Shown here: piece by piece, positions 1 through 64,000 of the stretch
Layout: each line of letters opens with the position of its first letter
How positions within the stretch are numbered: the first letter of the stretch is position 1
NCBI GenBank assembly: GCA_943356675.1
Contig: CALRFQ010000001.1
Location: 4,147 to 68,146 of the forward strand
DNA: 64,000 nucleotides
Direction of reading: 5' to 3'
DNA from: Candidatus Nomurabacteria bacterium
GTDB taxonomy: Bacteria; Patescibacteriota; Minisyncoccia; Phycocordibacterales; UBA9973
Program-made: the position numbers and the translations under genes
The notes under the pieces: model-generated
Seen by the model: only the letters and a program-made list of their open reading frames with translations
Databases searched by the model: none
Told to the model about the DNA's origin: nothing

Positions 1-455
1 ATGATATATATATTCTTTTTGTGTAGCATCTCTGTGAGAGCCTTTATATCCTTAATGCGCTTCTGGTAAGAACCATATGCTTTAAGTGTAGGGTCTGTAA
101 CTTCGTAAGATATATATCCAGTTGAATCTTTAATATCGATCACGATTGAGTTAAGTTCTGTGGAATCAATAAGTGAGATAATACGATCTCTTGGCACGGC
201 AGATCCGGCAGTCCATGCTGATACGTATACTGCCCTTACTTCATTAGGTGTACTTATGTGTGTGACTGGTGGTGGTACAGGGACCGTAGGCACTACTTGT
301 GCTGAACTCGCCTCACCTTTCAATGAATTTCCATCCGTATTATCTGTCTCAAAAGTATGTGTACCAACTTTAAAGTTTAAATATAAAAAAGTCCCGCCAC
401 TTAGTATTACTAGTGCGATTATTATGTACCAAAAATGTTTCCCGAAATATTTCAT
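1..455 (-). CDS. membrane-anchored putative glycoside-hydrolase-like TIM-barrel protein (DUF4015-like); only the N-terminal part, gene runs off the window start
   Basis: Hand translation of minus strand from ATG at 455..453: MKYFGKHFWYIIIALVILSGG (TM) ... RAVYVSAWTAGSAV ... IDSTELNSIVIDIKD. Absent from the ORF track because it is truncated by the window edge. Confidence 0.4.
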   Translation of the reverse strand, partial: MKYFGKHFWYIIIALVILSGGTFLYLNFKVGTHTFETDNTDGNSLKGEASSAQVVPTVPVPPPVTHISTPNEVRAVYVSAWTAGSAVPRDRIISLIDSTELNSIVIDIKDSTGYISYEVTDPTLKAYGSYQKRIKDIKALTEMLHKKNIYI

Positions 456-457
456 TA

Positions 458-685
458 TTAAACTCGCGGTGCGATATTATCTACAAAACTTTCCATAATA
501 TTTTCTTTTGGAATGCGAGCCTTGTTCTGCTTATAGAATAGGTATGCTAAATAAAATATACAAATCCCTGTAAGCATAAAAAGGATTTTACGCCAGCTAT
601 TTGGGAAGCCTAGGAATGGTAAAAATATAATCCAAATTGCAAGTATAAAAAGTGTTTTTTCTTTTCTCATATGTTTATTATACAT
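458..685 (-). CDS. small membrane protein (2 predicted TM helices), function unknown
   Basis: 75-aa ORF immediately downstream of rsmI on the same strand; hydrophobic segments LFILAIWIIFLPFLGF and FMLTGICIFYLAYLF. Confidence 0.4.
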   Translation of the reverse strand: MYNKHMRKEKTLFILAIWIIFLPFLGFPNSWRKILFMLTGICIFYLAYLFYKQNKARIPKENIMESFVDNIAPRV

Positions 686-688
686 TAA

Positions 689-1381
689 TTATAATGGTGC
701 TACAATCACGACAAACTCCCCTTTCTGCTTATTGGTATCACCTTCGAGAATTCTAAGTAATTCATCTGGCTTTCCAGTAAGGAATTCTTCATAAAACTTC
801 GTAAGCTCTCTTGCAATAGTAACCTTCTTATCTGGGCACACCTTTATCATTGATTCTAATGCCTTAAGAATTCTGTGAGATGACTCATAGAACACCATAG
901 GTCTTTCGCTAATAGCTATTTCTTTAAAGAGGGTTTCTCTACCCTTTTTATGAGGGAGGAAGCCGAGAAATATGAAATCAGCGACAGATACTCCGCACGC
1001 AGAAAGTGCAGTAATGAGAGCAGATGCTCCTGGAATAGGCACAACCTTTGCCTCATTACCGAATTCACTTTTGATTTGTGAGATAAGTAGTACTCCTGGG
1101 TCTGATATGCAAGGTGTGCCAGCGTCTGATACTAGTGCCAAATTCTTGCCATCACGTATAAGCTCAAGTATTGCATTTGCTTTGCCTTCGGTGCTGTGAG
1201 TGTGGTAGCTTATGCACTTAGTTTTAATCTCGTATTTATTTAAGAGCGTGTGAGTTGTGCGTGTGTCTTCACATAGAATAATATCCACTTCTTTAAGTAT
1301 GCGAAGAGCACGAAGTGTGATATCTTCTAGATTTCCTATGGGAGTTGCTACTACATAGAGTGTGCCGATTTCATTTTCCAT
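689..1381 (-). CDS. rsmI: 16S rRNA (cytidine1402-2'-O)-methyltransferase RsmI (tetrapyrrole-methylase fold)
   Basis: 230-aa ORF; YVVATPIGNLEDITLRALRILKEVDIILCEDTR and DAGTPCISDPG motifs typical of RsmI. Confidence 0.85.
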   Translation of the reverse strand: MENEIGTLYVVATPIGNLEDITLRALRILKEVDIILCEDTRTTHTLLNKYEIKTKCISYHTHSTEGKANAILELIRDGKNLALVSDAGTPCISDPGVLLISQIKSEFGNEAKVVPIPGASALITALSACGVSVADFIFLGFLPHKKGRETLFKEIAISERPMVFYESSHRILKALESMIKVCPDKKVTIARELTKFYEEFLTGKPDELLRILEGDTNKQKGEFVVIVAPL

Positions 1382-1396
1382 AGGGCTATTATAACA
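1379..1396 (-). promoter_or_regulatory. extended -10 promoter fused to start codon (TGTTATAAT-AGCCCT-ATG), leaderless rsmI
   Basis: Minus-strand reading of 1396..1379 gives TGTTATAATAGCCCTATG. Confidence 0.45.
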
Positions 1397-1443
1397 TAAA
1401 ATCCCCTCAATTAAATGAGGGGATTTTTGCTAATAGTTAAGTA

Positions 1444-1788
1444 TTAGTATAGGAACATAAGGATAGCACCGATGAGTGCTAGGTTCTTCATGAAGCCGAT
1501 CTTTTCAGCTTCATGGCCTGCCTTCCAGAATGCGTGCATAGCGAATGTTGTAGGTATCATGAAAATAAGAAGTAGTACTAGTGATTCCTGAACATAAGTG
1601 TTTAGGAGTAATCCTGCACCGCCTACGATAAGCAACACCCCTGTACCCATAACTGCGAGCTCAGCAGCTGGGATACCTTTACTCTTAGCATATCCTGCCA
1701 TTCCCTTTCCGTTTGTAAAATGACTAATTCCAGAATACAAAAAATATCCTGCAAAGAGTACGCGTCCTATAAGTGTAAGTGCTAACAT
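1444..1788 (-). CDS. DoxX-family membrane protein
   Basis: 114 aa, 3-4 TM helices, GYFLYSGISHF ... MHAFW pattern resembling DoxX. Confidence 0.55.
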   Translation of the reverse strand: MLALTLIGRVLFAGYFLYSGISHFTNGKGMAGYAKSKGIPAAELAVMGTGVLLIVGGAGLLLNTYVQESLVLLLIFMIPTTFAMHAFWKAGHEAEKIGFMKNLALIGAILMFLY

Positions 1789-1799
1789 ATTTGTTTTAT

Positions 1800-2774
1800 T
1801 TATGCCTTGCGTGTGTGCTTCGGCAATCTTAATCTATTAATAATATTTTCATTATACCACCATTTTAATTTACAAGAAAGATTACAATACGCAACTCCTC
1901 CTGATGGATGGTTTGGTGGGTTTGATTCCAGGCAGTTCTCGCAACAGATGAAGTGATCATGACAATTTAAGTTTGCGCAGTTCACATAGTGCTCGCTAGC
2001 TGCACCACACTTCTTGCATTTACCGATGATCTCATGCTTACCAGGCTCATCAAAATTTACAGCAATTCTTTTGTCGAAGACATAAAGTGATCCTTTGAAA
2101 TTTTGGCCTGGATATTTCTCCATATATGTGACCATTCCGCCATCGAGCTGGTAGACATCTTTGAATCCTTCACGCACGAGGAGTCCTGATGCTTTCTCGC
2201 AACGTACTCCACCTGTGCAGACTGTGAGGACAGTCTTGTCTTTCAATTCTTCAATCTTTTTTAAATTTCCTTTAAGGTCACGGAAATTATCTAGCTCTGG
2301 GAAAACCGTGCCTTCGAATTTACCAACTTCAAGCTCGTAGCCATTTCTCATATCCACGATGTGGAATTCTTTACCTTGCTCATACCACTTGTGAAGTTCC
2401 TCAGGCTTGAGATGAACACCAGTAATTTTATTTGGATCAATATCTTCCTCTTCCCCAAGGTGTAGTGACACGATCTCTGGGCGGACTCGCACGCGTAGTC
2501 TTGGGAATGCTGTGCCATCAACAGTGCCCTTGCTTACCTTCCAGTGAATATCGGCAAAGCGAGGGTCTGCTTTCATCATTTCCTGATACTCCTTGCAGGC
2601 TTCATTTGTGCCCTCAATAGTGCCATTTATACCCTCTTTGGCTACTATGATGCGCCCGCACAGCTTGCGCTCCTTACAGAAGGCAATTTGAGCGTTTTTA
2701 AGGGCTTCTGGGTCCTCTATGTTGGCGTATTTATAGTACAAAAGTACTGAATATTTGTGTGCTTTATTCTCCAT
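1800..2774 (-). CDS. trhO: rhodanese-domain protein of the UPF0176/YceA family (tRNA U34 hydroxylase TrhO-like) with C-terminal Cys-rich tail
   Basis: 324 aa; VLLYYKY...GRIIVAKEGINGTIEG N-terminal region, rhodanese active-site loop TVCTGGVRCEKAS. Confidence 0.7.
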   Translation of the reverse strand: MENKAHKYSVLLYYKYANIEDPEALKNAQIAFCKERKLCGRIIVAKEGINGTIEGTNEACKEYQEMMKADPRFADIHWKVSKGTVDGTAFPRLRVRVRPEIVSLHLGEEEDIDPNKITGVHLKPEELHKWYEQGKEFHIVDMRNGYELEVGKFEGTVFPELDNFRDLKGNLKKIEELKDKTVLTVCTGGVRCEKASGLLVREGFKDVYQLDGGMVTYMEKYPGQNFKGSLYVFDKRIAVNFDEPGKHEIIGKCKKCGAASEHYVNCANLNCHDHFICCENCLESNPPNHPSGGVAYCNLSCKLKWWYNENIINRLRLPKHTRKA

Positions 2775-2908
2775 ATTTTTGTATTATAGCAGATTTAAGA
2801 TTATTCATTAATCCCCTTATTTATATTGCTAAGATAGAAAATAAGTAGTATAGTTTTAAAAAAGCTGAATAGTGATTCAGATTCAATAACATTTAAAAAA
2901 TTCGAGAT

Positions 2909-3523
2909 ATGGAAAATGAACCTCATTTCAATCTTATGTCTGCTGAGACATCACCTCAATCTGGTTATTACTTTTCTTCACAAAATGGTGCTATTAAAAG
3001 CTCAATATTCCACTGTAAAAAAGATGGGTTTGAGATTTTTAAAAAATTTTGTGATGAAAATAGCCTAACGCCTCAGACTCAATTACATCTCTTGCATAAG
3101 CTTATGAGCAGAAAGATGTGTAATACTATCGCGGAAGTTGATAGTAATTTTTATCTGGATCGTGAAGCTGAGAATGACTTTATTCTTGATATCACAGAGT
3201 ACTATAGTAGAGTGGAAGGTGCCATTGAATTCGCTACTAAGGAGTACTCTACAATGCTTAAAGAAGGTAAAAACCTGTGCATTAAGAAAGTTGACCTTTA
3301 CTTCAAGGATTTAAGTCACGAGGGTGAAGGTATGATTACCGAGATTCGTGAATTTAAATCGAAAGAGCAATTCCTACATTGGCTATCATCTCCTGAAGCG
3401 GTGAATAAGATTTCATTCGATGACAGAAAAAAGCTTGGGAAGATGATTCGGAATTCAGCTATCGAGGAATTTTCTAACGAAGAAGAAATCCCCTCATTTT
3501 TACCCAATGTTGTTGGAAGTTAG
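2909..3523 (+). CDS. hypothetical protein
   Basis: 204-aa ORF on the opposite strand from its neighbours, followed by a bidirectional terminator; no recognisable motif. Confidence 0.45.
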   Translation: MENEPHFNLMSAETSPQSGYYFSSQNGAIKSSIFHCKKDGFEIFKKFCDENSLTPQTQLHLLHKLMSRKMCNTIAEVDSNFYLDREAENDFILDITEYYSRVEGAIEFATKEYSTMLKEGKNLCIKKVDLYFKDLSHEGEGMITEIREFKSKEQFLHWLSSPEAVNKISFDDRKKLGKMIRNSAIEEFSNEEEIPSFLPNVVGS

Positions 3524-3544
3524 TTACACTAAAACTGTTAAAAT

Positions 3545-3581
3545 AAAAACGCGCAAACTTTATAAGCTTGCGCGTTTTTTA
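3545..3581. terminator. bidirectional rho-independent terminator (for 2909..3523 and atpC)
   Basis: ACGCGCAAaCTT-TAT-AAGcTTGCGCGT stem flanked by A-run and T-run. Confidence 0.6.
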
Positions 3582-3595
3582 TGTACCAAATTAAA

Positions 3596-4042
3596 CTATT
3601 TACGATACTTTTTTGTTTTCCACTTGTCTGCAATCTTCACACGAGTCAGTGACCGTTCAAGTTCAGATGCGAAGTGCTCGTAATCCACCACCTCCTTATT
3701 TTCTGCAAGTTTACGAAGCTCTTCAGCTTTTGCTTTCGCCTTTTCAATTTCTGCATCTGTGATAGCGCTCACATGCTCGGCGAAGTCGGCAAGAATTGCA
3801 ACGGTAGTGATTCCATTTTCTTTCTTCACTTCAATGAATCCGCCAGAGACAGCCATCGGGATGTGCTCGCCGTTCTCAAATGCAACAATGTCGCCTGATG
3901 CGAGAGATGCTATCAGTGGCACATGGTCCGGCATGATAGTAATCTCCCCTTCTGTAGTGGGAAGTGTTACAAATTCCACCATTTCTTCAAGAATGAGTCT
4001 CTCTGGTGTGACTATTTTTAGTTGTAATTTTTTTATTGACAT
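3596..4042 (-). CDS. atpC: F0F1 ATP synthase epsilon subunit
   Basis: 148 aa; LKIVTPERLILEEMVEFVTLPTTEGEITIMPDH; directly downstream of atpD. Confidence 0.85.
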   Translation of the reverse strand: MSIKKLQLKIVTPERLILEEMVEFVTLPTTEGEITIMPDHVPLIASLASGDIVAFENGEHIPMAVSGGFIEVKKENGITTVAILADFAEHVSAITDAEIEKAKAKAEELRKLAENKEVVDYEHFASELERSLTRVKIADKWKTKKYRK

Positions 4043-4298
4043 TTTACTTTTATGATTATATAATGAAGTCCATTTTAAAATGATAACGCCATGTTTGACT
4101 ACAATGCTCTTTTGGAACTTTTAGATCCGAAACCAATAAGTTTCTATCTATTTTTTGGAATCTGTAGTTTTTTATACTACAGTATCGCCCCATTCTTTTT
4201 TCTTTCTATGCTAAATGCACACCAGAAAAAAAATTAAACCAAATTCTAATCATTTAACAGAGATTGCTTTTACCTTAAAAGTTATCTCTGTTTTTTTA

Positions 4299-5672
<1,374 letters not shown>

Positions 5673-5864
5673 TTAATAATGTTTTAATAATTTTCTTGTA
5701 AAAAATACGATTAAGGCGATGATTGTGAGTATCAGAGTATCCATTGGAGTATTGAAAATAAATTCATGGCCTTCTGGAGTGAAAAGAAATTTAATAATAT
5801 ATATTAGTGTAAAAATTAAAATACATATTATTAAAATAAAACCATATTTTTTAAATTTCTCCAT
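5673..5864 (-). CDS. small 2-TM membrane protein inserted between atpG and atpD
   Basis: 63-aa ORF, two hydrophobic helices (FILIICILIFTLIYIIKFLF; LILTIIALIVFF), tightly packed 5870/5864 and 5673/5657. Confidence 0.4.
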   Translation of the reverse strand: MEKFKKYGFILIICILIFTLIYIIKFLFTPEGHEFIFNTPMDTLILTIIALIVFFTRKLLKHY

Positions 5865-5869
5865 ATACT

Positions 5870-6796
5870 TTAACTTACACTTGCCATACCGGCACTAATT
5901 TCTGATATCTCCTGCGTGATCGACGCTTGGCGGGCTTTGTTGAATGCTAAGGTGAGGTCGTCTATCATTTCTCCTGCGGCTTCCGAGGCGTTCTTCATGG
6001 CTACCATTCGGGACGATTGTTCAGAAGCATTTGATTCAAGGAGCATTTGATAAATCTGCATTCGGGATAATTTCTCAGCTAAGCTTCCGATGAGTGCCTC
6101 TTGGTCGCCTTCGAAGGTGTAATCCGTTTTCCCTCTCTGGATAGAGGTCGAACCTCTATCTTCAGATAGAGGTTCGACCTCTATCTCTTCCACCAATTCT
6201 TTAATTTGCTCTTTTGATATTGGTAGGATTTGTTTGATATTTGGCTTTTGTGATAGAGCGGAAACGAAGTCGGTGTATGCTATTAAAATTTTATCGTATT
6301 TATTTTCTTTGTATTGGTCTACTACGAATTTCGATATCGGGACCACATCATTTAGATTTATATTGTCCGGCAATTCGGTGAATGTAGCAATGATATTCTT
6401 CCCTATTCTTCTCATTGCTGTGTCACCTTTCTTTCCGACTGTGACAAAATCAATTTTTGCATTATTTAAATTTACATCTGATGTTTTAAGGAGTGCCAAA
6501 ACCTTTTTTGTTACTTGCGCATTGTATGCTCCACAAAGTCCGCGGTTTGAAGTGATGAGGACAAGGAGCACATTTTTTACTTCGCGTTGAACGAATAGTG
6601 GATGTGTAATTTCCTGTGTACTATTTGCAATAGAAGTAAGAATCTCCCAAGAGTATCCAGCATATAGGCGGGATGCAAGTGTGGAAGAAACCGCGCGCTT
6701 CATCTTGGAAGCCGCCACGAGCTCCATAGCTTTCGTGATCTTTTTCGTGTTCTTCACACTCTTTATTCTTCTTTTGATTTCTTTTGTTCCTGCCAT
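5870..6796 (-). CDS. atpG: F0F1 ATP synthase gamma subunit (contains in-frame palindromic insertion)
   Basis: 308 aa; MAGTKEIKRRIKSVKNTKKITKAMELVAASKMKRA N-terminus and C-terminal SRMVAMKNASEAAGEMIDDLTLAFNKARQASITQEISEI. Confidence 0.9.
   Translation of the reverse strand: MAGTKEIKRRIKSVKNTKKITKAMELVAASKMKRAVSSTLASRLYAGYSWEILTSIANSTQEITHPLFVQREVKNVLLVLITSNRGLCGAYNAQVTKKVLALLKTSDVNLNNAKIDFVTVGKKGDTAMRRIGKNIIATFTELPDNINLNDVVPISKFVVDQYKENKYDKILIAYTDFVSALSQKPNIKQILPISKEQIKELVEEIEVEPLSEDRGSTSIQRGKTDYTFEGDQEALIGSLAEKLSRMQIYQMLLESNASEQSSRMVAMKNASEAAGEMIDDLTLAFNKARQASITQEISEISAGMASVS
6140..6185. repeat. 46-bp perfect palindromic unit (21 nt, TTCA, reverse complement of the 21 nt) in-frame inside atpG
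   Basis: GATAGAGGTCGAACCTCTATC TTCA GATAGAGGTTCGACCTCTATC. Confidence 0.8.
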
Positions 6797-6805
6797 AAAT
6801 TAAAA

Positions 6806-8308
6806 CTATTTCATGAATCCTGCTTTGAAGTCTGTAAGTGCTTTCTTGAAAGCTTCCTCACTTGCATCTTCCCACATTTTCTTCTCGCGGATATCTTTGA
6901 AGAATTGTGGAGCAGAACGCTCTGTGTATTCCACTAGGCCCTGCTCGAATTCTTTAATCTTATCCACCGGCACATCATCCATGTAGCCCTTCACGAGAGC
7001 GTATAGGATTGCCACTTGGTGCTCCACGATAACTGGTGCGTATTGTGGTTGCTTTAGTACTTCCACTGCGCGCTTTCCACGCTCAAGCTGGCGCTTTGTA
7101 GCGTCGTCGAGGTCGGAGCCGAATTGTGCGAAAGCTTCAAGTTCACGGAATTGTGCAAGGTCGAGCTTGAGAGTTCCAGCCACTTTCTTCATAGCTTTAA
7201 TCTGAGCAGATGATCCCACGCGAGACACTGAGAATCCCACGTTTACCGCTGGGCGGATACCTTTGTAGAATAAATCTGTTTCTAGGAATATTTGTCCGTC
7301 TGTAATTGAGATCACGTTTGTAGGAATGTATGCAGAGATATCGCCAGCTTGAGTCTCGATAATTGGGAGTGCTGTGATTGAACCGCCACCGTATTCCTTA
7401 TTTCTTCGGCAAGCACGCTCTAGTAGTCTTGAGTGCAAATAGAACACGTCTCCAGGGTAAGCTTCGCGTCCTGGTGGGCGGCGGAGTAGGAGTGAGATTT
7501 CGCGGTATGCTACAGCGTGTTTGGAAAGATCATCGTAAATGATGAGCACATCTTGGCCTTTATCCATAAAGTATTCAGCGATAGAAACTCCAGTATATGG
7601 AGCGATGTATGAAAGCGCAGCACTTTCTGATGCGCCAGCTGAAACGATGACTGTGTATTCCATAGCACCACCTTCTTCAAGACGAGCTTGGAGCTTGCGC
7701 AATTTAGAATCTTTTTGACCGATTGAAACGTAAACACAAACCATGTTCTGGCCCTTTTGGTTTAGGATTGCGTCGATAGCGATGGCAGTCTTTCCTGTCT
7801 GGCGGTCACCGATGATGAGCTCACGCTGTCCACGGCCGATAGGGATAATGGCGTCGATAGCTTTGATACCTGTGGAAACTGGTTGGTCCACACTTTGACG
7901 AGTGATAACTCCAGGAGCAACTTTCTCGATAGGATTTGTTTGTGTGGTTTTGATTGCACCTTTTCCATCAATCGCATCTCCGCGGGCATTCACCACACGG
8001 CCGATTAGCGCATCGCCTACATTTACCTCCAATATCTTTCCTGTTGCACGAACTTCGTCGCCTTCTTTAATATCTGCAAATTCTCCGAGAATAATAACTC
8101 CAACGAATTCTTCTTCAAGGTTGAGCGCAACTCCCACGACTCCTGTTGGGAATGTCACCATTTCTGATGCTTTGATATCTGAAAGTCCTGAAATTTTTGC
8201 AATACCGTCGAACACTTCCACGACTTTACCCACTTTCTCAACTGCCACTTCAGAAGTGAAGTTTTCGATTTGCTTTCTTAAATTGTCTACAATGTTATTT
8301 TTGGCCAT
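6806..8308 (-). CDS. atpA: F0F1 ATP synthase alpha subunit
   Basis: 500 aa; Walker [10 protein letters not shown]. Confidence 0.95.
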
Positions 8309-8312
8309 ATAA

Positions 8313-8720
8313 TTAATTTCTTAGTAACTTTGCTTGTAATTGATGAATTTTGTTTGATATCGTTAGGTCTAGCACATCCTCACCTACTTGTATTTTCGCA
8401 CCGCCGATTACTCCTTTATCTATCTCACTTTTTATCTCAACTTTGTCTACATCATAATAATGTTTAAGGAAGTGAATGATATCCGTGTGGCTTTTCTCAG
8501 CTAATTCTCTACTTGTCGTGACTGTGGCTGTGAGGTTTCCTTCTTCTTCATCCTCAATCTTTCTGATTTTCTCTAGCAACCTTTTCGATTCTTTCATTAG
8601 TCTGTGCTTCGCGAGGAACTTCACCACATTCTCATTGATTTTCGCACGCTCAGAAGATGATGCATCTTTACTTGCATCATATACCGCTCTTGCTATGTCA
8701 TTGAGTTTAAATGTGGCCAT
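8313..8720 (-). CDS. atpH: F0F1 ATP synthase delta (OSCP) subunit, short form
   Basis: 135 aa, position between atpF and atpA, OSCP-like C-terminus. Confidence 0.7.
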
Positions 8721-8728
8721 ATGCTAAA

Positions 8729-9223
8729 TTAAGAAATCTTACTAATTCTTTTTGTTACTTTTGTGTCGATACTGTCGTCTGTGATGTCTGTAATCAATTT
8801 CTCCGTAGCAGAAACTACAAGAGAAACAATCTCTCTCTTCGCATCTTCCATCATCTTTGCTTTTTCAGCTTCAAGATTCTTCTTACCAGAGGCTACCATA
8901 GCTTCCACATCTTTCTTTGCTTCTTCAAGCATAAGAGCTTTCTTCTCTTCTGCTTCCTTCTTGCCTTCTTGGAAGATAGTGTGAGCTTCTGCACGAGCAT
9001 CTGCTATGACTTTCGCATATTCATCCTTTGTAGTCTTTAGTAGTTCTGCATTTCTCTTCGCATCTTCCACTCCGCCCTTTATAGAGTCCGCACGCTCAGC
9101 CATGAGCTTGCGTAGTGGCTTGAGCACTAAGAAGTAAAGAATAATAAGTACTATAACGAAGTTAATCGCTTGAGCGATTATTATTTTCCAGTCGATATGA
9201 AATGTAGTGATGAATGAATCCAT
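8729..9223 (-). CDS. atpF: F0F1 ATP synthase subunit b
   Basis: 164 aa; N-terminal TM then long charged coiled coil. Confidence 0.8.
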   Translation of the reverse strand: MDSFITTFHIDWKIIIAQAINFVIVLIILYFLVLKPLRKLMAERADSIKGGVEDAKRNAELLKTTKDEYAKVIADARAEAHTIFQEGKKEAEEKKALMLEEAKKDVEAMVASGKKNLEAEKAKMMEDAKREIVSLVVSATEKLITDITDDSIDTKVTKRISKIS

Positions 9224-9327
9224 AAAATAGGTTTTAGCTTAAAGGTTTTAGGTTATAGTAATAAAATTCTGCATATTTAGCAGTATGTAGGCTTAAGGAT
9301 AGAGCTTAAACCTATAACTACTAAATA

Positions 9328-9564
<237 letters not shown>

Positions 9565-9590
9565 TTAATTAATAATGTTGACCTCTAATT

Positions 9591-10517
9591 TTAATGCACA
9601 TCTTTGTGCTCACCACCCTCACTTTCTTCATGATGCTCATCATCATGATCTTGTGATGCTATTGTGTAGTACACAAGAGTAAGGATGGCGAAAATGAATG
9701 CTTGTATCACACCGACGAAAACTTCAAGAAGAAGAAATGGTGTCGGTAGTACGTAAGCGATAATGGCTCCCATAGATGCGAGGAGAACCTCTCCTGCAAA
9801 TACGTTTCCGAAAAGACGAAATGACAGTGATGCAATCTTAGCGAATTCTCCGATAAGTTCGAGTGCACTAACGAAAACCATGATTGGAGCAGTAAGTAAT
9901 ACCATTGGTTCCTTACGAATTTTCGTAAAAATCCCTCCAATTGCCTTCAGATTAACATATTTGTTGAAAGTTTTCCAGAGACCTATAGATATAACTCCGA
10001 AGATGTTTGCACCTAGAACTGAGAGGATGGCGAGTGGTAATGTGCCGTTAATATCGGCAGTACCTGAGCGGATAAATGGGATGAATGCTCTGCCGTGCTC
10101 CCCTGCTTCTATAAGGCCAAATCCGCCGAGTGGCAATATTCCAAGCCAGTTGTTGAGTAGTACTACAAAGAAAACTGAGAATACTATAGGGAAAGCTTTG
10201 TTTGTGATCTTGCGACTGTTTGTGACTTGGTCACAAAGGTCTAGTGCTCCGTCGATAACTAGCTCAAAAAGATTTTGAATTCCTTTTGGAATCTTCTTGA
10301 GTGATAGGCGAACAGCAAGTGCGATTATAAAAATGATGACTACTACTATCCAGCTTGTGAATAGTGAGTTTGTGATAGTGAAATTGCCAATGTGAGCTAT
10401 CGGCTCTGCGTATAGAGTAGACTCGTGAGTGATTTCTGTATTTGCTGTTTCAGTAGGTGCTCCAGTTTCGGAATTAAGGTTTGTATTAAGTTCTGTATTA
10501 TTTATTTCTTGTGTCAT
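9591..10517 (-). CDS. atpB: F0F1 ATP synthase subunit a, with N-terminal extension and His/Glu-rich C-terminal tail
   Basis: 308 aa; conserved LSFRLFGNVFAGEVLL region. Confidence 0.85.
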   Translation of the reverse strand: MTQEINNTELNTNLNSETGAPTETANTEITHESTLYAEPIAHIGNFTITNSLFTSWIVVVIIFIIALAVRLSLKKIPKGIQNLFELVIDGALDLCDQVTNSRKITNKAFPIVFSVFFVVLLNNWLGILPLGGFGLIEAGEHGRAFIPFIRSGTADINGTLPLAILSVLGANIFGVISIGLWKTFNKYVNLKAIGGIFTKIRKEPMVLLTAPIMVFVSALELIGEFAKIASLSFRLFGNVFAGEVLLASMGAIIAYVLPTPFLLLEVFVGVIQAFIFAILTLVYYTIASQDHDDEHHEESEGGEHKDVH

Positions 10518-10776
10518 GTTCGGTATCTTTCTTTTTAATATTTATCTCTGCTTCATGAATGTATTTGATCGCGAGCCTGCCTATTCCTATCATTGATATC
10601 GTGAAGGCAAAACCCATACTTACAACGAATGCCCATGGAGCTGTATCAAACCTTTTATCTAGGTACCTTCCTAGGTAAAGTCCGATGATTACAGGGACAG
10701 CAATGAGTCCTGACATTTTTGTAAACATCATTACCCCTGGCTTCCACCATGCTTCGTTTTTATCATTTTCATTCAT
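10498..10776 (-). CDS. AtpZ/AtpI-like small membrane protein (start moved to internal ATG at 10776..10774)
   Basis: 2 TM helices, GRYLDKRFDTAPWAFVV resembles AtpZ; the annotated upstream part of the ORF (to 10872) overlaps a tRNA gene. Confidence 0.5.
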   Translation of the reverse strand: MNENDKNEAWWKPGVMMFTKMSGLIAVPVIIGLYLGRYLDKRFDTAPWAFVVSMGFAFTISMIGIGRLAIKYIHEAEINIKKKDTEHDTRNK

Positions 10777-10802
10777 AAATAACAAAAGGCCAAAATGCCT
10801 TG

Positions 10803-10874
10803 TGAGTGTGGATGGAATCGGACCATCGACCTCTGTCTTATCAGGACAGCGTTCTACCACTGAACTACACACTC
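10803..10874 (-). tRNA. tRNA-Ile (anticodon GAT)
   Basis: 72-nt cloverleaf: acceptor GAGTGTG/CACACTC, D stem GTTC/GAAC, anticodon stem CTGTC/GACAG with loop CTGATAA, T stem GATGG/CCATC; T-loop is TCCGATT (C where the near-universal T55 is expected). Confidence 0.8.
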
Positions 10875-10971
10875 ATTTGATTTAAAACAGCAATTACTTA
10901 ACCTTTACACTATAAAAGGCTCTTTTTCTAAAGAGCACTTAAAATATACCAAAAATTAAGCTTTTATGCAA

Positions 10972-11007
10972 TAAACGAAAATGCTGAACCTTTCAGGGTC
11001 CAGCATT
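10972..11007 (-). terminator. candidate rho-independent terminator downstream of 11027..11680
   Basis: AATGCTGgACC...GGTtCAGCATT hairpin followed by TTTCGTTTATT on minus strand. Confidence 0.35.
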
Positions 11008-11026
11008 ACAATAATTATGGCAATTC

Positions 11027-11680
11027 TTATGTTTTTACAAAATTCCATCTAATCCCTATTGGATACAGGAACTCCTTCTCTCTTCTTTCGAAATCGAACC
11101 TTTCGTTTATACCAAAGAGGAGATTTAGTCTTTTGTAGTTGATGCCTAGAGCAAAATTGATTTGGTCATCAATTTTTTGATTGAATTTGTTACTCGCTTC
11201 AACAAATCCATTAAAAATACCAAGTGGTAACATTTTTGTTCTGAGTTTTGCATCGATAGCAATTTCCTTCTCAAAAGAGGTAAATATGCCAACATGCAAA
11301 AACTTGAATGGTGTTTTTTCACTCAACTCTTCAAGTTCGAATTCGGCACCGATTCTAAATGGCTCCTTCTCTATGCTTGAAAAATTTTTCTGAAATGCAA
11401 GAAAAATTGGAAACTTCTTCATTCCAAACTGAATTACATTTTCAGATGTGAAAATATTTGGGTCAAAACCAAAATTAATTTGATTCTCACCTTTAATGAT
11501 CACTTTCCCTATTGGTAATCTGTACCAGATTTCCGGAAAGATTTGCTTAGTACTTGTGACCGTTAGGTCTAGTATCTCAATCTTGAATTTCTCCTCAGTG
11601 CTATCCTCTTGCGAAGATGCAATAAAAGGTGAAAAAAATAACGCAATAAGCGTCATCGCGAAGGTAAATTTTCTTGCCAT
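11027..11680 (-). CDS. hypothetical secreted protein (signal peptide)
   Basis: Start moved to MARKFTFAMTLIALFFSPFIASSQ (signal-peptide-like); beta-rich, no recognised domain. Confidence 0.45.
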   Translation of the reverse strand: MARKFTFAMTLIALFFSPFIASSQEDSTEEKFKIEILDLTVTSTKQIFPEIWYRLPIGKVIIKGENQINFGFDPNIFTSENVIQFGMKKFPIFLAFQKNFSSIEKEPFRIGAEFELEELSEKTPFKFLHVGIFTSFEKEIAIDAKLRTKMLPLGIFNGFVEASNKFNQKIDDQINFALGINYKRLNLLFGINERFDFERREKEFLYPIGIRWNFVKT

Positions 11681-11743
11681 TGTTAATAAATAATTTGAAT
11701 TTGAGAACATTATAGCAGAAAAATGACTATATGTAAATACCAA

Positions 11744-11776
11744 TAAAAATACCCTGCAAATGCAGGGTATTTTCTA
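11744..11776. terminator. rho-independent terminator after RRM-protein gene
   Basis: ACCCTGCA-AA-TGCAGGGT perfect 8-bp stem with flanking A and T runs. Confidence 0.6.
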
Positions 11777-11790
11777 ATAATACGAGAGTA

Positions 11791-12078
11791 TTATCTGTCT
11801 CCACGGAAACCACCGTTTGATGGGCGAGCTTCCATTGGGCGTGCTTCATTCACTGTAAGATTTCGACCTTCGAAATCCTTGCCGTTAAATGTTGAGATTG
11901 CAGCATCTGCGTCGCCATCATTTGTCATTTCAACGAATCCAAAGCCTTTTGATCGGCCTGTCATCTTATCCATGATAATAGTAGCACTACTAACAGCACC
12001 TGCACTCTCGAACAAGCTTTTAAGCTCATCGTTAGTAGTCTTGTAAGGAAGACCACCAACATACAATTTCTTTGCCAT
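11791..12078 (-). CDS. RNA-binding protein with single RRM domain
   Basis: 95 aa; RNP-2 LYVGGL and RNP-1 KGFGFVEM motifs, C-terminal RG-rich tail. Confidence 0.8.
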   Translation of the reverse strand: MAKKLYVGGLPYKTTNDELKSLFESAGAVSSATIIMDKMTGRSKGFGFVEMTNDGDADAAISTFNGKDFEGRNLTVNEARPMEARPSNGGFRGDR

Positions 12079-12328
12079 AATGACAATGTACTTCTCCGAA
12101 TTGTACTTACATACAAATCTTTGAAGGAAACTAATTTATAAATGTAATCGCATATGCCGATTTTCATTTACATACTTTATGTTTAACACAGCGAAGTATG
12201 AAACAAATACCAAAACCTAAGCTAACTACTAATCGTGAGTATACCACATTTGGGCAAAAAGTGGCAAGTGAACAGCAAATATTCTGCACAAGTACGACTT
12301 GTGCAGATTTGATGCAAAAAGGAAAAAA

Positions 12329-12796
12329 ATGATACAATTAGGACAAAATATAACTCCCACTCCAACCATGAAAAAGTTCATAATTATTGTTGCCTTGATA
12401 ATACTATTTATCATCGCAACTTCTTTTAAAAAGGTATTTGTGCCTAAAGCCATAATTCATTATGGTGACAATCAGACATTATTACTTCACAATAATAATG
12501 TAGCCAATCAGGAAAGCTGGCAAACTTCGTGTGGAACTTTTGCCATCATAAACTTCTGGGACCCAAAAACTAGAGATTTATTTTCAGTCTTTGCTGAGAT
12601 TAAGCAAACTGATAGTACAAAGGACTATTACGAAATTAGGCCACCTATCACTTCTAACAGATACGATTGGTGGTATGTGGAGGATATGAGAATGATTATT
12701 GATTCAGAAAACTTTGGTTTTCAGATGAAAAACTCCTTAACAGGAGATTCAATATATTATTCATATAATTGTTTTTTAAAGGAATGTGGTATGTAA
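12329..12796 (+). CDS. hypothetical membrane-anchored/secreted protein
   Basis: Start chosen at ATG 12329 (AAAGGA 5 nt upstream); an alternative start is 12368 (MKKFIIIVALIILFIIATSF). Confidence 0.4.
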   Translation: MIQLGQNITPTPTMKKFIIIVALIILFIIATSFKKVFVPKAIIHYGDNQTLLLHNNNVANQESWQTSCGTFAIINFWDPKTRDLFSVFAEIKQTDSTKDYYEIRPPITSNRYDWWYVEDMRMIIDSENFGFQMKNSLTGDSIYYSYNCFLKECGM

Positions 12797-12807
12797 CCAT
12801 CTACCCA

Positions 12808-12852
12808 AAAATAAAAAAAATACACTAACAGAAATGTTAGGGTATTTTTTTA
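12808..12852. terminator. bidirectional terminator between convergent genes
   Basis: A-run, CTAACA-GAAA-TGTTAG hairpin, T-run. Confidence 0.4.
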
Positions 12853-13824
12853 TTCCTCGTCTTCGGCTTCGCCTACGACTCCTGATGACATTGCGTCGAG
12901 GATTTTATCGATTTTGCCAGACATAATTCCGGGGATGTTGGACCATGATTGGCGGATACGGTGATCTGTAACGCGGTCTTGTGGGAAGTTGTATGTGCGA
13001 ATCTTCTCACTTCTATCCCCCGTTCCTATTTGGCCTTTGCGATCTGCAGAATATTTCTTGGCTTCTTCTTCATCCTTTAAGACTTGTAATTTTGCCATAA
13101 GGATAATCATAGCTTGCTCGCGGTTCCCAAGCTGGTTTCTCTCTGTAGTACATCTCACATCTATGCCTGTGGGTTTGTGGATAAGGCGCACTGCTGTCTC
13201 CACCTTGTTCACGTTCTGTCCGCCTGCACCTCCTGCTCGAGAATATTCCATATCAATATCAGCCGGATTGATTTCAATTTTAGATTTCTTACGGAGTGGA
13301 AGAATTGCCACTGATGCAGTGGATGTATGTATGCGCCCGTTCTTCTCAGTAGCGGGAATTCTCTGCACACGGTGCACGCCAGTCTCATATCGAAGTAGTT
13401 TATACACATCCTTACCTCTAATTTCAAAAGATGCTTCTTTGTATCCACCCACTTCATTCATAGATTCGTTTAAGGTTTTCGAAGACCAGCCCTTAGCTTC
13501 AGCATATAGCTCATACATATGTGCGAGCTCGTATGCGAAGAGTGACGCTTCGTCGCCTCCTGCACCAGCGCGAACTTCTAGAATTATTTCATTTGGAAAT
13601 TCTTCCTCCTCTTTTTCAGACTTTTGCATTTCTTCAATTTGGCGCTCCAAGCCTTCTTTTTGGAAAGTAATATTCTGAAGTTCTTCCACAGCGAGCTCTT
13701 TCATGCTCTCATCTTCTGCCACCATATCATTAATCTTCTTTTCTTCAGACAAAAGACGCTCGTATTCATTTGCGAGGTAGCTTGTCTTGTGATTCTTTTT
13801 TAATTCTTCTAAATCGAAGTTCAT
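12850..13824 (-). CDS. prfA: peptide chain release factor 1
   Basis: 324 aa; GGQ motif ([12 protein letters not shown]) and PAT tripeptide (RF1-type PxT). Confidence 0.9.
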
Positions 13825-13891
13825 ATATTTATTCTACCTCACCCCCTACCCCCTCTCCAAATTTTTCAAATTTAGCGAGGGGAAAAAGAAA

Positions 13892-14034
13892 ATCCCAAAT
13901 TAGTTCTTAAGAAATGCCTTGCGCAGAAGCTTAGAAAATAAATGAGGTAGTCTGATTACTATTTTCTTGAGCGACGAGCAGAGAAATTTTCTAAAAAGAA
14001 AATATTCGTGCATTTCGAGAGAAGCTAATTGGGA
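13892..14034. repeat. intercistronic inverted-repeat element, divergent member of the ATCCCRTTAG family (between rpmE and prfA)
   Basis: Arms AAAATCCCAAATTAGTTCTtaaGAAATGC (13889..13918) and GCATTTCGAGAGAAGCTAATTGGGATTTT (14009..14037), about 27/30 complementary. Confidence 0.6.
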
Positions 14035-14042
14035 TTTTATAG

Positions 14043-14261
14043 CTATTTTTTAGTTTTAGTGCCGGCTGCTGCGCGCTTCTTGAAGCGGTCCACACGTCCT
14101 GCTGTGTCGAGGACCTTTTCGTTACCAGTATAGAATGGGTGGCATTGACTGCAGATTTCCACAGCGATTGTATCCATAGTTGAACCAACAGTAAATTTCG
14201 CTCCACATGCGCAAGTGATAGCTGATGCTAAGTTGTATTTTGGGTGTATTTCTTTCTTCAT
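14043..14261 (-). CDS. rpmE: 50S ribosomal protein L31 (Zn-ribbon type)
   Basis: 72 aa; MKKEIHPKY start, CxC...CxxC cysteines. Confidence 0.85.
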
Positions 14262-14285
14262 AAAAGCTATATTAGCACAGGTTTA

Positions 14286-15638
14286 TTAGTTTTGCAATAC
14301 GTCTATCATAGTAGTTTGGATCTTTGTAGCCTTGGCCATCACCTGCTTTCCGTAAGCACAAGAAGTGCCTCCAGTGCCATAGTATTTACACGCAGCCTTG
14401 ATTTCCGCAGTATAGCTACCGTTTACACCTCCAAGCTCCTTAAGGAATAAGGCTGAAGCCATAAAGGCGTCCGGAGCATTCCAAGGGTCAGGGTTTGCTT
14501 TGCCAAGTGCAGCAGATATCTTCTTTTTCATGCCCATCCATGTGGAAGGAATGAATTGTGCAGGTCCCATGGCTCCGCCCCAGCTACTTGTTCCTGCAGA
14601 TGCTATAGGGCAAGAAACTAGTGTCTTGTATGGGTCACGCCCTGCACCCGTCGCTATTTCTATGAATGGTCCCACATCGCGAGATGGCTTCATTACATTT
14701 GGGAAAGTTTTGCCGCTTCGTGAGCTCACTCCTGCACCGGTTTCTTGGTTTGTGAGGTAGCAGGAACCTTGGTCAGTTCCTAGGTTACTTTCCTGTGTGA
14801 TAATTGCGAGTATGAATGCTACTCGAACTCCAGTGATTTTGCTTGCAGAGTTTGCATAGTCGAGCGCACGGCCGAATGGGATGGCTCCTGTGTCACGCAA
14901 GTTGAAAAGTACGGCAAGAATTTCTGCACGACGCTTGGCTTTGTCCGCAAGAACTTTATTGTATTCAGATTCTTTATTTTTACTTATTGAAAGGAGTTGC
15001 TGTTTATCCTTTTCATTTGTCTCAACTTTTTTCTTTTCATTTTCGAGTGCTACTTTCACATCTATAGCTTGATTCTTCTTTTGCTCAAGAGCCTTCTTCT
15101 CTGCTTCTGTCTCAGTACGGTCACCACGGATTAGGTCTACAGATTTCTTTATCGCACCCTTTAGTGAATTGAAATTATCCACATCACTATAAGTGTCTGA
15201 TAAGCTATTCCTAGAAAGTAGGAGTGACACCATCGATATCTCATCTATCTCTCTATTCTTTCTTATAAGCTGTGAGAGTGATTCCTTTTCAAGCTCGATC
15301 TTCTCTGTGAGAGTCTGAATAGTGCTGTTCTTCTGGGTTATTTCCCCACCGAGCTTAGTGATCTGGAGGTTCTTAGACTTTATGTCGAGCTTAGACTTCG
15401 CTATCTGAGTAGTGAGTATGGCTATGTCGCGTGAAAGTGAAGTGGACTGGCCTTTCTGCGCAGAAAGCTCCTTTTGTTTTTGAGCGATCTCTTGCTCGAG
15501 TCCTGAGAGCTCTGATTCTAGGCGCGCTCTGTCTGCCTGTGCTTGGTCGAGCTCAGCGCTGGCAAAAGAAATATGTGCGCTAGAGAGTAGCATACACAAA
15601 ATCAAAATACCCGTTATAAAATTATTTCTAAAACGCAT
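14286..15638 (-). CDS. secreted coiled-coil protein with C-terminal lytic-transglycosylase-like (MltB/GH23-like) domain
   Basis: 450 aa; signal peptide, about 230 aa heptad-rich region, then AIITQESN and SWGGAMGPAQFIPSTW motifs. Confidence 0.6.
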   Translation of the reverse strand: MRFRNNFITGILILCMLLSSAHISFASAELDQAQADRARLESELSGLEQEIAQKQKELSAQKGQSTSLSRDIAILTTQIAKSKLDIKSKNLQITKLGGEITQKNSTIQTLTEKIELEKESLSQLIRKNREIDEISMVSLLLSRNSLSDTYSDVDNFNSLKGAIKKSVDLIRGDRTETEAEKKALEQKKNQAIDVKVALENEKKKVETNEKDKQQLLSISKNKESEYNKVLADKAKRRAEILAVLFNLRDTGAIPFGRALDYANSASKITGVRVAFILAIITQESNLGTDQGSCYLTNQETGAGVSSRSGKTFPNVMKPSRDVGPFIEIATGAGRDPYKTLVSCPIASAGTSSWGGAMGPAQFIPSTWMGMKKKISAALGKANPDPWNAPDAFMASALFLKELGGVNGSYTAEIKAACKYYGTGGTSCAYGKQVMAKATKIQTTMIDVLQN

Positions 15639-15702
15639 TTACTTATTATAGCATAAGAAAACCCATACAGAATGTGTATGGGTTTTCTTTATCAAAATTA
15701 AA

Positions 15703-16347
15703 TTATTTTGCTTCTTCTCCTGCACCTTCCTCTTCTTTCTTACCTTTCTTCTCAACTTCAATAGCTGATAGGTCTACTGGTGCTGCCTCCTCTTCCTTCT
15801 CAGCCTTTGCTGGAGCTACGAGAGCGACAACTTCCATACCATCAGTGAGTAATGTAATTCCAGCTGGAAGTACGATATCTTTAGCGTGAATTTGGTCTGC
15901 AAGAGTTGCAAGTGGTGAGATGTCCACAGCGATAGTGTGAGGAAGATCTTTTGGAAGACCCTTGATCTCTACTTCGTGAAGTACTTTCATAAGTGATCCT
16001 AGTCCTGATTTCTCAGCTTGTGATACACCTGTGAATTCGAGCTCAATACTAACCTCGATTGGCTTGTTCATATCCACTGCTAGGAAGTCTGCGTGAAGCG
16101 GATGGCTCTTTACAGGGTCGAACTGTACGTCATGAATGAGTACGTCTACTTTCTTACCTTCGATATCGACTACTAATGTGCTTGATTCCCCTGCGTCCTT
16201 GAAAGCTTTGATGAAGTCGATGCTAGAGACAGAGATTGGGGTATTCTCCACGCTAGCGCCATAGACAACAGCTGGGATCATGCCTTTTGCACGCACGTCA
16301 CTAAGCTTGTCTGTCTTACTTCGCTTTGTTGCGATTAATGTTTTCAT
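15703..16347 (-). CDS. rplY: 50S ribosomal protein L25 / general stress protein Ctc
   Basis: 214 aa; L25 fold signature plus acidic C-terminal tail. Confidence 0.85.
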   Translation of the reverse strand: MKTLIATKRSKTDKLSDVRAKGMIPAVVYGASVENTPISVSSIDFIKAFKDAGESSTLVVDIEGKKVDVLIHDVQFDPVKSHPLHADFLAVDMNKPIEVSIELEFTGVSQAEKSGLGSLMKVLHEVEIKGLPKDLPHTIAVDISPLATLADQIHAKDIVLPAGITLLTDGMEVVALVAPAKAEKEEEAAPVDLSAIEVEKKGKKEEEGAGEEAK

Positions 16348-16412
16348 AGGTCAAATCCTAGCATAAAATCTCATTTTGGGCAAATGCTAGTAGCCATAAT
16401 ATACATACAGTA

Positions 16413-16441
16413 TTGACTTTACTATCTACTTCTGCTATAAT
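16413..16441 (+). promoter_or_regulatory. sigma70-like promoter TTGACT-N17-TATAAT
   Basis: TTGACT at 16413..16418, 17-nt spacer, TATAAT at 16436..16441, 36 nt upstream of ATG 16478. Confidence 0.5.
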
Positions 16442-16477
16442 GTGCAAAATTTCTATAACAATCTAAATTCTTTTATT

Positions 16478-16894
16478 ATGCTTAAAAAAAATCAAATCCA
16501 GTATTATCTGGCAATCGCTTTGATGGCTACCGCAGCTCTATTTCCACTAATTGCTGTATTTTTCCCACACTCGCAATTTGTTAATAATGACATTTACATG
16601 GCGGTACTATCTGTGTCTGGAATTATGGGAATAACTGGTGGCTATTTCTTAGGTCAACATCATTTTCAGAAAGTAATTAAAAATACTTATGAGATTGATG
16701 ATTTTAGTGACGGGACTAAATTCACAGTTCTCAGCTTAAATACAGAACTAACTGAAACCCCCGCCGGTGAGTATGCTAAAGTTCAAGCTGAAAAAAGAGG
16801 AGAAACAATTGATTGTACCCTTCATCTTAAAAAACCAAATGCATTAGTAAATATGGTTTATTTTAAAATTCAAGGTCGCCTCTTTGTAGAGTAG
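16478..16894 (+). CDS. hypothetical membrane protein
   Basis: Start moved to ATG 16478 (MLKKNQIQYY...) because the track start overlaps the -10 box; 2 TM helices. Confidence 0.45.
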   Translation: MLKKNQIQYYLAIALMATAALFPLIAVFFPHSQFVNNDIYMAVLSVSGIMGITGGYFLGQHHFQKVIKNTYEIDDFSDGTKFTVLSLNTELTETPAGEYAKVQAEKRGETIDCTLHLKKPNALVNMVYFKIQGRLFVE

Positions 16895-16904
16895 ATGGTT
16901 TAAA

Positions 16905-16943
16905 TGAAAAAAGAGCTTAGTCTTTACTAAGCTCTTTTTTTTT
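16905..16943 (+). terminator. rho-independent terminator
   Basis: AAGAGCTTAGT-CTTT-ACTAAGCTCTT perfect 11-bp stem followed by T9. Confidence 0.7.
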
Positions 16944-17029
16944 GTACCCAAATATTGCTATATATTTTAAATTAGTGGTATTATTAAGGTAATAGTTTTC
17001 TCTAATTTTGAACCTTAATAATCGTTATC

Positions 17030-17371
17030 ATGAACCAATCAAATTCATCTAAAGTAATTTTATACTTGCTTACAAGTGTATTATTCATCTTACTGTCTGT
17101 ATCTTATTTCCCTAATTTGAAGGGAATAACCTTAACTCTTCTTGCAACAGTATTTGCTGTTATGTCTATTGTAGAATTTGGTGCAAATGTATTCCCGTAT
17201 GCATTGTTACCAATTTTCATACACCTTATGTACCTTGCGATATGTTACTTGTTTAAGGATCAGTGGCCAATGTATCACCTGATCAGAATAAGTTGCATAT
17301 TTTCTACACTTGTACTTGTGCTAGGATGGTCATATGCACTATCCACTCCTAAATTAAAGATTTCTTCATAA
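17030..17371 (+). CDS. hypothetical membrane protein (3-4 TM)
   Basis: 113-aa hydrophobic ORF followed by terminator. Confidence 0.45.
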   Translation: MNQSNSSKVILYLLTSVLFILLSVSYFPNLKGITLTLLATVFAVMSIVEFGANVFPYALLPIFIHLMYLAICYLFKDQWPMYHLIRISCIFSTLVLVLGWSYALSTPKLKISS

Positions 17372-17385
17372 TTGATAATTTCGAC

Positions 17386-17425
17386 ACAAAAATAAGCATC
17401 CCGAATGATGCTTATTTTACTTTTT
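17386..17425. terminator. bidirectional terminator
   Basis: AAGCATC-CCGAAT-GATGCTT hairpin between A-run and T-runs. Confidence 0.5.
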
Positions 17426-17428
17426 ATA

Positions 17429-19186
17429 TTATATTTTATGAGACTGACTATGACCCTCGTCTATGATATGAGTCTTTATGTATTCCTCAGTTCCCGCTCC
17501 ACTCTCCCCTAGTGCAACTTTTTTACCAGGATTGAAAATGTTTTTTGGATCAAAAATTTTCTTTGTTTCCACAAATAATCCATAAATTCCTTCACCATAC
17601 ATTTGCTTGAGGAATGGTGTGCGGATGAGTCCGTCATTGTGCTCAGCAGTAGTCGAGCCTTTGTATTCTAGGACTAGGTCATAAACTTTCTTGGATAAAT
17701 CTAAAATAATTTTTGAAGTATTTACATCCTTGAAATCCATAAGCGGGATAATATGGAAGTTTCCATTACCAGCATGGCCTGCGATGGTGTAAGTAATCGG
17801 ATATATATTTAGTATCTTCTGCAGTTTAGGAAGGAATTCTGGGAGTGTCTCTGGTCGGACTACGATATCGTCGATAAATGGTGCTGTGTGCTTGTCCTTC
17901 ACATGTTTGCGGAGTAGTGCGAAACTCTCACGACGGATATCCCAGTACTTATTTGCGTCAGTTTTACTTCTTGTAATTCTGGCATTGAAATTAAAAGGAG
18001 CAACTTTCTCAATTAGTTTCTTTGCATCTTTTGTAATTTCCTTTTCACTATCACCTGCAAATTCCACAAGCAAGATTAGCTTAGGCATTCCGCTTGTAAG
18101 CATCATTATAGCCTCAGGCCAGAAGCTCCACATAAAACGGAGCATTCCCCACAATCCTTTATTCTTCAAAAAGTCTGGGAAGAATTTAATAGCGAGCTTC
18201 ATTGTGGCATCGTCATAACTCTCGATACTTTCTGGGTTGAATGGCAAGATAGTGTCCACAAGTTCTCCGAGGCGAGATAAATCCTTCATGAATATTACAG
18301 CGAGCTTACTTTCCTTCTTAACATCTACTAAGTGAAATGTTGCTTCTGTCACTATTCCAAATGTACCTTGTGAGCCTACAATAAGCTTAGGTAGGTCGAA
18401 GACTTCAGTCTCAGGGTTCCAAACATTCCATAAGAAGTATCCAGCAGAATTTTTTGAAACATTTGGCTTAGCTTTTTCAATCTCTGCAAAATTATCTTTA
18501 ATAAGTGCATATAGGTTTTTGTATAAATCACCTTCATAGTCACCTTGAGCAATTTTTGCATAAAGTTCTTTCTTGGAAAGTGAGCTCACTGTGTATTCGC
18601 GTCCATCAGAAAGTACAATCTTCACTTCTTTTAAGTAATCTTCTGTTTTTCCGTAGTTTAGAGTCTTCTCACCAGCAGAATTATTGCCCACCATACCACC
18701 CATAGCATTTATACTCTTCGATGCTGTGTAGCAAGGGAGCAATAAATTCTCTTTGAGTGTAGCCATTTCGAAATCTCGATAGAAGCATCCGGGCATAACT
18801 ATCCCACTACCTGTTATTTTTACATTATGAGCATTTGGATACTTCGGAAGTATTTCAAATGGTGTAACTCTTTCCACACTTTTGATTTCATTCATATACT
18901 TTGTGAAATCTAGTATTATTGATTCACCAATTGCTCCGCCAGCCATGCATGTGCCAGCTGAGCGTGCTGTAATAGAATATTTACCACCTTTAACATTTTC
19001 TTCATTTACCCACTTCACCAAATTACATACATCTTCTTTATTTTTTGGGAAAATTACAACTTCAGGCCTTACTTCAAGTAAGCTAGCATCGCGGGAGTAT
19101 TTTGTAAGCACTTCGTCACTATTTTCTACATCACCTTTAATAAAATTTTTGAGTTCTTTTGCTAATTCCATGCATATAGTATACAC
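17429..19186 (-). CDS. FAD-binding oxidoreductase (FAD-linked oxidase/GlcD/D-lactate dehydrogenase family)
   Basis: 585 aa; FAD-binding PCMH-type region near N-terminus, C-terminal oxidase domain. Confidence 0.7.
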   Translation of the reverse strand: MYTICMELAKELKNFIKGDVENSDEVLTKYSRDASLLEVRPEVVIFPKNKEDVCNLVKWVNEENVKGGKYSITARSAGTCMAGGAIGESIILDFTKYMNEIKSVERVTPFEILPKYPNAHNVKITGSGIVMPGCFYRDFEMATLKENLLLPCYTASKSINAMGGMVGNNSAGEKTLNYGKTEDYLKEVKIVLSDGREYTVSSLSKKELYAKIAQGDYEGDLYKNLYALIKDNFAEIEKAKPNVSKNSAGYFLWNVWNPETEVFDLPKLIVGSQGTFGIVTEATFHLVDVKKESKLAVIFMKDLSRLGELVDTILPFNPESIESYDDATMKLAIKFFPDFLKNKGLWGMLRFMWSFWPEAIMMLTSGMPKLILLVEFAGDSEKEITKDAKKLIEKVAPFNFNARITRSKTDANKYWDIRRESFALLRKHVKDKHTAPFIDDIVVRPETLPEFLPKLQKILNIYPITYTIAGHAGNGNFHIIPLMDFKDVNTSKIILDLSKKVYDLVLEYKGSTTAEHNDGLIRTPFLKQMYGEGIYGLFVETKKIFDPKNIFNPGKKVALGESGAGTEEYIKTHIIDEGHSQSHKI

Positions 19187-19228
19187 CTTTTATATATTAT
19201 TGATAAGTTTTAGACTTCGTGCTTGCTA

Positions 19229-19246
19229 TGGTATAATCTCTGCATG
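19229..19246 (+). promoter_or_regulatory. extended -10 promoter fused to start (TGGTATAAT-CTCTGC-ATG), leaderless
   Basis: TGgTATAAT at 19229..19237, ATG at 19244. Confidence 0.45.
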
Positions 19247-20233
19247 AAGCATATACAATTTTTAGGTTTAGGAGATATTGTGACTGATGTTTTTATTACA
19301 TTAAAGGATGCCACAGTAAATTGTGATATAGATAATCATAATTGTAAATTGTGCGTAGACTTCGGTGCGAAGATACCTTATGAAGATGCTACAGAAGTGC
19401 AAGCTGTGGGTAACAGTGCCAATGCTACTGTATCCGCATCACGCTTAGGACTTTCATCGGCTCTTGTTGTAGGTATCGGTAAGGATTTTCATGGCGACAA
19501 CTGTATCACAGCTCTAAAGAAAGAAAATATTGATACAAGTTATATTTCAGTATCAAGTGAATACCCTACAAACTATCACTATGTACTTAAATACGGCCCA
19601 GAGAGAACTATCCTCGTGAAGCATGCTCCATTTCTTTACACACTTCCAGAAGATGCGACTGTAGATATGCTCTATTTTAGCTCTATCGGCTCACATGCTA
19701 TAGCATTCCACGATGAAGTAGTTAAATGGCTTGCTAAGCACCCTGAAACAAAGATGGCTTTCCAGCCAGGTACTTTCCAGATCATTGCTGGTAAGGAAAA
19801 GTTGGCAGAAGTATACAAAAATACATATTTATTTTTCTGTAATGTGGAAGAAGCTCAAACTATTCTCGGAACACAAGAGAAAGATATAAAGAAATTGCAC
19901 GATATGATGCGTGCATTAGGACCAAAATATATCGTAATCACAGATGGGCCAAATGGTCTTACTGGTAGTGATGGAGAAAAATACTATAGTCTTCCAATGT
20001 ATCCTGATGAAAAGCCTCCCTTTGATCGCACAGGAGCTGGTGATGCTACATCTTCTACTATTGCAGCAATGATGGCCCAAGGACTTCCATTTACTGAGGC
20101 ATTAAGATATGGACCTATAAATTCTATGAGCGTAGTGATGTATATGGGTGCACAAGCAGGACTACTTCCTAAAGAAAAGATTGAAGAGTATTTAGCAAAA
20201 GCTCCAGCAAGTTATATAGTTACTGAAATTTAA
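19244..20233 (+). CDS. PfkB-family carbohydrate kinase (ribokinase-like)
   Basis: Start moved to ATG 19244 (track start is TTG inside the -10 box); GAGDATSS anion-hole motif near C-terminus. Confidence 0.75.
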   Translation: MKHIQFLGLGDIVTDVFITLKDATVNCDIDNHNCKLCVDFGAKIPYEDATEVQAVGNSANATVSASRLGLSSALVVGIGKDFHGDNCITALKKENIDTSYISVSSEYPTNYHYVLKYGPERTILVKHAPFLYTLPEDATVDMLYFSSIGSHAIAFHDEVVKWLAKHPETKMAFQPGTFQIIAGKEKLAEVYKNTYLFFCNVEEAQTILGTQEKDIKKLHDMMRALGPKYIVITDGPNGLTGSDGEKYYSLPMYPDEKPPFDRTGAGDATSSTIAAMMAQGLPFTEALRYGPINSMSVVMYMGAQAGLLPKEKIEEYLAKAPASYIVTEI

Positions 20234-20245
20234 TTATTTAAAATG

Positions 20246-20279
20246 ATAAAAAGCACGGGACTTATCCTGTGCTTTTTAG
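20246..20279. terminator. bidirectional terminator
   Basis: AGCACGGGA-CTTA-TCCtGTGCT hairpin between A-run and T-run. Confidence 0.5.
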
Positions 20280-20506
20280 TGATAGTTTTGCCTTTTTTCA
20301 GCAATTTTAAATGCTTGATCTAGAGCTTCAACTGGATTTAGTATTTTATTTACCAATTTAGACTTTATTGTTTCGAATGCTACTCTTTCGAAATCTGCGG
20401 CACCTTCAGTGAGAGCCTCTTGTTCCATCTCAGAGATTCTATTGTATGCTTCAGAGCTCGTTGGTAATATACTATCCTCTCGTGGTACTTGTTTTTCTAT
20501 TTTCAT
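20276..20506 (-). CDS. hypothetical small protein
   Basis: 76-aa ORF downstream of tkt on the same strand; no motif. Confidence 0.3.
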   Translation of the reverse strand: MKIEKQVPREDSILPTSSEAYNRISEMEQEALTEGAADFERVAFETIKSKLVNKILNPVEALDQAFKIAEKRQNYH

Positions 20507-20566
20507 ATATTGTTCTTTTTTATATTATTATAATACTTTTCTGATAAATCTGCACTAAAAATATAT

Positions 20567-21571
20567 TTATTTTATAATTTCTTCTACTGCTTTTGTAATA
20601 CCCTTTACACCCATACCGTAGTGCTCTATAAGCTCTTCTGGCCTACCAGACTGGCCGAATAGGTCTTGCACTCCGATGAATGCCATCTTTGTAGGGTAAA
20701 CTTTTGCTAAGTATTCAGCAATTGCAGAGCCCATTCCTCCGGCCACTTGGTGCTCTTCTACTGTCACAATTTTATTGGTCTCTTTTGCAAGAGCAAGAAT
20801 CGCTTCTTCGTCGAGTGGTTTGATGGTTGCTAGGTTTAGAACCTTCACCTTAATTCCCTTCTCTTCTAAATCCTTCGCAGTTTTAATAGCATTGTGAAGT
20901 AGCGGCCCGCAAGCTACTATTCCAACGTCTGCATTTCCCTCTGGTGCAAATACTGTTTGCGCCTTTCCAATTTCAAATGGAGTATCTAGAGTAGTCATTA
21001 TAGGAGTCTTCTCACGAGCGAGGCGAAGGTATGTAGGCTCTTTCGTCTTCGCACATGCTATTGTCGCCTTCTTGGCCTCAATAGCATCACAAGGATAAAT
21101 AACAGTCATATTTGGAAGCACACGCGTAATAGCGATGTCTTCAATAGCTTGGTGGGTTCCACCATCAGGTCCTACAGATACACCTGCATGTGAGCCTACG
21201 ATTACTACCTTGCTATTATTGTAACAGCAAGTAGTACGTATCTGCTCCCAGCTACGTCCTGGAGAGAACATTGCATACGAAGATGTAAATGGAACTTTGC
21301 CCATTGCCGCCATTCCAGCTGCAACTGTGACTAGGTTCTGCTCAGAGATTCCCACTTGCACGAAACGCTCTGGGAATTTCTCTGCGAAAATATTCATCAT
21401 TGTAGATCCTGTAAGATCTGCACAAAGTGCAACCACATTCTTATCCGCCTCACCAGCTGCGAGTAGTCCCTCACCGAAACCTTTTCTTGTAGGCACTTGC
21501 TCTACATCCTGATCAAACATTTTGGTATTTAGTTTTAGGTTTGAATTAAGCATATTATTTTCCTTCTTCAA
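20567..21571 (-). CDS. transketolase, C-terminal subunit (pyrimidine-binding + C-terminal domains)
   Basis: 334 aa; split-transketolase arrangement, 17-nt overlap with the N-terminal subunit gene. Confidence 0.85.
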   Translation of the reverse strand: MKKENNMLNSNLKLNTKMFDQDVEQVPTRKGFGEGLLAAGEADKNVVALCADLTGSTMMNIFAEKFPERFVQVGISEQNLVTVAAGMAAMGKVPFTSSYAMFSPGRSWEQIRTTCCYNNSKVVIVGSHAGVSVGPDGGTHQAIEDIAITRVLPNMTVIYPCDAIEAKKATIACAKTKEPTYLRLAREKTPIMTTLDTPFEIGKAQTVFAPEGNADVGIVACGPLLHNAIKTAKDLEEKGIKVKVLNLATIKPLDEEAILALAKETNKIVTVEEHQVAGGMGSAIAEYLAKVYPTKMAFIGVQDLFGQSGRPEELIEHYGMGVKGITKAVEEIIK

Positions 21572-22448
21572 CTAGTTTGTAAAATGTTTTAAGTTCTAGG
21601 AGTGCGACTTCTGTTTGCTTATCTTTAGCGACTTTATCTGTCGGTCCAGATCCTGGAGGATTCCCATGCCAACGATAATCGTATTCAAATGGTGTGACAC
21701 CTTTACTTGCGATTGTGCGTGCAATGATACATGAAGGCTTGTCTGGAATAGCTTTTGCGCGGTTTATTGCATTGTTTATATCTTCTACATTGTGCCCATC
21801 TATTTCTTCTGCATGCCAGCCGAATTCCTCATACTTCTTCGCCATGTCACCAAGGGGGAGTACGTCTTCAGTATTTCCATCAATCTGGATATGGTTGCGG
21901 TCAACTATAGCAATTAAGTTTCCTAATTTTTCTTTACCAGCGAGGAGAACTGCTTCCCATATATTGCCTTCATCATGCTCACCGTCTCCCATCACGCAGT
22001 AGAAGAACTTGCCAGAATTTCTGCCATGATCCATATTCTCAGCGATAGCCATACCGACTGCTTGTGAGAGTCCAGAACCAAGTGGCCCTGAAGAAGTCTC
22101 TACCATTGGTAGGAATTCGCGGTGAGGGTGGCCTTGTAGTCTTGATCCTAATTTTCTGAGAGTTAATAGTTCTTCAACAGGAAAATATCCAGAGTGCGCC
22201 ATTGCAGCATACATAACAGGGCAAATGTGGCCTGCGGAAAGTATAAAGCGATCACGACCCTCCCAGAAAGGCTCCGATGGATTGTGATTTAATTGATGAA
22301 AATAAAGCACAGCAAATACATCTGCCATATCAAGCGGTCCGGCAGTGTGGCCACTCTTCGCCTCTGTAAGCATTTCAATGATACTGATGCGGATTTTTGT
22401 CGCTAGTAATTTGAGTGTTTTGATTTTTTCGTCTGTAAGATTTTCCAT
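21555..22448 (-). CDS. transketolase, N-terminal subunit (TPP-binding)
   Basis: 297 aa; GHxxxxL...GDG(E)xxEG TPP-binding motif (VMGDGEHDEGNIWEA). Confidence 0.85.
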   Translation of the reverse strand: MENLTDEKIKTLKLLATKIRISIIEMLTEAKSGHTAGPLDMADVFAVLYFHQLNHNPSEPFWEGRDRFILSAGHICPVMYAAMAHSGYFPVEELLTLRKLGSRLQGHPHREFLPMVETSSGPLGSGLSQAVGMAIAENMDHGRNSGKFFYCVMGDGEHDEGNIWEAVLLAGKEKLGNLIAIVDRNHIQIDGNTEDVLPLGDMAKKYEEFGWHAEEIDGHNVEDINNAINRAKAIPDKPSCIIARTIASKGVTPFEYDYRWHGNPPGSGPTDKVAKDKQTEVALLELKTFYKLVEEGK

Positions 22449-22557
22449 CCCGTTAGAAGCAGATCGCGATCACTCGCTTCTTACTTGTTAAGTTATTAAT
22501 ATTTATTATATTTGTTTTCATGTTGTTTAATTTCGCGATCGCGGCTTCTAACGGGAT
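22447..22557. repeat. 111-bp intercistronic inverted-repeat element, family A copy 1 (rpe / tkt)
   Basis: Terminal IRs ATCCCGTTAGAAGC (22447..22460) and GCTTCTAACGGGAT (22544..22557), AT-rich centre. One arm contains the rpe stop codon and the other ends in the AT of the tkt start codon. 46 nt are identical to copy 2. Confidence 0.8.
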
Positions 22558-23264
22558 AAATTTTGAAATTCGTGATAAGTTTCGACGATATCCTCACTTT
22601 TTAATAATGCGCTTCCGACTACGAGTTTCGATACTCCACTCTCTACTAATCTCGGGGCGGTCTCGGTGTTTACACTACCATCGACTGCTATAACTAAATC
22701 CGGATAATGTTCTTTAAGGTATGATATGTGCTGGAAAACTCTTTCATCAAATGGCTGACCTTGCACTCCAATCTTTGGTATTCCCATACATTGCACATAG
22801 TCTAAGTAAGGTAAGAGCGGTGCAAGTGTACTTATAGGTGTTGTTGTATTTATTGCTACTCCTATTTGTACTGTGTCGCGAATATATGGGTCAATGGCTT
22901 CTAGAAATTCCTTGAATTCTTCCAAATTATTTTCTTCTTCAATCTGAAATACTACACTTTTAGGTCCGAGTTTCAAGAATGTACTAAAGAATTTACTACC
23001 ATCCTTTACCATGAAGTGGAATTCGTAGTCAATTTCTTCCCAAAAAGGCATTCCCTCTTCTTCATTCAAAATTTTAAGGAAATTGTAGTCAGTTATGTTG
23101 CCTTCAGTATCAACTCCACTTGCGTAGGGCCAAGTTTTAGACGGGACGAATATACCATCACAAAAATCAATTTGTACCATCTTAGCTAATCCGAGAACAC
23201 TCTCCACATGGTCCTTCATTTCACCATAAGTCTTATCTAAGATTGCAGGTATTACATCAGTCAT
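22548..23264 (-). CDS. rpe: ribulose-phosphate 3-epimerase-like protein (with about 35-aa insertion)
   Basis: 238 aa; N-terminal VIPAILDK...QIDFCDGIFVP and C-terminal AVDGSVNTETAPRLVESGVSKLVVGSALLKSED resemble Rpe. Confidence 0.55.
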   Translation of the reverse strand: MTDVIPAILDKTYGEMKDHVESVLGLAKMVQIDFCDGIFVPSKTWPYASGVDTEGNITDYNFLKILNEEEGMPFWEEIDYEFHFMVKDGSKFFSTFLKLGPKSVVFQIEEENNLEEFKEFLEAIDPYIRDTVQIGVAINTTTPISTLAPLLPYLDYVQCMGIPKIGVQGQPFDERVFQHISYLKEHYPDLVIAVDGSVNTETAPRLVESGVSKLVVGSALLKSEDIVETYHEFQNLSR

Positions 23265-23267
23265 ATA

Positions 23268-23762
23268 TTATTTATTATCTATTTTATTAATTCTTCTATC
23301 GTGTCTTTCTATATTTTTCCACTCTATACTTAAAAAAATCTTTATCGCTTCTTTCATTTCTTCTGTTGTTAGAAAGCGTGTACCAAAAGAAATTATATTT
23401 GCATTATTGTGCTCGCGAGCAAGCTTCACTATCTCGTACGGATCAGTCGACATATTGCCTTCAATGTCCACAGCACCTTTCGCGAGTACCCCTCCGTAAA
23501 AGACTGCTGCACGCACACCTGGCACTCTGTTTGCACTCATAGCCTCACCTTGGCCTGAGCCGCCAAATATAACACCGAAGCTACCCTCATCGCTAGCTAC
23601 TGCTTCCGCACAAGGGCGTATAAAGTCTGGATAATCATCTTCTTTATCAAAAAGAAAAGGCCCTCTATCTATTGGCTCGTATCCTAGAGATTTTATATAT
23701 ATCACTATTTCTTTTTTGAGTTCAAAACCTGTGTGGTCAGATGCTATATATACATTTTTCAT
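23268..23762 (-). CDS. rpiB: ribose-5-phosphate isomerase B
   Basis: 164 aa; RpiB/LacAB family (VYIASDHTGFELK, GGSGQGEAM). Confidence 0.85.
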   Translation of the reverse strand: MKNVYIASDHTGFELKKEIVIYIKSLGYEPIDRGPFLFDKEDDYPDFIRPCAEAVASDEGSFGVIFGGSGQGEAMSANRVPGVRAAVFYGGVLAKGAVDIEGNMSTDPYEIVKLAREHNNANIISFGTRFLTTEEMKEAIKIFLSIEWKNIERHDRRINKIDNK

Positions 23763-23824
23763 ATGAGTATTATAACCTGCTCATAATTTTTATACAATGG
23801 GAATATAATGCTTATATTTTATCT

Positions 23825-24517
23825 TTACTTATCCTTCTTGTAGTACCCAGTGGCGAATTCTCCGACAGGCTGAGGCCCATCGATAACATAATTGGCAACC
23901 ATAGTACCTTCTGGGGTGGTAAAATCAATTCGGAATTTTTGCTTACTATTATTATTAATTAAACTAATGTTAGGATATTCGTTATACTCCCATGACCCAG
24001 ATTCAACTATTTTATTTTCGTGTTGCATGGTGTAGGTTTTCTTCCCATCTTTATCCGTAAATTCGATATCTTGTCCGAGAATTTCACCATTAGTATTTTT
24101 GTCTATTGCTACCCATTTACCGAGCAGCCAATTCCCTACTAGTGCATCTGGCCTTTTTGTTGATGTGCTTACTTCACTTTTTGTGATCTGAAAAGTCTTA
24201 GCTTTTCCTCCAGCAACCTCGTATTCACTGTATTGGTACTTTTCACCAGTTTTTTTATCTACAGCATCATAATGCACCTCAGTCCCATCATACGAGTTCT
24301 CTCCATATGAAAAATTTGAAGAAATTTCAGAAGCCTTATCAATTATCAATTTATCTTTAAATTCTATGAAATCCTTTTCTGAAAGTATAAAATCATCAAT
24401 TTTATAAATGTAATTAATCATTTTTGTTATATTTTTTTTAGAATTATTTGAACGCTGAAACATTATTCCAGCAATGATAATTATAATGATAATAGAAAAT
24501 GCCACGATATTGTTCAT
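23825..24517 (-). CDS. hypothetical membrane-anchored protein
   Basis: 230 aa; N-terminal TM IVAFSIIIIIIIAGIMF, rest Lys/Glu-rich. Confidence 0.4.
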   Translation of the reverse strand: MNNIVAFSIIIIIIIAGIMFQRSNNSKKNITKMINYIYKIDDFILSEKDFIEFKDKLIIDKASEISSNFSYGENSYDGTEVHYDAVDKKTGEKYQYSEYEVAGGKAKTFQITKSEVSTSTKRPDALVGNWLLGKWVAIDKNTNGEILGQDIEFTDKDGKKTYTMQHENKIVESGSWEYNEYPNISLINNNSKQKFRIDFTTPEGTMVANYVIDGPQPVGEFATGYYKKDK

Positions 24518-24532
24518 AAAATGATTATATCA

Positions 24533-25846
24533 TTAATCAAGCCCACTACCACTTTTAAACATTTTAGTAGTTGTCTTTGGAAGGTATAGTAATGGATCTA
24601 AGTATGCGTTTACTGGAGCGACTGGCATTATGAAGGTCTTACCAGAGCAACTTAGGCTTGGAAGTGTTTTTACACCAGCCCCTTGGCTTGCGTAAACGGT
24701 AACGTGTAGGTGCGGACCTGTCGAGTGGCCAGTGTTGCCAGAAAGGCCTACCACATCTCCTGTTTTTACTTTGTCCCCAGCTTTAGCTGAAATGGCTGAC
24801 AAATGTCCAAAAGTACTAGACAAACCATTGTTGTAATCAATATATACCCATTTCCCAAAAGATGCGCCCTTACAATATAAATCTGTGTCCCCAACGCCAA
24901 TAACTGTGCCACTCGCCATAGATTTCACTTCTGTACCCACTGGAGCTCTGAAATCCACACCACTATGACTACCTGATACATATAGCCTCTTGGATGCAGA
25001 AGTTTTACCAAATAGCTGAGTAATAAGCACATAATCAAGTGGCCAAGAAAGTACACCGCTCCCTGCAGTTGGAAGAAGCTTAGTATTTAAAATAAATTTT
25101 AATTGCGCCTCGTAATCACTAAGCTCTTTCTCGAAAGCATCTCTCTTCTTCTGCTGTTCAATCAATAATTTTTGATATTCACTTTCCTTGTTTTGTGTAT
25201 CTTTCAGTAATGTATCTTTTTCTTTCTTTACAACTTCCACGCTTTTCTTGTCGAGATCCAATTTATTTTTAAGTTTCGTCAAATTCTCTTTCTCAACTTT
25301 TTTTTGACCTAAGTTCTTCTCTAGATTTGTTTTTACATTACTGAGGTCATCAGACAAGCTTCTTGTGCTTGAGTTTATAGATGCACGAGCAATAATCTCA
25401 TCTGTTAGTGTGAGATTATCATTTGAAATTATGAATTCGGCAAAGGTTTTATCACCAGCCTGGTACATTCGATATATTGAAGATTTTAAAGCCTCCCTAA
25501 GTAGTACTATCTCTTTTTCTTTCTCAGTGATTGTATTGTCCAGAGATTTTATCACAGTGCCAGTGGCTTGAATTTTTTTACTCGTTTGCTCGACTTGTTT
25601 TAATAACTTACTTCTTGTAAGAGTAAGCTCAGCTATAGCGCTCTTCAGCGTTGTGCCAGTTTGATGGGTTTTATCTATCTGATCTTGGTATATCTTTATT
25701 TGAGCATTAATCTTTTCAATTTCTTTGTTTGTGTCCGCAATCTGCTGGCTTACTTCATCGGCACTTGGAAGACCGTATGCCACAGTTGGCATACAAATTG
25801 CAATTAGTATAAAGATTACTATTAAATTTAAGTATTTTTTTTGCAT
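24533..25846 (-). CDS. M23-family peptidoglycan metalloendopeptidase with N-terminal coiled coil (EnvC-like)
   Basis: 437 aa; HSGVDF ... GHLS ... GNTGHSTGPHLH (LytM/M23 zinc ligands). Confidence 0.8.
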   Translation of the reverse strand: MQKKYLNLIVIFILIAICMPTVAYGLPSADEVSQQIADTNKEIEKINAQIKIYQDQIDKTHQTGTTLKSAIAELTLTRSKLLKQVEQTSKKIQATGTVIKSLDNTITEKEKEIVLLREALKSSIYRMYQAGDKTFAEFIISNDNLTLTDEIIARASINSSTRSLSDDLSNVKTNLEKNLGQKKVEKENLTKLKNKLDLDKKSVEVVKKEKDTLLKDTQNKESEYQKLLIEQQKKRDAFEKELSDYEAQLKFILNTKLLPTAGSGVLSWPLDYVLITQLFGKTSASKRLYVSGSHSGVDFRAPVGTEVKSMASGTVIGVGDTDLYCKGASFGKWVYIDYNNGLSSTFGHLSAISAKAGDKVKTGDVVGLSGNTGHSTGPHLHVTVYASQGAGVKTLPSLSCSGKTFIMPVAPVNAYLDPLLYLPKTTTKMFKSGSGLD

Positions 25847-25851
25847 TAATA

Positions 25852-27333
25852 TTAATTTGTAAGTATCTCTATAGCTTTTTGAATACGCTTAATTGTTTCC
25901 TCTTTTCCAAATATCTCTGCGAGTAAGAATGGGTCTGGAGATTTATCTTTACCAGATAGACTATATCTGAGTGGCCAAAATACATCACCACGCCCAACTT
26001 CTTCTGCATAACTAGATAATTTTTCTTTAATATTATCTTTATTAAACTCCTTATTATCTATTTGAGATAAGATTTCAACTACGTGTGTTAAATATTCACT
26101 AAGCTTTTCATACTTACAATCCTCGGCTAATTTAGATGACTTGAAGCAAAGTGCATCCTTTATATATGACGGCTGAGTAAAGAAATATGACAGATTTCCT
26201 TCTTCTTCCATTTTTATAATATCCGCGCCACAAGTTATGTGCTCCATTATTACTGGAGTAATATTGTGAATTATTTCATTTGAGTAAGTTGGAAGTGATT
26301 TAATATTCTCTGATATGAATTTCTCTATATATTCCTCTTGCTGTTCATAAGACAATCTCTTTAAGTGCTCTTTGTTTATCCAGCCGAGCTTTTTCTCATC
26401 GAATCCTGCACCAGAGCGTTGAATACGGTCAATATCGAAGGATTCTATGATCTCTTCTACGCTCATAACTTCCCTTTCGTCACCAGGATTCCAACCAAGT
26501 AGTGCAAGGAAGTTAATCATAGCTTCTGGTAAGTATCCATCCTTTCTGTAGTCTAGTATATCCTTTGCACCGTCACGCTTACCTAGTTTCTTTTTGCCAC
26601 CTTCTGCCATTATGGATGGCAGAGTCACAAATTCGGGTGGTGTGGCACCAAATGCTTCGTAGACTGAGAGAAACTTCGGAGTAGAAGCTATGAATTCTTG
26701 GCCACGCATTATATGAGTGACTCCCATCTCCATGTCGTCTACGATGTGTGCGAAGTTGTATGTAGGATAACCATCACTTTTAATAAGAATGAAGTCATCA
26801 AGTGCTTCTTCACCTGCGGATAGATCGCCGTATACATGGTCAAACCAATCCCATCTTTTAATTGTAGGAACTTTAAAACGAAGTGGCTTTGTGCCATCCC
26901 AAGCCTCAGTTACTTCTGGGCGATGGTTACGATAAAGGAATGCTTCCTTCTTTTCATCAGCAAGCTTTCTGAATTCAGACACTTCCTCTTCTGTGTACGG
27001 ATCAGCATATGCAAAACCTTTGTCGATAAGTACTGCTGCGTACTCGCGATACTTCGCCAAACGCTCTGATTGTAAGTACGGCGCATTAGGACCTTCTTTG
27101 TGTGGACCTTCGTCGTAGTCAGCTCCAATCCATTCTAGTGATTCAATGATATGGTCAATAGAGCCAGATACTTCACGCTCCTTGTCTGTGTCCTCAATAC
27201 GAAGTATAAATGTACCCTTATTCTTTCTTGCCCATAGATATGAGAATAATGCAGTGCGAAGATTACCTACATGGATATATCCAGTAGGACTTGGTGCAAA
27301 TCTTGTTACAACTTTTTTGTCTTGATTATTCAT
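25852..27333 (-). CDS. gltX: glutamyl-tRNA synthetase
   Basis: 493 aa; class I HIGN (PSPTGYIHVGN) and KLGKR (KMSKS-equivalent) motifs. Confidence 0.9.
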   Translation of the reverse strand: MNNQDKKVVTRFAPSPTGYIHVGNLRTALFSYLWARKNKGTFILRIEDTDKEREVSGSIDHIIESLEWIGADYDEGPHKEGPNAPYLQSERLAKYREYAAVLIDKGFAYADPYTEEEVSEFRKLADEKKEAFLYRNHRPEVTEAWDGTKPLRFKVPTIKRWDWFDHVYGDLSAGEEALDDFILIKSDGYPTYNFAHIVDDMEMGVTHIMRGQEFIASTPKFLSVYEAFGATPPEFVTLPSIMAEGGKKKLGKRDGAKDILDYRKDGYLPEAMINFLALLGWNPGDEREVMSVEEIIESFDIDRIQRSGAGFDEKKLGWINKEHLKRLSYEQQEEYIEKFISENIKSLPTYSNEIIHNITPVIMEHITCGADIIKMEEEGNLSYFFTQPSYIKDALCFKSSKLAEDCKYEKLSEYLTHVVEILSQIDNKEFNKDNIKEKLSSYAEEVGRGDVFWPLRYSLSGKDKSPDPFLLAEIFGKEETIKRIQKAIEILTN

Positions 27334-27334
27334 A

Positions 27335-28462
27335 TTATGATTCGTGGTCTAGGATTATATTAATGGCTTCCTGTGCGATTGCGTGTGCTGCGTTTGGAGT
27401 GGCAAACTGTAGAGCTTTCTCGTGCATATTACTCATCTTGTCTTTGTTTTCGAGGATGTTATTTATTTCAGCGAGTAGTAGGTGTGGTGTGAGATTGGAT
27501 TCCTCTATAACTTCACAAGCACCAACGCGAGCGTAGTTGAAAGCGTTCTTTCGCTGGTGATTACCATTAGAATTTGTAATTGGAATAATAATAGATGGTA
27601 TGCCCCATGCTGCAATTTCAAATATTGTAGATCCAGCACGAGAAATTACTAGCTTTGAAATGCCGTAAGCCATTCTAGTCTCTAAGTTATTTAAATATGA
27701 ATAAGGTCTGTATCGGTTTTTATGAGGATGCTTCTCGAGTATTAGATTTGAACGTATCGATACGTCTTCCATAAGTGTCGGACCTATCTGGTGAATTACT
27801 TGATATTTATCAAGTAATTCTGGAAGTATACGAAGTATTGTGTCATTTATCTTCTCAGCACCATGCGATCCACCCACAATGTAAATAATCGGAGTGATCG
27901 GATCAAATTTAAAAACATCATAAGCGCCGTCAGCGCCACCTTCTATAACTTCTCTTCGTACGGGCTGGCCTGTGAGAGCAACTTTATCTTTTGGGAAAAG
28001 TTCACCAGCTTCAGCATAAGATACTGCAATATGGTCTGCAAATTTAGATGCCCATAGATTCACTCTTCCTGGCGCAGAATCTGATTCGTGAATAATGAGT
28101 GGAATGTTTAAAATTCGTGCTGCGAAAACTGCAGGAAATGCAGCATAGCCACCTTTAGAAATAATTACATCTGGATAAATTGTGAAAACTTTAACTAAGC
28201 CTATAATAGCGCCAATACCCGCAGAAAACATATCAAAAAAGTTTTGAATTGAAGAGTAAGTTCGGATTTTTCCAGCTGGGACTCCGACGAATGTAATGCC
28301 ATTGTTAAATAATGCCTGCTTGTCGTACGGAGCGTCTGAAACATAATACATCTTAATGTCTAGTATTTTTTCCTTTGCTGTAATAGCATTTATCTCTTCA
28401 GCTATAGCAATAAGTGGGTAAAAATGCCCACCAGAACCACCCCCTGTAAGTACTATTCTCAT
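27335..28462 (-). CDS. murG: UDP-GlcNAc:undecaprenyl-PP-MurNAc-pentapeptide GlcNAc transferase
   Basis: 375 aa; GGGSGGHFYPLIAIAEE N-terminal glycine loop. Confidence 0.85.
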   Translation of the reverse strand: MRIVLTGGGSGGHFYPLIAIAEEINAITAKEKILDIKMYYVSDAPYDKQALFNNGITFVGVPAGKIRTYSSIQNFFDMFSAGIGAIIGLVKVFTIYPDVIISKGGYAAFPAVFAARILNIPLIIHESDSAPGRVNLWASKFADHIAVSYAEAGELFPKDKVALTGQPVRREVIEGGADGAYDVFKFDPITPIIYIVGGSHGAEKINDTILRILPELLDKYQVIHQIGPTLMEDVSIRSNLILEKHPHKNRYRPYSYLNNLETRMAYGISKLVISRAGSTIFEIAAWGIPSIIIPITNSNGNHQRKNAFNYARVGACEVIEESNLTPHLLLAEINNILENKDKMSNMHEKALQFATPNAAHAIAQEAINIILDHES

Positions 28463-28505
28463 ATAGTGCTTATTTTACACCATTTCAGCTTATTTTTCTA
28501 GTGGA

Positions 28506-29606
28506 TTACACTTTCTTTTGGGATTGGGACACATTTAAGATTATACCCATAGCGCCGAGAGCAATCATCAGCGACGTGCCTCCTTGCGAAATAAAAACTA
28601 GAGGCACTCCCGTCAAAGGAAATACACCGATGATTGATGCAATATTCATAAATGATTGCGTAATAAAAAGAGTTATAAATCCGACAACTAAAAGTTTAGA
28701 AAAAGAATCGGGAGAGTAATATGCAATTTTGTAACCTCTAAATGCATAAGAAATATATAAGAGAATAAGTGCTATGCATCCTACGAGTCCTAGCTCTTCA
28801 CCAATAACTGCGAATATAGAATCACCTTGAGGTTCTGGTAAGTAGTTGAATTTTTGTATGCTTTGCCCGAGGCCTCTACCAAATATTCCACCAGAGCCAA
28901 TCGCAATGAGAGATTGCTGAAGCTGATAAGAAGATCCGCTAGGGTCGTGACTTGGGTGCAGAAATGTATTCACTCGATCTCTTAGGTACGGAGTGACAGA
29001 TACAAGCATAGCAGCACCTACAAGGCAAACAGAAATCATAATAAAGATGTGCTTATAGGAAACTCCCGAGACAAATAGCATGGCAAAAGCAGAAACTGCC
29101 ATAAGGATCACACTTTTTGTGTCTGGTTGTTTAAGAAGTAACCCACCGATAAGTGCGATAAAGATTACAAGTGGTAGTATTCCCCATTTCATATCTCTGA
29201 CTTTAGTCTTGACCCATGATAGCCATGCAGCAAAATAAATTATAAATCCTACTTTAAGAAATTCAACAGGCTGAATCGAAACCCCAAAAATATTTATCCA
29301 TCTCCTAGCACCGCCGTGAGCAAAACCGATATGTGGCACGAACACAAGTGCAGTAAGCAGGAGTGATGCTATGAATATTATGAGTGAGTATTCTCTCCAG
29401 AACTTGTACGGAATGCGTGTGGCTAAATACATTGCTATAAAACCTCCAAGAAGGCCAAAAAGTAGCTGACTCATAAGTACTCCATAGAACTTCGCTTCAT
29501 TCTTTGCAAGTATGCCTAGAGATGCGGATACAAACATTACAATACCACCAAGTGTTAGTGCTAGAACTATACCTAGGAAAATTTTATCAACCTTTGTACT
29601 TTTCAT
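28506..29606 (-). CDS. ftsW: SEDS-family peptidoglycan polymerase FtsW/RodA
   Basis: 366 aa, about 10 TM helices, position between mraY and murG. Confidence 0.8.
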   Translation of the reverse strand: MKSTKVDKIFLGIVLALTLGGIVMFVSASLGILAKNEAKFYGVLMSQLLFGLLGGFIAMYLATRIPYKFWREYSLIIFIASLLLTALVFVPHIGFAHGGARRWINIFGVSIQPVEFLKVGFIIYFAAWLSWVKTKVRDMKWGILPLVIFIALIGGLLLKQPDTKSVILMAVSAFAMLFVSGVSYKHIFIMISVCLVGAAMLVSVTPYLRDRVNTFLHPSHDPSGSSYQLQQSLIAIGSGGIFGRGLGQSIQKFNYLPEPQGDSIFAVIGEELGLVGCIALILLYISYAFRGYKIAYYSPDSFSKLLVVGFITLFITQSFMNIASIIGVFPLTGVPLVFISQGGTSLMIALGAMGIILNVSQSQKKV

Positions 29607-29607
29607 A

Positions 29608-30657
29608 TTAAAAAGATAGTGCGATTATTACACCAAGACTTGTGGTGATAATACTGACGACCCAGTAACGCATTGTTACTTTATATTTTGGCCATCCTAG
29701 AGCCTCGAAGTGATGATGCAGTGGTGCTACAAGGAAAACTTTCTTCCCATTACGAAACTTTCTTGAAAGCATTTGAATAATACTAGATAGTGATGTGATA
29801 AATAGTGGGAATGCAATTATTGGTAGTAGAAGTACTGTGTTTGTAAGGAATGCAATCACGGAAATAGTCACAGTAAGGCCAATCATTCCGGTCTCACCCA
29901 TATAGAATCTCGCAGGAGGAATATTGAACCATAGGAATGCGAGTATTCCTGAAGCCACAACTGCACAGAAAGCAGATAGGTCATACTGACCATTTCCAAA
30001 TGCAATCACAGCGTAACCCGCGAATATGGAAGCAAGCACTCCACCTGAGAGGCCGTCGATTCCGTCAATCACACTCGATGAGAATACAGCAAGCATAATG
30101 ATTATAAAAAATGGCAAGAATAAAATGCCAAGAGTGAAAAATCCAAATCCTGGCACAAACACATAATCAATTCCTAGTTTTGAGTAGAACCACCAACCGA
30201 TAATTATTCCGAGCGATACTATGATTCCAATTTTGAGCCAACGAAGGAACATTGGGTCATTTGAAAATCTTCCAGTTGCAAAAATTTGAATAAAATCATC
30301 ACCGAGCCCTATAAGCGATGCAATGATGAGAGTGAAAAATGGAAGTAAGGTTTCTTTACGAGAAATAAAGTTCAAATTATTCTCAACAGAGCTTCCCCAA
30401 AAAATACCTATAATCCAAATCAATAGTAGTGAAAAAATTACTGAAATCCAAACAATCATACCACCAACTCTAGGTGTATGAAGCTCACTATTCTCATCGT
30501 GAATAGCGTGGAATGCTGGCTGAGTGCCAGTACTAGCCCTCGATACTCTACGCCAGAGCTTGTATTTATAAAAGTAGTGTGTGAATACTGGTGTAAGAGA
30601 AATGCCAGACACGAAGCACAAAATAACCGGCACTAAAATTTTTATTGCATTACTCAT
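29608..30657 (-). CDS. mraY: phospho-N-acetylmuramoyl-pentapeptide transferase
   Basis: 349 aa polytopic; HTPRVGGM and DGIDGLSGG motifs. Confidence 0.8.
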   Translation of the reverse strand: MSNAIKILVPVILCFVSGISLTPVFTHYFYKYKLWRRVSRASTGTQPAFHAIHDENSELHTPRVGGMIVWISVIFSLLLIWIIGIFWGSSVENNLNFISRKETLLPFFTLIIASLIGLGDDFIQIFATGRFSNDPMFLRWLKIGIIVSLGIIIGWWFYSKLGIDYVFVPGFGFFTLGILFLPFFIIIMLAVFSSSVIDGIDGLSGGVLASIFAGYAVIAFGNGQYDLSAFCAVVASGILAFLWFNIPPARFYMGETGMIGLTVTISVIAFLTNTVLLLPIIAFPLFITSLSSIIQMLSRKFRNGKKVFLVAPLHHHFEALGWPKYKVTMRYWVVSIITTSLGVIIALSF

Positions 30658-31210
30658 TGATATTATTTTCTTGATTTGTAATTGCTTTCTCGAGCTCTTC
30701 CACTACTTCTTTGTATTTAGGAAGCATGGTGATGTCGCTGACTCCCATAAATAGAAGTAAATCAATTGTAGGTGTGTATATAAATCTACGAGAGTCGGTA
30801 GCGTCTACCTTTTTATCAATTAATCCGCGTATGAGTAAGTTGCGGAGAATAAAACTAGAATTAACACCACGAATATAATCAATTTCATTTCTTGTTACTC
30901 CATTCTTATCAGGACCATTTTTATATAAAATAATTGAGAGTGTTTCAAGTGTTGCCTTCGATAATTCTTTAGTAATTTCATCTTTCCTCAATTTCTCAAG
31001 GAAAATACTTGCCTCTTTATTTGTGCCTAGAGTTACTTCGTTCTCAGTTTTAATTATTGTAAGACCCGTGCCTTCCTTCTTGGTACTAAGTGTATCAAGA
31101 GAAGCTACTACTTCTTCAATACTTACTTCCAAAATCTCTGCAATCTTTTTGATTGCAACTGGTTCACCTTTAAAGAAAAGTAATGCTTCAATTTTTGCGT
31201 CTAGTTCCAT
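30650..31210 (-). CDS. scpB: segregation and condensation protein B
   Basis: 186 aa; tandem winged-helix pattern, ALLFFKGEPVAIKKIAE. Confidence 0.8.
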   Translation of the reverse strand: MELDAKIEALLFFKGEPVAIKKIAEILEVSIEEVVASLDTLSTKKEGTGLTIIKTENEVTLGTNKEASIFLEKLRKDEITKELSKATLETLSIILYKNGPDKNGVTRNEIDYIRGVNSSFILRNLLIRGLIDKKVDATDSRRFIYTPTIDLLLFMGVSDITMLPKYKEVVEELEKAITNQENNINE

Positions 31211-31319
31211 CCCGTTAGAAGCAGATCGCGATCACTCGCTTCTTACTTATTAAACTATTAATTTTAATTTTATAAATTTTCATCATGTGTGTTTACGTGA
31301 TCGTGGCTTCTAATGGGAT
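31209..31319. repeat. 111-bp intercistronic inverted-repeat element, family A copy 2 (scpA / scpB)
   Basis: ATCCCGTTAGAAGC at 31209..31222 and GCTTCTAATGGGAT at 31306..31319. Positions 31205..31250 are identical to 22443..22488. The distal arm lies inside the scpA 3' coding end. Confidence 0.8.
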
Positions 31320-32082
31320 CCATACCTGTCATATTAATATCTTCAAAATTACTATTTTGAACAACATCAATTATTCCCTCTCTGACTAATTCTAGCATAG
31401 CAAGGAATGAAACAATAACATTCACTCTAACTTCCCTCTCACTACTATCAGGGCTACTCATTGAAAAGTCCTTAAACGACATATTTAATGATTTTTGAAT
31501 TCTGTTTGTAAGACGGTCTATCATTTCCTCAATATTTATGACAGTTTTTACTTCTACTTCTGGCAGTGGTATAGCTTTCTTCGGTAAACTTATAAGTACA
31601 TCATTTATGGCATTACTTAGCGTCTCAACCGTCAGAATTTGGTCTGGGCTAAAGATTACATTGTCCCACTTTCGCTCTGGTGCTGAGAAAATTATTTTTG
31701 TACCGAAATTACTCTTGATATCAACGCTAGCATTTTTAATGATTTGATAGAGTCTTAGTCTTGATTCAAGATCTTCAATTTTATCTTCTTCATCGTCTGT
31801 GAGTTCTAGGTTTGGAAGTAGTGATTTGGATTTGATCAGTATGAGTGTTGCGGCGATAACAATAAAGTAAGATATGTCGTGAATTTTTTTGTCGATAGAA
31901 ACATCTTCGGAATTATTACTCTGAAGACTTTTAATATATGAAATATATTCACTTGTAACTTCAGCAAGAGAGATTTCGTTGACAAATAACTTCCTACTTT
32001 CGATGAGTGAGAGAAGCAGCTCAAGTGGCCCCTCGAATGAGCCAGACTTAACTTTATATGTTTGTATAGTATTCTCTTCCAT
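31270..32082 (-). CDS. scpA: segregation and condensation protein A
   Basis: 270 aa; FEGPLELLLSLI motif; C-terminal 16 aa are encoded by the repeat arm. Confidence 0.8.
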   Translation of the reverse strand: MEENTIQTYKVKSGSFEGPLELLLSLIESRKLFVNEISLAEVTSEYISYIKSLQSNNSEDVSIDKKIHDISYFIVIAATLILIKSKSLLPNLELTDDEEDKIEDLESRLRLYQIIKNASVDIKSNFGTKIIFSAPERKWDNVIFSPDQILTVETLSNAINDVLISLPKKAIPLPEVEVKTVINIEEMIDRLTNRIQKSLNMSFKDFSMSSPDSSEREVRVNVIVSFLAMLELVREGIIDVVQNSNFEDINMTGMDPIRSHDHVNTHDENL

Positions 32083-32093
32083 TATAGATATAA

Positions 32094-33443
32094 TTAATAT
32101 CCATCCTCAGTTAGGCGCTCATCGATTCTATTCATATCTCTTGGGAACATACAAGCTTCGCGGATATTCTTCAGGCCCAAGATTTGCATTGTGAGGCGCT
32201 CTGCACCGAAAGCGAATCCTCCTTCAGGTGGCACACCATACTTAAATGCTTCTAGGAACATTTTTATTTTATTTGGGTCCATATTCCATTCCTTCACTTG
32301 CTCTTCTAGTTGATCGTATTTATTTACTCTTCTTCCGCCTGAAAGCCATTCTACTCCACGACAGATAAGGTCCACTCCCTCGTTAAATTCAGGATTTTCA
32401 GGATTTGGGTATACATAAAATGGTTTCTTCTTTGTGGGGTATCCATATACGAATACAAAGTCTGATCCAGTTTCATTCTTTACTATTTCACAAATCTCTC
32501 TTTCATCTTGTGCATTGAGATCTTTCTCACCACGCACATCACGCCCGTTCTTTTCAAAAATCATATTCTGAGCCTCAGTAAGTGAATATGTAGGAGTCTT
32601 TTCTATCATTACTGGGAGTGTGGCATCGAGCAATTTCAAATGTTCAGAATTTTTCTCTTCGATTTGTTTAAGGATATATCTTACAGTTTCCTCTGCCATA
32701 TCACGCACATCACGCCATGAATCGATGAAGGCCATCTCTGCATCGAGTGACACTATTTCAGTAAGATGGCGAGTTGTAGAAGATGGCTCAGCACGGAAAA
32801 CTTTGTTTACGGAGAAGCAACGCTCAAATGCGGACATAACAATTTGCTTATAAAGCTGAGGTGATTGAGATAGGTATGCTTTCTTGTCGAAATAGTCTAG
32901 CTGGAAAACTTCAGCACCACCTTCGGCAGTAGCAGGCACCATAGAAGGTGCTTGGAATTCGAAGAACATATTCTTTTTCATAAATTCACGGAATGAATCG
33001 ATAATTGTCTCGCTCACTTTGAATACCGCTTGTACTTTTGGCTGGCGTAGTACTAGTGCGCGGTTATCTAGCTCTGTAGTAAGCTCTAGGTTGTATCCAG
33101 TAAGTGACATGTCGAAAGGAAGTGTCGCAGCTTCTGCTAGGACCTCAATTTCTAGTATTTCAAGCTCAAGCTCACCGTTTAGTACACCAACCTTCACATT
33201 TCTTTCTGGGCGTGGATTTACTTTACCTTTTACTTTTACAACGAATTCACTACGAAGAGTTTTACCTACTTCAAGAGTTTCTGTGTAGTTTGGAAGGATT
33301 ACACCTTGCACCTTTCCTGTCATGTCACGGAAATCAAGGAAGATCATTTTACCTTGATCACGACGCACATCTACCCAGCCACCGATAATAACCTCTTTAC
33401 CCATATGCTCTTTTAAATCTTTTATAAATATTCTTCCTGTCAT
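32094..33443 (-). CDS. aspS: aspartyl-tRNA synthetase, archaeal/eukaryal (non-discriminating-like) type class II
   Basis: Start moved to MTGRIFIKDL (ATG 33443); motif 2 FRAEPSSTTRHLTE and motif 3 GFAFGAERL. Confidence 0.75.
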   Translation of the reverse strand: MTGRIFIKDLKEHMGKEVIIGGWVDVRRDQGKMIFLDFRDMTGKVQGVILPNYTETLEVGKTLRSEFVVKVKGKVNPRPERNVKVGVLNGELELEILEIEVLAEAATLPFDMSLTGYNLELTTELDNRALVLRQPKVQAVFKVSETIIDSFREFMKKNMFFEFQAPSMVPATAEGGAEVFQLDYFDKKAYLSQSPQLYKQIVMSAFERCFSVNKVFRAEPSSTTRHLTEIVSLDAEMAFIDSWRDVRDMAEETVRYILKQIEEKNSEHLKLLDATLPVMIEKTPTYSLTEAQNMIFEKNGRDVRGEKDLNAQDEREICEIVKNETGSDFVFVYGYPTKKKPFYVYPNPENPEFNEGVDLICRGVEWLSGGRRVNKYDQLEEQVKEWNMDPNKIKMFLEAFKYGVPPEGGFAFGAERLTMQILGLKNIREACMFPRDMNRIDERLTEDGY

Positions 33444-33448
33444 ATATT

Positions 33449-33667
33449 TTAGTGTAAATTCATTGTTAATAATTCGTAAGGATAAGATATGATTGTGACG
33501 ATTCCGACGTATATCCAATAAAATGGTGCGAAGCAGATGTAAATTACCTTATCTTTCTTCCACATCGGCAGGTACCAAGCTTGTATTTTCATTAGGAGTG
33601 CATTTAGTGGAATATAGAGGAGTGAAAATGCAACCGCTAGGACGTATCTAATAAATCTAATTATCAT
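33449..33667 (-). CDS. possible small membrane protein between trpS and aspS
   Basis: 72-aa hydrophobic ORF; overlaps the trpS stop by 11 nt; uncertain. Confidence 0.25.
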   Translation of the reverse strand: MIIRFIRYVLAVAFSLLYIPLNALLMKIQAWYLPMWKKDKVIYICFAPFYWIYVGIVTIISYPYELLTMNLH

Positions 33668-34640
33668 ATAATTGTACGCCGACAGCTTTTCTCACATCGG
33701 TAATTTTACTATTAACTAAATTGTGAATTTTACTTTTTCCCTCCTTTAGTATATCGAGCACTAATCCTGGATTCTCTTCGTACATCTTTCTCTTCTCTCT
33801 CATTGGTGTGAAATACTTTTCAATCTCATCAAATAGCATATCTTTTGATTCTTTGTATCCTAATCCACCGTCTAAATATCTTTTCCTTAGGTTATCTAAT
33901 TCGTCACCATGTAAAAATAATTTGTGAAGTGCAAAAATATTACAAGTTTCTGGATCTTTCTTTTCGTCGGGAGTCTTCGAATCAGTTACGATACTCATCA
34001 CAGCCTTCTTTACTACAGCGGAATCAGCAAAAAGTGGAATAGTATTGCCGTAACTCTTACTCATTTTCCTTCCGTCTACTCCGGGGACTATTGCAACTTC
34101 CGCCATTATCTTTGCAACAGGCAATTTGAAAGTCTCGCCGAAAATATTGTTGAACTTCTGTGCAGTGTCACGCGCATACTCCACATGCTGCTTTTGATCA
34201 GAGCCGACTGGTACGATGTCTGCATCTTGGATGAGAATATCCGCAGCCATAAGCATTGGGTAATCAAAGAGTCCTACAGTCACCTCCTTCACCTTTTGAT
34301 TTGCATCTTTATACGATGTAGCACGTTCGAGGAATGGCATTGTGGTAATACAATTGAAGTACCATGTGAGCTCTGTGACTTCTGGTAGATCTGACTGCTT
34401 GAAAAGAACAACCTTTTTTGGGTCAAGTCCGCAAGCCAAATAATCCATAATAATGTTTAAAATTCCGCTTGATAGTTTGTCTTTATCTTGTACAGTTGTA
34501 AGTGCATGAAAATCTGCAATAAATACACGAGTGTCGTATTCGTCTTGCATATCTACAAATTGCTTGAGTGCCCCGAAATAGTTACCTATATGAAGCGCTC
34601 CTGAGGGCTGAATGCCCGAAAGTAGTATCTTTTTAGCCAT
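33657..34640 (-). CDS. trpS: tryptophanyl-tRNA synthetase
   Basis: 327 aa; GIQPSGALHIGNY (HIGH) and KMSKS motifs. Confidence 0.9.
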   Translation of the reverse strand: MAKKILLSGIQPSGALHIGNYFGALKQFVDMQDEYDTRVFIADFHALTTVQDKDKLSSGILNIIMDYLACGLDPKKVVLFKQSDLPEVTELTWYFNCITTMPFLERATSYKDANQKVKEVTVGLFDYPMLMAADILIQDADIVPVGSDQKQHVEYARDTAQKFNNIFGETFKLPVAKIMAEVAIVPGVDGRKMSKSYGNTIPLFADSAVVKKAVMSIVTDSKTPDEKKDPETCNIFALHKLFLHGDELDNLRKRYLDGGLGYKESKDMLFDEIEKYFTPMREKRKMYEENPGLVLDILKEGKSKIHNLVNSKITDVRKAVGVQLYDN

Positions 34641-34709
34641 TTAAATATAATACCAAAAATATGAAAGTTTTGCACATATTCTACACAGGGATATCCGAAA
34701 AATGCTTGC

Positions 34710-34745
34710 TTGCAAATTTGATCTCTGTGATACAATAGCCCTATG
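34710..34745 (+). promoter_or_regulatory. promoter TTGCAA-N15-TGATACAAT fused to the dnaB start (leaderless)
   Basis: TGaTACAAT-AGCCCT-ATG; the 6-nt spacer AGCCCT is identical to that of rsmI. Confidence 0.45.
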
Positions 34746-36161
34746 GCAAAAGATACACACACACCAATAAAGCAAAAAGTCGGAATGAGAATTCCTCCAC
34801 AAAGCTTGGATTCAGAGAAAGCAGTTCTCGGATCTATTATGCTTCGCCCAGGAGCACTCCACGAAATTACAGACGTGCTAAATCATGAAGGATTTTATGC
34901 TGGTAAACACAGAGAAATATTTAAAATAATGCTAGAGCTATCTAGTAAGGGTGAACCGATTGACTTACTCTCACTATCTCAGCGTTTATCTGAGCGCGGA
35001 ATGCTTGAATCTGTGGGCGGCACTGTTTATCTCACTGAGCTCGTTTCTTCTGTGCCTGCTTCAACAAACATTCGTCACTACGCAGACATAGTCGAGAAGA
35101 AAAATATTTTAAGAAATATTATTGATGCTGGCGGAGATATATCTGAACTCGGATTTAATGAAGACGTAGAAGATGTGTACGAAGTACTTGATCAAGCAGA
35201 AAAAAGAATGATGAATATTGGTAATCCTTCTCGAGGAAAGGCCTTCGTAGCACTTAAGGACACTCTTCCTGAAGCTTGGGAGCGACTAGAGAGACTACAT
35301 GAGACTAAAGGTGAACTTCGCGGTGTTCCTACTGGTTTTCGAGATTTAGATCAATATCTCTCTGGTATGCAAAAGTCTGATTTAATAATTCTTGCTGCTC
35401 GTCCATCTATGGGTAAAACTACTCTTGCTCTTGATATCGCTCGCCAAGCAGCGACAAAGCACAACATACCTGTAGTTATATTCTCACTTGAAATGAGTTC
35501 ACAACAGCTTGTGGATAGAATGCTTGCAGCTGAGGCACGCGTGAATGCATGGAATCTGCGTACTGGAAACTTATCAGCAGAAAGCGAGTTCTCAAAAATT
35601 CGCGATTCTCTAGATAGGCTCGCAAAGGCTCCGATATTTATTGATGACCAAGCTGGAAACTCTATTGTGAAAATGCGTTCCGTGTGCCGAAGAATCAAGG
35701 CGGAGCATGGTATAGGACTCATTATTGTGGACTACTTACAGCTTATGTCGACTTCCAAGAATTATGACTCTATGGTGAACCAAGTTACAGAAATTTCTCG
35801 TTCACTCAAAGGTCTTGCAAAGGAGTTTGATGTGCCAGTCATTGCACTATCACAGCTATCTCGTGCCGTGGAAGCTCGTGGAGGACGCCCAAGACTATCT
35901 GACCTACGTGACTCAGGATCTATCGAGCAGGATGCGGACGTAGTTATGTTTATCCACCGTGAAGATAAGGGTAAGGATGAATCAGAGAGGACAAATATTG
36001 CAGAAATACTTATTGAAAAGCACAGAAATGGACCAGTCGGAAAGGTGGATCTATTCTTCGATGAGAAGATGACAACATTCGTGACTATTGAGAAAGGAAA
36101 TTCTGATGGATTCCAAGCTCTCGCGAATTCTTCTTCAGGTACAAATATTGATCAATTTTAA
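34743..36161 (+). CDS. dnaB: replicative DNA helicase
   Basis: 472 aa; Walker A GARPSMGKTT, DnaB N-terminal domain. Confidence 0.9.
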   Translation: MAKDTHTPIKQKVGMRIPPQSLDSEKAVLGSIMLRPGALHEITDVLNHEGFYAGKHREIFKIMLELSSKGEPIDLLSLSQRLSERGMLESVGGTVYLTELVSSVPASTNIRHYADIVEKKNILRNIIDAGGDISELGFNEDVEDVYEVLDQAEKRMMNIGNPSRGKAFVALKDTLPEAWERLERLHETKGELRGVPTGFRDLDQYLSGMQKSDLIILAARPSMGKTTLALDIARQAATKHNIPVVIFSLEMSSQQLVDRMLAAEARVNAWNLRTGNLSAESEFSKIRDSLDRLAKAPIFIDDQAGNSIVKMRSVCRRIKAEHGIGLIIVDYLQLMSTSKNYDSMVNQVTEISRSLKGLAKEFDVPVIALSQLSRAVEARGGRPRLSDLRDSGSIEQDADVVMFIHREDKGKDESERTNIAEILIEKHRNGPVGKVDLFFDEKMTTFVTIEKGNSDGFQALANSSSGTNIDQF

Positions 36162-36168
36162 TTATGGC

Positions 36169-36287
36169 TCCCGTTAGAGATGTGCTGTTCATATGTTTGT
36201 TAAATGTTAAATATAGATTATAGTGTATATATTAATTATTAGTTAATAAGAAACGGAAGTCTAAAGACTTCCTATCTCTAACGGGAT
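36169..36287. repeat. 119-bp intercistronic inverted-repeat element, family A copy 3 (dnaB / recR)
   Basis: TCCCGTTAGAGAT at 36169..36181 and ATCTCTAACGGGAT at 36274..36287 ending in the AT of the recR ATG. Inner hairpin GGAAGTC-TAAA-GACTTCC. Interior carries TTGTTA-N16-TATAGT. Confidence 0.8.
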
Positions 36288-36906
36288 GGACCCGATAAAT
36301 ATTCTCGCAGAAAAATTTAAGGAATTCCCAGGTATTGGTGAACGCCAAGCAAAGCGTTTCGTGTATTTTCTGCTTCATAAAAATCCTAGCTTCGTAAAAA
36401 TACTCGGCGAGGCAATCATTTCTATTAAAAGCCAGATTGCCGAGTGTGAATCTTGCCACATATTCTTTCAAATAAAACCTCATCAGGATAAGCTCTGTGA
36501 GACTTGCGCAAATCCTCAAACTGATCAATCTTCCCTACTTATCGTCGAGAAGGATGCAGATATGGAGACCATAAAGCGCACGAAGACATATAAAGGATTA
36601 TATTTTGTACTTGGTGGTCTTGTACCTATAGTGACTAAGGATACTCCTACTTTTGTTCGCACAAACGAACTTCAAGCTGTTGTAAAAGACCGTATTAAGA
36701 ATAAAGTTCTAAAGGAAATTATATTAGGTCTTTCTATTAATCCTCACGGTGAACATACAGATTTATATCTACGTGAATTACTCCACCCACTTATAGAAAA
36801 CACAAATGTTAGAATTGTATCTTTAGGTAAAGGCCTCTCCACAGGCACTGAGCTCGAATACTCCGACTCCGAAACTATCAAAAACGCTCTCAAAAACCGC
36901 GGCTAA
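36286..36906 (+). CDS. recR: recombination protein RecR
   Basis: 206 aa; HhH FPGIGERQAKR, C4 zinc finger CESCH...CETC, Toprim LIVEKDADME. Confidence 0.85.
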   Translation: MDPINILAEKFKEFPGIGERQAKRFVYFLLHKNPSFVKILGEAIISIKSQIAECESCHIFFQIKPHQDKLCETCANPQTDQSSLLIVEKDADMETIKRTKTYKGLYFVLGGLVPIVTKDTPTFVRTNELQAVVKDRIKNKVLKEIILGLSINPHGEHTDLYLRELLHPLIENTNVRIVSLGKGLSTGTELEYSDSETIKNALKNRG

Positions 36907-36910
36907 TCCC

Positions 36911-36930
36911 CGCCTAGGTCGGACCTAGGC
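36911..36930. repeat. GC-rich palindromic hairpin CGCCTAGGTC-G-GACCTAGGC (family B copy 1) right after the recR stop
   Basis: 9-10-bp perfect arms; near-identical copy at 47446..47466. Confidence 0.7.
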
Positions 36931-36957
36931 ACAACGCAATTATGTATATTGTAAAAT

Positions 36958-36990
36958 AAAAAATACCCTCGAGTGAGGGTATTTTTTATT
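36958..36990. terminator. bidirectional rho-independent terminator (rplU on minus strand / recR on plus strand)
   Basis: AAAATACCCTC-GAGTG-AGGGTATTTTTT. Confidence 0.65.
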
Positions 36991-37357
36991 ATTTGATTGC
37001 TGAAATTTTCACTTCTGCAAAAGGCTGTCTGTGGCCATTTCTTTTTAGGTAACGAGATTTTTGTTTGAATTTAACAACTTTAACTGTTTTGTTGCGGCCT
37101 GCTTTCTGGAATAATGCTTCTACCTTTGCGCCTGCGATGTATGGAGTACCGATTGTAGTGTCATTACCATTGTCTACTAGTACAACCTTATCAAATAGCA
37201 CCTTGTCGCCCATTGCGAACTCGCCTGCTAATTTTTCAATCTTAAGCACTTCGCCAACCATGACTTTGTATTGCTTTCCGCCAGTTTCGATAACTGCGAA
37301 TTCACCTGTCTTAGGAGCTGATACTTTCTTTGCTTTTGTTGTTGTTTTTGTAGCCAT
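36989..37357 (-). CDS. rplU: 50S ribosomal protein L21
   Basis: 122 aa; FAVIETGGKQYKV. Confidence 0.85.
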   Translation of the reverse strand: MATKTTTKAKKVSAPKTGEFAVIETGGKQYKVMVGEVLKIEKLAGEFAMGDKVLFDKVVLVDNGNDTTIGTPYIAGAKVEALFQKAGRNKTVKVVKFKQKSRYLKRNGHRQPFAEVKISAIK

Positions 37358-37416
37358 ATAATTTTATCCTTAAGAATAAGCTTCTCTCGGGAATAGACAT
37401 ATACTACCGGAAAGTT

Positions 37417-37453
37417 TTGAAAAAAGCAAGTACCACGCTATAATTGGCGTATG
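37417..37453 (+). promoter_or_regulatory. promoter TTGAAA-N16-TATAAT-TGGCGT-ATG, leaderless cysS
   Basis: TTGAAA at 37417..37422, TATAAT at 37439..37444, ATG at 37451. Confidence 0.5.
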
Positions 37454-38806
37454 TTACTTAAACTATACAATACATTATCTCGCGAAATTGAGGATTTTAA
37501 GCCAAATAGCGAAAAGGAGGTTACTTTATATACTTGTGGCCCAACTGTCTACAATTATGCCCATATTGGCAATTTCAGAGCCTATGTGTTTGCCGATATC
37601 CTGAAAAGAACCTTATTTTATAATGGTTTTAACGTAAAACACGTTATGAACATCACTGATATTGACGACAAGACAATAAGAGATTCTATTAAGGAAGGCA
37701 AGAATTTGAAGGAATTTACCGAGTTTTACACAAAGGCTTTCTATGAGGATAGGGATTCCTTAGAGATCATGCCTGCAGGTATCTACACAAAAGCTACGGA
37801 TTTTATTCCCCAGATGGTGAAAATGATCGAAAAATTGATCTCGAATGGTTATGCATATAAGGGTGAGGATGGTTCTGTGTATTTCGATATTCGTAAGTAT
37901 AAAGAATATGGAAAATTATCCAGATTTAAACTATCTGATTTAAAGGAGAATGCAGACGGCAGACTAAAAAAGGATGAATACGAAAAAGAGAATGCACAAG
38001 ACTTCGCACTTTGGAAAGCATGGGATGAAAATGACGGTGAAGTATTTTGGGAAACAGCACTCGGCAAAGGACGCCCTGGCTGGCACATAGAGTGCTCTGC
38101 TATGAGTGTGGAAGAGCTTGGAGATAGCATCGATATTCATACAGGAGGTGTGGATCTTATATTCCCTCATCATGAGAATGAAATCGCGCAATCAGAATGC
38201 GCAACTGGAAAAGAATTTGTAAAATATTGGATGCACAACGAGCATTTACTTGTAGACAATAAAAAGATGTCGAAGTCACTCGGCAATTATTACTCTCTTC
38301 GTGATCTTGAGAAGATAAATGTCTCCCCGCTTGGATTCCGCTACTGGCTACTTACGGCAGATTATCGCTCTCCTATCAACTTCACTATCGAGACTCTCCA
38401 AGGTGCGGAAACTGCACTTAAACGCTTATACGAGGCGTATAATGAGCTAGAAGATGGTGGTATTGCCGACGCTACATACACACAAGAATTCAAAAACTAT
38501 ATCAATGATGATTTGGGCACACCAAAGGCTCTAGCTCTAATGTGGAAATTGCTTAAAGATGAGAATGTAGCGAGCGCTACAAAGAAAGCTACACTTCTTG
38601 ATTTTAATAAAGTCTTTGGTCTTGGGATCGATAAAGAAAAAATAGAAATTGAAATTCCAGATGAAGTAGTTAAGCTTGCACAAGACCGTGAATACGCTCG
38701 ATCTCAAAAAGATTTTGCACTGTCGGATATATTACGAGCAAAAATCGAAGCTCATGGCTATATTGTAAAAGATACAGATAAGGGGCAAAAGATTTCAAAA
38801 ATATAA
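37451..38806 (+). CDS. cysS: cysteinyl-tRNA synthetase
   Basis: 451 aa; HIGN and KMSKS motifs, zinc ligands. Confidence 0.9.
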   Translation: MLLKLYNTLSREIEDFKPNSEKEVTLYTCGPTVYNYAHIGNFRAYVFADILKRTLFYNGFNVKHVMNITDIDDKTIRDSIKEGKNLKEFTEFYTKAFYEDRDSLEIMPAGIYTKATDFIPQMVKMIEKLISNGYAYKGEDGSVYFDIRKYKEYGKLSRFKLSDLKENADGRLKKDEYEKENAQDFALWKAWDENDGEVFWETALGKGRPGWHIECSAMSVEELGDSIDIHTGGVDLIFPHHENEIAQSECATGKEFVKYWMHNEHLLVDNKKMSKSLGNYYSLRDLEKINVSPLGFRYWLLTADYRSPINFTIETLQGAETALKRLYEAYNELEDGGIADATYTQEFKNYINDDLGTPKALALMWKLLKDENVASATKKATLLDFNKVFGLGIDKEKIEIEIPDEVVKLAQDREYARSQKDFALSDILRAKIEAHGYIVKDTDKGQKISKI

Positions 38807-38809
38807 ATA

Positions 38810-38840
38810 AAAAATGCAGGACAAGTCCTGCATTTTTTAT
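38810..38840. terminator. bidirectional rho-independent terminator (cysS / histidine kinase)
   Basis: AAAAATGCAGGAC-AA-GTCCTGCATTTTTT. Confidence 0.7.
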
Positions 38841-38843
38841 TAC

Positions 38844-40529
38844 CTATTTTGCGATATTCAATTCCACAAAGAATGTTGATCCGAGTCCGTCGCCCGGTGA
38901 TTCGATCCAAATTCTTCCACCGTGAGCGGCTGTAATCTCTTTACCTAGATATAATCCAAGTCCAGATCCAGTAGTATTGTATCTTCCGCCGTTCCCTCTT
39001 GAAAACTTTTGGAAAAGAGAATTTTTAATTTCTTCTGTCATACCAATACCAGTATCCTTCACTGCAAATAGCATCTTGTCGCCCACCTGCTTTACAGAAA
39101 CCCAAATATTACCTGCCTTTGTGTATTTAATGGAATTGTCTATTAGGTTGAGAACCACTTGTCTAAGTTTTTCTTTATCTCCCTTCACCATGTGATTACC
39201 TTCATCTTGAGTGTATTCCAATTTGATACCTTTCTTGTCTGCTGCCAAAGATAAATCTGTGGCAACTGATTTAGATATTTCAGCGAAATCAAAATTCACT
39301 TTCTCGTACTTCATTCCACCTGATTCAATCTTTGAAACGTTCAAGAAGTCTTCCACAACAATTGCTAGGTTCTTACTAGATTGATAAATGCGGTCTATAG
39401 CTTCCTTTGCTTGGTCTCCAATAGGACCGAAATCTCCATCTACTACCATAGATGCATAACCCTTAATTGCAGTAAGTGGGCTTCGTATTTGGTGTGTAGC
39501 AAGTGAAAGGAATTCAGTTTTAAGTTTATCGAGCTCTTTAAGCTTATCATTTGCAGCCTCGAGCTTCATATTTGTACTTTCAAGCCTAAGCTTGGAGTCG
39601 GCAAGATCCACAGAAAGCTTTTCAATATGGAGTCTCTGGTCAGTTTCCTTTTTGAAATTTCGGAAAATAATAACACTGAGACCAAGTGTTAATGCGACGG
39701 AAAGAATTGTCAGGAATCTATCTGACGCACTACTTATGAAGAATAACTGGCCACCGGACAATATAACAAGACCAACTACCAAATACTGTGTACCTAAAAT
39801 ATCAAAACGGAATATATCCAGCTCAAACACAGCATATATAATTGTGATCAAGAATATCGGAAGTATGAATAGACTATAAAGATTGTATTCATATACTCCT
39901 GTAATTGAAGAAATATATTCTGTTGCACCAAAAACTGTCAGGAATAATAAAATAGAACTTATAACAATAATATCAGCCTTTCGACTTGCGTAGTCTTGGA
40001 ATTTAAAGAATGATCTTATTAAGTAAAATACTATTGCAGAAACTATAACGCCTTCCACGATCAATTTATATGTATCGAGCCAAGAATTGTTACCCGCCTC
40101 ACACACGGATTGATTAAATCCTGTAACTGATTGGCCATTTACTGTCATAATGAATGGTATTAAAAGTATCGCTAGGAACAATAATTTTGTGTACCATTTT
40201 GCATCTCGTTCATGTACGAAAACTATAACGAAGTATAGGCCTAATATAAAGAATATGAGCTCTATATATACAAGTGTAGACCAAATAAAATAGATAAGAT
40301 TGTAATTATTTGAACCCCATGTGATTAAGTCCCCTAATAGCCACAATGAGAATGAAACCGTAAATGCTAAAAATATCTTCGAGAAAAGATTAAATTTTGC
40401 TTTAAAGAATACGAAGAATGATAAAGTAAGTGAAAGTAGGACTGGTATTATATGAGAATAACCAGCAATAACTCTAGTATCTAAAGTAAGCTCATAACAT
40501 GTATTCAAAATTGTATTTATTTCATTCAT
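38844..40529 (-). CDS. sensor histidine kinase with polytopic N-terminal membrane domain
   Basis: 561 aa; H-box ATHQIRSPLTAIKGY, N/G1/G2 boxes (DNSIKYT, DTGIGM, GSGLGL). Confidence 0.8.
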   Translation of the reverse strand: MNEINTILNTCYELTLDTRVIAGYSHIIPVLLSLTLSFFVFFKAKFNLFSKIFLAFTVSFSLWLLGDLITWGSNNYNLIYFIWSTLVYIELIFFILGLYFVIVFVHERDAKWYTKLLFLAILLIPFIMTVNGQSVTGFNQSVCEAGNNSWLDTYKLIVEGVIVSAIVFYLIRSFFKFQDYASRKADIIVISSILLFLTVFGATEYISSITGVYEYNLYSLFILPIFLITIIYAVFELDIFRFDILGTQYLVVGLVILSGGQLFFISSASDRFLTILSVALTLGLSVIIFRNFKKETDQRLHIEKLSVDLADSKLRLESTNMKLEAANDKLKELDKLKTEFLSLATHQIRSPLTAIKGYASMVVDGDFGPIGDQAKEAIDRIYQSSKNLAIVVEDFLNVSKIESGGMKYEKVNFDFAEISKSVATDLSLAADKKGIKLEYTQDEGNHMVKGDKEKLRQVVLNLIDNSIKYTKAGNIWVSVKQVGDKMLFAVKDTGIGMTEEIKNSLFQKFSRGNGGRYNTTGSGLGLYLGKEITAAHGGRIWIESPGDGLGSTFFVELNIAK

Positions 40530-40533
40530 ATTA

Positions 40534-41337
40534 TTAATTTGGGATTATTTTTTTAATTTCTTGATGGTAGGATATCCAGTGGCTATCAGTTTCCATATCC
40601 AGAGGGCCGATGGGGACAATTAAGGGTTTTAATCCGGTCATAGCAATAGCAAAATCTATCGATGGGAGAACAATATTTTGAGTAAATAGCGCATCGTCAT
40701 CATTTAGTAAAAAGTTTTCAAATAATACACCGTTGCAAATCAAGAGTAAAAAAAAGTTTTTATAATATTCCTTTGCGGTCCCACCGTTTCTGTGTAGCCA
40801 TTCTGACGCATCGTAAAAAGTTATATCATCAATATTATGTTTATGAACCTTAAATAATTTTCTATGGAAATCTTGTAATGGTTCATTCCATACAGTAAGC
40901 ACATCTCGCAATTTCTTGCCGTCGTGATTCGCGAAATCAACAATAGTAATTTTCTCTATAGGGTAACTATCGTTCTTATTTACTTCCCCATGAATTCGAA
41001 GTTGACCTAGTGAGTGCTTGAATTCATTGTTTGAGGTAAATTTATCATCTAGATATTCAAAAAATACAGGTTTTAAACCATTGTCTGTAGTGATAGAAAG
41101 AAAATGGCGCGCATCGTGGTTCGGTGTAGCAATTTGTCTGAATTGAATACCACAAATATTATCTTTAAGTACTTCGGGTATATCACCTTTAAGTAATTCC
41201 TCAATTTTTGCGACTATACTTGGATCGTTCCTTCTTTCCCTTATGATATTTAGAGCTTCTGAAAGTGGAGTGTAAACAATACTATTAAAAATATTACGAT
41301 CCGACATTATTATATTATAGTCACCGATGGAGCTCAT
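40534..41337 (-). CDS. hypothetical protein
   Basis: 267-aa soluble ORF; 4-nt gap to the kinase gene; no motif. Confidence 0.4.
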   Translation of the reverse strand: MSSIGDYNIIMSDRNIFNSIVYTPLSEALNIIRERRNDPSIVAKIEELLKGDIPEVLKDNICGIQFRQIATPNHDARHFLSITTDNGLKPVFFEYLDDKFTSNNEFKHSLGQLRIHGEVNKNDSYPIEKITIVDFANHDGKKLRDVLTVWNEPLQDFHRKLFKVHKHNIDDITFYDASEWLHRNGGTAKEYYKNFFLLLICNGVLFENFLLNDDDALFTQNIVLPSIDFAIAMTGLKPLIVPIGPLDMETDSHWISYHQEIKKIIPN

Positions 41338-41338
41338 A

Positions 41339-41779
41339 TTATTTTTTAGTATTTAATTTAGAACTCTTTAAAGTATCTTTAGTTGGTACTGTGACTATTG
41401 GCTCAGGTACAGGTGCTGGGATTTGTGCCAAGCATGATCCTTGATTGAAATCATCTTCTGTACATTCAGTCTTAATACAATTTATAGATTCACTCTTACA
41501 TACTTCTGTACAGTCGTCGTTCTTACAAGATGCGAAATCAGAAGCGTTTATTGTGTATTCATTATATAAAGAAAGATTGTTGGGTGGACATTCACCATCA
41601 ATACCACAATCCCTGTATCTACATGATTCCTGAGTGTTGTCACAGGAAGTCTCTACTACGAAATCATAATCTTTTTGAACGTAGAAAATATAATAAGAAA
41701 CATATATAACTGTAATACAACTTAAAATAATTACGTATAGGAAATAATTATGTCCTTTTTGTTCTTCTTCTTCTGGCAT
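41339..41779 (-). CDS. Cys-rich membrane-anchored protein
   Basis: 146 aa; N-terminal TM, about 18 Cys in the ectodomain, Pro-rich tail. Confidence 0.4.
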   Translation of the reverse strand: MPEEEEQKGHNYFLYVIILSCITVIYVSYYIFYVQKDYDFVVETSCDNTQESCRYRDCGIDGECPPNNLSLYNEYTINASDFASCKNDDCTEVCKSESINCIKTECTEDDFNQGSCLAQIPAPVPEPIVTVPTKDTLKSSKLNTKK

Positions 41780-41798
41780 ATAATTATTTTAGCATAAA

Positions 41799-42731
41799 TT
41801 ATTTAAAAAGTATCACACTACCCAGTATCATCACTCCGATTGCAATAATCTTTGGCACTAGCACCCTTATTGAAATATTCTCCTTCACGATATTCGGGAA
41901 GAATTTGGTACAGAAGAGTGTGATGAACAAGACGAGTGCTGGCTGGAAGCTACCTACAAGGTAGACCATGGTGACTGGCGCGATGACCAATGCGAAATTC
42001 GTGAGCAAGTTCCCTATTATTGTGGCAAATTCACTAAGAGTGTTTAGTACAAAGATCCGAACACCGCCATTTTTGTTCATAGCTGTGAATTCGCGGCGAT
42101 ATTTAGGCACAAAAATATAGATAAACAGTCCGATTATTCCGAGTCCAAAGTATTCCCAGAATGAAGACACCCAGAAATTCTCACCGATTGTTACGTATTT
42201 AAAGATTACTCCGCTAAGTGCGATCATCAAGCAAGCGGAAAGCATGTAAAGTACGGGCTTCCACTTGAAACTTCTTTTATTCGCAGTGAAATCTATGGAA
42301 ATAATTGCTACACCTAGTAATACAATGGCGGAACCAATCATTTGATTCATTGTGAGAGTTTCTCCTAGAAAAACAAACCCAAGAATATATCCAAAAATAG
42401 GAACAGTAAGGAACCATGGCACTACAGCCGAAACATCTTCGATTTCAAGAGTGAATAAATAGAGTATTATCCACGCTATGGACAGGCCTCCGGTAGAAAT
42501 TAGGAGTAATTTGTCTATAAATGAAATATCAAATACTCCTACAGTGAAGAATGGAATAATAAGTGCGACAAATACACCGATAAGACTAGAAAAAAGCACA
42601 AGGCCACCAGAGCCGTGCTCACCCTTCGAATAATGCTCAACTAAGTATTGATCTGATATGTTTACGAGAGCCCAGAGGAACGGTGCACCCAGTGCGATGA
42701 AAAACCATGTCATATTGCAATATGATAGCAT
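41799..42731 (-). CDS. EamA/DMT-superfamily transporter
   Basis: 310 aa, 10 TM helices, two EamA-like repeats. Confidence 0.65.
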   Translation of the reverse strand: MLSYCNMTWFFIALGAPFLWALVNISDQYLVEHYSKGEHGSGGLVLFSSLIGVFVALIIPFFTVGVFDISFIDKLLLISTGGLSIAWIILYLFTLEIEDVSAVVPWFLTVPIFGYILGFVFLGETLTMNQMIGSAIVLLGVAIISIDFTANKRSFKWKPVLYMLSACLMIALSGVIFKYVTIGENFWVSSFWEYFGLGIIGLFIYIFVPKYRREFTAMNKNGGVRIFVLNTLSEFATIIGNLLTNFALVIAPVTMVYLVGSFQPALVLFITLFCTKFFPNIVKENISIRVLVPKIIAIGVMILGSVILFK

Positions 42732-42770
42732 TTTCTGTACTATTACACCATATAATTAACATATAATTTT

Positions 42771-43661
42771 ATGGTAGATTCAATAATTAATACAAAGAAA
42801 ATTGAAGACGCAGATGTAGTGATACTCTCTGCAGCATATGAGAAGACTGCATCTTCTAGGAAAGGCACAGCGACTGGCCCAAAAGCAATTATTAAAATGC
42901 TCACCAGCAAGCTTGAGCTTTTCGATCGTAACTACAAGAAGAATGTATCAGAGTTTGTAAAAATTGCCGAGAAAGATTCTGGAAATATTAGCGTCCTAAC
43001 TCCAAAGAAAGCTCTAGATAAAATTACAGCGGAATCAAGAAAGATTTTAGAGAAAAATAAATTCGTTTTCCTTCTTGGTGGCGAGCACTCAGTATCTCTC
43101 GGATTGCTAACTGCACTTAAAGAAAATTGGGATCCAAAGGATGTGACAGTGTTACAAATAGACGCGCACTGCGACCTACGCAATGACGACTCTGATTATA
43201 ACGATGACCCTACAAATTTGGCCCATTCTTGCGTTCTAAGACGTGTAAACGAGCTTGGCTACCCTCTCGTACAAGTTGGAATTCGCACATACTACAAGGG
43301 AGAATATGAATACTTCTCAAATCCAAAGAATAATGTAAAAACATTTGAATGGGGCGCTGGTAAAAAGGTGCCATCGGTGGACGAAGTCTTGAAATCTATA
43401 AAGACAAAGAATGTATATATCACTATAGACGTGGACGGCTTCGACCCTGCCTATATGCCAGGCACTGGCACACCAGTGCAAGGAGGCCTAGAGTGGTGGT
43501 ACGGAGTAGAACTCATCGAGAAAGTAATAAAATCAAAGAACTTAATCGGCGCAGATATCGTAGAAGTGGCTCCACAAAAAGAATCAGTCCTTACTGAATA
43601 CGGCGCCGCTCAGCTTCTTTACACTATGATTGCTCACAAATTTCGAAATAAACTTAAATAG
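42771..43661 (+). CDS. speB: agmatinase (ureohydrolase family)
   Basis: 296 aa; GGEHS, DAHCD, IDVDGFDPAYMPGTGTP Mn-binding motifs. Confidence 0.8.
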   Translation: MVDSIINTKKIEDADVVILSAAYEKTASSRKGTATGPKAIIKMLTSKLELFDRNYKKNVSEFVKIAEKDSGNISVLTPKKALDKITAESRKILEKNKFVFLLGGEHSVSLGLLTALKENWDPKDVTVLQIDAHCDLRNDDSDYNDDPTNLAHSCVLRRVNELGYPLVQVGIRTYYKGEYEYFSNPKNNVKTFEWGAGKKVPSVDEVLKSIKTKNVYITIDVDGFDPAYMPGTGTPVQGGLEWWYGVELIEKVIKSKNLIGADIVEVAPQKESVLTEYGAAQLLYTMIAHKFRNKLK

Positions 43662-43667
43662 AAATAA

Positions 43668-43707
43668 TAAAATCCCACATGTCATACATGTGGGATTTTA
43701 TTATTTT
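43668..43707. terminator. bidirectional rho-independent terminator
   Basis: AAAATCCCACATGT-CATA-CATGTGGGATTTT perfect 11-bp stem. Confidence 0.7.
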
Positions 43708-43710
43708 ATA

Positions 43711-44730
43711 TTAAGCTGAGTATTTTTCGATTAGTTTATTTGCTTCTGCGGGATTTGCTTTCATTTCAAGTAGTGCTGTGAGCATAAGAGGCACAACGAT
43801 TGTGGCATCGGACTCCACGACGAACATTGGAGTGTCTTTTGTGAGCTTGTCCCAAGTGATCTTTTCATTTGGAGTAGCACCTGAGTATGATCCGTATGAA
43901 GTAGTTGAGTCTGAAATCTGACAGAAGTATGCCCAAGGCTTAACTTCTTGCTCCATATCGTATTTAAGTGATGGCACTACGCATATTGGGAAGTCTCCAG
44001 CGATACCTCCACCGATTTGGAAGAAGCCAATTCCCTCTCCCTCAGAAAGCTTTTGGTATTGGTCATAAAATTCTCCCATGTATTCGATACCACTCTTTGC
44101 GATAGAAGCTGATGCATCTCCATGCTTTACGTGAGATGCGAAAATGTTTCCAAATGTTGAGTCTTCATATCCTGGAACTACTATTGGTATGTTGTTCTCA
44201 GCTGCAGCAAGTAGCCAGCATTCTTCTGCTTTACCTTCATGCTTATCTTTATCGATAGCTTGAATCAAGTCATAGAAGTACTCATGCCAGAATTTGCGAG
44301 TGCCATTCTTTGTAGCTTCTTCCCAAACTGGCACAATGTGTTTCTCCACAGCGCGGAAAGCTTCATCTTCAGGGATACTTGTGTCTGTAACGCGGCGCAT
44401 ACGATTCTCGAGTATCTTTGTGTCATCCTCTTTTGTGAAGTATCTGTAATCTGGAAAATCTTTGTATGAATCATGAGCAACGAGGCGGAAAAGTGATTCC
44501 TCAAGGTTCGCACCTGTGACAGACATACCACTGATAAGTCCTGCGCGGATAGCTGGGGCAAGCACGATACCAAGCTGTGCAGAAGACATAGCTCCAGCTA
44601 CCGCCCAAAACATCTTGCCTCCTTTTTCTGCATGGCGCCAGTAAGCGATAAGCGCATCGCGAGTAGCACGAGCATTGAAGTTCTTGTAATTTTTTAATAT
44701 AAATTCTAATGTGTTTAAATTATTTTGCAT
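43711..44730 (-). CDS. deoxyhypusine synthase-like protein (possible homospermidine/spermidine-forming aminobutyl transferase)
   Basis: 339 aa; N-terminal Rossmann region MFWAVAGAMSSAQLG...MSVTGANLEESLF aligns with the DHS-family TSNLISSGLR...VTTAGGVEED. Confidence 0.65.
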   Translation of the reverse strand: MQNNLNTLEFILKNYKNFNARATRDALIAYWRHAEKGGKMFWAVAGAMSSAQLGIVLAPAIRAGLISGMSVTGANLEESLFRLVAHDSYKDFPDYRYFTKEDDTKILENRMRRVTDTSIPEDEAFRAVEKHIVPVWEEATKNGTRKFWHEYFYDLIQAIDKDKHEGKAEECWLLAAAENNIPIVVPGYEDSTFGNIFASHVKHGDASASIAKSGIEYMGEFYDQYQKLSEGEGIGFFQIGGGIAGDFPICVVPSLKYDMEQEVKPWAYFCQISDSTTSYGSYSGATPNEKITWDKLTKDTPMFVVESDATIVVPLMLTALLEMKANPAEANKLIEKYSA

Positions 44731-44833
44731 CCCGTGTGAAATTTATTAATTAAGTAATATTGTAATTATAGCGTAATTTAACTTTTTGTACATTCCAAAT
44801 AGATTTATAGTTATTATAAATTTCTATCGGGAT
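44729..44833. repeat. 105-bp intercistronic inverted-repeat element, degenerate family A copy 4 (decarboxylase / DHS-like)
   Basis: ATCCCGTGTGAAATTTAT (44729..44746) and ATAAATTTCTATCGGGAT (44816..44833). One arm starts with the AT of the DHS-like ATG and the other ends at the decarboxylase stop codon. Confidence 0.6.
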
Positions 44834-46212
44834 TACCAGCCGAAGTTCTTACCCACCTCATCTGGAGTTTCTCTCTTACGTGCTACTACGATGTGTCCAT
44901 TCTCAGCCACGATCTTAAGTGGTGAAGAAAGCATACAGTGGTGTGCAGCGAGTGGGTCTTGGTATGCACCAGTATCGAGCACAGCTATATACATAGGCTC
45001 TCCATCATTCATATCGTAGTCTGGAAGTGTTACAGAGCCATGCACTCCTGTATAAATATCATCAGAATCACAAGATGACCCTGCTAGCCAAACATCCTGT
45101 AATTTATCATCGCGCTTATTATTTAGTGGAATCACAGACCATTTCTGCCCGATAGCCCAAGTATCGAGAAGGTCATTCATGAAGCTACCATCTATCACAT
45201 ACCACTTCTTGGCGTCAGCCTTTTTGCTTGAGATAAGTTTACTATCAATAATTTTAAAGATTGTGATTTGCGCTGGTGCTACTATGTAGCGGCCCCACTC
45301 ACACACGAGGTTTGGATGTGGCATTCCGCGCTTCTCAGACTCCTTCACAATAAGTGTGAAAATCTTATCCATCAATTTATCCACTGGGTAGCTACGATTG
45401 CGAGTGTAAGGGATAGGCATTCCTCCACCAATGTCGAGAGTATCAAGAGATGGATTCTTTTCTTTCACCTTGAAGTACACATCGAGTGCGTATTTTATCG
45501 GGCCGATCACATCAGAAAGCTTCTCAATCTGAGAGCCTATGTGGTAGTGAATTATTTTCAAATTCTTAAAGCTTCCCATATCAATGATCTCCTTTGCAGA
45601 AAATCCGAAGCGGTCTATCGGCTTGTTCCAGTACGAAGCAGCCTTCACTGGCATGTCTAGGCGGATACCCACATCATACTTTGAGTGCTGAAGGAATTTG
45701 AGCTCATTTGGGCCTTCAATAAGTGGGAAGATTTTCACACCTTTGTGCTGTAGATCGTCGATGAGGTTTATGTATTTGTCTGTCTTAGGACCTGAGCAGA
45801 GTATGCGGATGTTTGGGTTGAAAGATTCTTGCTCAAGCATCTTCTTCACGAGCCAGAGGTCGTTGAAAGATGAAGTCTCGAGATGAGCACCTTCAGATAC
45901 CATAGCCATAACCACTTCTTTATTTTGGTTCACCTTCATTGGGTAGTGGTAGAAGAACTTACCTTTATAACCTACTTTCTTTGAAAGTTGGAATGACAAG
46001 TCTAGGAAGTCCTCAATTCTTTCCTCAATAATGAATGGAAAAAGGATCTCAAGAGATGTGCCCATCTTCTCAGCTAAATAACGAATGTTGTAAATATTAT
46101 TTCCTTCTTTTACTACAAGGTCACCGTCTTTATTAAAGTCGAAATATTGTGTATTCCAATCTTTAGATCCGAGCTTCCATAATTTTCGGGAAGCAGATAC
46201 ATTTTTGTGCAT
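44833..46212 (-). CDS. PLP-dependent Orn/Lys/Arg decarboxylase (fold III), likely arginine decarboxylase
   Basis: 459 aa; HIGSQ and GGG-loop motifs; neighbour of agmatinase. Confidence 0.65.
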   Translation of the reverse strand: MHKNVSASRKLWKLGSKDWNTQYFDFNKDGDLVVKEGNNIYNIRYLAEKMGTSLEILFPFIIEERIEDFLDLSFQLSKKVGYKGKFFYHYPMKVNQNKEVVMAMVSEGAHLETSSFNDLWLVKKMLEQESFNPNIRILCSGPKTDKYINLIDDLQHKGVKIFPLIEGPNELKFLQHSKYDVGIRLDMPVKAASYWNKPIDRFGFSAKEIIDMGSFKNLKIIHYHIGSQIEKLSDVIGPIKYALDVYFKVKEKNPSLDTLDIGGGMPIPYTRNRSYPVDKLMDKIFTLIVKESEKRGMPHPNLVCEWGRYIVAPAQITIFKIIDSKLISSKKADAKKWYVIDGSFMNDLLDTWAIGQKWSVIPLNNKRDDKLQDVWLAGSSCDSDDIYTGVHGSVTLPDYDMNDGEPMYIAVLDTGAYQDPLAAHHCMLSSPLKIVAENGHIVVARKRETPDEVGKNFGW

Positions 46213-46332
46213 TATTTATCACGCTGGAGCAGTACCTAGAACTTTTTAGGGCTCTCATTCCTGTTCATACGCACTAACGATTAATAAATTAATAATAGCA
46301 GAAATCCTTGAAAAGTAAATAGATTCGGCATG

Positions 46333-46370
46333 AAAAAAGCCGCGTTCCTTTTGGGAAGCACGGCTTTTCT
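46333..46370 (-). terminator. rho-independent terminator downstream of 46377..47348
   Basis: AAAAGCCGtGcTTCC-CAAAA-GGAAcGCGGCTTTTTT on minus strand. Confidence 0.5.
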
Positions 46371-46376
46371 AAGTTT

Positions 46377-47348
46377 TCAATCAATGAAGTTGTTAAATAC
46401 CCAAAATGATCTCTCATTATACGGACAAACCTTACAATTAACAGCTTGGATACTGTCACAAGTACAATCTCTTACCATGCTAGGAATAATTAAATACTCT
46501 TCCGGCATATCCTCAACCAACTTGGCTATATCCTTGTAAACAAGATCCATGAGCTTATTTTTCGTTACAGCAATAGGAAAGAAATTATTATTGCGACAAA
46601 ATTCGAGTCTCATGTGAACTAATGTGGATGCGATGTTGTACTCACGAAATTCATTATCAACATAAACTCCAAACAGTTCTACTAGTTGTCGTTGCTTAAA
46701 GTTTGCAATAGCACCACTCTCAACAACATGTTTTTTAATTCCACCGGCTCCAACGATCCTGTTGTTTACTAACGCAAACACTGCGCAGATTGAATCATTC
46801 TTTAGATCATTGGTACTTCTATTTAAAAGATTCACTTCAGTTTCAGTTCTTTTTGACCACCAGTATAGAATTTCTTCCAACCTAGCGTTTTGAGTTTTGA
46901 AATTTGTGTAAATAAGATACTGAACCTTATCGACATTTTTAGTGATAAATTTGCGTGGATTAATATTCACAGAAAATTTTAGAGCAAATTCTCGATTTCT
47001 CGAATGAAGAACTGTTACCACGAAATGCGGCTTAAAGAAGGATTGCGCACTACGAGTAATGTGATTAATGAATGCGTTTGAATCATAATATCTCGGGTCA
47101 GTTATGATATCAGGATAGAGCTTGGTAATAGGTAATTTCTCTATTTCAACATCCCATTTTTTAATCAAACCACGTCCATTACTGTACTTAGGGTTCATTA
47201 ACTCTTCTACAATCGATTCAGGTGTAAAATTTTTTTTCGCCTGTTCAAACGTTTCGAGCCAAATTTTTGACTCATTATTATTCTCATTTAGGTGTGAAGA
47301 AATTTCACTCAGAATAACATTTTTAGGGGCTAGTAATCTTGTTGGCAT
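46377..47348 (-). CDS. hypothetical protein with possible GNAT-like C-terminal half and Cys-rich tail
   Basis: 323 aa; IVGAGGIK ... ELFGVYVDNEFREYNIASTLV weakly GNAT motif-A-like; CTCDSIQAVNCKVCP tail. Confidence 0.4.
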   Translation of the reverse strand: MPTRLLAPKNVILSEISSHLNENNNESKIWLETFEQAKKNFTPESIVEELMNPKYSNGRGLIKKWDVEIEKLPITKLYPDIITDPRYYDSNAFINHITRSAQSFFKPHFVVTVLHSRNREFALKFSVNINPRKFITKNVDKVQYLIYTNFKTQNARLEEILYWWSKRTETEVNLLNRSTNDLKNDSICAVFALVNNRIVGAGGIKKHVVESGAIANFKQRQLVELFGVYVDNEFREYNIASTLVHMRLEFCRNNNFFPIAVTKNKLMDLVYKDIAKLVEDMPEEYLIIPSMVRDCTCDSIQAVNCKVCPYNERSFWVFNNFID

Positions 47349-47445
47349 AAATATATTGGTTTTTGATTTTAGAACTATAATATACTATTCTCACCAAAAC
47401 ACAATATGTGGATAAAGTAAAACACCCTTTCGGGTGCCTTATCTC

Positions 47446-47466
47446 CGCCTAGGTCGGACCTAGGCG
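47446..47466. repeat. GC-rich palindromic hairpin CGCCTAGGTC-G-GACCTAGGCG (family B copy 2) right after the dnaJ stop
   Basis: Perfect 10-bp arms; followed on the minus strand by a GCACCC-GAAA-GGGTG-TTTT terminator (47411..47436). Confidence 0.7.
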
Positions 47467-47467
47467 C

Positions 47468-48586
47468 TTATATTCCCTCTTTTTTAAGATCTTCGAGGAG
47501 TTCTTTTGATTTCTTTGAGAGCTTCGTTGGCATCTTTATTTGGATGCGGAGAATGATGTCGCCACGGCGAGACATACTGCCACCTTGAGGCACGCCTTTG
47601 CCTCGCACACGTAGGAGCTCACCATGATTCACACCTTCAGGGATTGTGACGTCCATATCACCATCAAGAGTCTTCAGTTTATATTCAAAACCGAGGATTG
47701 CATCTGTGAGCTTGATCGGCAAATCCATAATCAAGTTTGAACCATCGCGTCTGTAAATTGAATGCGGCTTCACATTTACTTTTATGTATAGGTCGCCAGT
47801 TTGGCCATGAGAGATTGCTTCACCTTTGCCAGTCATTCTTATCATCTCGCCATTATTTATGCCTGCTGGGATTGCGATGCTAATGTCTTCCTGCTTATTG
47901 TGCACGCCTTTGCCTTTACACTCACTGCATTTCTCATTTGGAATTTTCCCTGCGCCGTGACAATGCTCACACACACGAGCAGTTTCGAACGTGCCGAGGA
48001 TTGAACGCTTCATCTCACGCACCTGGCCTTTTCCATTACAAGTTTTGCAAGTGTCCATCTTGGTGCCAGCTTTCGCTCCGCTACCACTACAAGTATCGCA
48101 TGTGGACTGCTTACTAATGAGCACAGAGCGCTTCACGCCGAAAATTGACTCCTCAAAGGAAATATCTATCTCTGTAGAAATATCGCGTCCACGGGCCTGC
48201 TGGCTTCTTCCACGGCCACCCATGCCTCCACCTCCGAAAAATTCTCCGAAGATATCGCCAATGTCGCCCATATCAAACTCCACTCCGCCTCCTTGCTGGA
48301 AGCCAGAGAAATCAAATCCTCCGAAGCCTCCTGCACCTTGATTGAATCCGCCGTATCCTTGACCTCCGCCCATATTTGGGCCGGCACTTCCGAATCTATC
48401 GTACTGAGCACGCTTGCCATCGTCCGATAGGGTCTGATAAGCCTCGTTCACTTCTTTGAACTTCGAATCATCACCCTTATTTTTATCAGGATGGTATTTA
48501 TGCGCGAGTTTATGATAGGCCTTTTTCATTTCGTCCTTACTCGCACCTTTATTTACACCCAATATTTCGTAGTAATCTTTTGCCAT
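47468..48586 (-). CDS. dnaJ: chaperone DnaJ
   Basis: 372 aa; J domain with HPD, G/F-rich linker, four CxxCxGxG repeats. Confidence 0.9.
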
Positions 48587-48828
48587 ATTTTAATTATACT
48601 TATTTATACTTAAATTGACAAATTATTATTTTAATGTTAATTTTAATATAAAATTAATTTTATATTTTTATGTGGTTTAAAACAAAATCCCCGAAAAAGT
48701 CTTCTCCGGAATCCTATGATTTAGTAGAGTACGGAATGGTTAAGCTTGAAATAATAGTTACCCTTGCTTTGATATTAATTTTAGGATCTGCATTCGGAAT
48801 CTATGTTCATTTCAATCCTTAAGTACAA

Positions 48829-48869
48829 TAAAAGCGGTCTCTGTCTGAAAACAGTACCGCTTTTATTTT
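48829..48869 (-). terminator. rho-independent terminator downstream of dnaK
   Basis: GCGGTaCTG-TTTTCAGA-CAGaGACCGC then TTTTATT (minus strand). Confidence 0.45.
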
Positions 48870-48872
48870 TAC

Positions 48873-50765
48873 CTATTTCTGTTCTCCACTCTCTTTTGCT
48901 TCAGCATCCTTTATTTCTTCAGCTTGAGGTTCTGCAGTTGTGCCGGCTTCAGGAGTAGCGCCGGCTTTTTGCATTGCTTCGCCGATTTTAGACATTTCTG
49001 ATGAAAGATCTTCCACTGCTTTCTTGATAGCATCGATATCTGTGCCACCATTTGCTACACGCACCGCTGCAATTTTCTCTTCCACACTAGCCTTCAAACT
49101 TGCATCCACTTTGTCGCCATATTCTTTGATAGATTTCTCAGCAGAGAAGATTATCATTTCTGCAGAATTCTTTTCATCTACGAATGCTTTCTTCTTTGCA
49201 TCTTCATCAGCGTGAATTTCTGCATCCTGTTGCATTTTCTTGATGTCGGCATCAGTAAGTCCTGAGCCGGCTTCAATGCGGATTGTCTGCTTCTTGCCAC
49301 TTGTCTTTTCCATTGCAGTCACATTTAAGATACCGTTTGCATCCACATCAAATGTAACTTCTACTTGTGGCATTCCGCGTGGTGATGGTGTAATACCATC
49401 GAGGATGAATTTACCGAGAGATTTGTTGTCGCTCGCCATTGGGCGCTCACCTTGAGTGATATGAATTTCCACACTTGTCTGATTGTCCGCAGCTGTAGAG
49501 AAAATTTGAGACTTTGAACTTGGGATAGTTGTATTTCTTTCAACTAGCTTCGTTGCCACACCTCCAAGAGTTTCAATTCCTAGTGATAGCGGAATCACAT
49601 CAAGCAAGAGCACATCCTTCACATCACCTTGTAGCACACCTGCTTGCACTGCAGCTCCGAGAGCCACCACTTCATCAGGATTGATTGAGCGATTTGGCTC
49701 TTTGCCGTTGAATAATTTCTTCACAGCTTCCACTATCGCTGGCATTCTTGTCTGACCTCCTACCATTATGATTTCATTTATTTCACCGATCTTAAATGGA
49801 GATGCGTCCATAGCGCGCTTTGTGATCTCTATAGATTGATCGATAAATTCTTGTGAGAGTGATTCAAGCTGAGCACGAGTCATCTTCTGCACTAGGTGCT
49901 CTGGACCATTTGCACCGCTTGTAATGAATGGAATATTCACTTCTGTTTCTGGAGTTGTAGAAAGCTCAATCTTTGCCTTTTCAGCTGCTTCGTCTAAGCG
50001 CTGTAGTGCAAGAGGATCTTTACTGATATCAAGGCCAGTAGACTTCTTGAATTCTTCTGCAAGCCAGTTGATAATCTTCTGGTCGATATCGCGGCCTCCC
50101 ATGTGTGAGTCACCATCTGTGGACTTCACTTCAATCACATCGTTTGAAACTTCAAGGACAGACACATCAAATGTACCTCCACCGAAGTCGTACACCACAA
50201 TCTTTTCTTCTTTCTTACTATCAAATCCGTATGCGAGAGCGGCTGCTGTAGGCTCATTGATGATTCTCTTCACATCAAGTCCGGCTATAAGCCCTGCATC
50301 CTTTGTGGCCTTTCTTTGTGAGTCGTTGAAGTACGCAGGCACTGTGATGATAGCCTCGGTAATTTTCTCACCAAGCTTCGCTTCCACGTCTGCCTTAATC
50401 TTCGCAAGAATCATTGCAGAAATTTCTTCCGGGCGCTTGTATTCGCCACCGATAGCTACTTCCACTCCGCCATCCTTACCAGCCTGAATTTTAAATGGAG
50501 CAGTCTTCTGTGATTTCTGAATTTCTGGATCTTCGTAGCGGTGACCCATGAATCTCTTGATACCGTAGATAGTATTCTGCGGATTTGTAACTGCCTGACG
50601 CTTCGCAAGAAGGCCCACCAAGCGGTCGCCATTCTTTCCGATCGCCACAATAGAAGGTGTGGTTCTTGCACCCTCAATGTTCTCGATTATCTTTGGCTGT
50701 CCGCCTTCGATTATCGCTACTGCACTATTTGTTGTACCCAAGTCTATACCAATTATTTTACTCAT
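48873..50765 (-). CDS. dnaK: chaperone DnaK (Hsp70)
   Basis: 630 aa; [18 protein letters not shown] signatures. Confidence 0.95.
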
Positions 50766-50816
50766 ATGTTTATAAAGCGTAGCAAATTATTTTATGAAAA
50801 ATGTCTGGCCTGCCTG

Positions 50817-50832
50817 CGATTCAGCAGAATCG
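50817..50832. promoter_or_regulatory. candidate operator palindrome CGATTC-AGCA-GAATCG in the dnaK / paaX-like divergent region
   Basis: GC-rich palindrome embedded in a 50-bp GC-rich patch (50803..50855) in otherwise AT-rich spacer; half-site resembles the PaaX box TGATTC. Confidence 0.3.
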
Positions 50833-50972
50833 GCTGGACAGGAGATCCGAGGACTTTTTTCAGAATATAATTTGTGTAGCTTAATTACCTATTAATGTTT
50901 TAATAATAATGTATTTTACATGTATTTAGTGGTCACGAAATACTTGTATAATTAGAGTATATATTATAAGAT

Positions 50973-51536
50973 ATGTGTATGTCAAATAAGAGTGATAATT
51001 CTAAGAAAATCATTAAAATACTTAGCCAAAAGCCAGCTGTTGCAGTGAGTGAAATTACAAAGAGTCTGTCCCAGGAAATTGCGCAAGAACAGTTCTTGCG
51101 CCAAAGGAAGAATTCGTATGCAATAACTCGTTCAATAAAAGGCCTAGAAGAGGCAGGATTGATAGAGAATATATCATCAGGCCAAGGATTCTTCGCTCGC
51201 CTCACAAAGGAAGGCAAGAAAAAGGCTATGAGCATTAAGCTTGAGAGCGAGGATAGCCTCGTAAATACTACTTGGGACGGATACTGGCGTGTGATACTCC
51301 TAGACCTCCCAGAAAGTCGTAAGAGTGAGCGTGAATCTCTCCGCTACCTACTCAAGAAAGCCGGCTTCGTGTGCCTAAAGAATTCTGCATGGATCTCCCC
51401 TTACCCATTTGAGCACCTATTCACAAATATTAAAAAAGATCTCGGCCTTACAACCGAGCTTATGATACTAGTCACTCGCCATGTAGACGAAATGACGGAA
51501 TCTTCCCTCTTTGATCTCTTTGGATTTCATAAATAA
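50973..51536 (+). CDS. PaaX-family transcriptional regulator (wHTH + PaaX C-terminal domain)
   Basis: 187 aa; WDGYWRVILLDLPESRKSERESLRYLLKKAGFVCLKNSAWISP matches the PaaX-family core W.G.W..v.f..pe..r..R..lr..L...GF..l...vWv.P. Confidence 0.55.
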   Translation: MCMSNKSDNSKKIIKILSQKPAVAVSEITKSLSQEIAQEQFLRQRKNSYAITRSIKGLEEAGLIENISSGQGFFARLTKEGKKKAMSIKLESEDSLVNTTWDGYWRVILLDLPESRKSERESLRYLLKKAGFVCLKNSAWISPYPFEHLFTNIKKDLGLTTELMILVTRHVDEMTESSLFDLFGFHK

Positions 51537-51539
51537 TAG

Positions 51540-51579
51540 TTGGCTGATATTTTTAACATATGGTAAAAATATCAGCCAA
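51540..51579. terminator. perfect 16-bp AT-rich hairpin between paaX-like and grpE (convergent); candidate bidirectional terminator
   Basis: TTGGCTGATATTTTTA-ACATATGG-TAAAAATATCAGCCAA. Confidence 0.4.
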
Positions 51580-51587
51580 AAATAAAT

Positions 51588-52202
51588 TTACTTTCTATAT
51601 TCAAAAACTACCACGCGGGCTGGGCGGATTATTTTTTCGCCGATTTTGTAGCCGGATTGAGTGACAGATGAGATGGTGTGATCTTTAGATTCATCAGAAG
51701 TTTCTGCTGTGCTGATGCTCTCATGAAGATTTGGATCGAATTTAATTCCAGTCTGGTTTATTGGAGCCACGTTATTGTCCTCTAGAACGCGGTAGAATTG
51801 CGAGCGAATATACTCTATTCCGTTTCTCCAATTCGCATCAACTTTCTCCCAAGCTTCCTTGTTGCCCATTGCCATATCGAAGCTATCTAGGACTGGAAGT
51901 AAGTCCTCTATCATTGCTGTAGTTACATGAGTACGGAGCTCCTTATATTTCTCTCCTTCACTCTTTTGAAGGTTCACATAGTCAGCCTTCGCTCTCTGCC
52001 ATCCTGTGAGGTACTCTTCCTTCTCTTTGCGAGTAAGCTTTAGGTCTGCACGGAGCTTCTTCACCACATCTTTCGTAGGAAGTGCGTCACCATCTTCGTT
52101 GCTTTCTTCATACACCAAATCCTGCTCCGGAATATCTACATGGAGGGCTTCAAGAATTTCTTGGTCAACATCTTTAGTTGTATCTTCATCATTCGTATTC
52201 AT
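51588..52202 (-). CDS. grpE: nucleotide exchange factor GrpE
   Basis: 204 aa; coiled-coil N-terminus and GrpE beta-domain (GYKIGEKIIRPARVVV). Confidence 0.85.
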   Translation of the reverse strand: MNTNDEDTTKDVDQEILEALHVDIPEQDLVYEESNEDGDALPTKDVVKKLRADLKLTRKEKEEYLTGWQRAKADYVNLQKSEGEKYKELRTHVTTAMIEDLLPVLDSFDMAMGNKEAWEKVDANWRNGIEYIRSQFYRVLEDNNVAPINQTGIKFDPNLHESISTAETSDESKDHTISSVTQSGYKIGEKIIRPARVVVFEYRK

Positions 52203-52217
52203 ACGCGCATTATAGCA
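52200..52217 (-). promoter_or_regulatory. extended -10 promoter fused to the grpE start (TGCTATAAT-GCGCGT-ATG), leaderless
   Basis: Minus-strand reading of 52217..52200; lies between the rpsI terminator and the grpE ATG. Confidence 0.5.
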
Positions 52218-52229
52218 AAAATTGGTTAA

Positions 52230-52253
52230 AGAAAAAACCCTCTTTCGAGGGCA
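52230..52253 (-). terminator. rho-independent terminator of the rplM-rpsI operon
   Basis: GCCCTC-GAAA-GAGGGTTTTTTCTTT on minus strand. Confidence 0.6.
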
Positions 52254-52271
52254 TTTCTTCGTGTAATATAA

Positions 52272-52682
52272 TTAACGCTTACTCCACTGTGGAGCTTTGC
52301 GGGCCTTCTTCATACCGAACTTCTTACGTTCAACTTGACGAGGATCACGCTTAAGCATCTTTGCTTTCTTGAGAGTTGTGCGGAGTTCTGCGTCGTGTTC
52401 TACGAGTGCGCGAGAGATTCCGTGGCGAACTGCTTCAGCTTGAGCATGTGAGCCACCACCTTTTGTAGTAACTACTACTTCAAACTTTGGAGTACCACCT
52501 ACTGCTGTGAATGCATCGTTTATGATCTTCTTTAGTTCTGCTGTTGGGAAGTATACTGCGAAGTCTTTGCCGTTTATTGTGTATGAAGTCTTACTAGCTG
52601 GAATGAGCTTCACTACAGCAGTAGCAGTCTTACGACGGCCGATTGCGCGAATGTATTCTTTTGTGTTTGCTTTCTTTTCCAT
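52272..52682 (-). CDS. rpsI: 30S ribosomal protein S9
   Basis: 136 aa; GGGSHAQAEAVRHGISRAL and C-terminal KKFGMKKARKAPQWSKR. Confidence 0.9.
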   Translation of the reverse strand: MEKKANTKEYIRAIGRRKTATAVVKLIPASKTSYTINGKDFAVYFPTAELKKIINDAFTAVGGTPKFEVVVTTKGGGSHAQAEAVRHGISRALVEHDAELRTTLKKAKMLKRDPRQVERKKFGMKKARKAPQWSKR

Positions 52683-52686
52683 AATA

Positions 52687-53052
52687 TTATTCTGTTACTG
52701 TTAAGTTCTTCATCATACCATCGCGTAGTTTGTTTGCTGGAAGCATGTTGAATATCGCGAGCTTGTATAGCTCTACGAAGCCTTTGTGAGTGATGATTGT
52801 AGCATTACTCTTAAGCTTAAGTCCTCCTGGACGTCCAGAATACTTTTCATGCATTGTTTCAAGCTTTCTTTTCTCAGTCATCTTAGTCTTACTTGCGTTT
52901 ATGATTGTAACTTTTGTCTTTGGAGCAACGTTTGGAGAATAGTCTGGTGAATCCTTACCCATAAGCATTTTAGCTACCTCGGATGAGAGACGACCTAGAA
53001 CTTTATCTGTTGCATCAACTGTGATTGTTTTGTTTGTCATATAATTATACAA
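52687..53052 (-). CDS. rplM: 50S ribosomal protein L13
   Basis: 121 aa; VDATDKVLGRLSSEVAKML. Confidence 0.85.
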   Translation of the reverse strand: MYNYMTNKTITVDATDKVLGRLSSEVAKMLMGKDSPDYSPNVAPKTKVTIINASKTKMTEKRKLETMHEKYSGRPGGLKLKSNATIITHKGFVELYKLAIFNMLPANKLRDGMMKNLTVTE

Positions 53053-53398
53053 ATTCTATTACAGCCATCTTTGCAGCGTCACCGGCGCGTCTTGGCAATT
53101 TAGTAATACGAGTGTAACCTCCTGTGCGATCCTTGTACTTTGGGGCAATGATATCGATAAGCTTTCCAGCCTCTGCGGTAAGGTTGTAAAGGCGAGCTAT
53201 CACAAGACGGCGTGAGTGGATAGTACCTCCGTTTGCAGTCGTAATGAGCTTCTCAATGTGTGGGCGGAGTTCCTTTGCTTTCGCTTCAGTAGTCTCGATA
53301 CGGCCGTGAGCAATAATAGCAAGCATCAAACCCTTAAGTAGAGAGTGACGTTGGTTTCTTGTTCTTCCGAATTTTCTGTTATGGTTGTGATGTCTCAT
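53045..53398 (-). CDS. rplQ: 50S ribosomal protein L17
   Basis: 117 aa; MRHHNHNRKFGRTRNQRHSLLKGL. Confidence 0.85.
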   Translation of the reverse strand: MRHHNHNRKFGRTRNQRHSLLKGLMLAIIAHGRIETTEAKAKELRPHIEKLITTANGGTIHSRRLVIARLYNLTAEAGKLIDIIAPKYKDRTGGYTRITKLPRRAGDAAKMAVIEFV

Positions 53399-53423
53399 AA
53401 ATTAATTTCTAATGTTTTAATAA

Positions 53424-54404
53424 TTATTCTTTAAGTGAAATTCCGTATGCAGTCAAAACTTTCTTGATTTCTTGAATGCCTTTCTCACCTATTCCTTCGA
53501 TCTCAAGAAGGTCTTCTTTCTTCTTGCGAGCGATACCACCTACAGTGCGGATGTTTGCACTCATAAGTGAATTTAATGTTCTTGTTGAGAAATCAAGTGT
53601 GTCGATACGAGTTTTCAAGATGTCAGTGAATTCACCACCTTCTTCTTTACTATCTTTATCTTCCTTCTCACTATTTGTATCATCGTGAGCAACTTCCTTC
53701 GCTGTGTTTCGGCTCACGCTAAAACCAACGATTGATTCTAATTGCTGTACCATGATTGAAATAGATTGCTCAAGAGCTTCACGAGGTGTAAGAGTACCGT
53801 CTGTCTCGATAGTCATACGTAGACGGTTGTGGTTTGTCTTGTCTCCCACGCGCATGTTCTCTACTTCGTAAGCAACACGGCGGATAGGAGTGAAGATTGC
53901 GTCTACTGAGATAGATCCGATGTCAGTCTTCATTTTCTGGTGCATATCCTTTGCAACGAAACCAAGGCCTTTCACGATTGTCATTTCAATATTCAAATTT
54001 GCCTTGTCTGTTATCTCTGCAATGTACAAGTCTTTGTTTAGAACTTCTACTTGTCCAGAAACTGTAATATCACCTGCAGTAACTAGCTTTGGGCCTTTTA
54101 CTGAAAGTGTCACTGTCTGAGGCTCGTCTGTAAACAAACGAAAACGAACCTGCTTAAGGTGTAGAAGCATTGTTATCACATCTTCTTTCACACCGTCTAG
54201 CACTGAGAATTCATGCTCAACACCATCAATCTTAAGTGAAGTAATAGCTGCACCTGGTAGAGATGATAGGATAATACGGCGTAGTGAATTACCTAGAGTA
54301 TGTCCATACCCAGGGTAAAGTCCGTCTATTTCATAGATGCCTTTTTTTGCATCTTCAGAAACGACTGCTAATTTAGATGGTAACAAAACTTGTATATCAG
54401 ACAT
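53424..54404 (-). CDS. rpoA: DNA-directed RNA polymerase alpha subunit
   Basis: 326 aa; N-terminal dimerisation domain and C-terminal alpha-CTD (HhH). Confidence 0.9.
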   Translation of the reverse strand: MSDIQVLLPSKLAVVSEDAKKGIYEIDGLYPGYGHTLGNSLRRIILSSLPGAAITSLKIDGVEHEFSVLDGVKEDVITMLLHLKQVRFRLFTDEPQTVTLSVKGPKLVTAGDITVSGQVEVLNKDLYIAEITDKANLNIEMTIVKGLGFVAKDMHQKMKTDIGSISVDAIFTPIRRVAYEVENMRVGDKTNHNRLRMTIETDGTLTPREALEQSISIMVQQLESIVGFSVSRNTAKEVAHDDTNSEKEDKDSKEEGGEFTDILKTRIDTLDFSTRTLNSLMSANIRTVGGIARKKKEDLLEIEGIGEKGIQEIKKVLTAYGISLKE

Positions 54405-54467
54405 ATGATTTTGGCAGCCGAAGCTGCATATATATTTATTATTTATTAAAAATAACCATACGCTCTA

Positions 54468-55076
54468 TTAACGACTATAGAACTCAAGCACAGTTGGAAG
54501 ATCAAGATACCCTTCAGTATTCTTCATCTTACCTTGAACGACTCCTGATAAAGTAGCGACATTAAATGTTAGCCAGTTTGGAATTGTGTAGTCTTTCTGC
54601 TTCTTATCCATTTCAGCGAATAGTGGACTCTTCTTACTACCTTCGCGAACTGCGATTACATCACCAACGCGAACTCTTTGTGATGCAACTGTAGTCTTCT
54701 TACCATTTACTGTAATGTGACCGTGAGATGTCATTTGGCGAGATAGACGGCGTGTGTGTGCTAGTCCTAGGCGGTATACAACGTTATCAAGTCTTGATTC
54801 TAGAAGTTCAAATAAGTAGTCAGCTGCAATTACTCCCTTGTGAGCAACTGCTTCGTTGATGTAGTTTGAAAATTGCTTTTCTGAGATACCATAAGTAAAA
54901 CGAACTTTCTGCTTCTCGATGAACTGAGCAGCATATCCAGAAAGTGCCTTTGGGCGCTTGTCTTTCTTACCTTTATCATGACGAGCTACAGATGCGACGA
55001 ATTTAGGTGTTTGACATTTTTCAAACACACCTGGACCTAATCTTCTACAAATTTTATATTTTTGGACTGTTTTCAT
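54468..55076 (-). CDS. rpsD: 30S ribosomal protein S4
   Basis: 202 aa; S4 domain. Confidence 0.9.
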   Translation of the reverse strand: MKTVQKYKICRRLGPGVFEKCQTPKFVASVARHDKGKKDKRPKALSGYAAQFIEKQKVRFTYGISEKQFSNYINEAVAHKGVIAADYLFELLESRLDNVVYRLGLAHTRRLSRQMTSHGHITVNGKKTTVASQRVRVGDVIAVREGSKKSPLFAEMDKKQKDYTIPNWLTFNVATLSGVVQGKMKNTEGYLDLPTVLEFYSR

Positions 55077-55081
55077 ATGTT

Positions 55082-55531
55082 TTATACGCGACGTGGCTTC
55101 TTAGGCTTTGGACCATTGTGTGGCACTGGAGTGACATCTCTGATTGTTGAAATCTCGATGTCAAATGCCATAAATGCACGAATAGTTGGCTCTCGTCCTG
55201 AACCTACACCTTTAACTACTACATCTACTTCCTTGATTCCAAGAGCTTTTGCCTTTTCACCAAGTACATTTCCTACCTTTGATGCTGCGAATGGAGTTCC
55301 CTTCTTTGCGCCTTTAAATCCTAGGCTACCTGCTGATGATGAGAATATAGTATTGCCTTGCTTGTCGGAAACAACTGCTTTAGTGTTGTTAAAAGTAGCT
55401 TCAATATGGAGAGTTCCAGCGACCACCTTTTTCTTTGGTGACTTACCAGATGTTTTCACTACCGGTGCTGCTACTACTCCTTCTACTACCTTCTCTTCCT
55501 CTTTTTTAGTTGTAACTTTTTTTGTTGGCAT
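55082..55531 (-). CDS. rpsK: 30S ribosomal protein S11 (Lys-rich N-terminal extension)
   Basis: 149 aa. Confidence 0.9.
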   Translation of the reverse strand: MPTKKVTTKKEEEKVVEGVVAAPVVKTSGKSPKKKVVAGTLHIEATFNNTKAVVSDKQGNTIFSSSAGSLGFKGAKKGTPFAASKVGNVLGEKAKALGIKEVDVVVKGVGSGREPTIRAFMAFDIEISTIRDVTPVPHNGPKPKKPRRV

Positions 55532-55545
55532 AATATTATTTAAAA

Positions 55546-55926
55546 TTATTTCTTAGCTTCCTTTCGGCGACCGGATGCCATTGTCTTTCTAACGTTTCCA
55601 CGAACTGTACGAGAGTTTGTCTTTGTGCGCTGGCCATTTACTGGAAGCTTTCTCATATGTCTTACTCCGCGGTAAGCTTTGATGTCCTTCAAACGCTTAA
55701 TGTTTGCAGAAATTTCACGCTTAAGGTTACCTTCAATACTAAAACCTTCTATGATCTTTCTGATAGCGTTCTCTTCATCTACAGTAAGAGTGTCGCCCTT
55801 TGTACGAGGGTCGATCTTTACTTCTTTCAAAACTTTGCGGGCACGAGATAGACCAATACCATAAAGCGCTGTGAGCGCGATATCTAAATGCTTATCATTA
55901 GGAATGTTTATACCGAGTATTCTCAT
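55546..55926 (-). CDS. rpsM: 30S ribosomal protein S13
   Basis: 126 aa; MRILGINIP. Confidence 0.9.
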   Translation of the reverse strand: MRILGINIPNDKHLDIALTALYGIGLSRARKVLKEVKIDPRTKGDTLTVDEENAIRKIIEGFSIEGNLKREISANIKRLKDIKAYRGVRHMRKLPVNGQRTKTNSRTVRGNVRKTMASGRRKEAKK

Positions 55927-55929
55927 AAA

Positions 55930-56040
55930 TTATTGCTTTTGTTTATGCTTAGGGTTCTCACAAATAACAAGAACATGGCCAGCTCTCTTGACCATTTTAC
56001 ATTTCGCACAAATTTTTTTAACTGCTGATTTAATTTTCAT
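55930..56040 (-). CDS. rpmJ: 50S ribosomal protein L36
   Basis: Hand-translated 36-aa [39 protein letters not shown] (C-x2-C-x12-C-x4-H zinc ribbon); below the ORF-track size cutoff. Confidence 0.8.
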
Positions 56041-56171
56041 TGGTAATAAAATAACGTATAAAATAACGAAAGAAAATATAGGGTTTTAACCCTGTATTTG
56101 TGATTCGGGATATATGGGACTATAATACACTATATCTTTATTTAATGCAAGCCCTTGTGTGTGGACCCATA

Positions 56172-56387
56172 TTAAACACGCTTGATGATCCTTCCTTTTC
56201 CACCGTAAGGGTCGATAAGCACCTCAACTCTGTCTCCTACAAGCACCTTAATGCGGTGCATTCGCATCTTACCAGAAAGATAAGCGATGATTAATTTATC
56301 ATCGCCTAAATCTACTCTGAAAAGAGTATTTGGGAGTGCCTCAGTTACCGTCGCCATTAAAGTATTGTTTTCGTTTTGTTGATTCAT
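56172..56387 (-). CDS. infA: translation initiation factor IF-1
   Basis: 71 aa; S1-like fold LSGKMRMHRIKVLVGDRVEVLIDPY. Confidence 0.85.
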   Translation of the reverse strand: MNQQNENNTLMATVTEALPNTLFRVDLGDDKLIIAYLSGKMRMHRIKVLVGDRVEVLIDPYGGKGRIIKRV

Positions 56388-56434
56388 GAAATAGTTAGTA
56401 CATAATACTAAACTAATGAGGAATAGTCAATATA

Positions 56435-57835
56435 TTATTCTACTGAAATCTTTATGTGAGAGATATCCTCTGGTAATTTTGACTGCCATGGTGGGCGGAA
56501 GATGGCTCTCGCCTTTGCTATGCCTGGATCGCTTAAATAAAATGTATCTAGTGATTCCTTGTCAGTACCAATTATCTTATTTTTTAAAATATCTACATAC
56601 GGCTTCCAAAGCAGTGTATCCTCTCCAGTTAAATTGAATTTAAAATTAGTAGTAGATTTATTTATCAAAGTATTTGTATCCGTATACGCAAACACAAATT
56701 CTTTCATTTTCTGTGAATATATCTCCTTCACCTCTTCATCCTTCACATCAGAATAAGTGGACCGAATGAGTGCAACATTCAATTCGTCAATTTTAAATAT
56801 AGGAGCTGAAAGCGTGCCAGTGATAGTCACAGTACCTTCTGGAGTCTTCGATTCAAAAACTTCATCACTGATTTTCTTTGAGAACTGCATGCTTCCTGTG
56901 TATACGATGTATCCGGGAGGCACTTGAGCCTGAAGCTTCTTTACAAGCTTGTTGTATAGAGCTGTACCAGAATCCACTATCACCTTTCCCTTGTCTTGAG
57001 CTGAGAGCATATAATATTGCCCTGTTCTACCTAGAGAAAGCGATCCATTTGACCTCGCGTATATCTTCGTAGCTTTCGTCGTGCCCTTAAAGCCTACAAT
57101 GGAGAAGTCTCTGGGCTCACCATTGTATTTTTCACCAGCAAGAGCTGCTGTCACATTTACTGCAATACTCCCAGGTATGATTTTTGTGCCACTTGTCTTG
57201 TAGCCAGGAATAGATATTTCTTTATCGGTGAGGTAAACATTCAGCTTGTCATCAATTAATTTTGTATTTATCAATAATTTTTGAGGTTTCGTACTGAATT
57301 CGTTGTAAATATAAACTTCACCCTTAGCTTTTGTAGATACATCTTTGCTTTCAGTGAATACAGCATCTTGCTTATCCTCACCATCTACTATCATTATCTC
57401 GAAATGTAGTGGCATATTTTCCGCCTTACTCGCAGTAAAACCTTCCTTGCTTAATGTGTAAGCCTGAGTTTTTGGAGTAATATCAATATATACATATGAA
57501 AAGTATTTGTTTATCAATAAAACTACACCGAGAACAAATAGGACTGCAATTACAATAATAAAGATAAGTTTTTTATTCACATTATTCCTTCTTTGAGGAA
57601 CATATTTTTCTGGAGTAATAATTTCCACCTTCGGTAAGATATTTACGATAGGTTCGGGCTGAGGTTTTGAACTTAGGTCTTCTTCGTATTCAGATCCTGT
57701 GATTTTTACCGCGGGTGTCCTTAGCTCCTCAATCTTTATCTTCTCGATATTTGGAATTTTCCTGCCACCTTGTGGCACTATATCTTGAATAATACTATTT
57801 TTCATAATTTGTTCTCGAAGCAGCGATGGCTTCAA
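56435..57835 (-). CDS. hypothetical bitopic membrane protein (possible PilN/PilO-like pilus assembly partner)
   Basis: 466 aa; about 90-aa cytoplasmic N-terminus, one TM (LIFIIVIAVLFVLGVVLLI), large beta-rich ectodomain; overlaps the upstream PilM-like gene by 41 nt. Confidence 0.45.
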   Translation of the reverse strand: MKPSLLREQIMKNSIIQDIVPQGGRKIPNIEKIKIEELRTPAVKITGSEYEEDLSSKPQPEPIVNILPKVEIITPEKYVPQRRNNVNKKLIFIIVIAVLFVLGVVLLINKYFSYVYIDITPKTQAYTLSKEGFTASKAENMPLHFEIMIVDGEDKQDAVFTESKDVSTKAKGEVYIYNEFSTKPQKLLINTKLIDDKLNVYLTDKEISIPGYKTSGTKIIPGSIAVNVTAALAGEKYNGEPRDFSIVGFKGTTKATKIYARSNGSLSLGRTGQYYMLSAQDKGKVIVDSGTALYNKLVKKLQAQVPPGYIVYTGSMQFSKKISDEVFESKTPEGTVTITGTLSAPIFKIDELNVALIRSTYSDVKDEEVKEIYSQKMKEFVFAYTDTNTLINKSTTNFKFNLTGEDTLLWKPYVDILKNKIIGTDKESLDTFYLSDPGIAKARAIFRPPWQSKLPEDISHIKISVE

Positions 57836-58985
57836 TCATAATAAATGGATCACAATTCCCGTCTGTAATCTTGCATACATCGAGAAATAACTGCCCACCA
57901 AGAGTAGTAACATTGAACTTCTTCTTTTCTGTACCGCTTCCTATCTGAATACCGTTTGCCACAACTTCTCGGAACCAAAGTGCAGTATCTATATCTGTAA
58001 TCAGAAATATCATAGAAGGCACTGCAATAGTCTTTGGCAGTAGTGCGATGGACTTTTCAAACATAACACTCCAAGACTTTTGCACTTGCTCTATAGTAGG
58101 GGCAATTTCATCTTTCGATTTATCATCTAGCATATTATTGGCATGAAGTGATATAAGCGACTTCGCTTGATCCACAGGCATACCAAACTCACGAAATGCG
58201 CGAACTATCCCATACTTTCCTATCGGGAATGAAATTGTGGATATAAGAACATCTCCAGATACTATGGCAATGTCTGTGAGCTCACCTCTTATGTCTATTA
58301 AGAAATATGCATCATTATCCTCGAAGCGCTCTCTCGCACCTGTATAAATAGATGTAAGGAATGTCGAAAACGATATCGGAGTATGATGGAACACCTTCAT
58401 CAAGCTATCCTTGATACGAGTAAGGCAAATCTCTGGGCTGATACTCACGAACAAATGAATATCTAGGGTTTTAGCCTTTTTACCAATTGGATCATCTGTC
58501 TTGTATCCATTTAGCCTACTTTGGAAGATTTTACTCTCTATGAGAATAGATTTCCCTTCTATGTCCTCATATTTCTTTTTATATATATCTACTAGGTTTT
58601 TGAGCTCATCAGAGACTAAATCGTCAATCATACCTTTTGTAATATAAAAAGGTTCAGGCTTCTCTATATGAAGTTCTCTAGTTTCTCCGATGAACCATGG
58701 TGAAGCAAGCACGCACATTATTTCCTCTGGTGCACCAAGCTTCGCATTGTATATCTCCGTCGCAGACTGATACAATGACTTCTGCATATCGACAAAAAAT
58801 GTTTCAAAATCGAGCTCATCTTGAAAAGCGATATCTACTCTTGATTGTGTAATTATAGTTGGAGACTTTTGAATGCCATCAATTTTTGGAAATATTTTTA
58901 CAAGTGCACCGCCTACGCTCCCAGAACCAATATCAAATATTGCAATAATTTTTTCTTTATTTTTATTTCCACCAAAAAATCCCAT
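57795..58985 (-). CDS. actin-like ATPase of the PilM/FtsA family
   Basis: 396 aa; phosphate-1 IAIFDIGSGSVGGALV and phosphate-2 FLIDIRGELTDIAIV motifs; no ftsZ/ftsQ nearby, so PilM is favoured. Confidence 0.55.
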   Translation of the reverse strand: MGFFGGNKNKEKIIAIFDIGSGSVGGALVKIFPKIDGIQKSPTIITQSRVDIAFQDELDFETFFVDMQKSLYQSATEIYNAKLGAPEEIMCVLASPWFIGETRELHIEKPEPFYITKGMIDDLVSDELKNLVDIYKKKYEDIEGKSILIESKIFQSRLNGYKTDDPIGKKAKTLDIHLFVSISPEICLTRIKDSLMKVFHHTPISFSTFLTSIYTGARERFEDNDAYFLIDIRGELTDIAIVSGDVLISTISFPIGKYGIVRAFREFGMPVDQAKSLISLHANNMLDDKSKDEIAPTIEQVQKSWSVMFEKSIALLPKTIAVPSMIFLITDIDTALWFREVVANGIQIGSGTEKKKFNVTTLGGQLFLDVCKITDGNCDPFIMIEAIAASRTNYEK

Positions 58986-58998
58986 ATAGTTTATTATA
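58983..58998 (-). promoter_or_regulatory. -10 box fused to the start (TATAAT-AAACTAT-ATG), leaderless PilM-like gene
   Basis: Minus-strand reading of 58998..58983. Confidence 0.4.
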
Positions 58999-59077
58999 CT
59001 ACAGACTAGGTTCTAGTAGCTAGTGACTAGGTTGCCTTTTTAAGAATTTTATTTTGTTTTTTCTAGAAACTAGAACC
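58997..59077. repeat. inverted repeat CTAGGTTCTAG ... CTAGAACCTAG-like arms flanking 55 bp, between alaS and the PilM-like gene
   Basis: ACTAGGTTCTAGTAGCTAGTGACTAGG ... CTAGAAACTAGAACCTAACTACTAGAAACTA; CTAG-rich. Confidence 0.5.
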
Positions 59078-59090
59078 TAACTACTAGAAA

Positions 59091-60836
59091 CTAATCCAAT
59101 ACTGCTTTAATACGGCGGATGCCAGCTGCTACTGCTTCTTCTTTTTGAATTTTGAAATACCCAAGTTCTTTTGTATTTGTGACGTGTGGTCCTCCGCAGA
59201 ATTCTTTTGAGAATTGATTGCCACTTTCGTCTTCGACGAAGTATACAGATACAGTTTCAGGATACTTTGCTCCGAATTCCATCTGTGCACCAATCTTCTC
59301 CGCCTCAGCAAGCGGCATTTCTCGGCGAATTACATTCAGTCCTGCACTTATCTTCTCATTTACGAGGTCTTCCACCTTCTTTTTCTCTTCATCTGTAAGT
59401 TTGTGGTCGCACATGAAGTCTATACGTAGTCTCTCTTCTGTAATATTACTTCCTCTTTGCTTAATATCAGGGCTCACAACTTTCTGCAGTGCTGCTAAAA
59501 GCAAATGATGTGCGGTATGCAAACGAATTGTCTTCTCATTGTGATTTGCAAGTCCACCTTTAAACATTCCCGCAGAAGAAGTTTGTGATAGTTTCTGGTG
59601 CTCCGCCATTTTCTGATTGAAATCTTCTAAATTAATTTCAATTCCTTTTTCCTTAGCAATTTCGAGTGTAAGTTCTATTGGAAAACCGTAAGTAGTAGCT
59701 AGAACAAATGGATCTGTACCTTTTTCGAATTCTTTGAGTCCATTTGTGAGTGTTTGTCGGAATTTAGACTCTTCATTTGCAATTTCTTTCTTAATTACTT
59801 CACTATTTGAAAGTAGTTCTGGGTATACATCCTTGTACTGCTCTATAATAATGTCGACAATTTGAGAAAGCGCTTCATTTTTGAAGCCCAAAGTATCTGC
59901 AAACCTTACTGCACGGCGAAGTAATCGGCGTAGGATATATCCGCGTCCTGTGTTTCCGGGAATTGCACCGTCTGCCATTATAAATACGCTTGTACGAATA
60001 TGATCAGCTACAATTCTTTTTGCTTTTGTATTATCTACTGTTGAGTGTTCGTTTATTTTAGAAATAATATTTGAAAATAGATCAGTATCAAAAATATTAT
60101 TTTTACCCTGAACTGCCATAACGACACGCTCAAGTCCTGAGCCAGTGTCTACGTTCTGTTGAGATAATTTTCCGACAACTTTCCCATCCTTTTTCACATA
60201 CTGCATGAAAACATCGTTCCAAATTTCTACAACTTTCTGAGACTCATCGGCTTTCATGTATTCTTCCTTTGTAAGGTCACCAAGCCCTTCTGTTGTGACA
60301 TCATAAAACATCTCAGTGTCTGGTCCGCATGGGCCATTATCTCCCACACTCCACCAGTTTGACTTCGCTCCCATGAAATAAATTCTATTCTCAGGAATAA
60401 ACTTTTTCCAAATCTCAAACGCTTCTGTATCCTTTGGAGAATTTTCGTCACCCTCAAACACAGTTACATAAAGTCTATTTGGATCAAGCCCAAGTCCTTC
60501 ATCTTTTGAAGTTAGAAATTCATAGCTCCATGCTATGGCCTCATCCTTGAAATAATCTCCTAGAGACCAGTTACCCATCATTTCGAAAAATGTGTCATGA
60601 GTATTGTCACCTACTTCATCTATATCTTGAGTGCGGACGCATTTCTGAACGTTTACAAGCTTAGTTCCTAGTGGATGCTTCTCGCCCATTAAATACGGCA
60701 CAAGAGGCTGCATACCAGCAGTGTTGAAAAGCACAGATGGATCGTTCTCTGGCACGAGTGATGCTGAAGGTATTATTTTGTGGCCGCGCTTCTCAAAAAA
60801 TGTTAGGAAGCGAGAGCGGATTTCATTTGATTGCAT
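59091..60836 (-). CDS. alaS: alanyl-tRNA synthetase, compact form (catalytic + tRNA-recognition + editing domains, no C-Ala domain)
   Basis: 581 aa; class II motifs, editing-site HTAHHLL and CGGPHV. Confidence 0.9.
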   Translation of the reverse strand: MQSNEIRSRFLTFFEKRGHKIIPSASLVPENDPSVLFNTAGMQPLVPYLMGEKHPLGTKLVNVQKCVRTQDIDEVGDNTHDTFFEMMGNWSLGDYFKDEAIAWSYEFLTSKDEGLGLDPNRLYVTVFEGDENSPKDTEAFEIWKKFIPENRIYFMGAKSNWWSVGDNGPCGPDTEMFYDVTTEGLGDLTKEEYMKADESQKVVEIWNDVFMQYVKKDGKVVGKLSQQNVDTGSGLERVVMAVQGKNNIFDTDLFSNIISKINEHSTVDNTKAKRIVADHIRTSVFIMADGAIPGNTGRGYILRRLLRRAVRFADTLGFKNEALSQIVDIIIEQYKDVYPELLSNSEVIKKEIANEESKFRQTLTNGLKEFEKGTDPFVLATTYGFPIELTLEIAKEKGIEINLEDFNQKMAEHQKLSQTSSAGMFKGGLANHNEKTIRLHTAHHLLLAALQKVVSPDIKQRGSNITEERLRIDFMCDHKLTDEEKKKVEDLVNEKISAGLNVIRREMPLAEAEKIGAQMEFGAKYPETVSVYFVEDESGNQFSKEFCGGPHVTNTKELGYFKIQKEEAVAAGIRRIKAVLD

Positions 60837-60851
60837 ATTTATACTATAGCA
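60834..60851 (-). promoter_or_regulatory. extended -10 fused to the alaS start (TGCTATAGT-ATAAAT-ATG), leaderless
   Basis: Minus-strand reading of 60851..60834. Confidence 0.45.
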
Positions 60852-60861
60852 AATAATGGCC

Positions 60862-60893
60862 TAAATTAAAATCACCCCAAGCTGGAGTGATTA
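60862..60893 (-). terminator. rho-independent terminator after the mgtC-family gene
   Basis: AATCACtCCA-GCT-TGGgGTGATTTTAATTT on minus strand. Confidence 0.5.
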
Positions 60894-60899
60894 TAATTA

Positions 60900-61391
60900 T
60901 TACTGACCAATGTCTTGAGAATTCTGAGGCATTTCTTTGAAGAATCTTGATTTACGTAGTTGCTCTTCAATGAACCAAAGCACGATAAATATGAAAAGAG
61001 TAAGGATTGTCGCAATAGTAGCTAGATTGTAAAGTCCGAAGCCAGATGCCATACCAATACCTGCCGAGACCCAAAGTCCTGTCGCTGTAGTAAGACCCAT
61101 AAGTTTATTCTCTTTAGTGAAAATAAGTCCCGTGCCGATGAACCCAACACCCACGATTATCTGAGATACAATCATAGTAGGATTGAGCCCTGGAAGTCCT
61201 ATATACATCTTCACAATCTCCTCTGACACAAGCACAAAAAGTGCTGAACCCATAGCTACGAGCGCATATGTGCGCATACCGGCTGTCTTGTGAGCCCAAA
61301 CGCGTTCTATACCGATAATCATTCCTAATATTAAAGCTACACCAAGATGAGTAAGGATATCTAAATTAATAGGGTTTAATAAATTTTGCAT
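60900..61391 (-). CDS. MgtC/SapB-family membrane protein
   Basis: 163 aa; ILGMIIGIERVWAHKTAGMRTYALVAMGSALF signature. Confidence 0.75.
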   Translation of the reverse strand: MQNLLNPINLDILTHLGVALILGMIIGIERVWAHKTAGMRTYALVAMGSALFVLVSEEIVKMYIGLPGLNPTMIVSQIIVGVGFIGTGLIFTKENKLMGLTTATGLWVSAGIGMASGFGLYNLATIATILTLFIFIVLWFIEEQLRKSRFFKEMPQNSQDIGQ

Positions 61392-61440
61392 ATTTATATA
61401 ATATCAAATTTTTAAACTATTTGTAATACTAGATGTTGAT

Positions 61441-61475
61441 AACGAAAAAGCACTACGGTCAGTAGTGCTTAACAA
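61441..61475 (-). terminator. rho-independent terminator after 61485..61895
   Basis: AAGCACTAC-TGACC-GTAGTGCTTTTTCGTT on minus strand. Confidence 0.55.
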
Positions 61476-61484
61476 ATGTGATTC

Positions 61485-61895
61485 TTAATGTGCAGAAGGT
61501 ATTTCTTTAGGTAATTCTGCAAGTACTTCAGGTGTGTAATGTTCAAATCTTTTCTTTAAATATTCAATCTCACTTTTAGTTACAGATTCATTAAAGAAGT
61601 TTTCAATAACATTAACAGCTCGAAATGAATTGTATTTGTGAGATACGTTTCTTTTTTCAAGAGGTAAATTATTCAGTATCCGCTTTTCGATTATGGATAC
61701 TACTTTCTGAAGGTCACCTCTATGAATAGTCATGTCGAGATGATGCTCCTCGTCGGTTCTTCTTATTGTTGATCTAATTCCTTCAAAATTTAGCGCATTT
61801 GCTACGTGAGGAAATTCAGTCTTTATATTATGTATGAATACAATAAGGTGTTGATAGGTTTTGTTCTGGTCTTCTTTAAAACTGTGATGGTGCAT
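61485..61895 (-). CDS. hypothetical protein
   Basis: 136-aa soluble ORF, no motif recognised. Confidence 0.4.
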   Translation of the reverse strand: MHHHSFKEDQNKTYQHLIVFIHNIKTEFPHVANALNFEGIRSTIRRTDEEHHLDMTIHRGDLQKVVSIIEKRILNNLPLEKRNVSHKYNSFRAVNVIENFFNESVTKSEIEYLKKRFEHYTPEVLAELPKEIPSAH

Positions 61896-61948
61896 ACGAA
61901 TATTTTTTTAATTTAAAATATTGTAGAACAAAAACTCAAAAAAGTCAA

Positions 61949-63139
61949 CTATTTTACCACACCACCACCCAAGCAAATATCTTTATCGTATAGAACCACT
62001 GATTGCCCGCTTGCAAGTGCACCATCTGGCTTTTCAAATTTAATTTTTATTTCGTTTCCATTAACTTCAAGAATTTCAACTTTAAGAATTTCGCCATGGT
62101 AGCGAACTTGTGCTAAATATTTTTGCCCAATTTTAATATTTCCACGAATAACGGCATTTGTAAGTGTGACAAATTCATTATTTTTTTTATTTAAATCTTT
62201 ATCATGTGACACAATAAGGGTATTGTTATTTATATCTTTGGCCACGATGTAGTAAGGTGTATCGTTTGGTGTGGTCTTTATGATAGTAAATCCATGTCTT
62301 TCACCAAGTGTGTATAAGAGGACTCCATCGTGAGTGCCTATCTCTTCCCCATCCTCTGTTACCACATTTCCACTGCGCACATTTATGTAATGCTTAAGGA
62401 AGTCCTTCATATCAAGTGGGCCGAGGAAGCACACACCTTGCGAATCTTTCTTTGTAGCTGTCGGTAGATTATATTTTTCTGCCAATTTCCGTACTTCACT
62501 TTTTTTCATATGACCAATAGGAAAAAGTGTATGGGAAAGATCTTCTTCTGTAAGTGTCCAGAGAAAATATGATTGATCTTTTGTAGTATCTTGTGAGCGG
62601 AAAAGAAAATAGTTTTTCGATGCCTCCGCAGGCGCGTAGCTTGGTGTCGTCAAGAGTACTTCTCTTGACGACGAAGCGCCGAGGACTAAGCGAGGACTCC
62701 GCAGGAGCGGCTGAGCGGGCTGAGAAGAATTATTTTCTTTTCCGCTCACAACAGCATAGTGCCCAGTGGCAATAAAATCTGCACCATGCTCTTTTGCAAA
62801 TTTCCAAAAGACACCAAATTTCACTTCGCGATTACACATTACATCAGGATTTGGAGTGCGTCCTTCTTTATATTCTCTTATCATATAATCCGCCACGCCA
62901 CGCTTGTATGCATCTTCTGCATCACACTCAAGGAATGGCACATCTAGTGCTGCACACACCCTCATAGCATCACGCCTTTCATCTTTCCAAGTGCATTCTA
63001 TAAAGTCTGGAGTCCAAGTACGAATAAACACACCGACTACATTGTAGCCAGCTTCTTTAAGAATCGCTAAAGAGACAGAGCTATCAACCCCACCCGAGAC
63101 TCCTACAAATACAGTTTTATTTATCACTTTTCTCTTCAC
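61949..63139 (-). CDS. mnmA: tRNA-specific 2-thiouridylase MnmA (contains in-frame GC-rich palindromic insertion)
   Basis: 396 aa; PP-loop SGGVDSS, catalytic Cys (CNREVKF, GVCFLG), DQSYFL motif. Confidence 0.85.
   Translation of the reverse strand: MKRKVINKTVFVGVSGGVDSSVSLAILKEAGYNVVGVFIRTWTPDFIECTWKDERRDAMRVCAALDVPFLECDAEDAYKRGVADYMIREYKEGRTPNPDVMCNREVKFGVFWKFAKEHGADFIATGHYAVVSGKENNSSQPAQPLLRSPRLVLGASSSREVLLTTPSYAPAEASKNYFLFRSQDTTKDQSYFLWTLTEEDLSHTLFPIGHMKKSEVRKLAEKYNLPTATKKDSQGVCFLGPLDMKDFLKHYINVRSGNVVTEDGEEIGTHDGVLLYTLGERHGFTIIKTTPNDTPYYIVAKDINNNTLIVSHDKDLNKKNNEFVTLTNAVIRGNIKIGQKYLAQVRYHGEILKVEILEVNGNEIKIKFEKPDGALASGQSVVLYDKDICLGGGVVK
62595..62747. repeat. 153-bp GC-rich palindromic element inserted in-frame in mnmA
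   Basis: 24-bp terminal IRs GAGCGGAAAAGAAAATAgTTtTTC / GAAgAAtTATTTTCTTTTCCGCTC. Internal perfect palindrome GTCGTCAAGAG-TACT-CTCTTGACGAC. About 60% GC against about 35% background. Both strands translate to SGKEN...SSR(E)VLL(L)TT...KNYFLFRSQ. Confidence 0.8.
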
Positions 63140-63175
63140 TCTCTAAAAATACATTAATTATGCTAATATGTCTAT

Positions 63176-63757
63176 ATGGGACGAGCTAATATACTATTTT
63201 CCATATTCCTATTCATTATCTTAATAATTGGCGCAAGAACAGTTCTTGCGCAAACTTATGATTCAAAATCATTTACAGGCACCTGGATACGAGTATCTAC
63301 CACTGGTTCCAAATTATATTTAATGAAAGATCAAAAAGTTGTTAGAACTTATCCTATTTCAATTTCTAAACACGGCATAGGTAACATTTCTGGCAGTAAT
63401 AAAACTCCACTTGGGTTACACGAGATTAAAAAGAAAATTGGTAGCAAATTACCAATCAATTCTATAATCAAGGGTGGTGTCTCAACTGGTAAGACTGCTA
63501 AAATTATAAGTGAACCGATATCAGTAAACACCGACTTAGTCACTACCAGAGTTATGTGGCTCTCAGGGCTTGAACCTGGAAAAAATAAAGGTGGAAAGGT
63601 AGATAGCTACAATCGCTTCATATACATTCACGGCACACCAGAAGAAGGCCTCATAGGCCAGCCAGCATCCCACGGTTGTATCCGAATGTACAACAAGGAT
63701 GTAATTGAACTCTTCAACCTCGTCTCTATAAATACAAAAGTTTTAATTGAAAAATAA
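63176..63757 (+). CDS. L,D-transpeptidase (YkuD domain) with signal peptide
   Basis: 193 aa; catalytic HGT...SHGCIRM motif. Confidence 0.75.
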   Translation: MGRANILFSIFLFIILIIGARTVLAQTYDSKSFTGTWIRVSTTGSKLYLMKDQKVVRTYPISISKHGIGNISGSNKTPLGLHEIKKKIGSKLPINSIIKGGVSTGKTAKIISEPISVNTDLVTTRVMWLSGLEPGKNKGGKVDSYNRFIYIHGTPEEGLIGQPASHGCIRMYNKDVIELFNLVSINTKVLIEK

Positions 63758-64000
63758 TTATTTTTTCTGCCACCTAGCGAAAATACCACAAGGAAGAATT
63801 CTGTTTGTTTCTGATTCTTCGATCCCTAGCTCGCCTATTTCTATAGAGCCTTTATGAGAGCCCATTACGTCTATTAAGCAGTTTTCGTAAGCAATTGGTG
63901 AGTATCCAGCTGTGTAGCCGTTTATGAGTACAAACAGTGGGTCGTCAGACAGGACTTCCTTACACAAATCCATTAGCTCTATGAAGTGCTCTTCAATTTT
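63758..64000 (-). CDS. hypothetical protein, partial (may continue past the window end)
   Basis: 71-aa ORF ending at 63758; the start cannot be fixed because of the window edge. Confidence 0.25.
   Translation of the reverse strand, partial: KIEEHFIELMDLCKEVLSDDPLFVLINGYTAGYSPIAYENCLIDVMGSHKGSIEIGELGIEESETNRILPCGIFARWQKK

Follow-up and report, generated by a model that had tools for sequence, protein, structure and literature searches.

In a 64-kb stretch of DNA from a Candidatus Nomurabacteria bacterium (the window, meaning the whole 64,000-nt stretch that was analysed), an scpA-like gene ends inside a 111-nt repeat that also provides the first two bases of the scpB-like gene downstream, which raises the question of what this sequence is and how it came to lie on the boundary of two genes. 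A preliminary description had assigned it to a repeat family with a second copy of the same 111-bp length, and had noted that it overlaps the 3' end of scpA, is translated as the last 16 residues of ScpA and provides the scpB start; we find all of this to be correct, 93 of the 111 positions being identical in the two copies (Table 1). From sequence comparisons we consider it probable, at roughly 70%, that the element at 31209..31319 is a non-autonomous miniature member of a mobile family specific to Patescibacteria (CPR), the long form of which encodes a GIY-YIG nuclease.

Table 1. Features of the scpA/scpB boundary and of the other short elements, in window positions.
Feature	Position	Strand	Description
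Short element, copy 2	31209..31319	-	111 nt; gene-sense reading from 31319 to 31209
Copy 2, 5' terminal inverted-repeat arm	31306..31319	-	sense ATCCCATTAGAAGC; translated as ScpA residues (D)PIRS
Copy 2, 3' terminal inverted-repeat arm	31209..31222	-	sense GCTTCTAACGGGAT; holds the TAA of the mini-ORF
Copy 2, inner 7-bp stem, 5' half	31299..31305	-	sense CACGATC
Copy 2, inner stem, 3' half, and unpaired ATCT	31223..31233	-	stem 31227-31233, sense GATCGCG; 4-nt ATCT 31223-31226
Left ATGG duplicate at copy 2	31320..31323	-	earlier scpB start codon plus G; now Met266 of ScpA
Right ATGG duplicate at copy 2	31207..31210	-	present scpB start, its AT element-derived and its G flank-derived, plus G
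scpA-like gene	31270..32082	-	270 aa; Pfam SMC_ScpA in homologues; ends ...NMTGM-DPIRSHDHVNTHDENL, then stop
scpB-like gene	30650..31210	-	186 aa; PF04079
Copy 2, internal mini-ORF	31215..31286	-	MMKIYKIKINSLISKKRVIAICF, then stop; start overlaps the scpA end; TAA 4 nt before the scpB ATG
Short element, copy 1	22447..22557	-	111 nt; between the ribulose-phosphate 3-epimerase and transketolase N-subunit genes
Copy 1, mini-ORF	22453-22521	-	encodes MKTNIININNLTSKKRVIAICF, then stop
Third, related short element	36169..36286	+	118 nt; separates the stop of dnaB from the ATG of recR; ends TCCCGTTAGAGAT...ATCTCTAACGGGA

The element between scpA and scpB

The terminal inverted repeats pair at 14 of 14 positions in copy 1 and at 13 of 14 in copy 2, where one arm reads GCTTCTAATGGGAT and the 5' arm carries a single G-to-A change with respect to the family consensus. 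The 5' half of the inner stem of copy 2 has two mismatched positions (CGC-to-CAC changes), and the unpaired ATCT beside its 3' half is an asymmetry that marks the orientation of the element. The last two bases of the 3' arm, AT, are the A and T of the scpB start codon, and element sequence makes up the final 16 codons and the stop of the scpA-like ORF (31270-31319). Within its 111 nt, copy 2 has a sole open frame of 23 codons, without a match to any family. Both strands are predicted to fold far better than shuffled sequences (z-scores of -4.7 to -7.3). A search of the whole window against Rfam 15 returned only a tRNA, and a permissive search gave mir-989 as its best match, at 16.3 bits for a threshold of 59.

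Copy 2 is a real inverted-repeat element that does not code for a nuclease, and it is neither a collapsed repeat nor a mis-join, two possibilities that had been raised for it. The window has exactly two occurrences of the 26-nt arm TCCCGTTAGAAGCAGATCGCGATCAC (at 22448 and 31210), where none is expected from 100 shuffles, and a repeat finder pairs 22443-22557 with 31205-31319 over 115 nt at 84% identity. The exact 270-aa ScpA, including its element-derived tail, is encoded on at least eight contigs of independent assemblies (ENA, NCBI and Logan), four of which span scpA, the element and scpB with the same sequence as the window. The proximal 46 nt had been given as identical in the two copies; the actual run measures 40 nt within the element and 44 nt when the flanking TTCC is counted. 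The C-to-T transitions reported for the distal arm correspond to three real plus-strand differences, all at CpG; two of the three are also found in the orthologous copy of a relative at 76-79% DNA identity and are therefore old. The gene-proximal 40 nt or so are identical in that relative too, and this part of the element is merely more conserved; a divergence of copies arm by arm, as had been proposed, is not a property of the family.

A relative with 92-94% DNA identity to the window has an empty site, which reads scpA-TAA-TAT-ATG-scpB. The closest element-free ScpA (97% amino acid identity) ends in ...EDINMSQVDNNQTN, and the ScpA proteins of other relatives have unrelated, variable tails. 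Element-free orthologues thus lack the tail, as anticipated in the preliminary description, but the ScpA of the empty site is 10 aa shorter than that of the window and not about 15. Compared with the empty allele, 27 nt of left flank are missing at copy 2, and these are the native nine-residue tail of scpA, its stop and the spacer. We suggest that the element entered at the scpB start and duplicated ATGG, and that the adjacent 27 nt were lost afterwards; scpA now runs on across the former scpB ATG into the element, where it terminates, and scpB begins at the rebuilt ATG. In this scheme scpA enters the element only because its own stop was lost, and the internal stops of the element end translation after 16 codons. 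The tail of ScpA is element-derived, and the capture is not a random one, the element sitting on the old scpB start with ATGG on both sides, like most of the more than 100 members of the family that were examined.

The derived junction, ATGACAGGTATGG followed by the element, is common to the window and to the relative at 76-79% identity and is absent from the relative at 92-94% identity. A junction common to a distant but not to a close relative is not explained by simple vertical descent, and it would be expected from co-conversion of flanks in a homing-like repair process, in which a nuclease breaks an ATGRA start, repair copies an existing element with the flanking ATGRA as microhomology and with occasional co-conversion or loss of the adjoining sequence. 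Left-flank DNA is indeed missing at both 111-nt insertions with respect to their empty alleles (8 nt at copy 1, the site of which is empty in three relatives), both have ATGGAA on the right flank, and homing endonucleases are known among GIY-YIG enzymes (PMC2988022). Copy 1 has no flanking target duplication, and the epimerase gene upstream of it ends at a TAG within its 5' arm.

Short copies at start codons across Patescibacteria

The pattern ATCCCRTTAGAAGC-N68-98-GCTTCTAAYGGG was found in at least 119 genomic stretches belonging to about 94 species-representative assemblies, which are mostly named Paceibacteria, Nomura-, Kaiser-, Levy-, Moran-bacteria and similar, and several loci per assembly carry short elements. 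Copies also occur in tandem or nested in one another, and assembled contigs break within them. Neither this pattern nor that of the long form described below was found in 2.9 million viral contigs and the nuclease of the long form has no match in PHROGs, which speaks against carriage by phages; searchable literature (open-access papers and preprints) gave no description of the family. The window element has the characters of a MITE: it is smaller than about 300 bp without a transposase gene, is bounded by terminal inverted repeats and flanked by a target duplication (ATGG at copy 2), is present or absent according to the genome and occurs in several copies per genome.

Orientation and target are the same throughout the family. 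Among the 123 copies with a clear arm asymmetry, 106 lead into an ORF of 50 or more codons that begins with the terminal AT plus G, in the orientation predicted from the asymmetry, and three have the opposite orientation. The flanking duplication of short elements measures 4 nt in 66 of 116 cases (3 nt in 15 and 5 nt in 7), is most commonly TGAA (36) or TGGA (16), and is preceded by A in 84 of 88; the left-flank triplet is ATG in 103 copies, GTG in six and TTG in three. No duplication is present at 26 of the 116 (22%), copy 1 of the window included. Both the short and the long form lie in one orientation precisely on a host start codon and have on either side a 4-bp stretch that begins at its TG (TGAA, TGGA and the like), and the terminal A of the element together with the right-hand duplicate rebuilds the host ATG. 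Two other placements of the boundaries were rejected: ATCCC...GGGAT with a 2-nt duplication is a poorer fit, since the base in front of TCCC covaries with base four of the right flank, as in the TGAG cases, and CCC...GGG with a 6-nt duplication is at odds with the composition of the right flank.

The left duplicate is missing in about 20% of copies, as homing-like repair would allow. By contrast, the length of the duplication is sharply peaked at 4 nt and its variable positions (TGAG, TGGA, TGCA, TGTA) agree between left and right in each copy, which fits a fixed 4-nt staggered cut. Moreover, classical homing uses long homologous flanks and one locus, whereas the targets here are hundreds of unrelated genes, and perfect, covarying inverted repeats have no role in homing. 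We consider repair of this kind unlikely as the origin of the copies.

The outer stem is near-invariant and the inner stem is paired family-wide, with covariation; the unpaired tetranucleotide beside it is ATCT in 55, ACCT in 43 and TCCT in 13 of 122 copies. A third helix or pseudoknot between the interior GCAGRT and the unpaired AYCT plus GC was rejected, as it is exact in only 6 of 114 copies (20 of 114 with G.U) and its variable positions are not associated. The long stem strongly predicted on both strands, the constant location between co-directional genes in a fixed orientation and the small frame that ends next to the downstream start (see below) might also suggest a structured RNA or operon punctuation that serves the host and is vertically inherited, such as an RNase III stem, an attenuator or a translation coupler; the tolerance of CPR rRNA genes for GIY-YIG-coding non-intron insertions (PMC11270868) would fit removal of such a stem at the RNA level. 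We find this hardly credible in view of the empty sites in close relatives, the duplication around the start codon, the tandem and nested copies, the assemblies that break at copies, the lack of a match to an Rfam family and the functionally unrelated downstream genes, which include scpB, tkt, recR, rnhA and glycosyltransferases. Nor does the selection look RNA-like, since G.U pairs are not favoured over A.C: the inner stem of the short form has 31 of the former and 46 of the latter, and the strictly Watson-Crick repeat pairs of the long form, with compensatory changes at four positions, show only four G.T and four A.C. A structure acting only as RNA is not supported.

A longer form coding for a GIY-YIG nuclease

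A longer version of 274-286 nt (about 277), the ends of which (TCCCGTTAGA...TCTAACGGGA) are near-identical to those of the short form, has the same target and orientation. It is bounded by perfect 13-bp inverted repeats, TCCCGTTAGAGAY...RTCTCTAACGGGA, and its sole content is the gene of a 94-aa single-domain GIY-YIG nuclease; at one locus (L034, 2980-3264) the encoded protein matches PF01541 with E = 1.2e-16. The nucleases of the family have 93-95 aa with the catalytic domain at residues 9-75, and Y13, Y24, G26, R32, H38, E58 and N84 are invariant in an alignment of 30 sequences. Homologues form 2296 clusters; among the best 120 of these, 77 begin with MNPVRD and 90 end with FLSLTG, both termini being translated repeats. 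When metagenome loci were retrieved by protein similarity alone, the repeat pair was found 274-286 nt apart in 78 of 80.

A 4-nt duplication flanks 52 of 75 long copies (TGAA in 46) and is absent in 14 of the 75 (19%); the preceding base is A in 52 cases, G in five and T in three, and an ATG ORF of at least 50 codons follows 58 of the 75. The nuclease gene lacks its own start codon and is read from the left, original ATG of the host (M-N-P-V-R-D...). Among called genes it overlaps both neighbours by 4 nt, and its TGA stop overlaps the rebuilt host ATG (ATGA), which makes it a translationally coupled frame slotted into an operon.

The long and short forms have their first and last 10-11 nt, target and orientation in common, and differ at positions 11-13 of the repeat. 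Position 11 is G (AGAGNN) in all 76 long elements and A (AGAAGC) in the two 111-nt copies of the window, and no long element with AGAAGC ends was found in about 0.9 Mb around short copies. Two genomes (L034 and L048) each have both forms inside one 8-kb stretch, and at the same rnhA start. No GIY-YIG gene lies within the 64-kb window. The third element of the window has ends of the type of the nuclease-coding form. Over its last 19-24 nt it agrees with the 3' ends of full-length GIY-YIG elements and equals the 3' end of the nuclease gene. The preliminary description had missed this element, as well as the link to the nuclease and the small internal frame.

From this association we infer that the GIY-YIG nuclease moves both forms. 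It would make a staggered break at the target, or cut the base of the repeat stem, and so mobilise them both, and the short forms would be derivatives that have lost the nuclease gene. To our knowledge, this type of nuclease is not known as a bacterial transposase. The element itself is probably selfish and near-neutral, and not useful to the host.

The size of the short element (about 110 nt), its terminal inverted repeats, short duplication, many copies and empty sites are also those of an ordinary MITE moved by a DDE-type transposase encoded elsewhere, in which case the GIY-YIG gene would only be carried along as a passenger, or would have acquired the same ends without being related; the AGAAGC ends of the window, different at positions 11-13 from every long element seen, agree with such a separation. 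However, no other gene lies between such ends in about 1.2 Mb of loci, and the nuclease gene fills the entire space between the repeats in the 78 loci mentioned above, its first and last codons being the repeats themselves. A passenger gene with termini encoded by transposon ends across thousands of clusters is not expected, and we judge this explanation very unlikely.

Known MITEs such as the Correia elements of Neisseria and the enterobacterial ERIC/IRU sequences derive from insertion sequences with a DDE transposase and typically duplicate TA or longer arbitrary sites. The present family resembles them in its length of about 100-150 nt, terminal inverted repeats, short duplication, many copies per genome, sites at gene boundaries, co-transcription with neighbours and long RNA or DNA stem, and differs in that its coding relative is a GIY-YIG nuclease, its target a start codon (A|TGRA), its orientation fixed and the ATG rebuilt. 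IS200/IS605 elements with their miniature PATEs, and REP sequences with RAYT, depend on HUH/Y1 enzymes, have a separate hairpin at each end and do not duplicate their target. They share with our family the small enzyme of a nuclease type, ends that DNA secondary structure defines, a target that is short and specific, and an abundance of non-autonomous derivatives, whereas inverted repeats that pair end to end and a target duplication are found only in our family. The palindromic elements of Rickettsia, reportedly described by Ogata and co-workers in 2000, are in-frame insertions within genes that give the proteins additional internal peptide segments. They too are short palindromic selfish DNA translated within host proteins in a reduced genome, but copy 2 lies between genes and is not an internal in-frame segment, and its translated part is a by-product, a stop-less upstream gene reading into an element at the next start; an upstream ORF enters the element in only 31 of 144 copies. 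In integrons, the outer pairing of attC joins RYYYAAC (5') with GTTRRRY (3') and the sites belong to arrays of promoterless cassettes; here the core order is reversed (GTTAGAA at the 5' end, TTCTAAC at the 3' end) and the neighbours are housekeeping genes, and an attC site was rejected.

With regard to the nuclease, its closest solved relatives are PDB 1ZG2 BH0048 (E = 7e-10) and 1YWL EF2693 (E = 1e-4), stand-alone GIY-YIG proteins of the UPF0213/YhbQ type with equal size and the same single domain. We know of no description of such proteins as mobile or bounded by inverted repeats. The seg genes of T4-like phages are free-standing GIY-YIG homing endonuclease genes (PMC2988022) and, like the long form, they are small selfish genes of this superfamily placed between host genes without intron or intein. 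By contrast, seg proteins have an extra DNA-binding domain and reach one cognate locus by recombination, with no inverted repeats, duplication or miniatures, whereas the present nuclease, at 94 aa, consists of the catalytic domain only, is found at hundreds of different genes and borrows the start codon of the host. The long form has the catalytic domain and residues of a free-standing homing endonuclease, without the single cognate locus or the separate DNA-binding domain that gives long-site specificity. The GIY-YIG-coding, non-intron insertions carried by CPR rRNA genes (PMC11270868) belong to the same bacterial group and nuclease superfamily, and inverted repeats, start-codon targeting and miniature forms are not described there.

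A small frame ahead of the host gene

The short form maintains a small internal frame. In 58 of 114 short copies, the TAA of the repeat closes an ATG-initiated ORF of 16 codons or more, against 7.4 +/- 2.5 (maximum 14) when interiors are shuffled with dinucleotides preserved. The frame has some 20-25 codons in about half of the short copies, both 111-nt copies of the window among them, and its stop lies 4 nt ahead of the host ATG. An ORF that ends at -7 or +1 relative to that ATG is present in 76 of 115, and about one third have no small frame near it. The frame shows no codon-position periodicity (146/163/132 differences), and shifted frames give an equal synonymous-to-non-synonymous ratio, with no synonymous excess. 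Selection on the peptide was accordingly rejected, the frame being kept open and its peptide unconserved; the role proposed for the frame follows from its position. It is not a remnant of the nuclease frame either, since the two frames differ (TGC TTC TAA vs CTA ACG GGA TGA). The small frame may relay ribosomes to the host gene, the ATG of which would otherwise be placed at the base of a long stem and remote from any ribosome-binding site.

It is possible, although we would put it at rather less than an even chance, that the family represents an undescribed class of bacterial transposon, with a 94-aa single-domain GIY-YIG nuclease as its sole gene, which lacks a start codon, perfect 13-bp repeats that must stay complementary as DNA and a 4-bp duplication at A|TGRA starts (often the ATGA overlaps of operons); it would borrow the ribosome-binding site and ATG of the host, return the ribosomes via ATGA and spawn miniatures with a relay frame across Patescibacteria. 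If our reading of the element is right, an abundant mobile element of Patescibacteria is based on a GIY-YIG nuclease. Their genomes are among the smallest and most tightly packed known, and the element appears to solve the problem of landing harmlessly in genomes almost free of intergenic DNA, as it hits start codons and rebuilds them. Such elements alter the C-terminal tails of upstream proteins (here ScpA and ribulose-phosphate epimerase), turn GTG and TTG starts into ATG, break metagenome assemblies and cause mis-annotation of start sites and gene ends, and in many small 'MNPVRD...' proteins the ATG is borrowed from the host. With its minimal size of 94 aa and a target that is short and defined, the nuclease is a candidate for a compact DNA-cutting module, and the nuclease and the small relay frame would interest studies of translation coupling.

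The element was also considered as the site of an internal promoter, which was rejected, the one weak sigma-70-like match being no more than shuffled sequences give. A GTCGTT...TATAAT motif is present in some of the copies that have no small frame.

The element at the scpA-scpB junction

Copy 2, one of the short (about 111-nt) inverted-repeat elements of the window, is surrounded by genes that are all carried on the minus strand and arose by insertion, not through faulty assembly. The 270-aa ScpA sequence was found unchanged on at least 8 contigs of independent assemblies, 4 of which span scpA, the element and scpB with the window's sequence, while 2 others stop inside or just beyond the element, and this disposes of the mis-assembly that the preliminary description had considered.

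Coordinates of genes, short elements and small open frames in the window
Feature	Position	Strand	Description
scpA-like ORF	31270..32082	-	270 aa
scpB-like ORF	30650..31210	-	186 aa, PF04079
Short element, copy 2	31209-31319	-	111 nt, between and overlapping the scpA-like and scpB-like ORFs
Small frame of copy 2	31215-31286		MMKIYKIKINSLISKKRVIAICF, then stop
Short element, copy 1	22447-22557		between the ribulose-phosphate 3-epimerase and transketolase N-subunit genes
Small frame of copy 1	22453-22521		MKTNIININNLTSKKRVIAICF, then stop
Third short element	36169-36286	+	118 nt, inverted-repeat, between the dnaB stop (36161) and the recR ATG (36286)

The terminal inverted repeats of copy 2 are 14 nt long (sense ATCCCATTAGAAGC ... 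GCTTCTAACGGGAT) and enclose a further GC-rich stem and a centre rich in AT. Copies 1 and 2 are identical at 93 of 111 positions, and a 26-mer common to both had 0 matches in 100 shuffles and is not expected by chance. The scpB-proximal identity noted earlier is real, with a length of 40 nt (44 nt with four flanking bases) instead of 46 nt; all 18 differences are confined to the distal 71 nt.

A relative with 92-94% DNA identity to the window (L001/L002) has no element between scpA and scpB; its scpA ends ...ATG AGT CAG GTT GAT AAT AAT CAA ACG AAT TAA, followed by TAT and the scpB ATG, and encodes a ScpA of 260 aa. The window reads ...ATGACAGGTATGG, then the element, then GGAACTAGAC, with ATGG bordering the element on left and right. 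On the left side 27 nt of the empty allele are missing, namely the native scpA tail, its stop and the spacer, so that scpA reads through the old scpB ATG (now Met266) into copy 2. As described previously, the element supplies the end of scpA (16 codons and the stop), and its final two bases form the AT of the scpB ATG. The tail is likewise absent where the element is absent, as had been expected, although 260 versus 270 aa is not the predicted shortening of about 15 residues; further ScpA relatives carry variable, unrelated tails beyond a conserved ...NFEDI(N/S)M core. The observation is thus confirmed apart from the 46-nt figure, and its original interpretation is partly supported.

The copy 1 site is empty in three relatives (L220-L222), the closest of which reads ...CAAAATTTATAATTAT/ATGGAAAATC, and the window carries the element in place of the 8 nt ATAATTAT. 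The window epimerase ends NLSR at a TAG within the copy 1 repeat, and the product of the empty allele ends NL.

Short-read contigs of the window organism and its relatives start or stop inside element copies (L003 1-102 and 6084-6185; L004 1119-1220; the ends of L137 and L138), so the family fragments metagenome assemblies of these bacteria.

A family placed at start codons

A scan for both repeats at the correct spacing, with each bacterial species represented by one genome, returned at least 119 stretches, from about 94 assemblies among the matches listed, nearly all of which carry Patescibacteria lineage names. When copies were oriented solely by the asymmetry of their arms (4 nt of unpaired AYCT on one side), 106 of 123 led into an ORF of 50 codons or more that starts at the element's terminal AT and the following G, the opposite orientation being found in 3 of 123. 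Copy 2 is therefore one case of a family-wide start-codon rule, and not a random capture.

In most copies a start-like triplet also closes the left flank (ATG 103, GTG 6, TTG 3; n=144), and the bases after it recur on the right of the element. With the element bounded as TCCC...GGGA, this duplication (n=116) is 4 nt long in 66 copies, 3 nt in 15, 5 nt in 7 and absent in 26, its commonest sequences being TGAA (36), TGGA (16), TGA (9) and TGAG (5), preceded by A in 84 of 88 cases. The right triplet is ATG even where the left one is GTG, because its A is supplied by the element. Host genes originally started by GTG (L127 2498-2504; L007 and L042, reverse strand) keep the GTG on the left and have a working ATG on the right, so that insertion replaces a weak start codon with ATG. 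In 650 long ORFs lacking an element, RA comes directly after the ATG in 36% and AA in 24%, which indicates that target sites show a sequence preference beyond start-codon status. An upstream ORF enters only 31 of 144 copies, and 16 of these 31 stop at the repeat's TAG, like copy 1; long read-through as in copy 2 is unusual, yet recurrent at the same gene, since a ScpA with 61% identity ends ...EVVMDPVRSRDREV, running into another element at its own scpB start.

An ATG-started frame that runs in the sense of the gene and ends at the TAA of the 3' repeat (context GCTTC TAA CGGG ATG) reaches 16 codons or more (mode 23) in 58 of the 114 distinct short copies, versus 7.4 +/- 2.5 (maximum 14) in dinucleotide shuffles of the interior. 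Altogether, 76 of 115 copies have a frame that either stops 7 nt short of the host ATG or overlaps this codon. Substitutions in the small frame show neither codon periodicity nor an excess of synonymous changes; the frame is kept open with a peptide that is not conserved, as would be expected if the act of translation matters. The small frame of copy 2 has a start overlapping the scpA end and a stop 4 nt before scpB, a position from which a chain scpA to small frame to scpB may possibly have replaced the original TAA-TAT-ATG coupling.

Some of the short copies without this frame (for example L051, L112, L122, L023 and L087, among L005-L123) have in common, about 30-45 nt upstream of the host ATG, the interior motif GTCGTT...TATAAT-like...GCAGA, a possible outward-facing promoter. 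GCAGR favours one strand (30 sense vs 4 antisense) and does not covary with the unpaired AYCT.

A long form encoding a GIY-YIG nuclease

A 279-nt version in locus L034, ATGA/ATCCCGTTAGAGAC...GTCTCTAACGGGAT/GAAA, encodes a product of 94 aa (MNPVRDDEYYYVYVLRS...KRFLSLTG) that matches the GIY-YIG catalytic domain (PF01541, E = 1.2e-16). The frame opens at the left, host-derived ATG, its first and last residues are coded by the 5' and 3' repeats, and its TGA overlaps the rebuilt ATG of the downstream gene. Searching with the protein gave 2296 clusters, the best 120 of which start MNPVRD in 77 and end FLSLTG in 90; the catalytic residues are invariant in an alignment of 30 sequences, and the closest solved relatives are the UPF0213 proteins 1ZG2 and 1YWL. 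Among 80 metagenome loci chosen by protein similarity alone, and thus without selection on repeats, 78 have the repeat pair 274-286 nt apart. A 4-nt duplication is found in 52 of 75 loci (TGAA in 46), preceded by A in 52, G in 5 and T in 3, and an ATG ORF of at least 50 codons follows in 58 of 75. In two further examples, from gene calls, the nuclease gene shares a 4-nt overlap with each neighbour, and the element occupies and duplicates an ATGA or GTGA stop/start overlap.

The 13 repeat pairs of 76 long copies are 96-100% Watson-Crick, with only 4 G.T and 4 A.C mismatches and with compensatory changes at positions 1 (TA 69 / CG 6), 9 (GC 72 / AT 4), 12 (AT 63 / CG 8 / GC 2) and 13 (TA 41 / CG 31). 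These changes shift both protein ends together (MNPVRA with FLALTG, MNPVRG with FLPLTG), and selection therefore acts on nucleic-acid complementarity and not on the protein. Covariation is also seen in the inner stem of the short form (CGCGATC/GATCGCG, CGCGGTC/GACCGCG, CGCGGAC/GTCCGCG, CACGATC/GATCGTG), where G.U (31) is not preferred over A.C (46). We infer a symmetry acting at the level of DNA and not an RNA structure; a stem that is recognised or cut in its DNA form may be an example.

Long and short forms have the first and last 10-11 nt, target and orientation in common. Both occur within 8 kb in L034 and in L048, and the rnhA start carries the long form in L048 and the short form in L034. 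The third window element has ends TCCCGTTAGAGAT...ATCTCTAACGGGA of the type on the nuclease-coding form (AGAGAT), with flanks TTATGGC on the left and TGGACC on the right; its last 19-24 nt are the 3' end of nuclease genes, in which the nuclease frame still reads ...DFLSLTG. No nuclease gene of this family is present in the 64-kb window, and no long form with AGAAGC ends (the type of copies 1 and 2) was seen in about 0.9 Mb around short copies or among the 76 long copies.

Proposed movement of the element and known systems

Judging from these sequence comparisons, we think that the 94-aa nuclease would move the long form, and short forms in trans, by integration at A/TGRA through a 4-bp staggered break, and that in such gene-dense genomes the insertions to survive selection would be those at true start codons, which leave the gene intact. 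A fixed stagger is favoured because duplication lengths peak at 4 nt and variable bases match on both sides of each copy. These two features speak against a break-repair (homing-like) route, for which room is left by the loss of left-flank DNA at both window insertion sites, by the absence of the duplicate in about 20% of copies and by the distribution of the scpA junction. The derived junction, ATGACAGGTATGG plus element, is the same in the window (31320-31335) and in L003 (6070-6100; 76-79% DNA identity), and the much closer L001 (1560-1600; 92-94%) has an ancestral-looking tail and no element. The 5'-arm CAC-GAT-CAC changes are also common to copy 2 and the distant L003. Vertical descent alone does not account for this sharing, behind which flank co-conversion or local recombination is possible.

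The short element has the descriptive features of a MITE; its coding relative is no known transposase. The long form shares its catalytic domain with GIY-YIG homing endonucleases but lacks their DNA-binding domain and single cognate site, and unlike them has inverted repeats and a duplication. GIY-YIG-coding, non-intron insertions are scattered in CPR rRNA genes and are said not to look like homing (PMC11270868). The repeats, the start-codon rule and the miniature forms were not found described in open-access papers or preprints. We rate the element as a variant of the MITE and selfish GIY-YIG gene kinds, with a fair chance of its being a new class of element. An attC site was ruled out by the reversed motif order in the element, and an Rfam family by the lack of any match at the threshold score; the element was not found in IMG/VR viral contigs and is thus not phage-borne there.

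Copies directly abutting another element end were seen for the long form (L172 about 400, L174 about 1277, L183 about 1940) and the short form (L024 about 6490, L092 about 3415), and a 51-nt hairpin-only version (TCCCGTTAGAGGTCGCGAGGG...CCCTCTACCTCTAACGGGA; L119 1286-1337) is nested in another element; the rebuilt site (ATGAA) thus appears to be hit again. The window also holds two copies of a GC-rich palindrome, CCGCCTAGGTCGGACCTAGGC (36903-36930, directly at the recR end, and 47438-47465; 93% identical over 28 nt), which may represent a further small repeat family or a terminator common to both sites, and two copies, 90% identical, of the palindrome TTGCGCAAGAACAGTTCTTGCGC (51076-51104 and 63226-63254).

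Follow-up and report, generated by a model that had tools for sequence, protein, structure and literature searches.

Many genes in the 64-kb stretch of DNA analyzed here (called the window as a whole) are preceded by a putative extended -10 promoter that ends only a few nucleotides before the ATG, and Shine-Dalgarno (SD) sequences are nearly absent upstream of its genes. The best explanation overall, to which we give a high probability, is that units with extended -10 promoters would be transcribed as leaderless mRNAs and that initiation elsewhere would be SD-independent. The original prediction had named at least eight such genes, which is an underestimate: after some longest-ORF starts were corrected (to 19244, 19171 and 42713), about 70 genes yielded 21 good cases of (TGn)TAnnnT-N6-8-ATG, with TGn in 15 of 21 and a pyrimidine at -1 in 19 of 21. 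The eight motifs quoted earlier (rsmI, dnaB, the kinase gene at 19244, cysS, grpE, alaS, a "PilM-like" gene and trhO) were all found, with the spacings then given.

The G+C content of the window is about 39%, and besides housekeeping genes it contains one tRNA-Ile. Using the DnaB protein of the window, 80 related loci (67–96% identity) were recovered as the clade set. They contain 1317 ORFs, the starts of which are longest-ORF calls, and they are syntenic around dnaB, so that orthologous genes are counted repeatedly and the clade counts given below are not independent events. The DnaB relatives come from MAGs labelled Paceibacteria, Paceibacterota, Nomurabacteria, Parcubacteria or Patescibacteria (some automated records read "Saccharibacteria"), and environmental contigs carry exact copies of window proteins. 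Judged by its proteins, the source organism is an uncultured CPR member of the class Paceibacteria (Parcubacteria, Nomurabacteria-like). Rfam and ARAGORN returned only the tRNA-Ile and no rRNA in the window, rRNA was not found in 10-kb extensions of both window ends (made via exact-protein look-ups), and universal 16S/23S motifs (≤2 mismatches) were not found in the 90 loci retrieved.

For example, the start region of dnaB (34710–34745, + strand) contains a -35-like TTGCAA at 34710–34715, TGa at 34728–34730, TACAAT at 34731–34736, the spacer AGCCCT and the ATG at 34743–34745, which can be written as TGATACAAT-AGCCCT-ATG with the start at 34743; the Pfam domain DnaB_N begins from residue 18. 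Back to back with it lies the trpS promoter (34638–34655, ATG 34640, - strand; TGGTATTAT-ATTTAA-ATG), and the two share a 102-nt divergent spacer. The rsmI start (1379–1396, ATG 1381, - strand; Pfam TP_methylase from residue 7) reads TGTTATAAT-AGCCCT-ATG, and a terminator-like hairpin (CCCCTCA..TGAGGGG) with a T-rich tail adjoins its promoter. The 13-mer AATAGCCCTATGG, previously pointed out as common to rsmI and dnaB, is real and present in two copies in the window. It was considered as a regulatory or family motif and rejected, the discriminator 6-mers being nearly all unique among 144 clade promoters; apart from being the promoter plus ATGG, it has no significance.

Two further starts on the + strand belong to the PfkB kinase gene (19229–19246, ATG 19244; TGGTATAAT-CTCTGC-ATG) and the YkuD L,D-transpeptidase gene (63161–63178; TGCTAATAT-GTCTAT-ATG), the latter with a 36-nt divergent spacer. 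On the - strand, the same arrangement precedes the Pfam-confirmed trhO (2772–2791, ATG 2774; TGCTATAAT-ACAAAAAT-ATG, 8-nt spacing), a release factor gene (13822–13836; TAGAAT-AAATAT-ATG), a 72-aa ORF (14259–14277; TGCTAATAT-AGCTTTT-ATG, 7 nt), an SLT-domain gene (15636–15653; TGCTATAAT-AAGTAA-ATG, directly behind a terminator-like hairpin), rplY encoding bL25 (16345–16363; TGCTAGGAT-TTGACCT-ATG, 7 nt) and rpiB (23760–23774; TATAAT-ACTCAT-ATG). It is also found at a 230-aa ORF (24515–24532; TGATATAAT-CATTTT-ATG), which begins directly past the stop codon of the preceding gene, that for an M23 peptidase, at a 146-aa ORF (41777–41794; TGCTAAAAT-AATTAT-ATG), at alaS (60834–60851, ATG 60836; TGCTATAGT-ATAAAT-ATG) and at an mgtC-family gene (61389–61406; TGATATTAT-ATAAAT-ATG). 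For grpE (52200–52252, ATG 52202), a terminator-like hairpin at 52237–52252 is followed by TGCTATAAT-GCGCGT-ATG.

Some promoters in this group show a clear -35 box: cysS (37417–37453, ATG 37451, + strand) reads TTGAAA-N16-TATAAT-TGGCGT-ATG, without TGn, and dnaJ (48584–48621, - strand) reads TTGTCA-N17-TATAAT-TAAAAT-ATG. Regarding the gene names proposed earlier, Pfam confirms RsmI, TrhO, PfkB, DnaB, CysS, GrpE and AlaS. The name "PilM-like" gained no support, as this 396-aa ORF (58983–58998, ATG 58985, - strand; TATAAT-AAACTAT-ATG, 7 nt) matches no Pfam family even at E≤0.01.

A generic sigma-70 -35/-10 consensus scan did not rise above its shuffles in the window (64 found, 56.9 ± 8.8 expected). 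Such a scan is uninformative in AT-rich DNA, so we used position- and context-based tests, and the argument rests on these rather than on motif counts. As -10-like we took hexamers that differ from TATAAT at no more than one position, A2 and T6 being required. Its distance to the start peaks at 6 nt (13 of 70 genes), with 4 genes at 7 nt and about 1.5 at each other position. At 6–7 nt, it precedes 20 of 63 gene-start ATGs and 29 of 2122 other window ATGs (32% vs 1.4%; odds ratio 34, p=9e-20), and with TGn it precedes 10 of 63 and 2 of 2122, respectively (p=1e-14). In the flanks (about 20 kb beyond the window), the motif stands at only 3–4 of 22 genes.

These rates bear on the reading that start-codon assignment or base composition produces the pattern as an artefact, with the true starts elsewhere and the hexamers being chance TA-rich words. 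In its favor are the failure of the generic scan and the fact that several longest-ORF calls are wrong, namely at 19223, 11743, 16442, 33518 and 42731. The FAD-oxidase gene (19169–19183, - strand; TATACT-ATATGC-ATG) starts at ATG 19171, and its longest-ORF GTG at 19186 falls within the promoter; the EamA gene (42711–42730, - strand; TGCTATCAT-ATTGCAAT-ATG, 8 nt) has its probable true start at 42713. The promoter-defined start also disagrees with some longest-ORF or public calls for aspS, EamA and a CNNM gene in locus L089. Against it, besides the low background at other ATGs, Pfam matches begin at protein residues 2–18 counted from the chosen ATG (profile positions 1–7), and the protein lengths agree with those of public gene calls made on identical contigs. 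Each listed ATG is also the earliest start codon that its ORF offers. In orthologs the promoter moreover tracks the ATG despite a variable N-terminal length, and we consider an artefact extremely improbable.

Conservation was then summarized over the clade set. At spacing 6, the 1317 ORFs show 164 hexamers, of which 112 have TGn, whereas the background is about 18, of which about 2 have TGn; repeatedly counted orthologs are included. In dnaB orthologs, TGnTA[CG]AAT lies 6–7 nt before an in-frame ATG in 59–61 of 78 loci, often with TTGACA upstream. For trpS orthologs, a -10 box is found 5–9 nt before the ATG in 58 of 76, of which 54 have TGn, and for eamA orthologs a box at 5–9 nt is found in 8 of 12. 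The cysS promoter is kept only in relatives in which cysS is divergent from rplU. In both dnaB and trpS orthologs, the promoter-N6/7-ATG arrangement is kept across deep divergence while the discriminator, the N-terminal codons and the length of the N-terminal tail vary. The ortholog counts show purifying selection on the promoter-to-ATG distance, and the promoter-to-ATG pattern is real and common to the whole clade.

The hexamer and its surroundings have five independent features of a promoter. In the clade profile, T is present in 69% of sites at -15 and G in 65% at -14, as in an extended -10 element, and TTGACA (≤1 mismatch) is enriched about 6-fold only at 15–17-nt spacers (12% of sites vs 2% of control hexamers). 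The best -35 boxes in the window belong to promoters without TGn (cysS, dnaJ), and most of the rest have a weak -35. Gene context in the 80 loci plus the window points in the same direction: the motif occurs at 36% of divergent genes and at 24–29% of genes with gaps of 30–149 nt, and at only 6–7% of genes that overlap the upstream gene or lie less than 10 nt from it. In the clade, the codon opening a long ORF after an extended -10 at spacing 6 is ATG in 144 cases, GTG in 4 and TTG in 0, and this near-exclusivity of ATG would follow from a requirement for the AUG itself at the 5' end. The promoters of rsmI, the gene at 15638 and grpE adjoin terminator-like hairpins that belong to the preceding gene, and the spacers of divergent pairs are only 36–102 nt, leaving no room for a 5' UTR.

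The TAnnnT hexamer 6–7 nt before the ATG could in principle act on leadered mRNAs as an AT-rich, non-SD element that binds ribosomes or enhances translation, similar to that of GeneMarkS-2 group B (Bacteroidetes), and the AT-richness of the genome and the A/T-rich sequence upstream of all starts, operon-internal ones included, would suit it. However, such an element is expected before all genes, whereas the motif is 5–6 times rarer at packed operon-internal genes. The promoter-specific T-15 and G-14 in 65–69% of sites, the TTGACA enrichment 15–17 nt upstream, the placement of the best -35 boxes at promoters without TGn and the terminators immediately upstream also speak against it, and we regard it as very unlikely. 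From their sequence context, the motifs are best described as putative sigma-70 extended -10 promoters and not as ribosome-binding signals.

Across 49 bacteria with mapped transcription start sites (TSSs), TSS positions centre on the base 7 bp downstream of the -10 element, and in 93% of E. coli library variants a YRY triplet (-1 to +2) centred on that position coincides with the TSS (PMC12641261). A 6-nt discriminator puts the A of the ATG as the seventh base, and tATg conforms to YRY, so the transcript is predicted to begin with AUG. The earlier statement that these -10 boxes are placed for transcripts beginning at or next to the AUG is backed by TGn, the -35 box, gene context, ATG exclusivity and ortholog conservation; where exactly transcription begins, how ribosomes are recruited and in what state the 16S 3' end is are inferred.

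It is also conceivable that the promoters are real but that the TSS lies a few nucleotides off the A of the AUG, giving mini-leaders of 1–5 nt or a transcript that has lost the AUG and uses a downstream start, or that an additional upstream promoter gives leadered isoforms which carry most of the translation. Spacings of 7, 8, 9 and 10 nt are indeed enriched as well (57, 38, 20 and 17 sites vs 144 at 6 nt), and in Nanosynbacter lyticus, the only CPR species with mapped TSSs, the -10-to-TSS distance is more variable than in most bacteria (PMC12641261). Spacings of 8–10 nt imply leaders of 1–3 nt and not strictly leaderless mRNAs. Nevertheless, in the dominant class the spacing is exactly 6 and the bases around the A of the AUG are Y(-1)A(+1)T(+2), the optimal TSS context, while the abutting terminator hairpins and the 36–102-nt divergent spacers leave no space for an upstream promoter. 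We judge this alternative unlikely and keep transcription from the A of the AUG as the preferred reading.

In the model that we propose, about half of the transcription units would open with a sigma-70-type promoter, usually TGnTAnnnT and sometimes with a TTGACA-like box 15–17 nt upstream. The end of the -10 hexamer, 6 nt (less often 7–8) before the ATG, would make RNA polymerase start at the A of the AUG, and ribosomes would engage the resulting leaderless mRNA via its 5'-terminal AUG and not via an SD:anti-SD helix. The remaining genes would lie in packed operons or behind leaders with a -10 box about 12–160 nt upstream, with an SD-less, A-rich and G-poor stretch before the start. Since these genes have no SD, their initiation must also be SD-independent, most plausibly by termination-reinitiation coupling and/or at unstructured A/U-rich entry sites. 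The description of the region as predominantly SD-independent and leaderless is supported, with a restriction on its second part: SD-independence agrees with the lack of SD enrichment, but "predominantly leaderless" applies to unit-first genes only, of which roughly half are of the leaderless type, or about 30% of all genes.

The near-absence of SD sequences, also claimed before, is confirmed. GGAGG or AGGAG was found between -20 and -4 in 0 of 70 window genes, and the SD 4-mers GGAG, GAGG and AGGA are rarer upstream of window genes than at random positions. Predicted pairing with the canonical anti-SD ACCUCCUUU is weaker at starts, at -0.22 kcal/mol on average vs -1.59 kcal/mol at random positions (p=1e-6), and G is nearly absent at -9 to -5 in the window. 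In the clade, SD-like 4-mers occur in 1–9% of upstream regions in every gene class vs 8.4% at random positions, which gives no enrichment.

Operon-internal starts follow the same rule. The atp operon (atpB-E-F-H-A-G-(63 aa)-D plus atpC; 3596–10517, - strand; Pfam-confirmed) has A/T-rich, G-poor sequence and no SD upstream of its internal starts, in agreement with the earlier remark that these lack any GGAGG-like sequence. Over 438 operon-internal starts of the clade, the observed/expected ratio of SD 4-mers is 0.7–1.1, and the enriched 4-mers are TTAA, TAAA, ATAA, AATA and TAAT. A makes up 50–59% and G 4–10% of the bases at -11 to -2, and T is found at -1 in 51%. This A-rich context is a composition bias and not a positioned motif.

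Leadered units likewise show a strong extended -10 far from the ATG with no SD between, at 28 nt for the ORF starting at 11680 and 36 nt for the ORF starting at 16478. Further cases without SD have the -10 box 34 nt (gene at 44730) and 159 nt (RRM-protein gene at 12078) upstream. Two SD candidates were rejected. The AAGGA upstream of rplU (37357), which lacks conservation, forms the 3' arm of a hairpin in the leader, for which relatives have TTCTAATAGG; at the release-factor gene, a G-rich tract precedes both the -10 box and the predicted start.

A Pribnow box 6–8 nt from the starts of operon-first genes defines GeneMarkS-2 group C (Actinobacteria, Deinococcus-Thermus), in which 25–50% of operons are leaderless (PMC6028130). 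As in group C members such as M. tuberculosis and D. deserti, where the box is missing before internal genes (PMC6028130), a TANNNT box is found here 6–8 nt upstream of operon-first genes. Unlike here, however, the code-11 members of that group are almost all high-GC and have SD sites at leadered and internal genes, whereas this genome has the low G+C content given above, mostly TGn promoters and no SD enrichment in any class. Group B (FCB group/Bacteroidetes) likewise shows no SD and an A-rich, G-poor sequence before all starts including operon-internal ones, but there one non-SD motif precedes all genes on leadered mRNAs and "cannot be a promoter" (PMC6028130), while here a separate promoter class is found at first genes only. 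Low-GC Mollicutes of group C (code 4) are similar in having reduced low-GC genomes, with 30–60% of transcripts predicted to be leaderless (MetaGeneMark-2 preprint, 10.1101/2022.07.25.500264); they differ in using genetic code 4, in still yielding SD-type RBS models and in belonging to another phylum (10.1101/2022.07.25.500264). Compared with these groups, the genome joins the promoter signal of group C with SD-free starts everywhere.

From the rRNA side, a search for the anti-SD motif CCTCCT found it in no more than 48% of Parcubacteria, a group that frequently lacks bS21 as well (Tsurumaki et al. 2022, PMC9297842). In CPR, bS1 is mostly a short protein with 3–4 S1 domains, and SD helices probably do not form in part of Parcubacteria (PMC9297842). 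That study concerns the same phylum-level group and gives the rRNA-side counterpart of the SD-free mRNAs described here, mRNA start contexts and promoters being outside its scope (PMC9297842). The SD-free starts fit the reported loss of the anti-SD in half of Parcubacteria, and the mRNA-side evidence complements the anti-SD and bS21 losses of Parcubacteria ribosomes and points to a minimal, SD-free initiation in a reduced bacterium. In the literature searched, no relevant paper linking leaderless transcription with Patescibacteria, Parcubacteria or CPR was found. Leaderless architecture has been well documented in other lineages, and so have SD-poor genomes; what is added is the extension to a new lineage and not a new mechanism.

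For gene calling, SD-based start models will misplace starts in Patescibacteria MAGs, and a model with the promoter at minus 6 would yield near-exact starts as well as transcription-unit boundaries in a phylum to which a large share of uncultured bacteria belongs. For the genetic manipulation of these organisms, TGnTATAAT-N6-ATG would offer a ready-made expression cassette, and CPR genes expressed in E. coli are predicted to need added ribosome-binding sites.

Bacteroidetes retain the anti-SD without using it, so a canonical CCUCC in the 16S rRNA would not contradict SD-independent initiation. A stronger proposal is that the lineage is fully without SD:anti-SD pairing, with a 16S tail lacking CCUCC, all unit-first genes being initiated at an AUG that forms the 5' terminus and all downstream genes by coupling or A-rich entry; we hold this as a tentative view, somewhat less probable than its opposite. 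Mitochondria and haloarchaea combine leaderless mRNAs with SD-independent initiation on the remaining mRNAs; as they are organelles or belong to another domain and use other promoters, the likeness is one of analogy only. If the stronger proposal is true, initiation in this lineage would be the bacterial equivalent of that in mitochondria and haloarchaea and would have evolved with the reduced CPR ribosome (bS21 loss, short bS1).

Repeats ending in CTAACGGGATGG, called family A, precede the genes at 22448, 31210 and 36286, with a degenerate copy at 44730. These units of about 105–120 bp (3–4 window copies) have terminal inverted repeats, ATCCCGTTAGA...TCTAACGGGAT, and an AT-rich interior. In the closest relative (locus L005; 96% DnaB identity), recR begins 4 nt past the dnaB stop (TAATTATGGACCCG), and in the window the same junction is split by a clean 118-bp insertion (36168–36285) with ATGG duplicated on its flanks, the 3' copy of which restores the recR start codon. 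Copies with covarying arms occur at this junction in at least five distant loci (L043, L044, L048, L050 and L058) and are absent from about 65 other loci. Family A was also considered as a start-occluding RNA stem or an RNase III site making leaderless mRNAs, which was set aside on the basis of the L005 comparison, with its clean insertion and 4-bp duplication. The suggestion that family A sits in the leaderless context is not borne out, the genes behind these elements being operon-internal and not leaderless. They are MITE-like insertions at ATGR start codons of operon-internal genes, unrelated to promoters or leaders. The word duplicated in L041 is ATGA, in which stop and start overlap, and insertions at ATGR starts probably survive because the duplication preserves both genes.

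The family A repeats are MITE-like elements, which are bounded by the terminal inverted repeats ATCCCGTTAGA...TCTAACGGGAT. In the window, copies lie at 36164-36289 (+), 31207-31323 (-) and 22445-22559 (-), with a degenerate copy at 44728-44836 (-). The first of these, at recR, is a clean insertion of 118 bp when the window is compared with L005, the closest related locus (96% relative). ATGG is duplicated on either side of the insertion, and the start codon of recR is restored by the 3' ATGG copy. The arms covary from one copy to another, and the family is patchy across relatives, with copies found in the related loci L031, L041, L043, L044, L048, L050 and L058.

A hairpin in the rplU (bL21) leader of the window (37358-37410, -) was compared with the rplU upstream regions of two related loci, L008 and L010, where the hairpin reads CCCATTAGAAGC-GTT-TTCTAATAGG. 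This sequence of the relatives is nearly identical to the family A terminal repeat folded on itself. The SD-like AAGGA before the window rplU was rejected as a Shine-Dalgarno sequence, being the 3' arm of the leader hairpin.

Terminator-like sites are over-represented in 33-53 kb of the window (23, against 12.5 ± 3.4 expected). Three long hairpins, perfect palindromes flanked by A/T and located between convergent genes (43663-43705, 38806-38841 and 36955-36990) look like bidirectional intrinsic terminators. The terminator scan also picked up the cysS -10 box, which lies within a short inverted repeat, ACGC-TATAAT-TGGCGT (37435-37450, +), with the ATG directly at the repeat end; this one is probably not a terminator.

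The gene of a 95-aa RRM-domain RNA-binding protein (11791-12078) has a strong extended -10 box, TGGTATACT, 159 nt before it (hexamer 12238-12243, -, within 12079-12246), which predicts an unusually long 5' UTR in a genome whose leaders are mostly absent or short. In 50766-51587, a PaaX-like regulator gene (50973-51536, +) separates grpE from dnaK, which are both read from the other strand. A near-consensus promoter, TTGACA-N18-TATACT (50985-50956, -), is predicted about 190 nt upstream of dnaK, which suggests that the dnaK leader is long and regulated. The tRNA-Ile gene (10802-10874) is likely transcribed from the extended -10 box TGGTATATT (10943-10950, -), some 68 nt before it. The GTG start of ORF 10498-10872, AtpI-like in the public contig annotation, overlaps tRNA-Ile, and its true start is probably further downstream.

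Longest-ORF starts, and some public gene calls, conflict with starts backed by promoter or homology, the window pairs being 33404/33518, 19244/19223, 19171/19186, 11680/11743, 16478/16442 and 42713/42731. The EamA start is probably 42713, and aspS encodes 436 aa instead of 474 aa. A CNNM gene of related locus L089 (12810) probably starts 10 codons upstream, at TGTTATAAT-N7-ATG.

At the release-factor gene, a striking G-rich tract, GGAGAGGGGGTAGGGGGTGAGG (13837-13858, -), lies directly 5' of the -10 box, in a 218-nt spacer that is AT-rich elsewhere.

Follow-up and report, generated by a model that had tools for sequence, protein, structure and literature searches.

Correia elements carry 26-bp terminal inverted repeats (TIRs), a TA duplication, an IHF site and defined promoters, and they are found in one genus only. 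REP sequences and REPINs are hairpin doublets of ~100 nt with a conserved stem sequence and no transposase inside. The coupling of translation through the unmasking of a structured start is known from the coat and replicase genes of phage MS2 and from the "fold-back inhibition" of the IS10 transposase. As MITEs of Neisseria, the Correia (NEMIS) elements are inverted-repeat sequences of ~100-150 bp that are dispersed beside genes, are co-transcribed with them and can affect the expression of their neighbours (PMC10969869). ERIC/IRU, RUP and BOX are small transcribed palindromic repeats at gene borders, the orientation of which can alter mRNA fate (PMC10969869). The Rickettsia palindromic elements (RPE) are small palindromic mobile elements that persist in compact genomes, where their insertion keeps the host ORF usable (PMC10969869).

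The current report deals with a repeat located between the genes dnaB and recR in a 64,000-nucleotide stretch of DNA from a Candidatus Nomurabacteria bacterium, the whole of which is referred to here as the window. We assign a probability of about 0.8 to the reading that this repeat is a non-autonomous MITE-like transposable element belonging to a family that favours start codons. The MITE class is familiar; the landing site, the reconstruction of the ATG, the constraint on orientation and the spread across phyla appear to be new. No start-codon MITE and no description of this family were found in the literature on the arm sequence, on MITEs in connection with start codons, leaderless genes or Patescibacteria, and in the 2024 review of prokaryotic MITEs, a coverage that is incomplete. 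At the gathering level, Rfam 15 recognizes a tRNA alone in the window and nothing over the element; at permissive settings, the best matches over the element have E ~1 and 13-20 bits, against thresholds of 50-140.

The element at the dnaB-recR junction

The element, its parts and its neighbours are the following:

34743..36161, + strand: dnaB, the upstream gene, with a TAA stop at 36159-36161 and a leaderless-type promoter GATACAAT-N6-ATG
36164..36168, + strand: left target copy ATGGC, the original recR start codon plus 2 nt, its last base changed from A to C relative to the right copy
36164..36223, + strand: mini-ORF MAPVRDVLFICLLNVKYRL, 19 codons and a TAG stop (36221-36223), reading through the left arm
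36169..36286, + strand: the element, family copy 3, hairpin subtype, 118 bp, sense relative to recR
36169..36181, + strand: left terminal inverted repeat TCCCGTTAGAGAT, with TAG in one frame
36197..36224, + strand: promoter-like TTGTTA-N16-TATAGT, a 9/12 match, not above chance and not conserved in the family
36253..36272, + strand: subterminal module, conserved, AC plus a 7-bp hairpin and then T(A/G)Y
36255-36272, + strand: inner hairpin GGAAGTC-TAAA-GACTTCC, ending 14 nt short of the element end, with 5/7 pairs covarying
36274..36286, + strand: right terminal inverted repeat ATCTCTAACGGGA, the final A of which is the A of the recR ATG (36286-36288)
36287..36290, + strand: right target copy TGGA, a 4-bp duplication that rebuilds ATG-GA with the terminal A of the element
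36286..36906, + strand: recR, the downstream gene, its start supported by homologues beginning MDPI/MNPI

All the sequence features that an earlier note had described at this junction were recovered. The two arms are complementary at 13/13 positions, the right arm runs into the recR ATG by way of its last A (36286), and both the inner hairpin and the two promoter-like hexamers are present where they had been placed. A mini-ORF had also been ascribed to the element, starting at ATG 36164; the ORF exists, but its ATG lies outside the element and is the duplicated old start of recR. A TAA within the right arm (36279-36281) ends 4 nt before the recR ATG. As it stands, copy 3 makes up the entire leader of recR, with the right arm fused to the ATG, and the region folds as RNA with a predicted -41.8 kcal/mol (z = -5.5), a stability reached by 0/200 shuffles.

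Copies of the element in the window

Membership in a repeat family, as had been proposed, is borne out by four sites in the window, against 0-1 arm pairs of this kind in shuffled windows. The three copies other than copy 3 are:

22448..22556, - strand: copy 1, of the CGCGATC subtype, separates rpe from the gene for the transketolase N-subunit; the tkt ATG has its A at base 22448
31210..31318, - strand: copy 2, of the CGCGATC subtype, separates scpA from scpB and is flanked by ATGGA at either end; the scpB ATG has its A at base 31210
44730..44832, - strand: copy 4, degenerate, its arms matched at 11/14 positions; base 44730 is the A of the downstream ATG

The last base of the element is the A of the downstream gene's ATG in 4/4 window copies. 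All four also share one layout when read in the direction of the genes, with the end of the upstream gene followed by the TCCCGTTAGA arm, an AT-rich core, the subterminal module and TCTAACGGG-A. Copies 1 and 2 are 82% identical to each other, and copy 3 has the same orientation as these two relative to the genes, though it is best aligned to them as the reverse complement. Copy 4 is situated between a decarboxylase-like gene and the deoxyhypusine-synthase-like gene that follows it, and is adjoined at its other end by the TAA of the upstream gene. Small deletions have fused two of the elements to the genes that precede them. At copy 1, a loss of 12 nt removed the stop of rpe, which now ends at the left-arm TAG, and at copy 2 a loss of 25 nt removed the stop of scpA, which now reads 17 codons into the element. 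Beyond these two re-fusions, the left-arm TAG serves as the stop of the upstream gene in 8 other family members.

Empty sites and the history of the recR site

A relative with a 91% identical RecR (L121) has an exact empty site, AATTATGGACCCG, or in a longer reading ...GATCAATTTTAATTATGGACCCGATAAAT. The window reads AATT-ATGGC-(118 bp)-TGGACCCG at this position, i.e. ...AATTATGGC(TCCCG...118 bp...CGGGA)TGGACCCGAT, and it is from the comparison of the two that the start of recR is seen to have been duplicated. The duplication at copy 3 is imperfect, with TGGC on the left and TGGA on the right. In the empty-site relative, the recR ATG comes 2 nt after the dnaB TAA, as in an operon. The sites of the two CGCGATC-type copies are likewise empty in close relatives: scpA-scpB is uninterrupted in L207-L211, at ScpB identities of 96, 87, 85 and 76%, and rpe-tkt is uninterrupted in L212-L214, at 95, 82 and 79% identity. 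Taken with the target copies described above, such observations make it very likely that copy 3 is an insertion, apparently a recent one, of a mobile element that targets start codons.

Other relatives point to a dynamic history of the recR site. Three relatives at 83-85% identity (L122-L124) have an element of the other subfamily (CGCGATC type) at the same recR position, flanked by ATGGA at either end. In a set of 78 more distant relatives, the recR start is occupied by an intact element in 5 and by degenerate right-arm remnants, recognized by eye, in ~6, while the rest are empty. Hairpin-type elements at this site in relatives with 63-71% identical RecR are 65-74% identical to copy 3, which means that copy 3 could be old, with precise loss in L121. 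Precise loss can occur by slippage between short direct repeats that flank a palindrome, as in the excision of Tn10 and Tn5. Judging from these alignments, the recR site could be a hot spot that has been hit repeatedly, or could hold an old insertion that was precisely lost in the empty-site relative.

Distribution of the family and its start-codon rule

The first 10 nt of the left arm of copy 3 served as the exact-match query by which members were retrieved across phyla. The scan, of one genome per species with the pattern TCCCGTTAGA-N70-100-TCTAACGGGAT, gave at least 120 loci, of which ~4 are estimated to be chance matches. This pattern forced a T after one arm, with the consequence that insertions away from start codons are under-sampled about two-fold; the G, the left ATG and the equality of the NN were left free. 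Both 10-nt ends are matched exactly at these loci, and the terminal repeats (TCCCGTTAGA...TCTAACGGGA) often extend to 12-25 bp. Family members are 90-121 bp in length, with longest internal ORFs of at most 41 codons, and several contigs of one MAG carry copies. As labelled in the MAG records, the matches listed come from many Patescibacteria lineages (Paceibacterota, Nomura-, Kaiser-, Wolfe-, Yanofsky-, Harrison- and Moranbacteria, Saccharibacteria and others), Omnitrophota, Planctomycetota (Sedimentisphaerales), Elusimicrobia, WOR-3 and a few others. Viral contigs gave one match (L126), which likewise obeys the rule described below in the form ATGAA; the arm-pair scan of plasmid and phage collections gave AT-rich chance matches only.

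When the matches listed are combined with the window copies, 127/135 elements have the arrangement ATGNN-element-TGNN, scored as a TG after the right end or a CA before the left end. In the same set, the direct repeat ATGNN is perfect (5/5) in 83 elements and 4/5 in 14 more, and among the 127 the two flanks have 4 bp (TGNN) in common in 86 cases, while common stretches of 2, 3 and 5 bp were counted 6, 7 and 4 times. The right-hand ATG opens a long ORF in most cases, with a median of 227 codons that is a lower bound set by the length of the flanks. At three sites, the left copy reads GTG and the right copy ATG, from which it follows that the A is supplied by the element. Several of the 8 elements that do not adjoin an ATG carry other duplications (ATAAA, ACTGA, TTTA), an indication that the duplication is a real target duplication. 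The NN is purine-purine (ATG-RR) in 86% of the element sites, compared to 56% of the gene starts in the window (p = 2e-4). Besides any selection against insertions elsewhere, the family has an intrinsic preference for A|TGRR.

Orientation and the subterminal hairpin

The ends of these elements are symmetric and their interiors are asymmetric across the family. Among the matches listed plus the window copies, the end that bears the motif CCTRYYTCTAACGGGA is proximal to the gene in 48 elements and distal in 3. Copy 3 belongs to a subtype whose interior includes a 7-bp hairpin, with ACGG...CCT invariant, that is placed at one end only and at a distance of exactly 14 nt from the element end. Compensatory double changes occur at 5/7 of its pairs (36 cells, 0/500 shuffles); the set was selected for at least 6/7 pairs, which biases the percentage paired and leaves the covariation unaffected. 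An antisense terminator, for which the hairpin was flagged on the minus strand, was not supported, as other members with the hairpin do not conserve the T-run. Reversed orientation at apparent start codons was seen in 4/23 hairpin-type elements, L079 among them with a perfect duplication, so that both orientations can insert. The orientation bias looks like the result of selection on the effect that the interior has on the downstream gene.

Identity and mobilization of the element

Five of six features of MITEs were found for this family: a short length (well under 500 bp) with no transposase gene, terminal inverted repeats, a characteristic target duplication, dispersed copies and insertion polymorphism. 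As to the sixth, an autonomous partner, no arm pairs 0.5-3 kb apart were found in 120 loci of 8 kb (~1 Mb), and scans spanning up to 600 nt found no transposase or autonomous element with these ends in viral contigs or in plasmid and phage collections. Some of the orphan arms were traced to degenerate partners, to a solo remnant (L095) or to truncation at the end of a locus (L008). Perfect TIRs together with a duplication of 4 bp (3-5 bp) point to a DDE-type transposase acting in trans, and the most likely candidate for the mobilizing enzyme is one of this type that makes a 4-bp staggered cut.

Three other assignments were considered and set aside. The junctions do not agree with an IS1380-like element, which would have CC...GG ends and a duplication of 5 bp. 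A PATE or REPIN derived from IS200/IS605, which would have subterminal hairpins at both ends and a fixed short target on one side, is contradicted by the perfect TIRs, the duplicated variable NN and a hairpin at one end only. In an integron attC site, the order would be R''(RYYYAAC)-L''...L'-R'(GTTRRRY), with no duplicated target, whereas the arms here hold GTTAGA...TCTAAC, which is the opposite, and duplications are present.

We infer that the element is primarily selfish DNA, with ends and a choice of target that make the start codon a tolerated landing site. The family has apparently been active recently in bacteria that do without SD sequences.

Initiation of translation in the host

Among the genes of the window, an SD sequence is found in 2/50 and a -10-like box (TANNNT) lies 5-9 nt before the ATG in 26/50. 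The placement of this box and the near absence of SD sequences suggest that first genes have leaderless mRNAs and that the others are tightly coupled. The left ATGs at the family sites have a -10 box of the leaderless type in 37/91 cases, and 17 overlap an upstream TGA (ATGA). Targeting of open promoter complexes by the element was not supported by these figures, leaderless promoters being not enriched at the element sites (37/91, versus 26/50 window genes). Two further ideas about the right arm failed as well: a hidden SD, or pairing with the 1400 region of 16S rRNA, amounts to 6/8, includes a C.A mismatch and involves a region that is unavailable for pairing, and a -10 box that would recreate a leaderless start is limited to TATCTC, which is missing the final T.

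Alternative explanations

The earlier note had suggested that the element might act as a portable promoter and leader. Spelled out, this reading has a sigma-70-type TTGTTA-N16-TATAGT in the AT-rich core drive recR independently of dnaB, and the hairpin and right arm form a regulatory 5' leader. The element is indeed repeated, portable and a leader, but the promoter part of this proposal found no support, and we regard the whole as distinctly unlikely. Both hexamers are present in copy 3, the cores are more AT-rich than their hosts and often have TATAAT-like boxes, L032 and L043 have TATAAT-N9-ATG within the core, and the Correia elements are a precedent for MITEs that bear promoters (PMC10969869). 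Against this, the 9/12 match occurs at chance density (14 promoter-like sites in the 4-kb region versus 11 +/- 3.3 in shuffles), the opposite strand of the same copy has a site with a better score of 10/12, and -10-like hexamers are equally common in sense and antisense cores (92 versus 94, in 127 members), with no positional peak and no family conservation. A transcript that started near 36231 would have a structured, SD-less leader of ~55 nt in a host where genes are leaderless or coupled, and recR is placed in an operon by the 2-nt spacing in the empty-site relative. The strong fold (z = -5.5) might be taken to favour a different functional reading, in which the element is a domesticated cis-regulatory RNA (e.g. 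one that is cut by RNase III, that occludes the ATG in the manner of a thermometer or that has a hairpin bound by a protein), its ends and hairpin kept since the stem-loop regulates the downstream gene, and its mobility secondary or extinct. The covarying hairpin with its invariant flanking ACGG...CCT, the higher G-U count and stability of the sense strand, the 65-74% identical elements at the recR site of distant relatives and the 48:3 orientation bias are in keeping with such a role, though reversed copies with perfect duplications exist. We nevertheless consider it unlikely, given that the flanking genes are unrelated housekeeping genes (tkt, scpB, recR, deoxyhypusine-synthase-like) with no common regulon, that presence and absence differ among near-identical relatives, that there are target duplications at each site and that no Rfam family matches. 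The conserved bases are within the helix, moreover, which better fits the recognition of DNA ends by a protein than the catalytic or ligand core of an RNA.

If the family is mobile, its route might conceivably be through single strands, as for HUH/Y1 enzymes (IS200/IS605-PATE or REPIN/RAYT-like), where a folded single strand inserts 3' of a short target in a fixed orientation and excises precisely. The near-fixed orientation relative to an asymmetric target, the conservation of a subterminal hairpin whose distance from one end is fixed at 14 nt, the seamless empty sites and the ability of the whole element to fold back on itself are all features that such a route could account for. It is nonetheless highly improbable here, as families of that kind have neither target duplications nor long terminal inverted repeats, whereas in the present family the variable NN is duplicated (mostly as part of 4 bp, less often of 3 or 5 bp), the TIRs match perfectly for 10-25 bp, the hairpin is at one end only and reversed copies occur. 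That the arms are a chance inverted repeat in AT-rich intergenic DNA is scarcely credible: a 13-mer that is allowed up to 2 mismatches is not in itself unusual, and 11/100 shuffles reach 3 matches, but an arm pair with the same spacing is found at 4 sites in the window as opposed to 0-1 in shuffles, and recurs with the same ATG junction in at least 120 genome loci.

Proposed route to continued translation of recR

Returning to the insertion of a start-codon-targeting MITE, the question arises as to how a gene could tolerate it. The most likely answer is that recR would still be translated by coupling, in a manner that can be modelled as follows. The insertion landed directly after the ATGGA of recR, with duplication of 4 bp (TGGA). 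As the element starts with T and ends with A, the terminal A and the right-hand TG rebuild the recR ATG. The old ATG is retained upstream, where it now opens the 19-codon mini-ORF, and the native initiation context would still serve this left ATG after the insertion. Ribosomes leaving dnaB (TAA, 2 nt, ATG) would re-initiate there, in the frame NNT-CCC-GTT-AGA, which is the sole one to cross the left arm without a stop, avoiding its TAG. Given an insertion after ATGNN and this open frame, every insertion would yield a mini-ORF of at least 5 codons that must unwind the terminal stem. Translation of the mini-ORF would melt the 14-bp terminal stem that otherwise buries the recR ATG, after which ribosomes would reach recR by re-initiation or scanning. 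Many relatives have a short internal ORF, ending at the right-arm UAA 4 nt before the ATG, that would have this effect more directly. For this translational unmasking in particular, we would put the odds at close to even, or slightly below.

Several properties of the family fit the model, the re-fusion of upstream genes into the left arm, described above, among them. The predicted stem pairs the A of the real ATG and the preceding 10-25 nt. The sense frame that ends at the right-arm TAA is open for a mean of 20.4 codons, versus 9.8-15.9 in other frames or in antisense, and ATG-ORFs of at least 15 codons that end at this TAA are found in 37% of the elements versus 2-11% in controls. Copies 1 and 2 and the element of L124 keep an ORF of the form M K x N ... 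S K K R V I A I C F and stop despite many substitutions and an indel of 3 nt. G-U pairs are more frequent on the sense strand than on the antisense strand (404 versus 310), and the sense fold is 1.2 kcal/mol more stable (p = 0.009); ATGs number 211 in sense and 146 in antisense. Two observations speak against it. Counting any ORF that ends at the real ATG, there are 61 of 91 elements as they stand versus 49 of 91 with the element flipped, a difference that is not significant (p = 0.095), so that of the two ORF tests the more specific one, on the right-arm TAA frame, alone holds. Copy 3 itself has no relay ORF; between the end of its mini-ORF and the recR ATG lie 62 nt in which there is no other ATG.

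A broader proposal, which we offer tentatively and with the balance of probability against it, is that these are start-codon-homing elements adapted to SD-less genomes, the preference for A|TGRR and the T...A ends allowing them to use gene starts as safe harbours, and the interior having been selected as a translational relay. The parts of the relay would be the left-arm mini-ORF, the stem that masks the ATG, the subterminal hairpin and the short ORF ending UAA-N4-AUG. If true, this would explain both the 48:3 orientation bias and the spread across phyla, and it would mean that the elements rewire the coupling and the start codons (GTG to ATG) of housekeeping genes.

Implications

The family would represent a case of bacterial MITEs that land on the start codon itself and restore the ATG with their terminal base. 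Insertion of this kind would be a simple route to persistence for selfish DNA in tiny, gene-dense genomes, where other insertions are almost always lethal. It marks recent transposition in Patescibacteria lineages that were thought to be poor in mobile elements, and explains some of the contig breaks in MAGs. It also alters the annotation of gene starts, through mini-ORFs, changed C-termini of upstream genes and the conversion of GTG to ATG. The filled and empty alleles of the same gene would provide dozens of natural experiments per genome on initiation at an internal, structure-masked AUG in SD-less, leaderless bacteria, and a mobilizing enzyme that prefers A|TGRR would itself be interesting.

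Comparison with known systems

Among the described families, the Correia/NEMIS elements share with the present one a fold with a long stem, target duplications and presence/absence polymorphism between strains (for Correia: PMC10969869). Identity with them was rejected on the basis of the ends (TCCCGTTAGA), a duplication of TGNN rather than TA, and hosts that include Patescibacteria and other phyla as labelled in the MAG records. The Correia TIRs are of unrelated sequence and follow no start-codon rule, whereas the elements described here combine their characteristic ends and TGNN duplication with a rebuilt ATG, an orientation bias and an occurrence in several phyla. The ERIC/IRU, RUP and BOX repeats differ in having other ends and hosts, no exact junction with a start codon and no reconstruction of an ATG. 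RPE insert in frame within coding regions and add a segment of peptide, in contrast to the present family, which inserts at the start codon, leaves the protein unchanged and gives rise to a separate mini-ORF upstream. REPINs leave their target unduplicated, are mostly found behind genes and are linked to a RAYT gene present in single copy, whereas duplications and gene starts are the rule for the elements examined here.

The nearest likeness for the proposed coupling is with phage MS2 and IS10, where a long-range stem hides a start codon and upstream translation exposes it; the corresponding stem of the present elements is a predicted one. In MS2 and IS10, however, these are fixed features of one gene, whereas the device considered here would travel on a mobile element to many unrelated genes.

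A fourth family member and altered gene ends in the window

The window holds, besides the three copies inserted at the starts of tkt, scpB and recR, a degenerate fourth member of the element family:

44730-44832, minus strand, degenerate copy 4, with arms TCCCGATAGAAATT / AATTTCACACGGGA

This copy is flanked by genes for a decarboxylase-like protein (44833-46212) and a deoxyhypusine-synthase-like protein (43711-44730). As in the other copies of the window, its final base is the A of the downstream ATG, here that of the latter gene.

The ends of the upstream genes are altered beside copies 1 and 2. Comparison with the empty-site relatives L207 and L208 reveals that scpA has lost 25 nt of its 3' end, including the stop codon, beside copy 2 (window 31270-31345, minus strand). 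In the window, the ScpA reading frame crosses the duplicated ATGGA, enters the element and terminates as ...NMTGMDPIRSHDHVNTHDENL, whereas the protein of a 96%-identical relative ends in ...NMSQVDNNQTN. Beside copy 1, the 12 nt TAATTATATGGA, which comprise rpe's own stop and the left target copy, are absent from the window (22545-22560, minus strand) relative to the empty-site locus L212, and the TAG triplet inside the left arm is the present rpe stop (...NLSR*). This triplet likewise serves as the stop of the upstream gene in 8 further members of the family.

Several other palindromic repeats are found in the window. Two copies, 93% identical, of a small repeat containing the perfect 19-nt palindrome GCCTAGGTC-G-GACCTAGGC lie immediately 3' of stop codons, one (36903-36930) after recR and the other (47438-47465) after the minus-strand gene at 47468-48586. 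The palindromic repeat TTGCGCAAGAACAGTTCTTGCGC occurs twice, at 51076-51104 and 63226-63254, and positions 6140-6185 form a perfect palindrome of 22+22 nt (GATAGAGGTCGAACCTCTATCT/AGATAGAGGTTCGACCTCTATC).

Translation starts as insertion targets

The host organism is essentially Shine-Dalgarno-less. Among 50 long ORFs of the window, a Shine-Dalgarno-like motif precedes only 2, and a -10-like (TANNNT) box lies 5-9 nt 5' of the ATG in 26, as for example in dnaB (GATACAAT-agccct-ATG). This combination indicates that first genes are expressed from leaderless mRNAs and that internal genes are tightly coupled.

The native 5' coding sequence of recR (ATGAATCCAATAGAAAA / ATGGACCCGATAAAT in the relatives L127-L206) resembles the junction and left end of the element (ATGAATCCCGTTAGAAA). 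Among 78 relatives, the recR start is occupied by an element or its remnant, from two subfamilies, in at least 11. This start may be a hot spot for insertion through a preference for end-like targets. Two independent assemblies (L122 and L123, positions 1-25) end within the element, 25 nt 5' of recR, which suggests that this repeat family breaks up assemblies of Patescibacteria.

Variant junctions and repeated insertion

In five elements (L023, L048, L110, L111 and L116) the sequence (A)CTTG stands immediately 5' of TCCCG, in L111 between two tandem elements, and TG alone is common to the left and right flanks. The same is true of the flanks of L064, with its left junction of CCCTG. At such junctions the start codon could be TTG and the duplication 2 bp long, or the left end of the element could be a variant one.

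Tandem or closely spaced elements, within a few hundred bases, occur at the following loci:

L072, 5472-5711
L075, 6578-6909
L013, 7673-7800

Since every element in these loci bears its own ATGAA or ATGGA duplication, it appears that the ATGNN rebuilt by one element can be targeted by a second insertion. The single match among viral contigs (IMG/VR), at 3735-3828 of L126, is flanked on both sides by ATGAA, contains nested arm-like copies (CCCTGTTAGAGG...CCTCTAACAGGG) in its interior, and has AAGGAGG 11 nt 5' of the rebuilt ATG.
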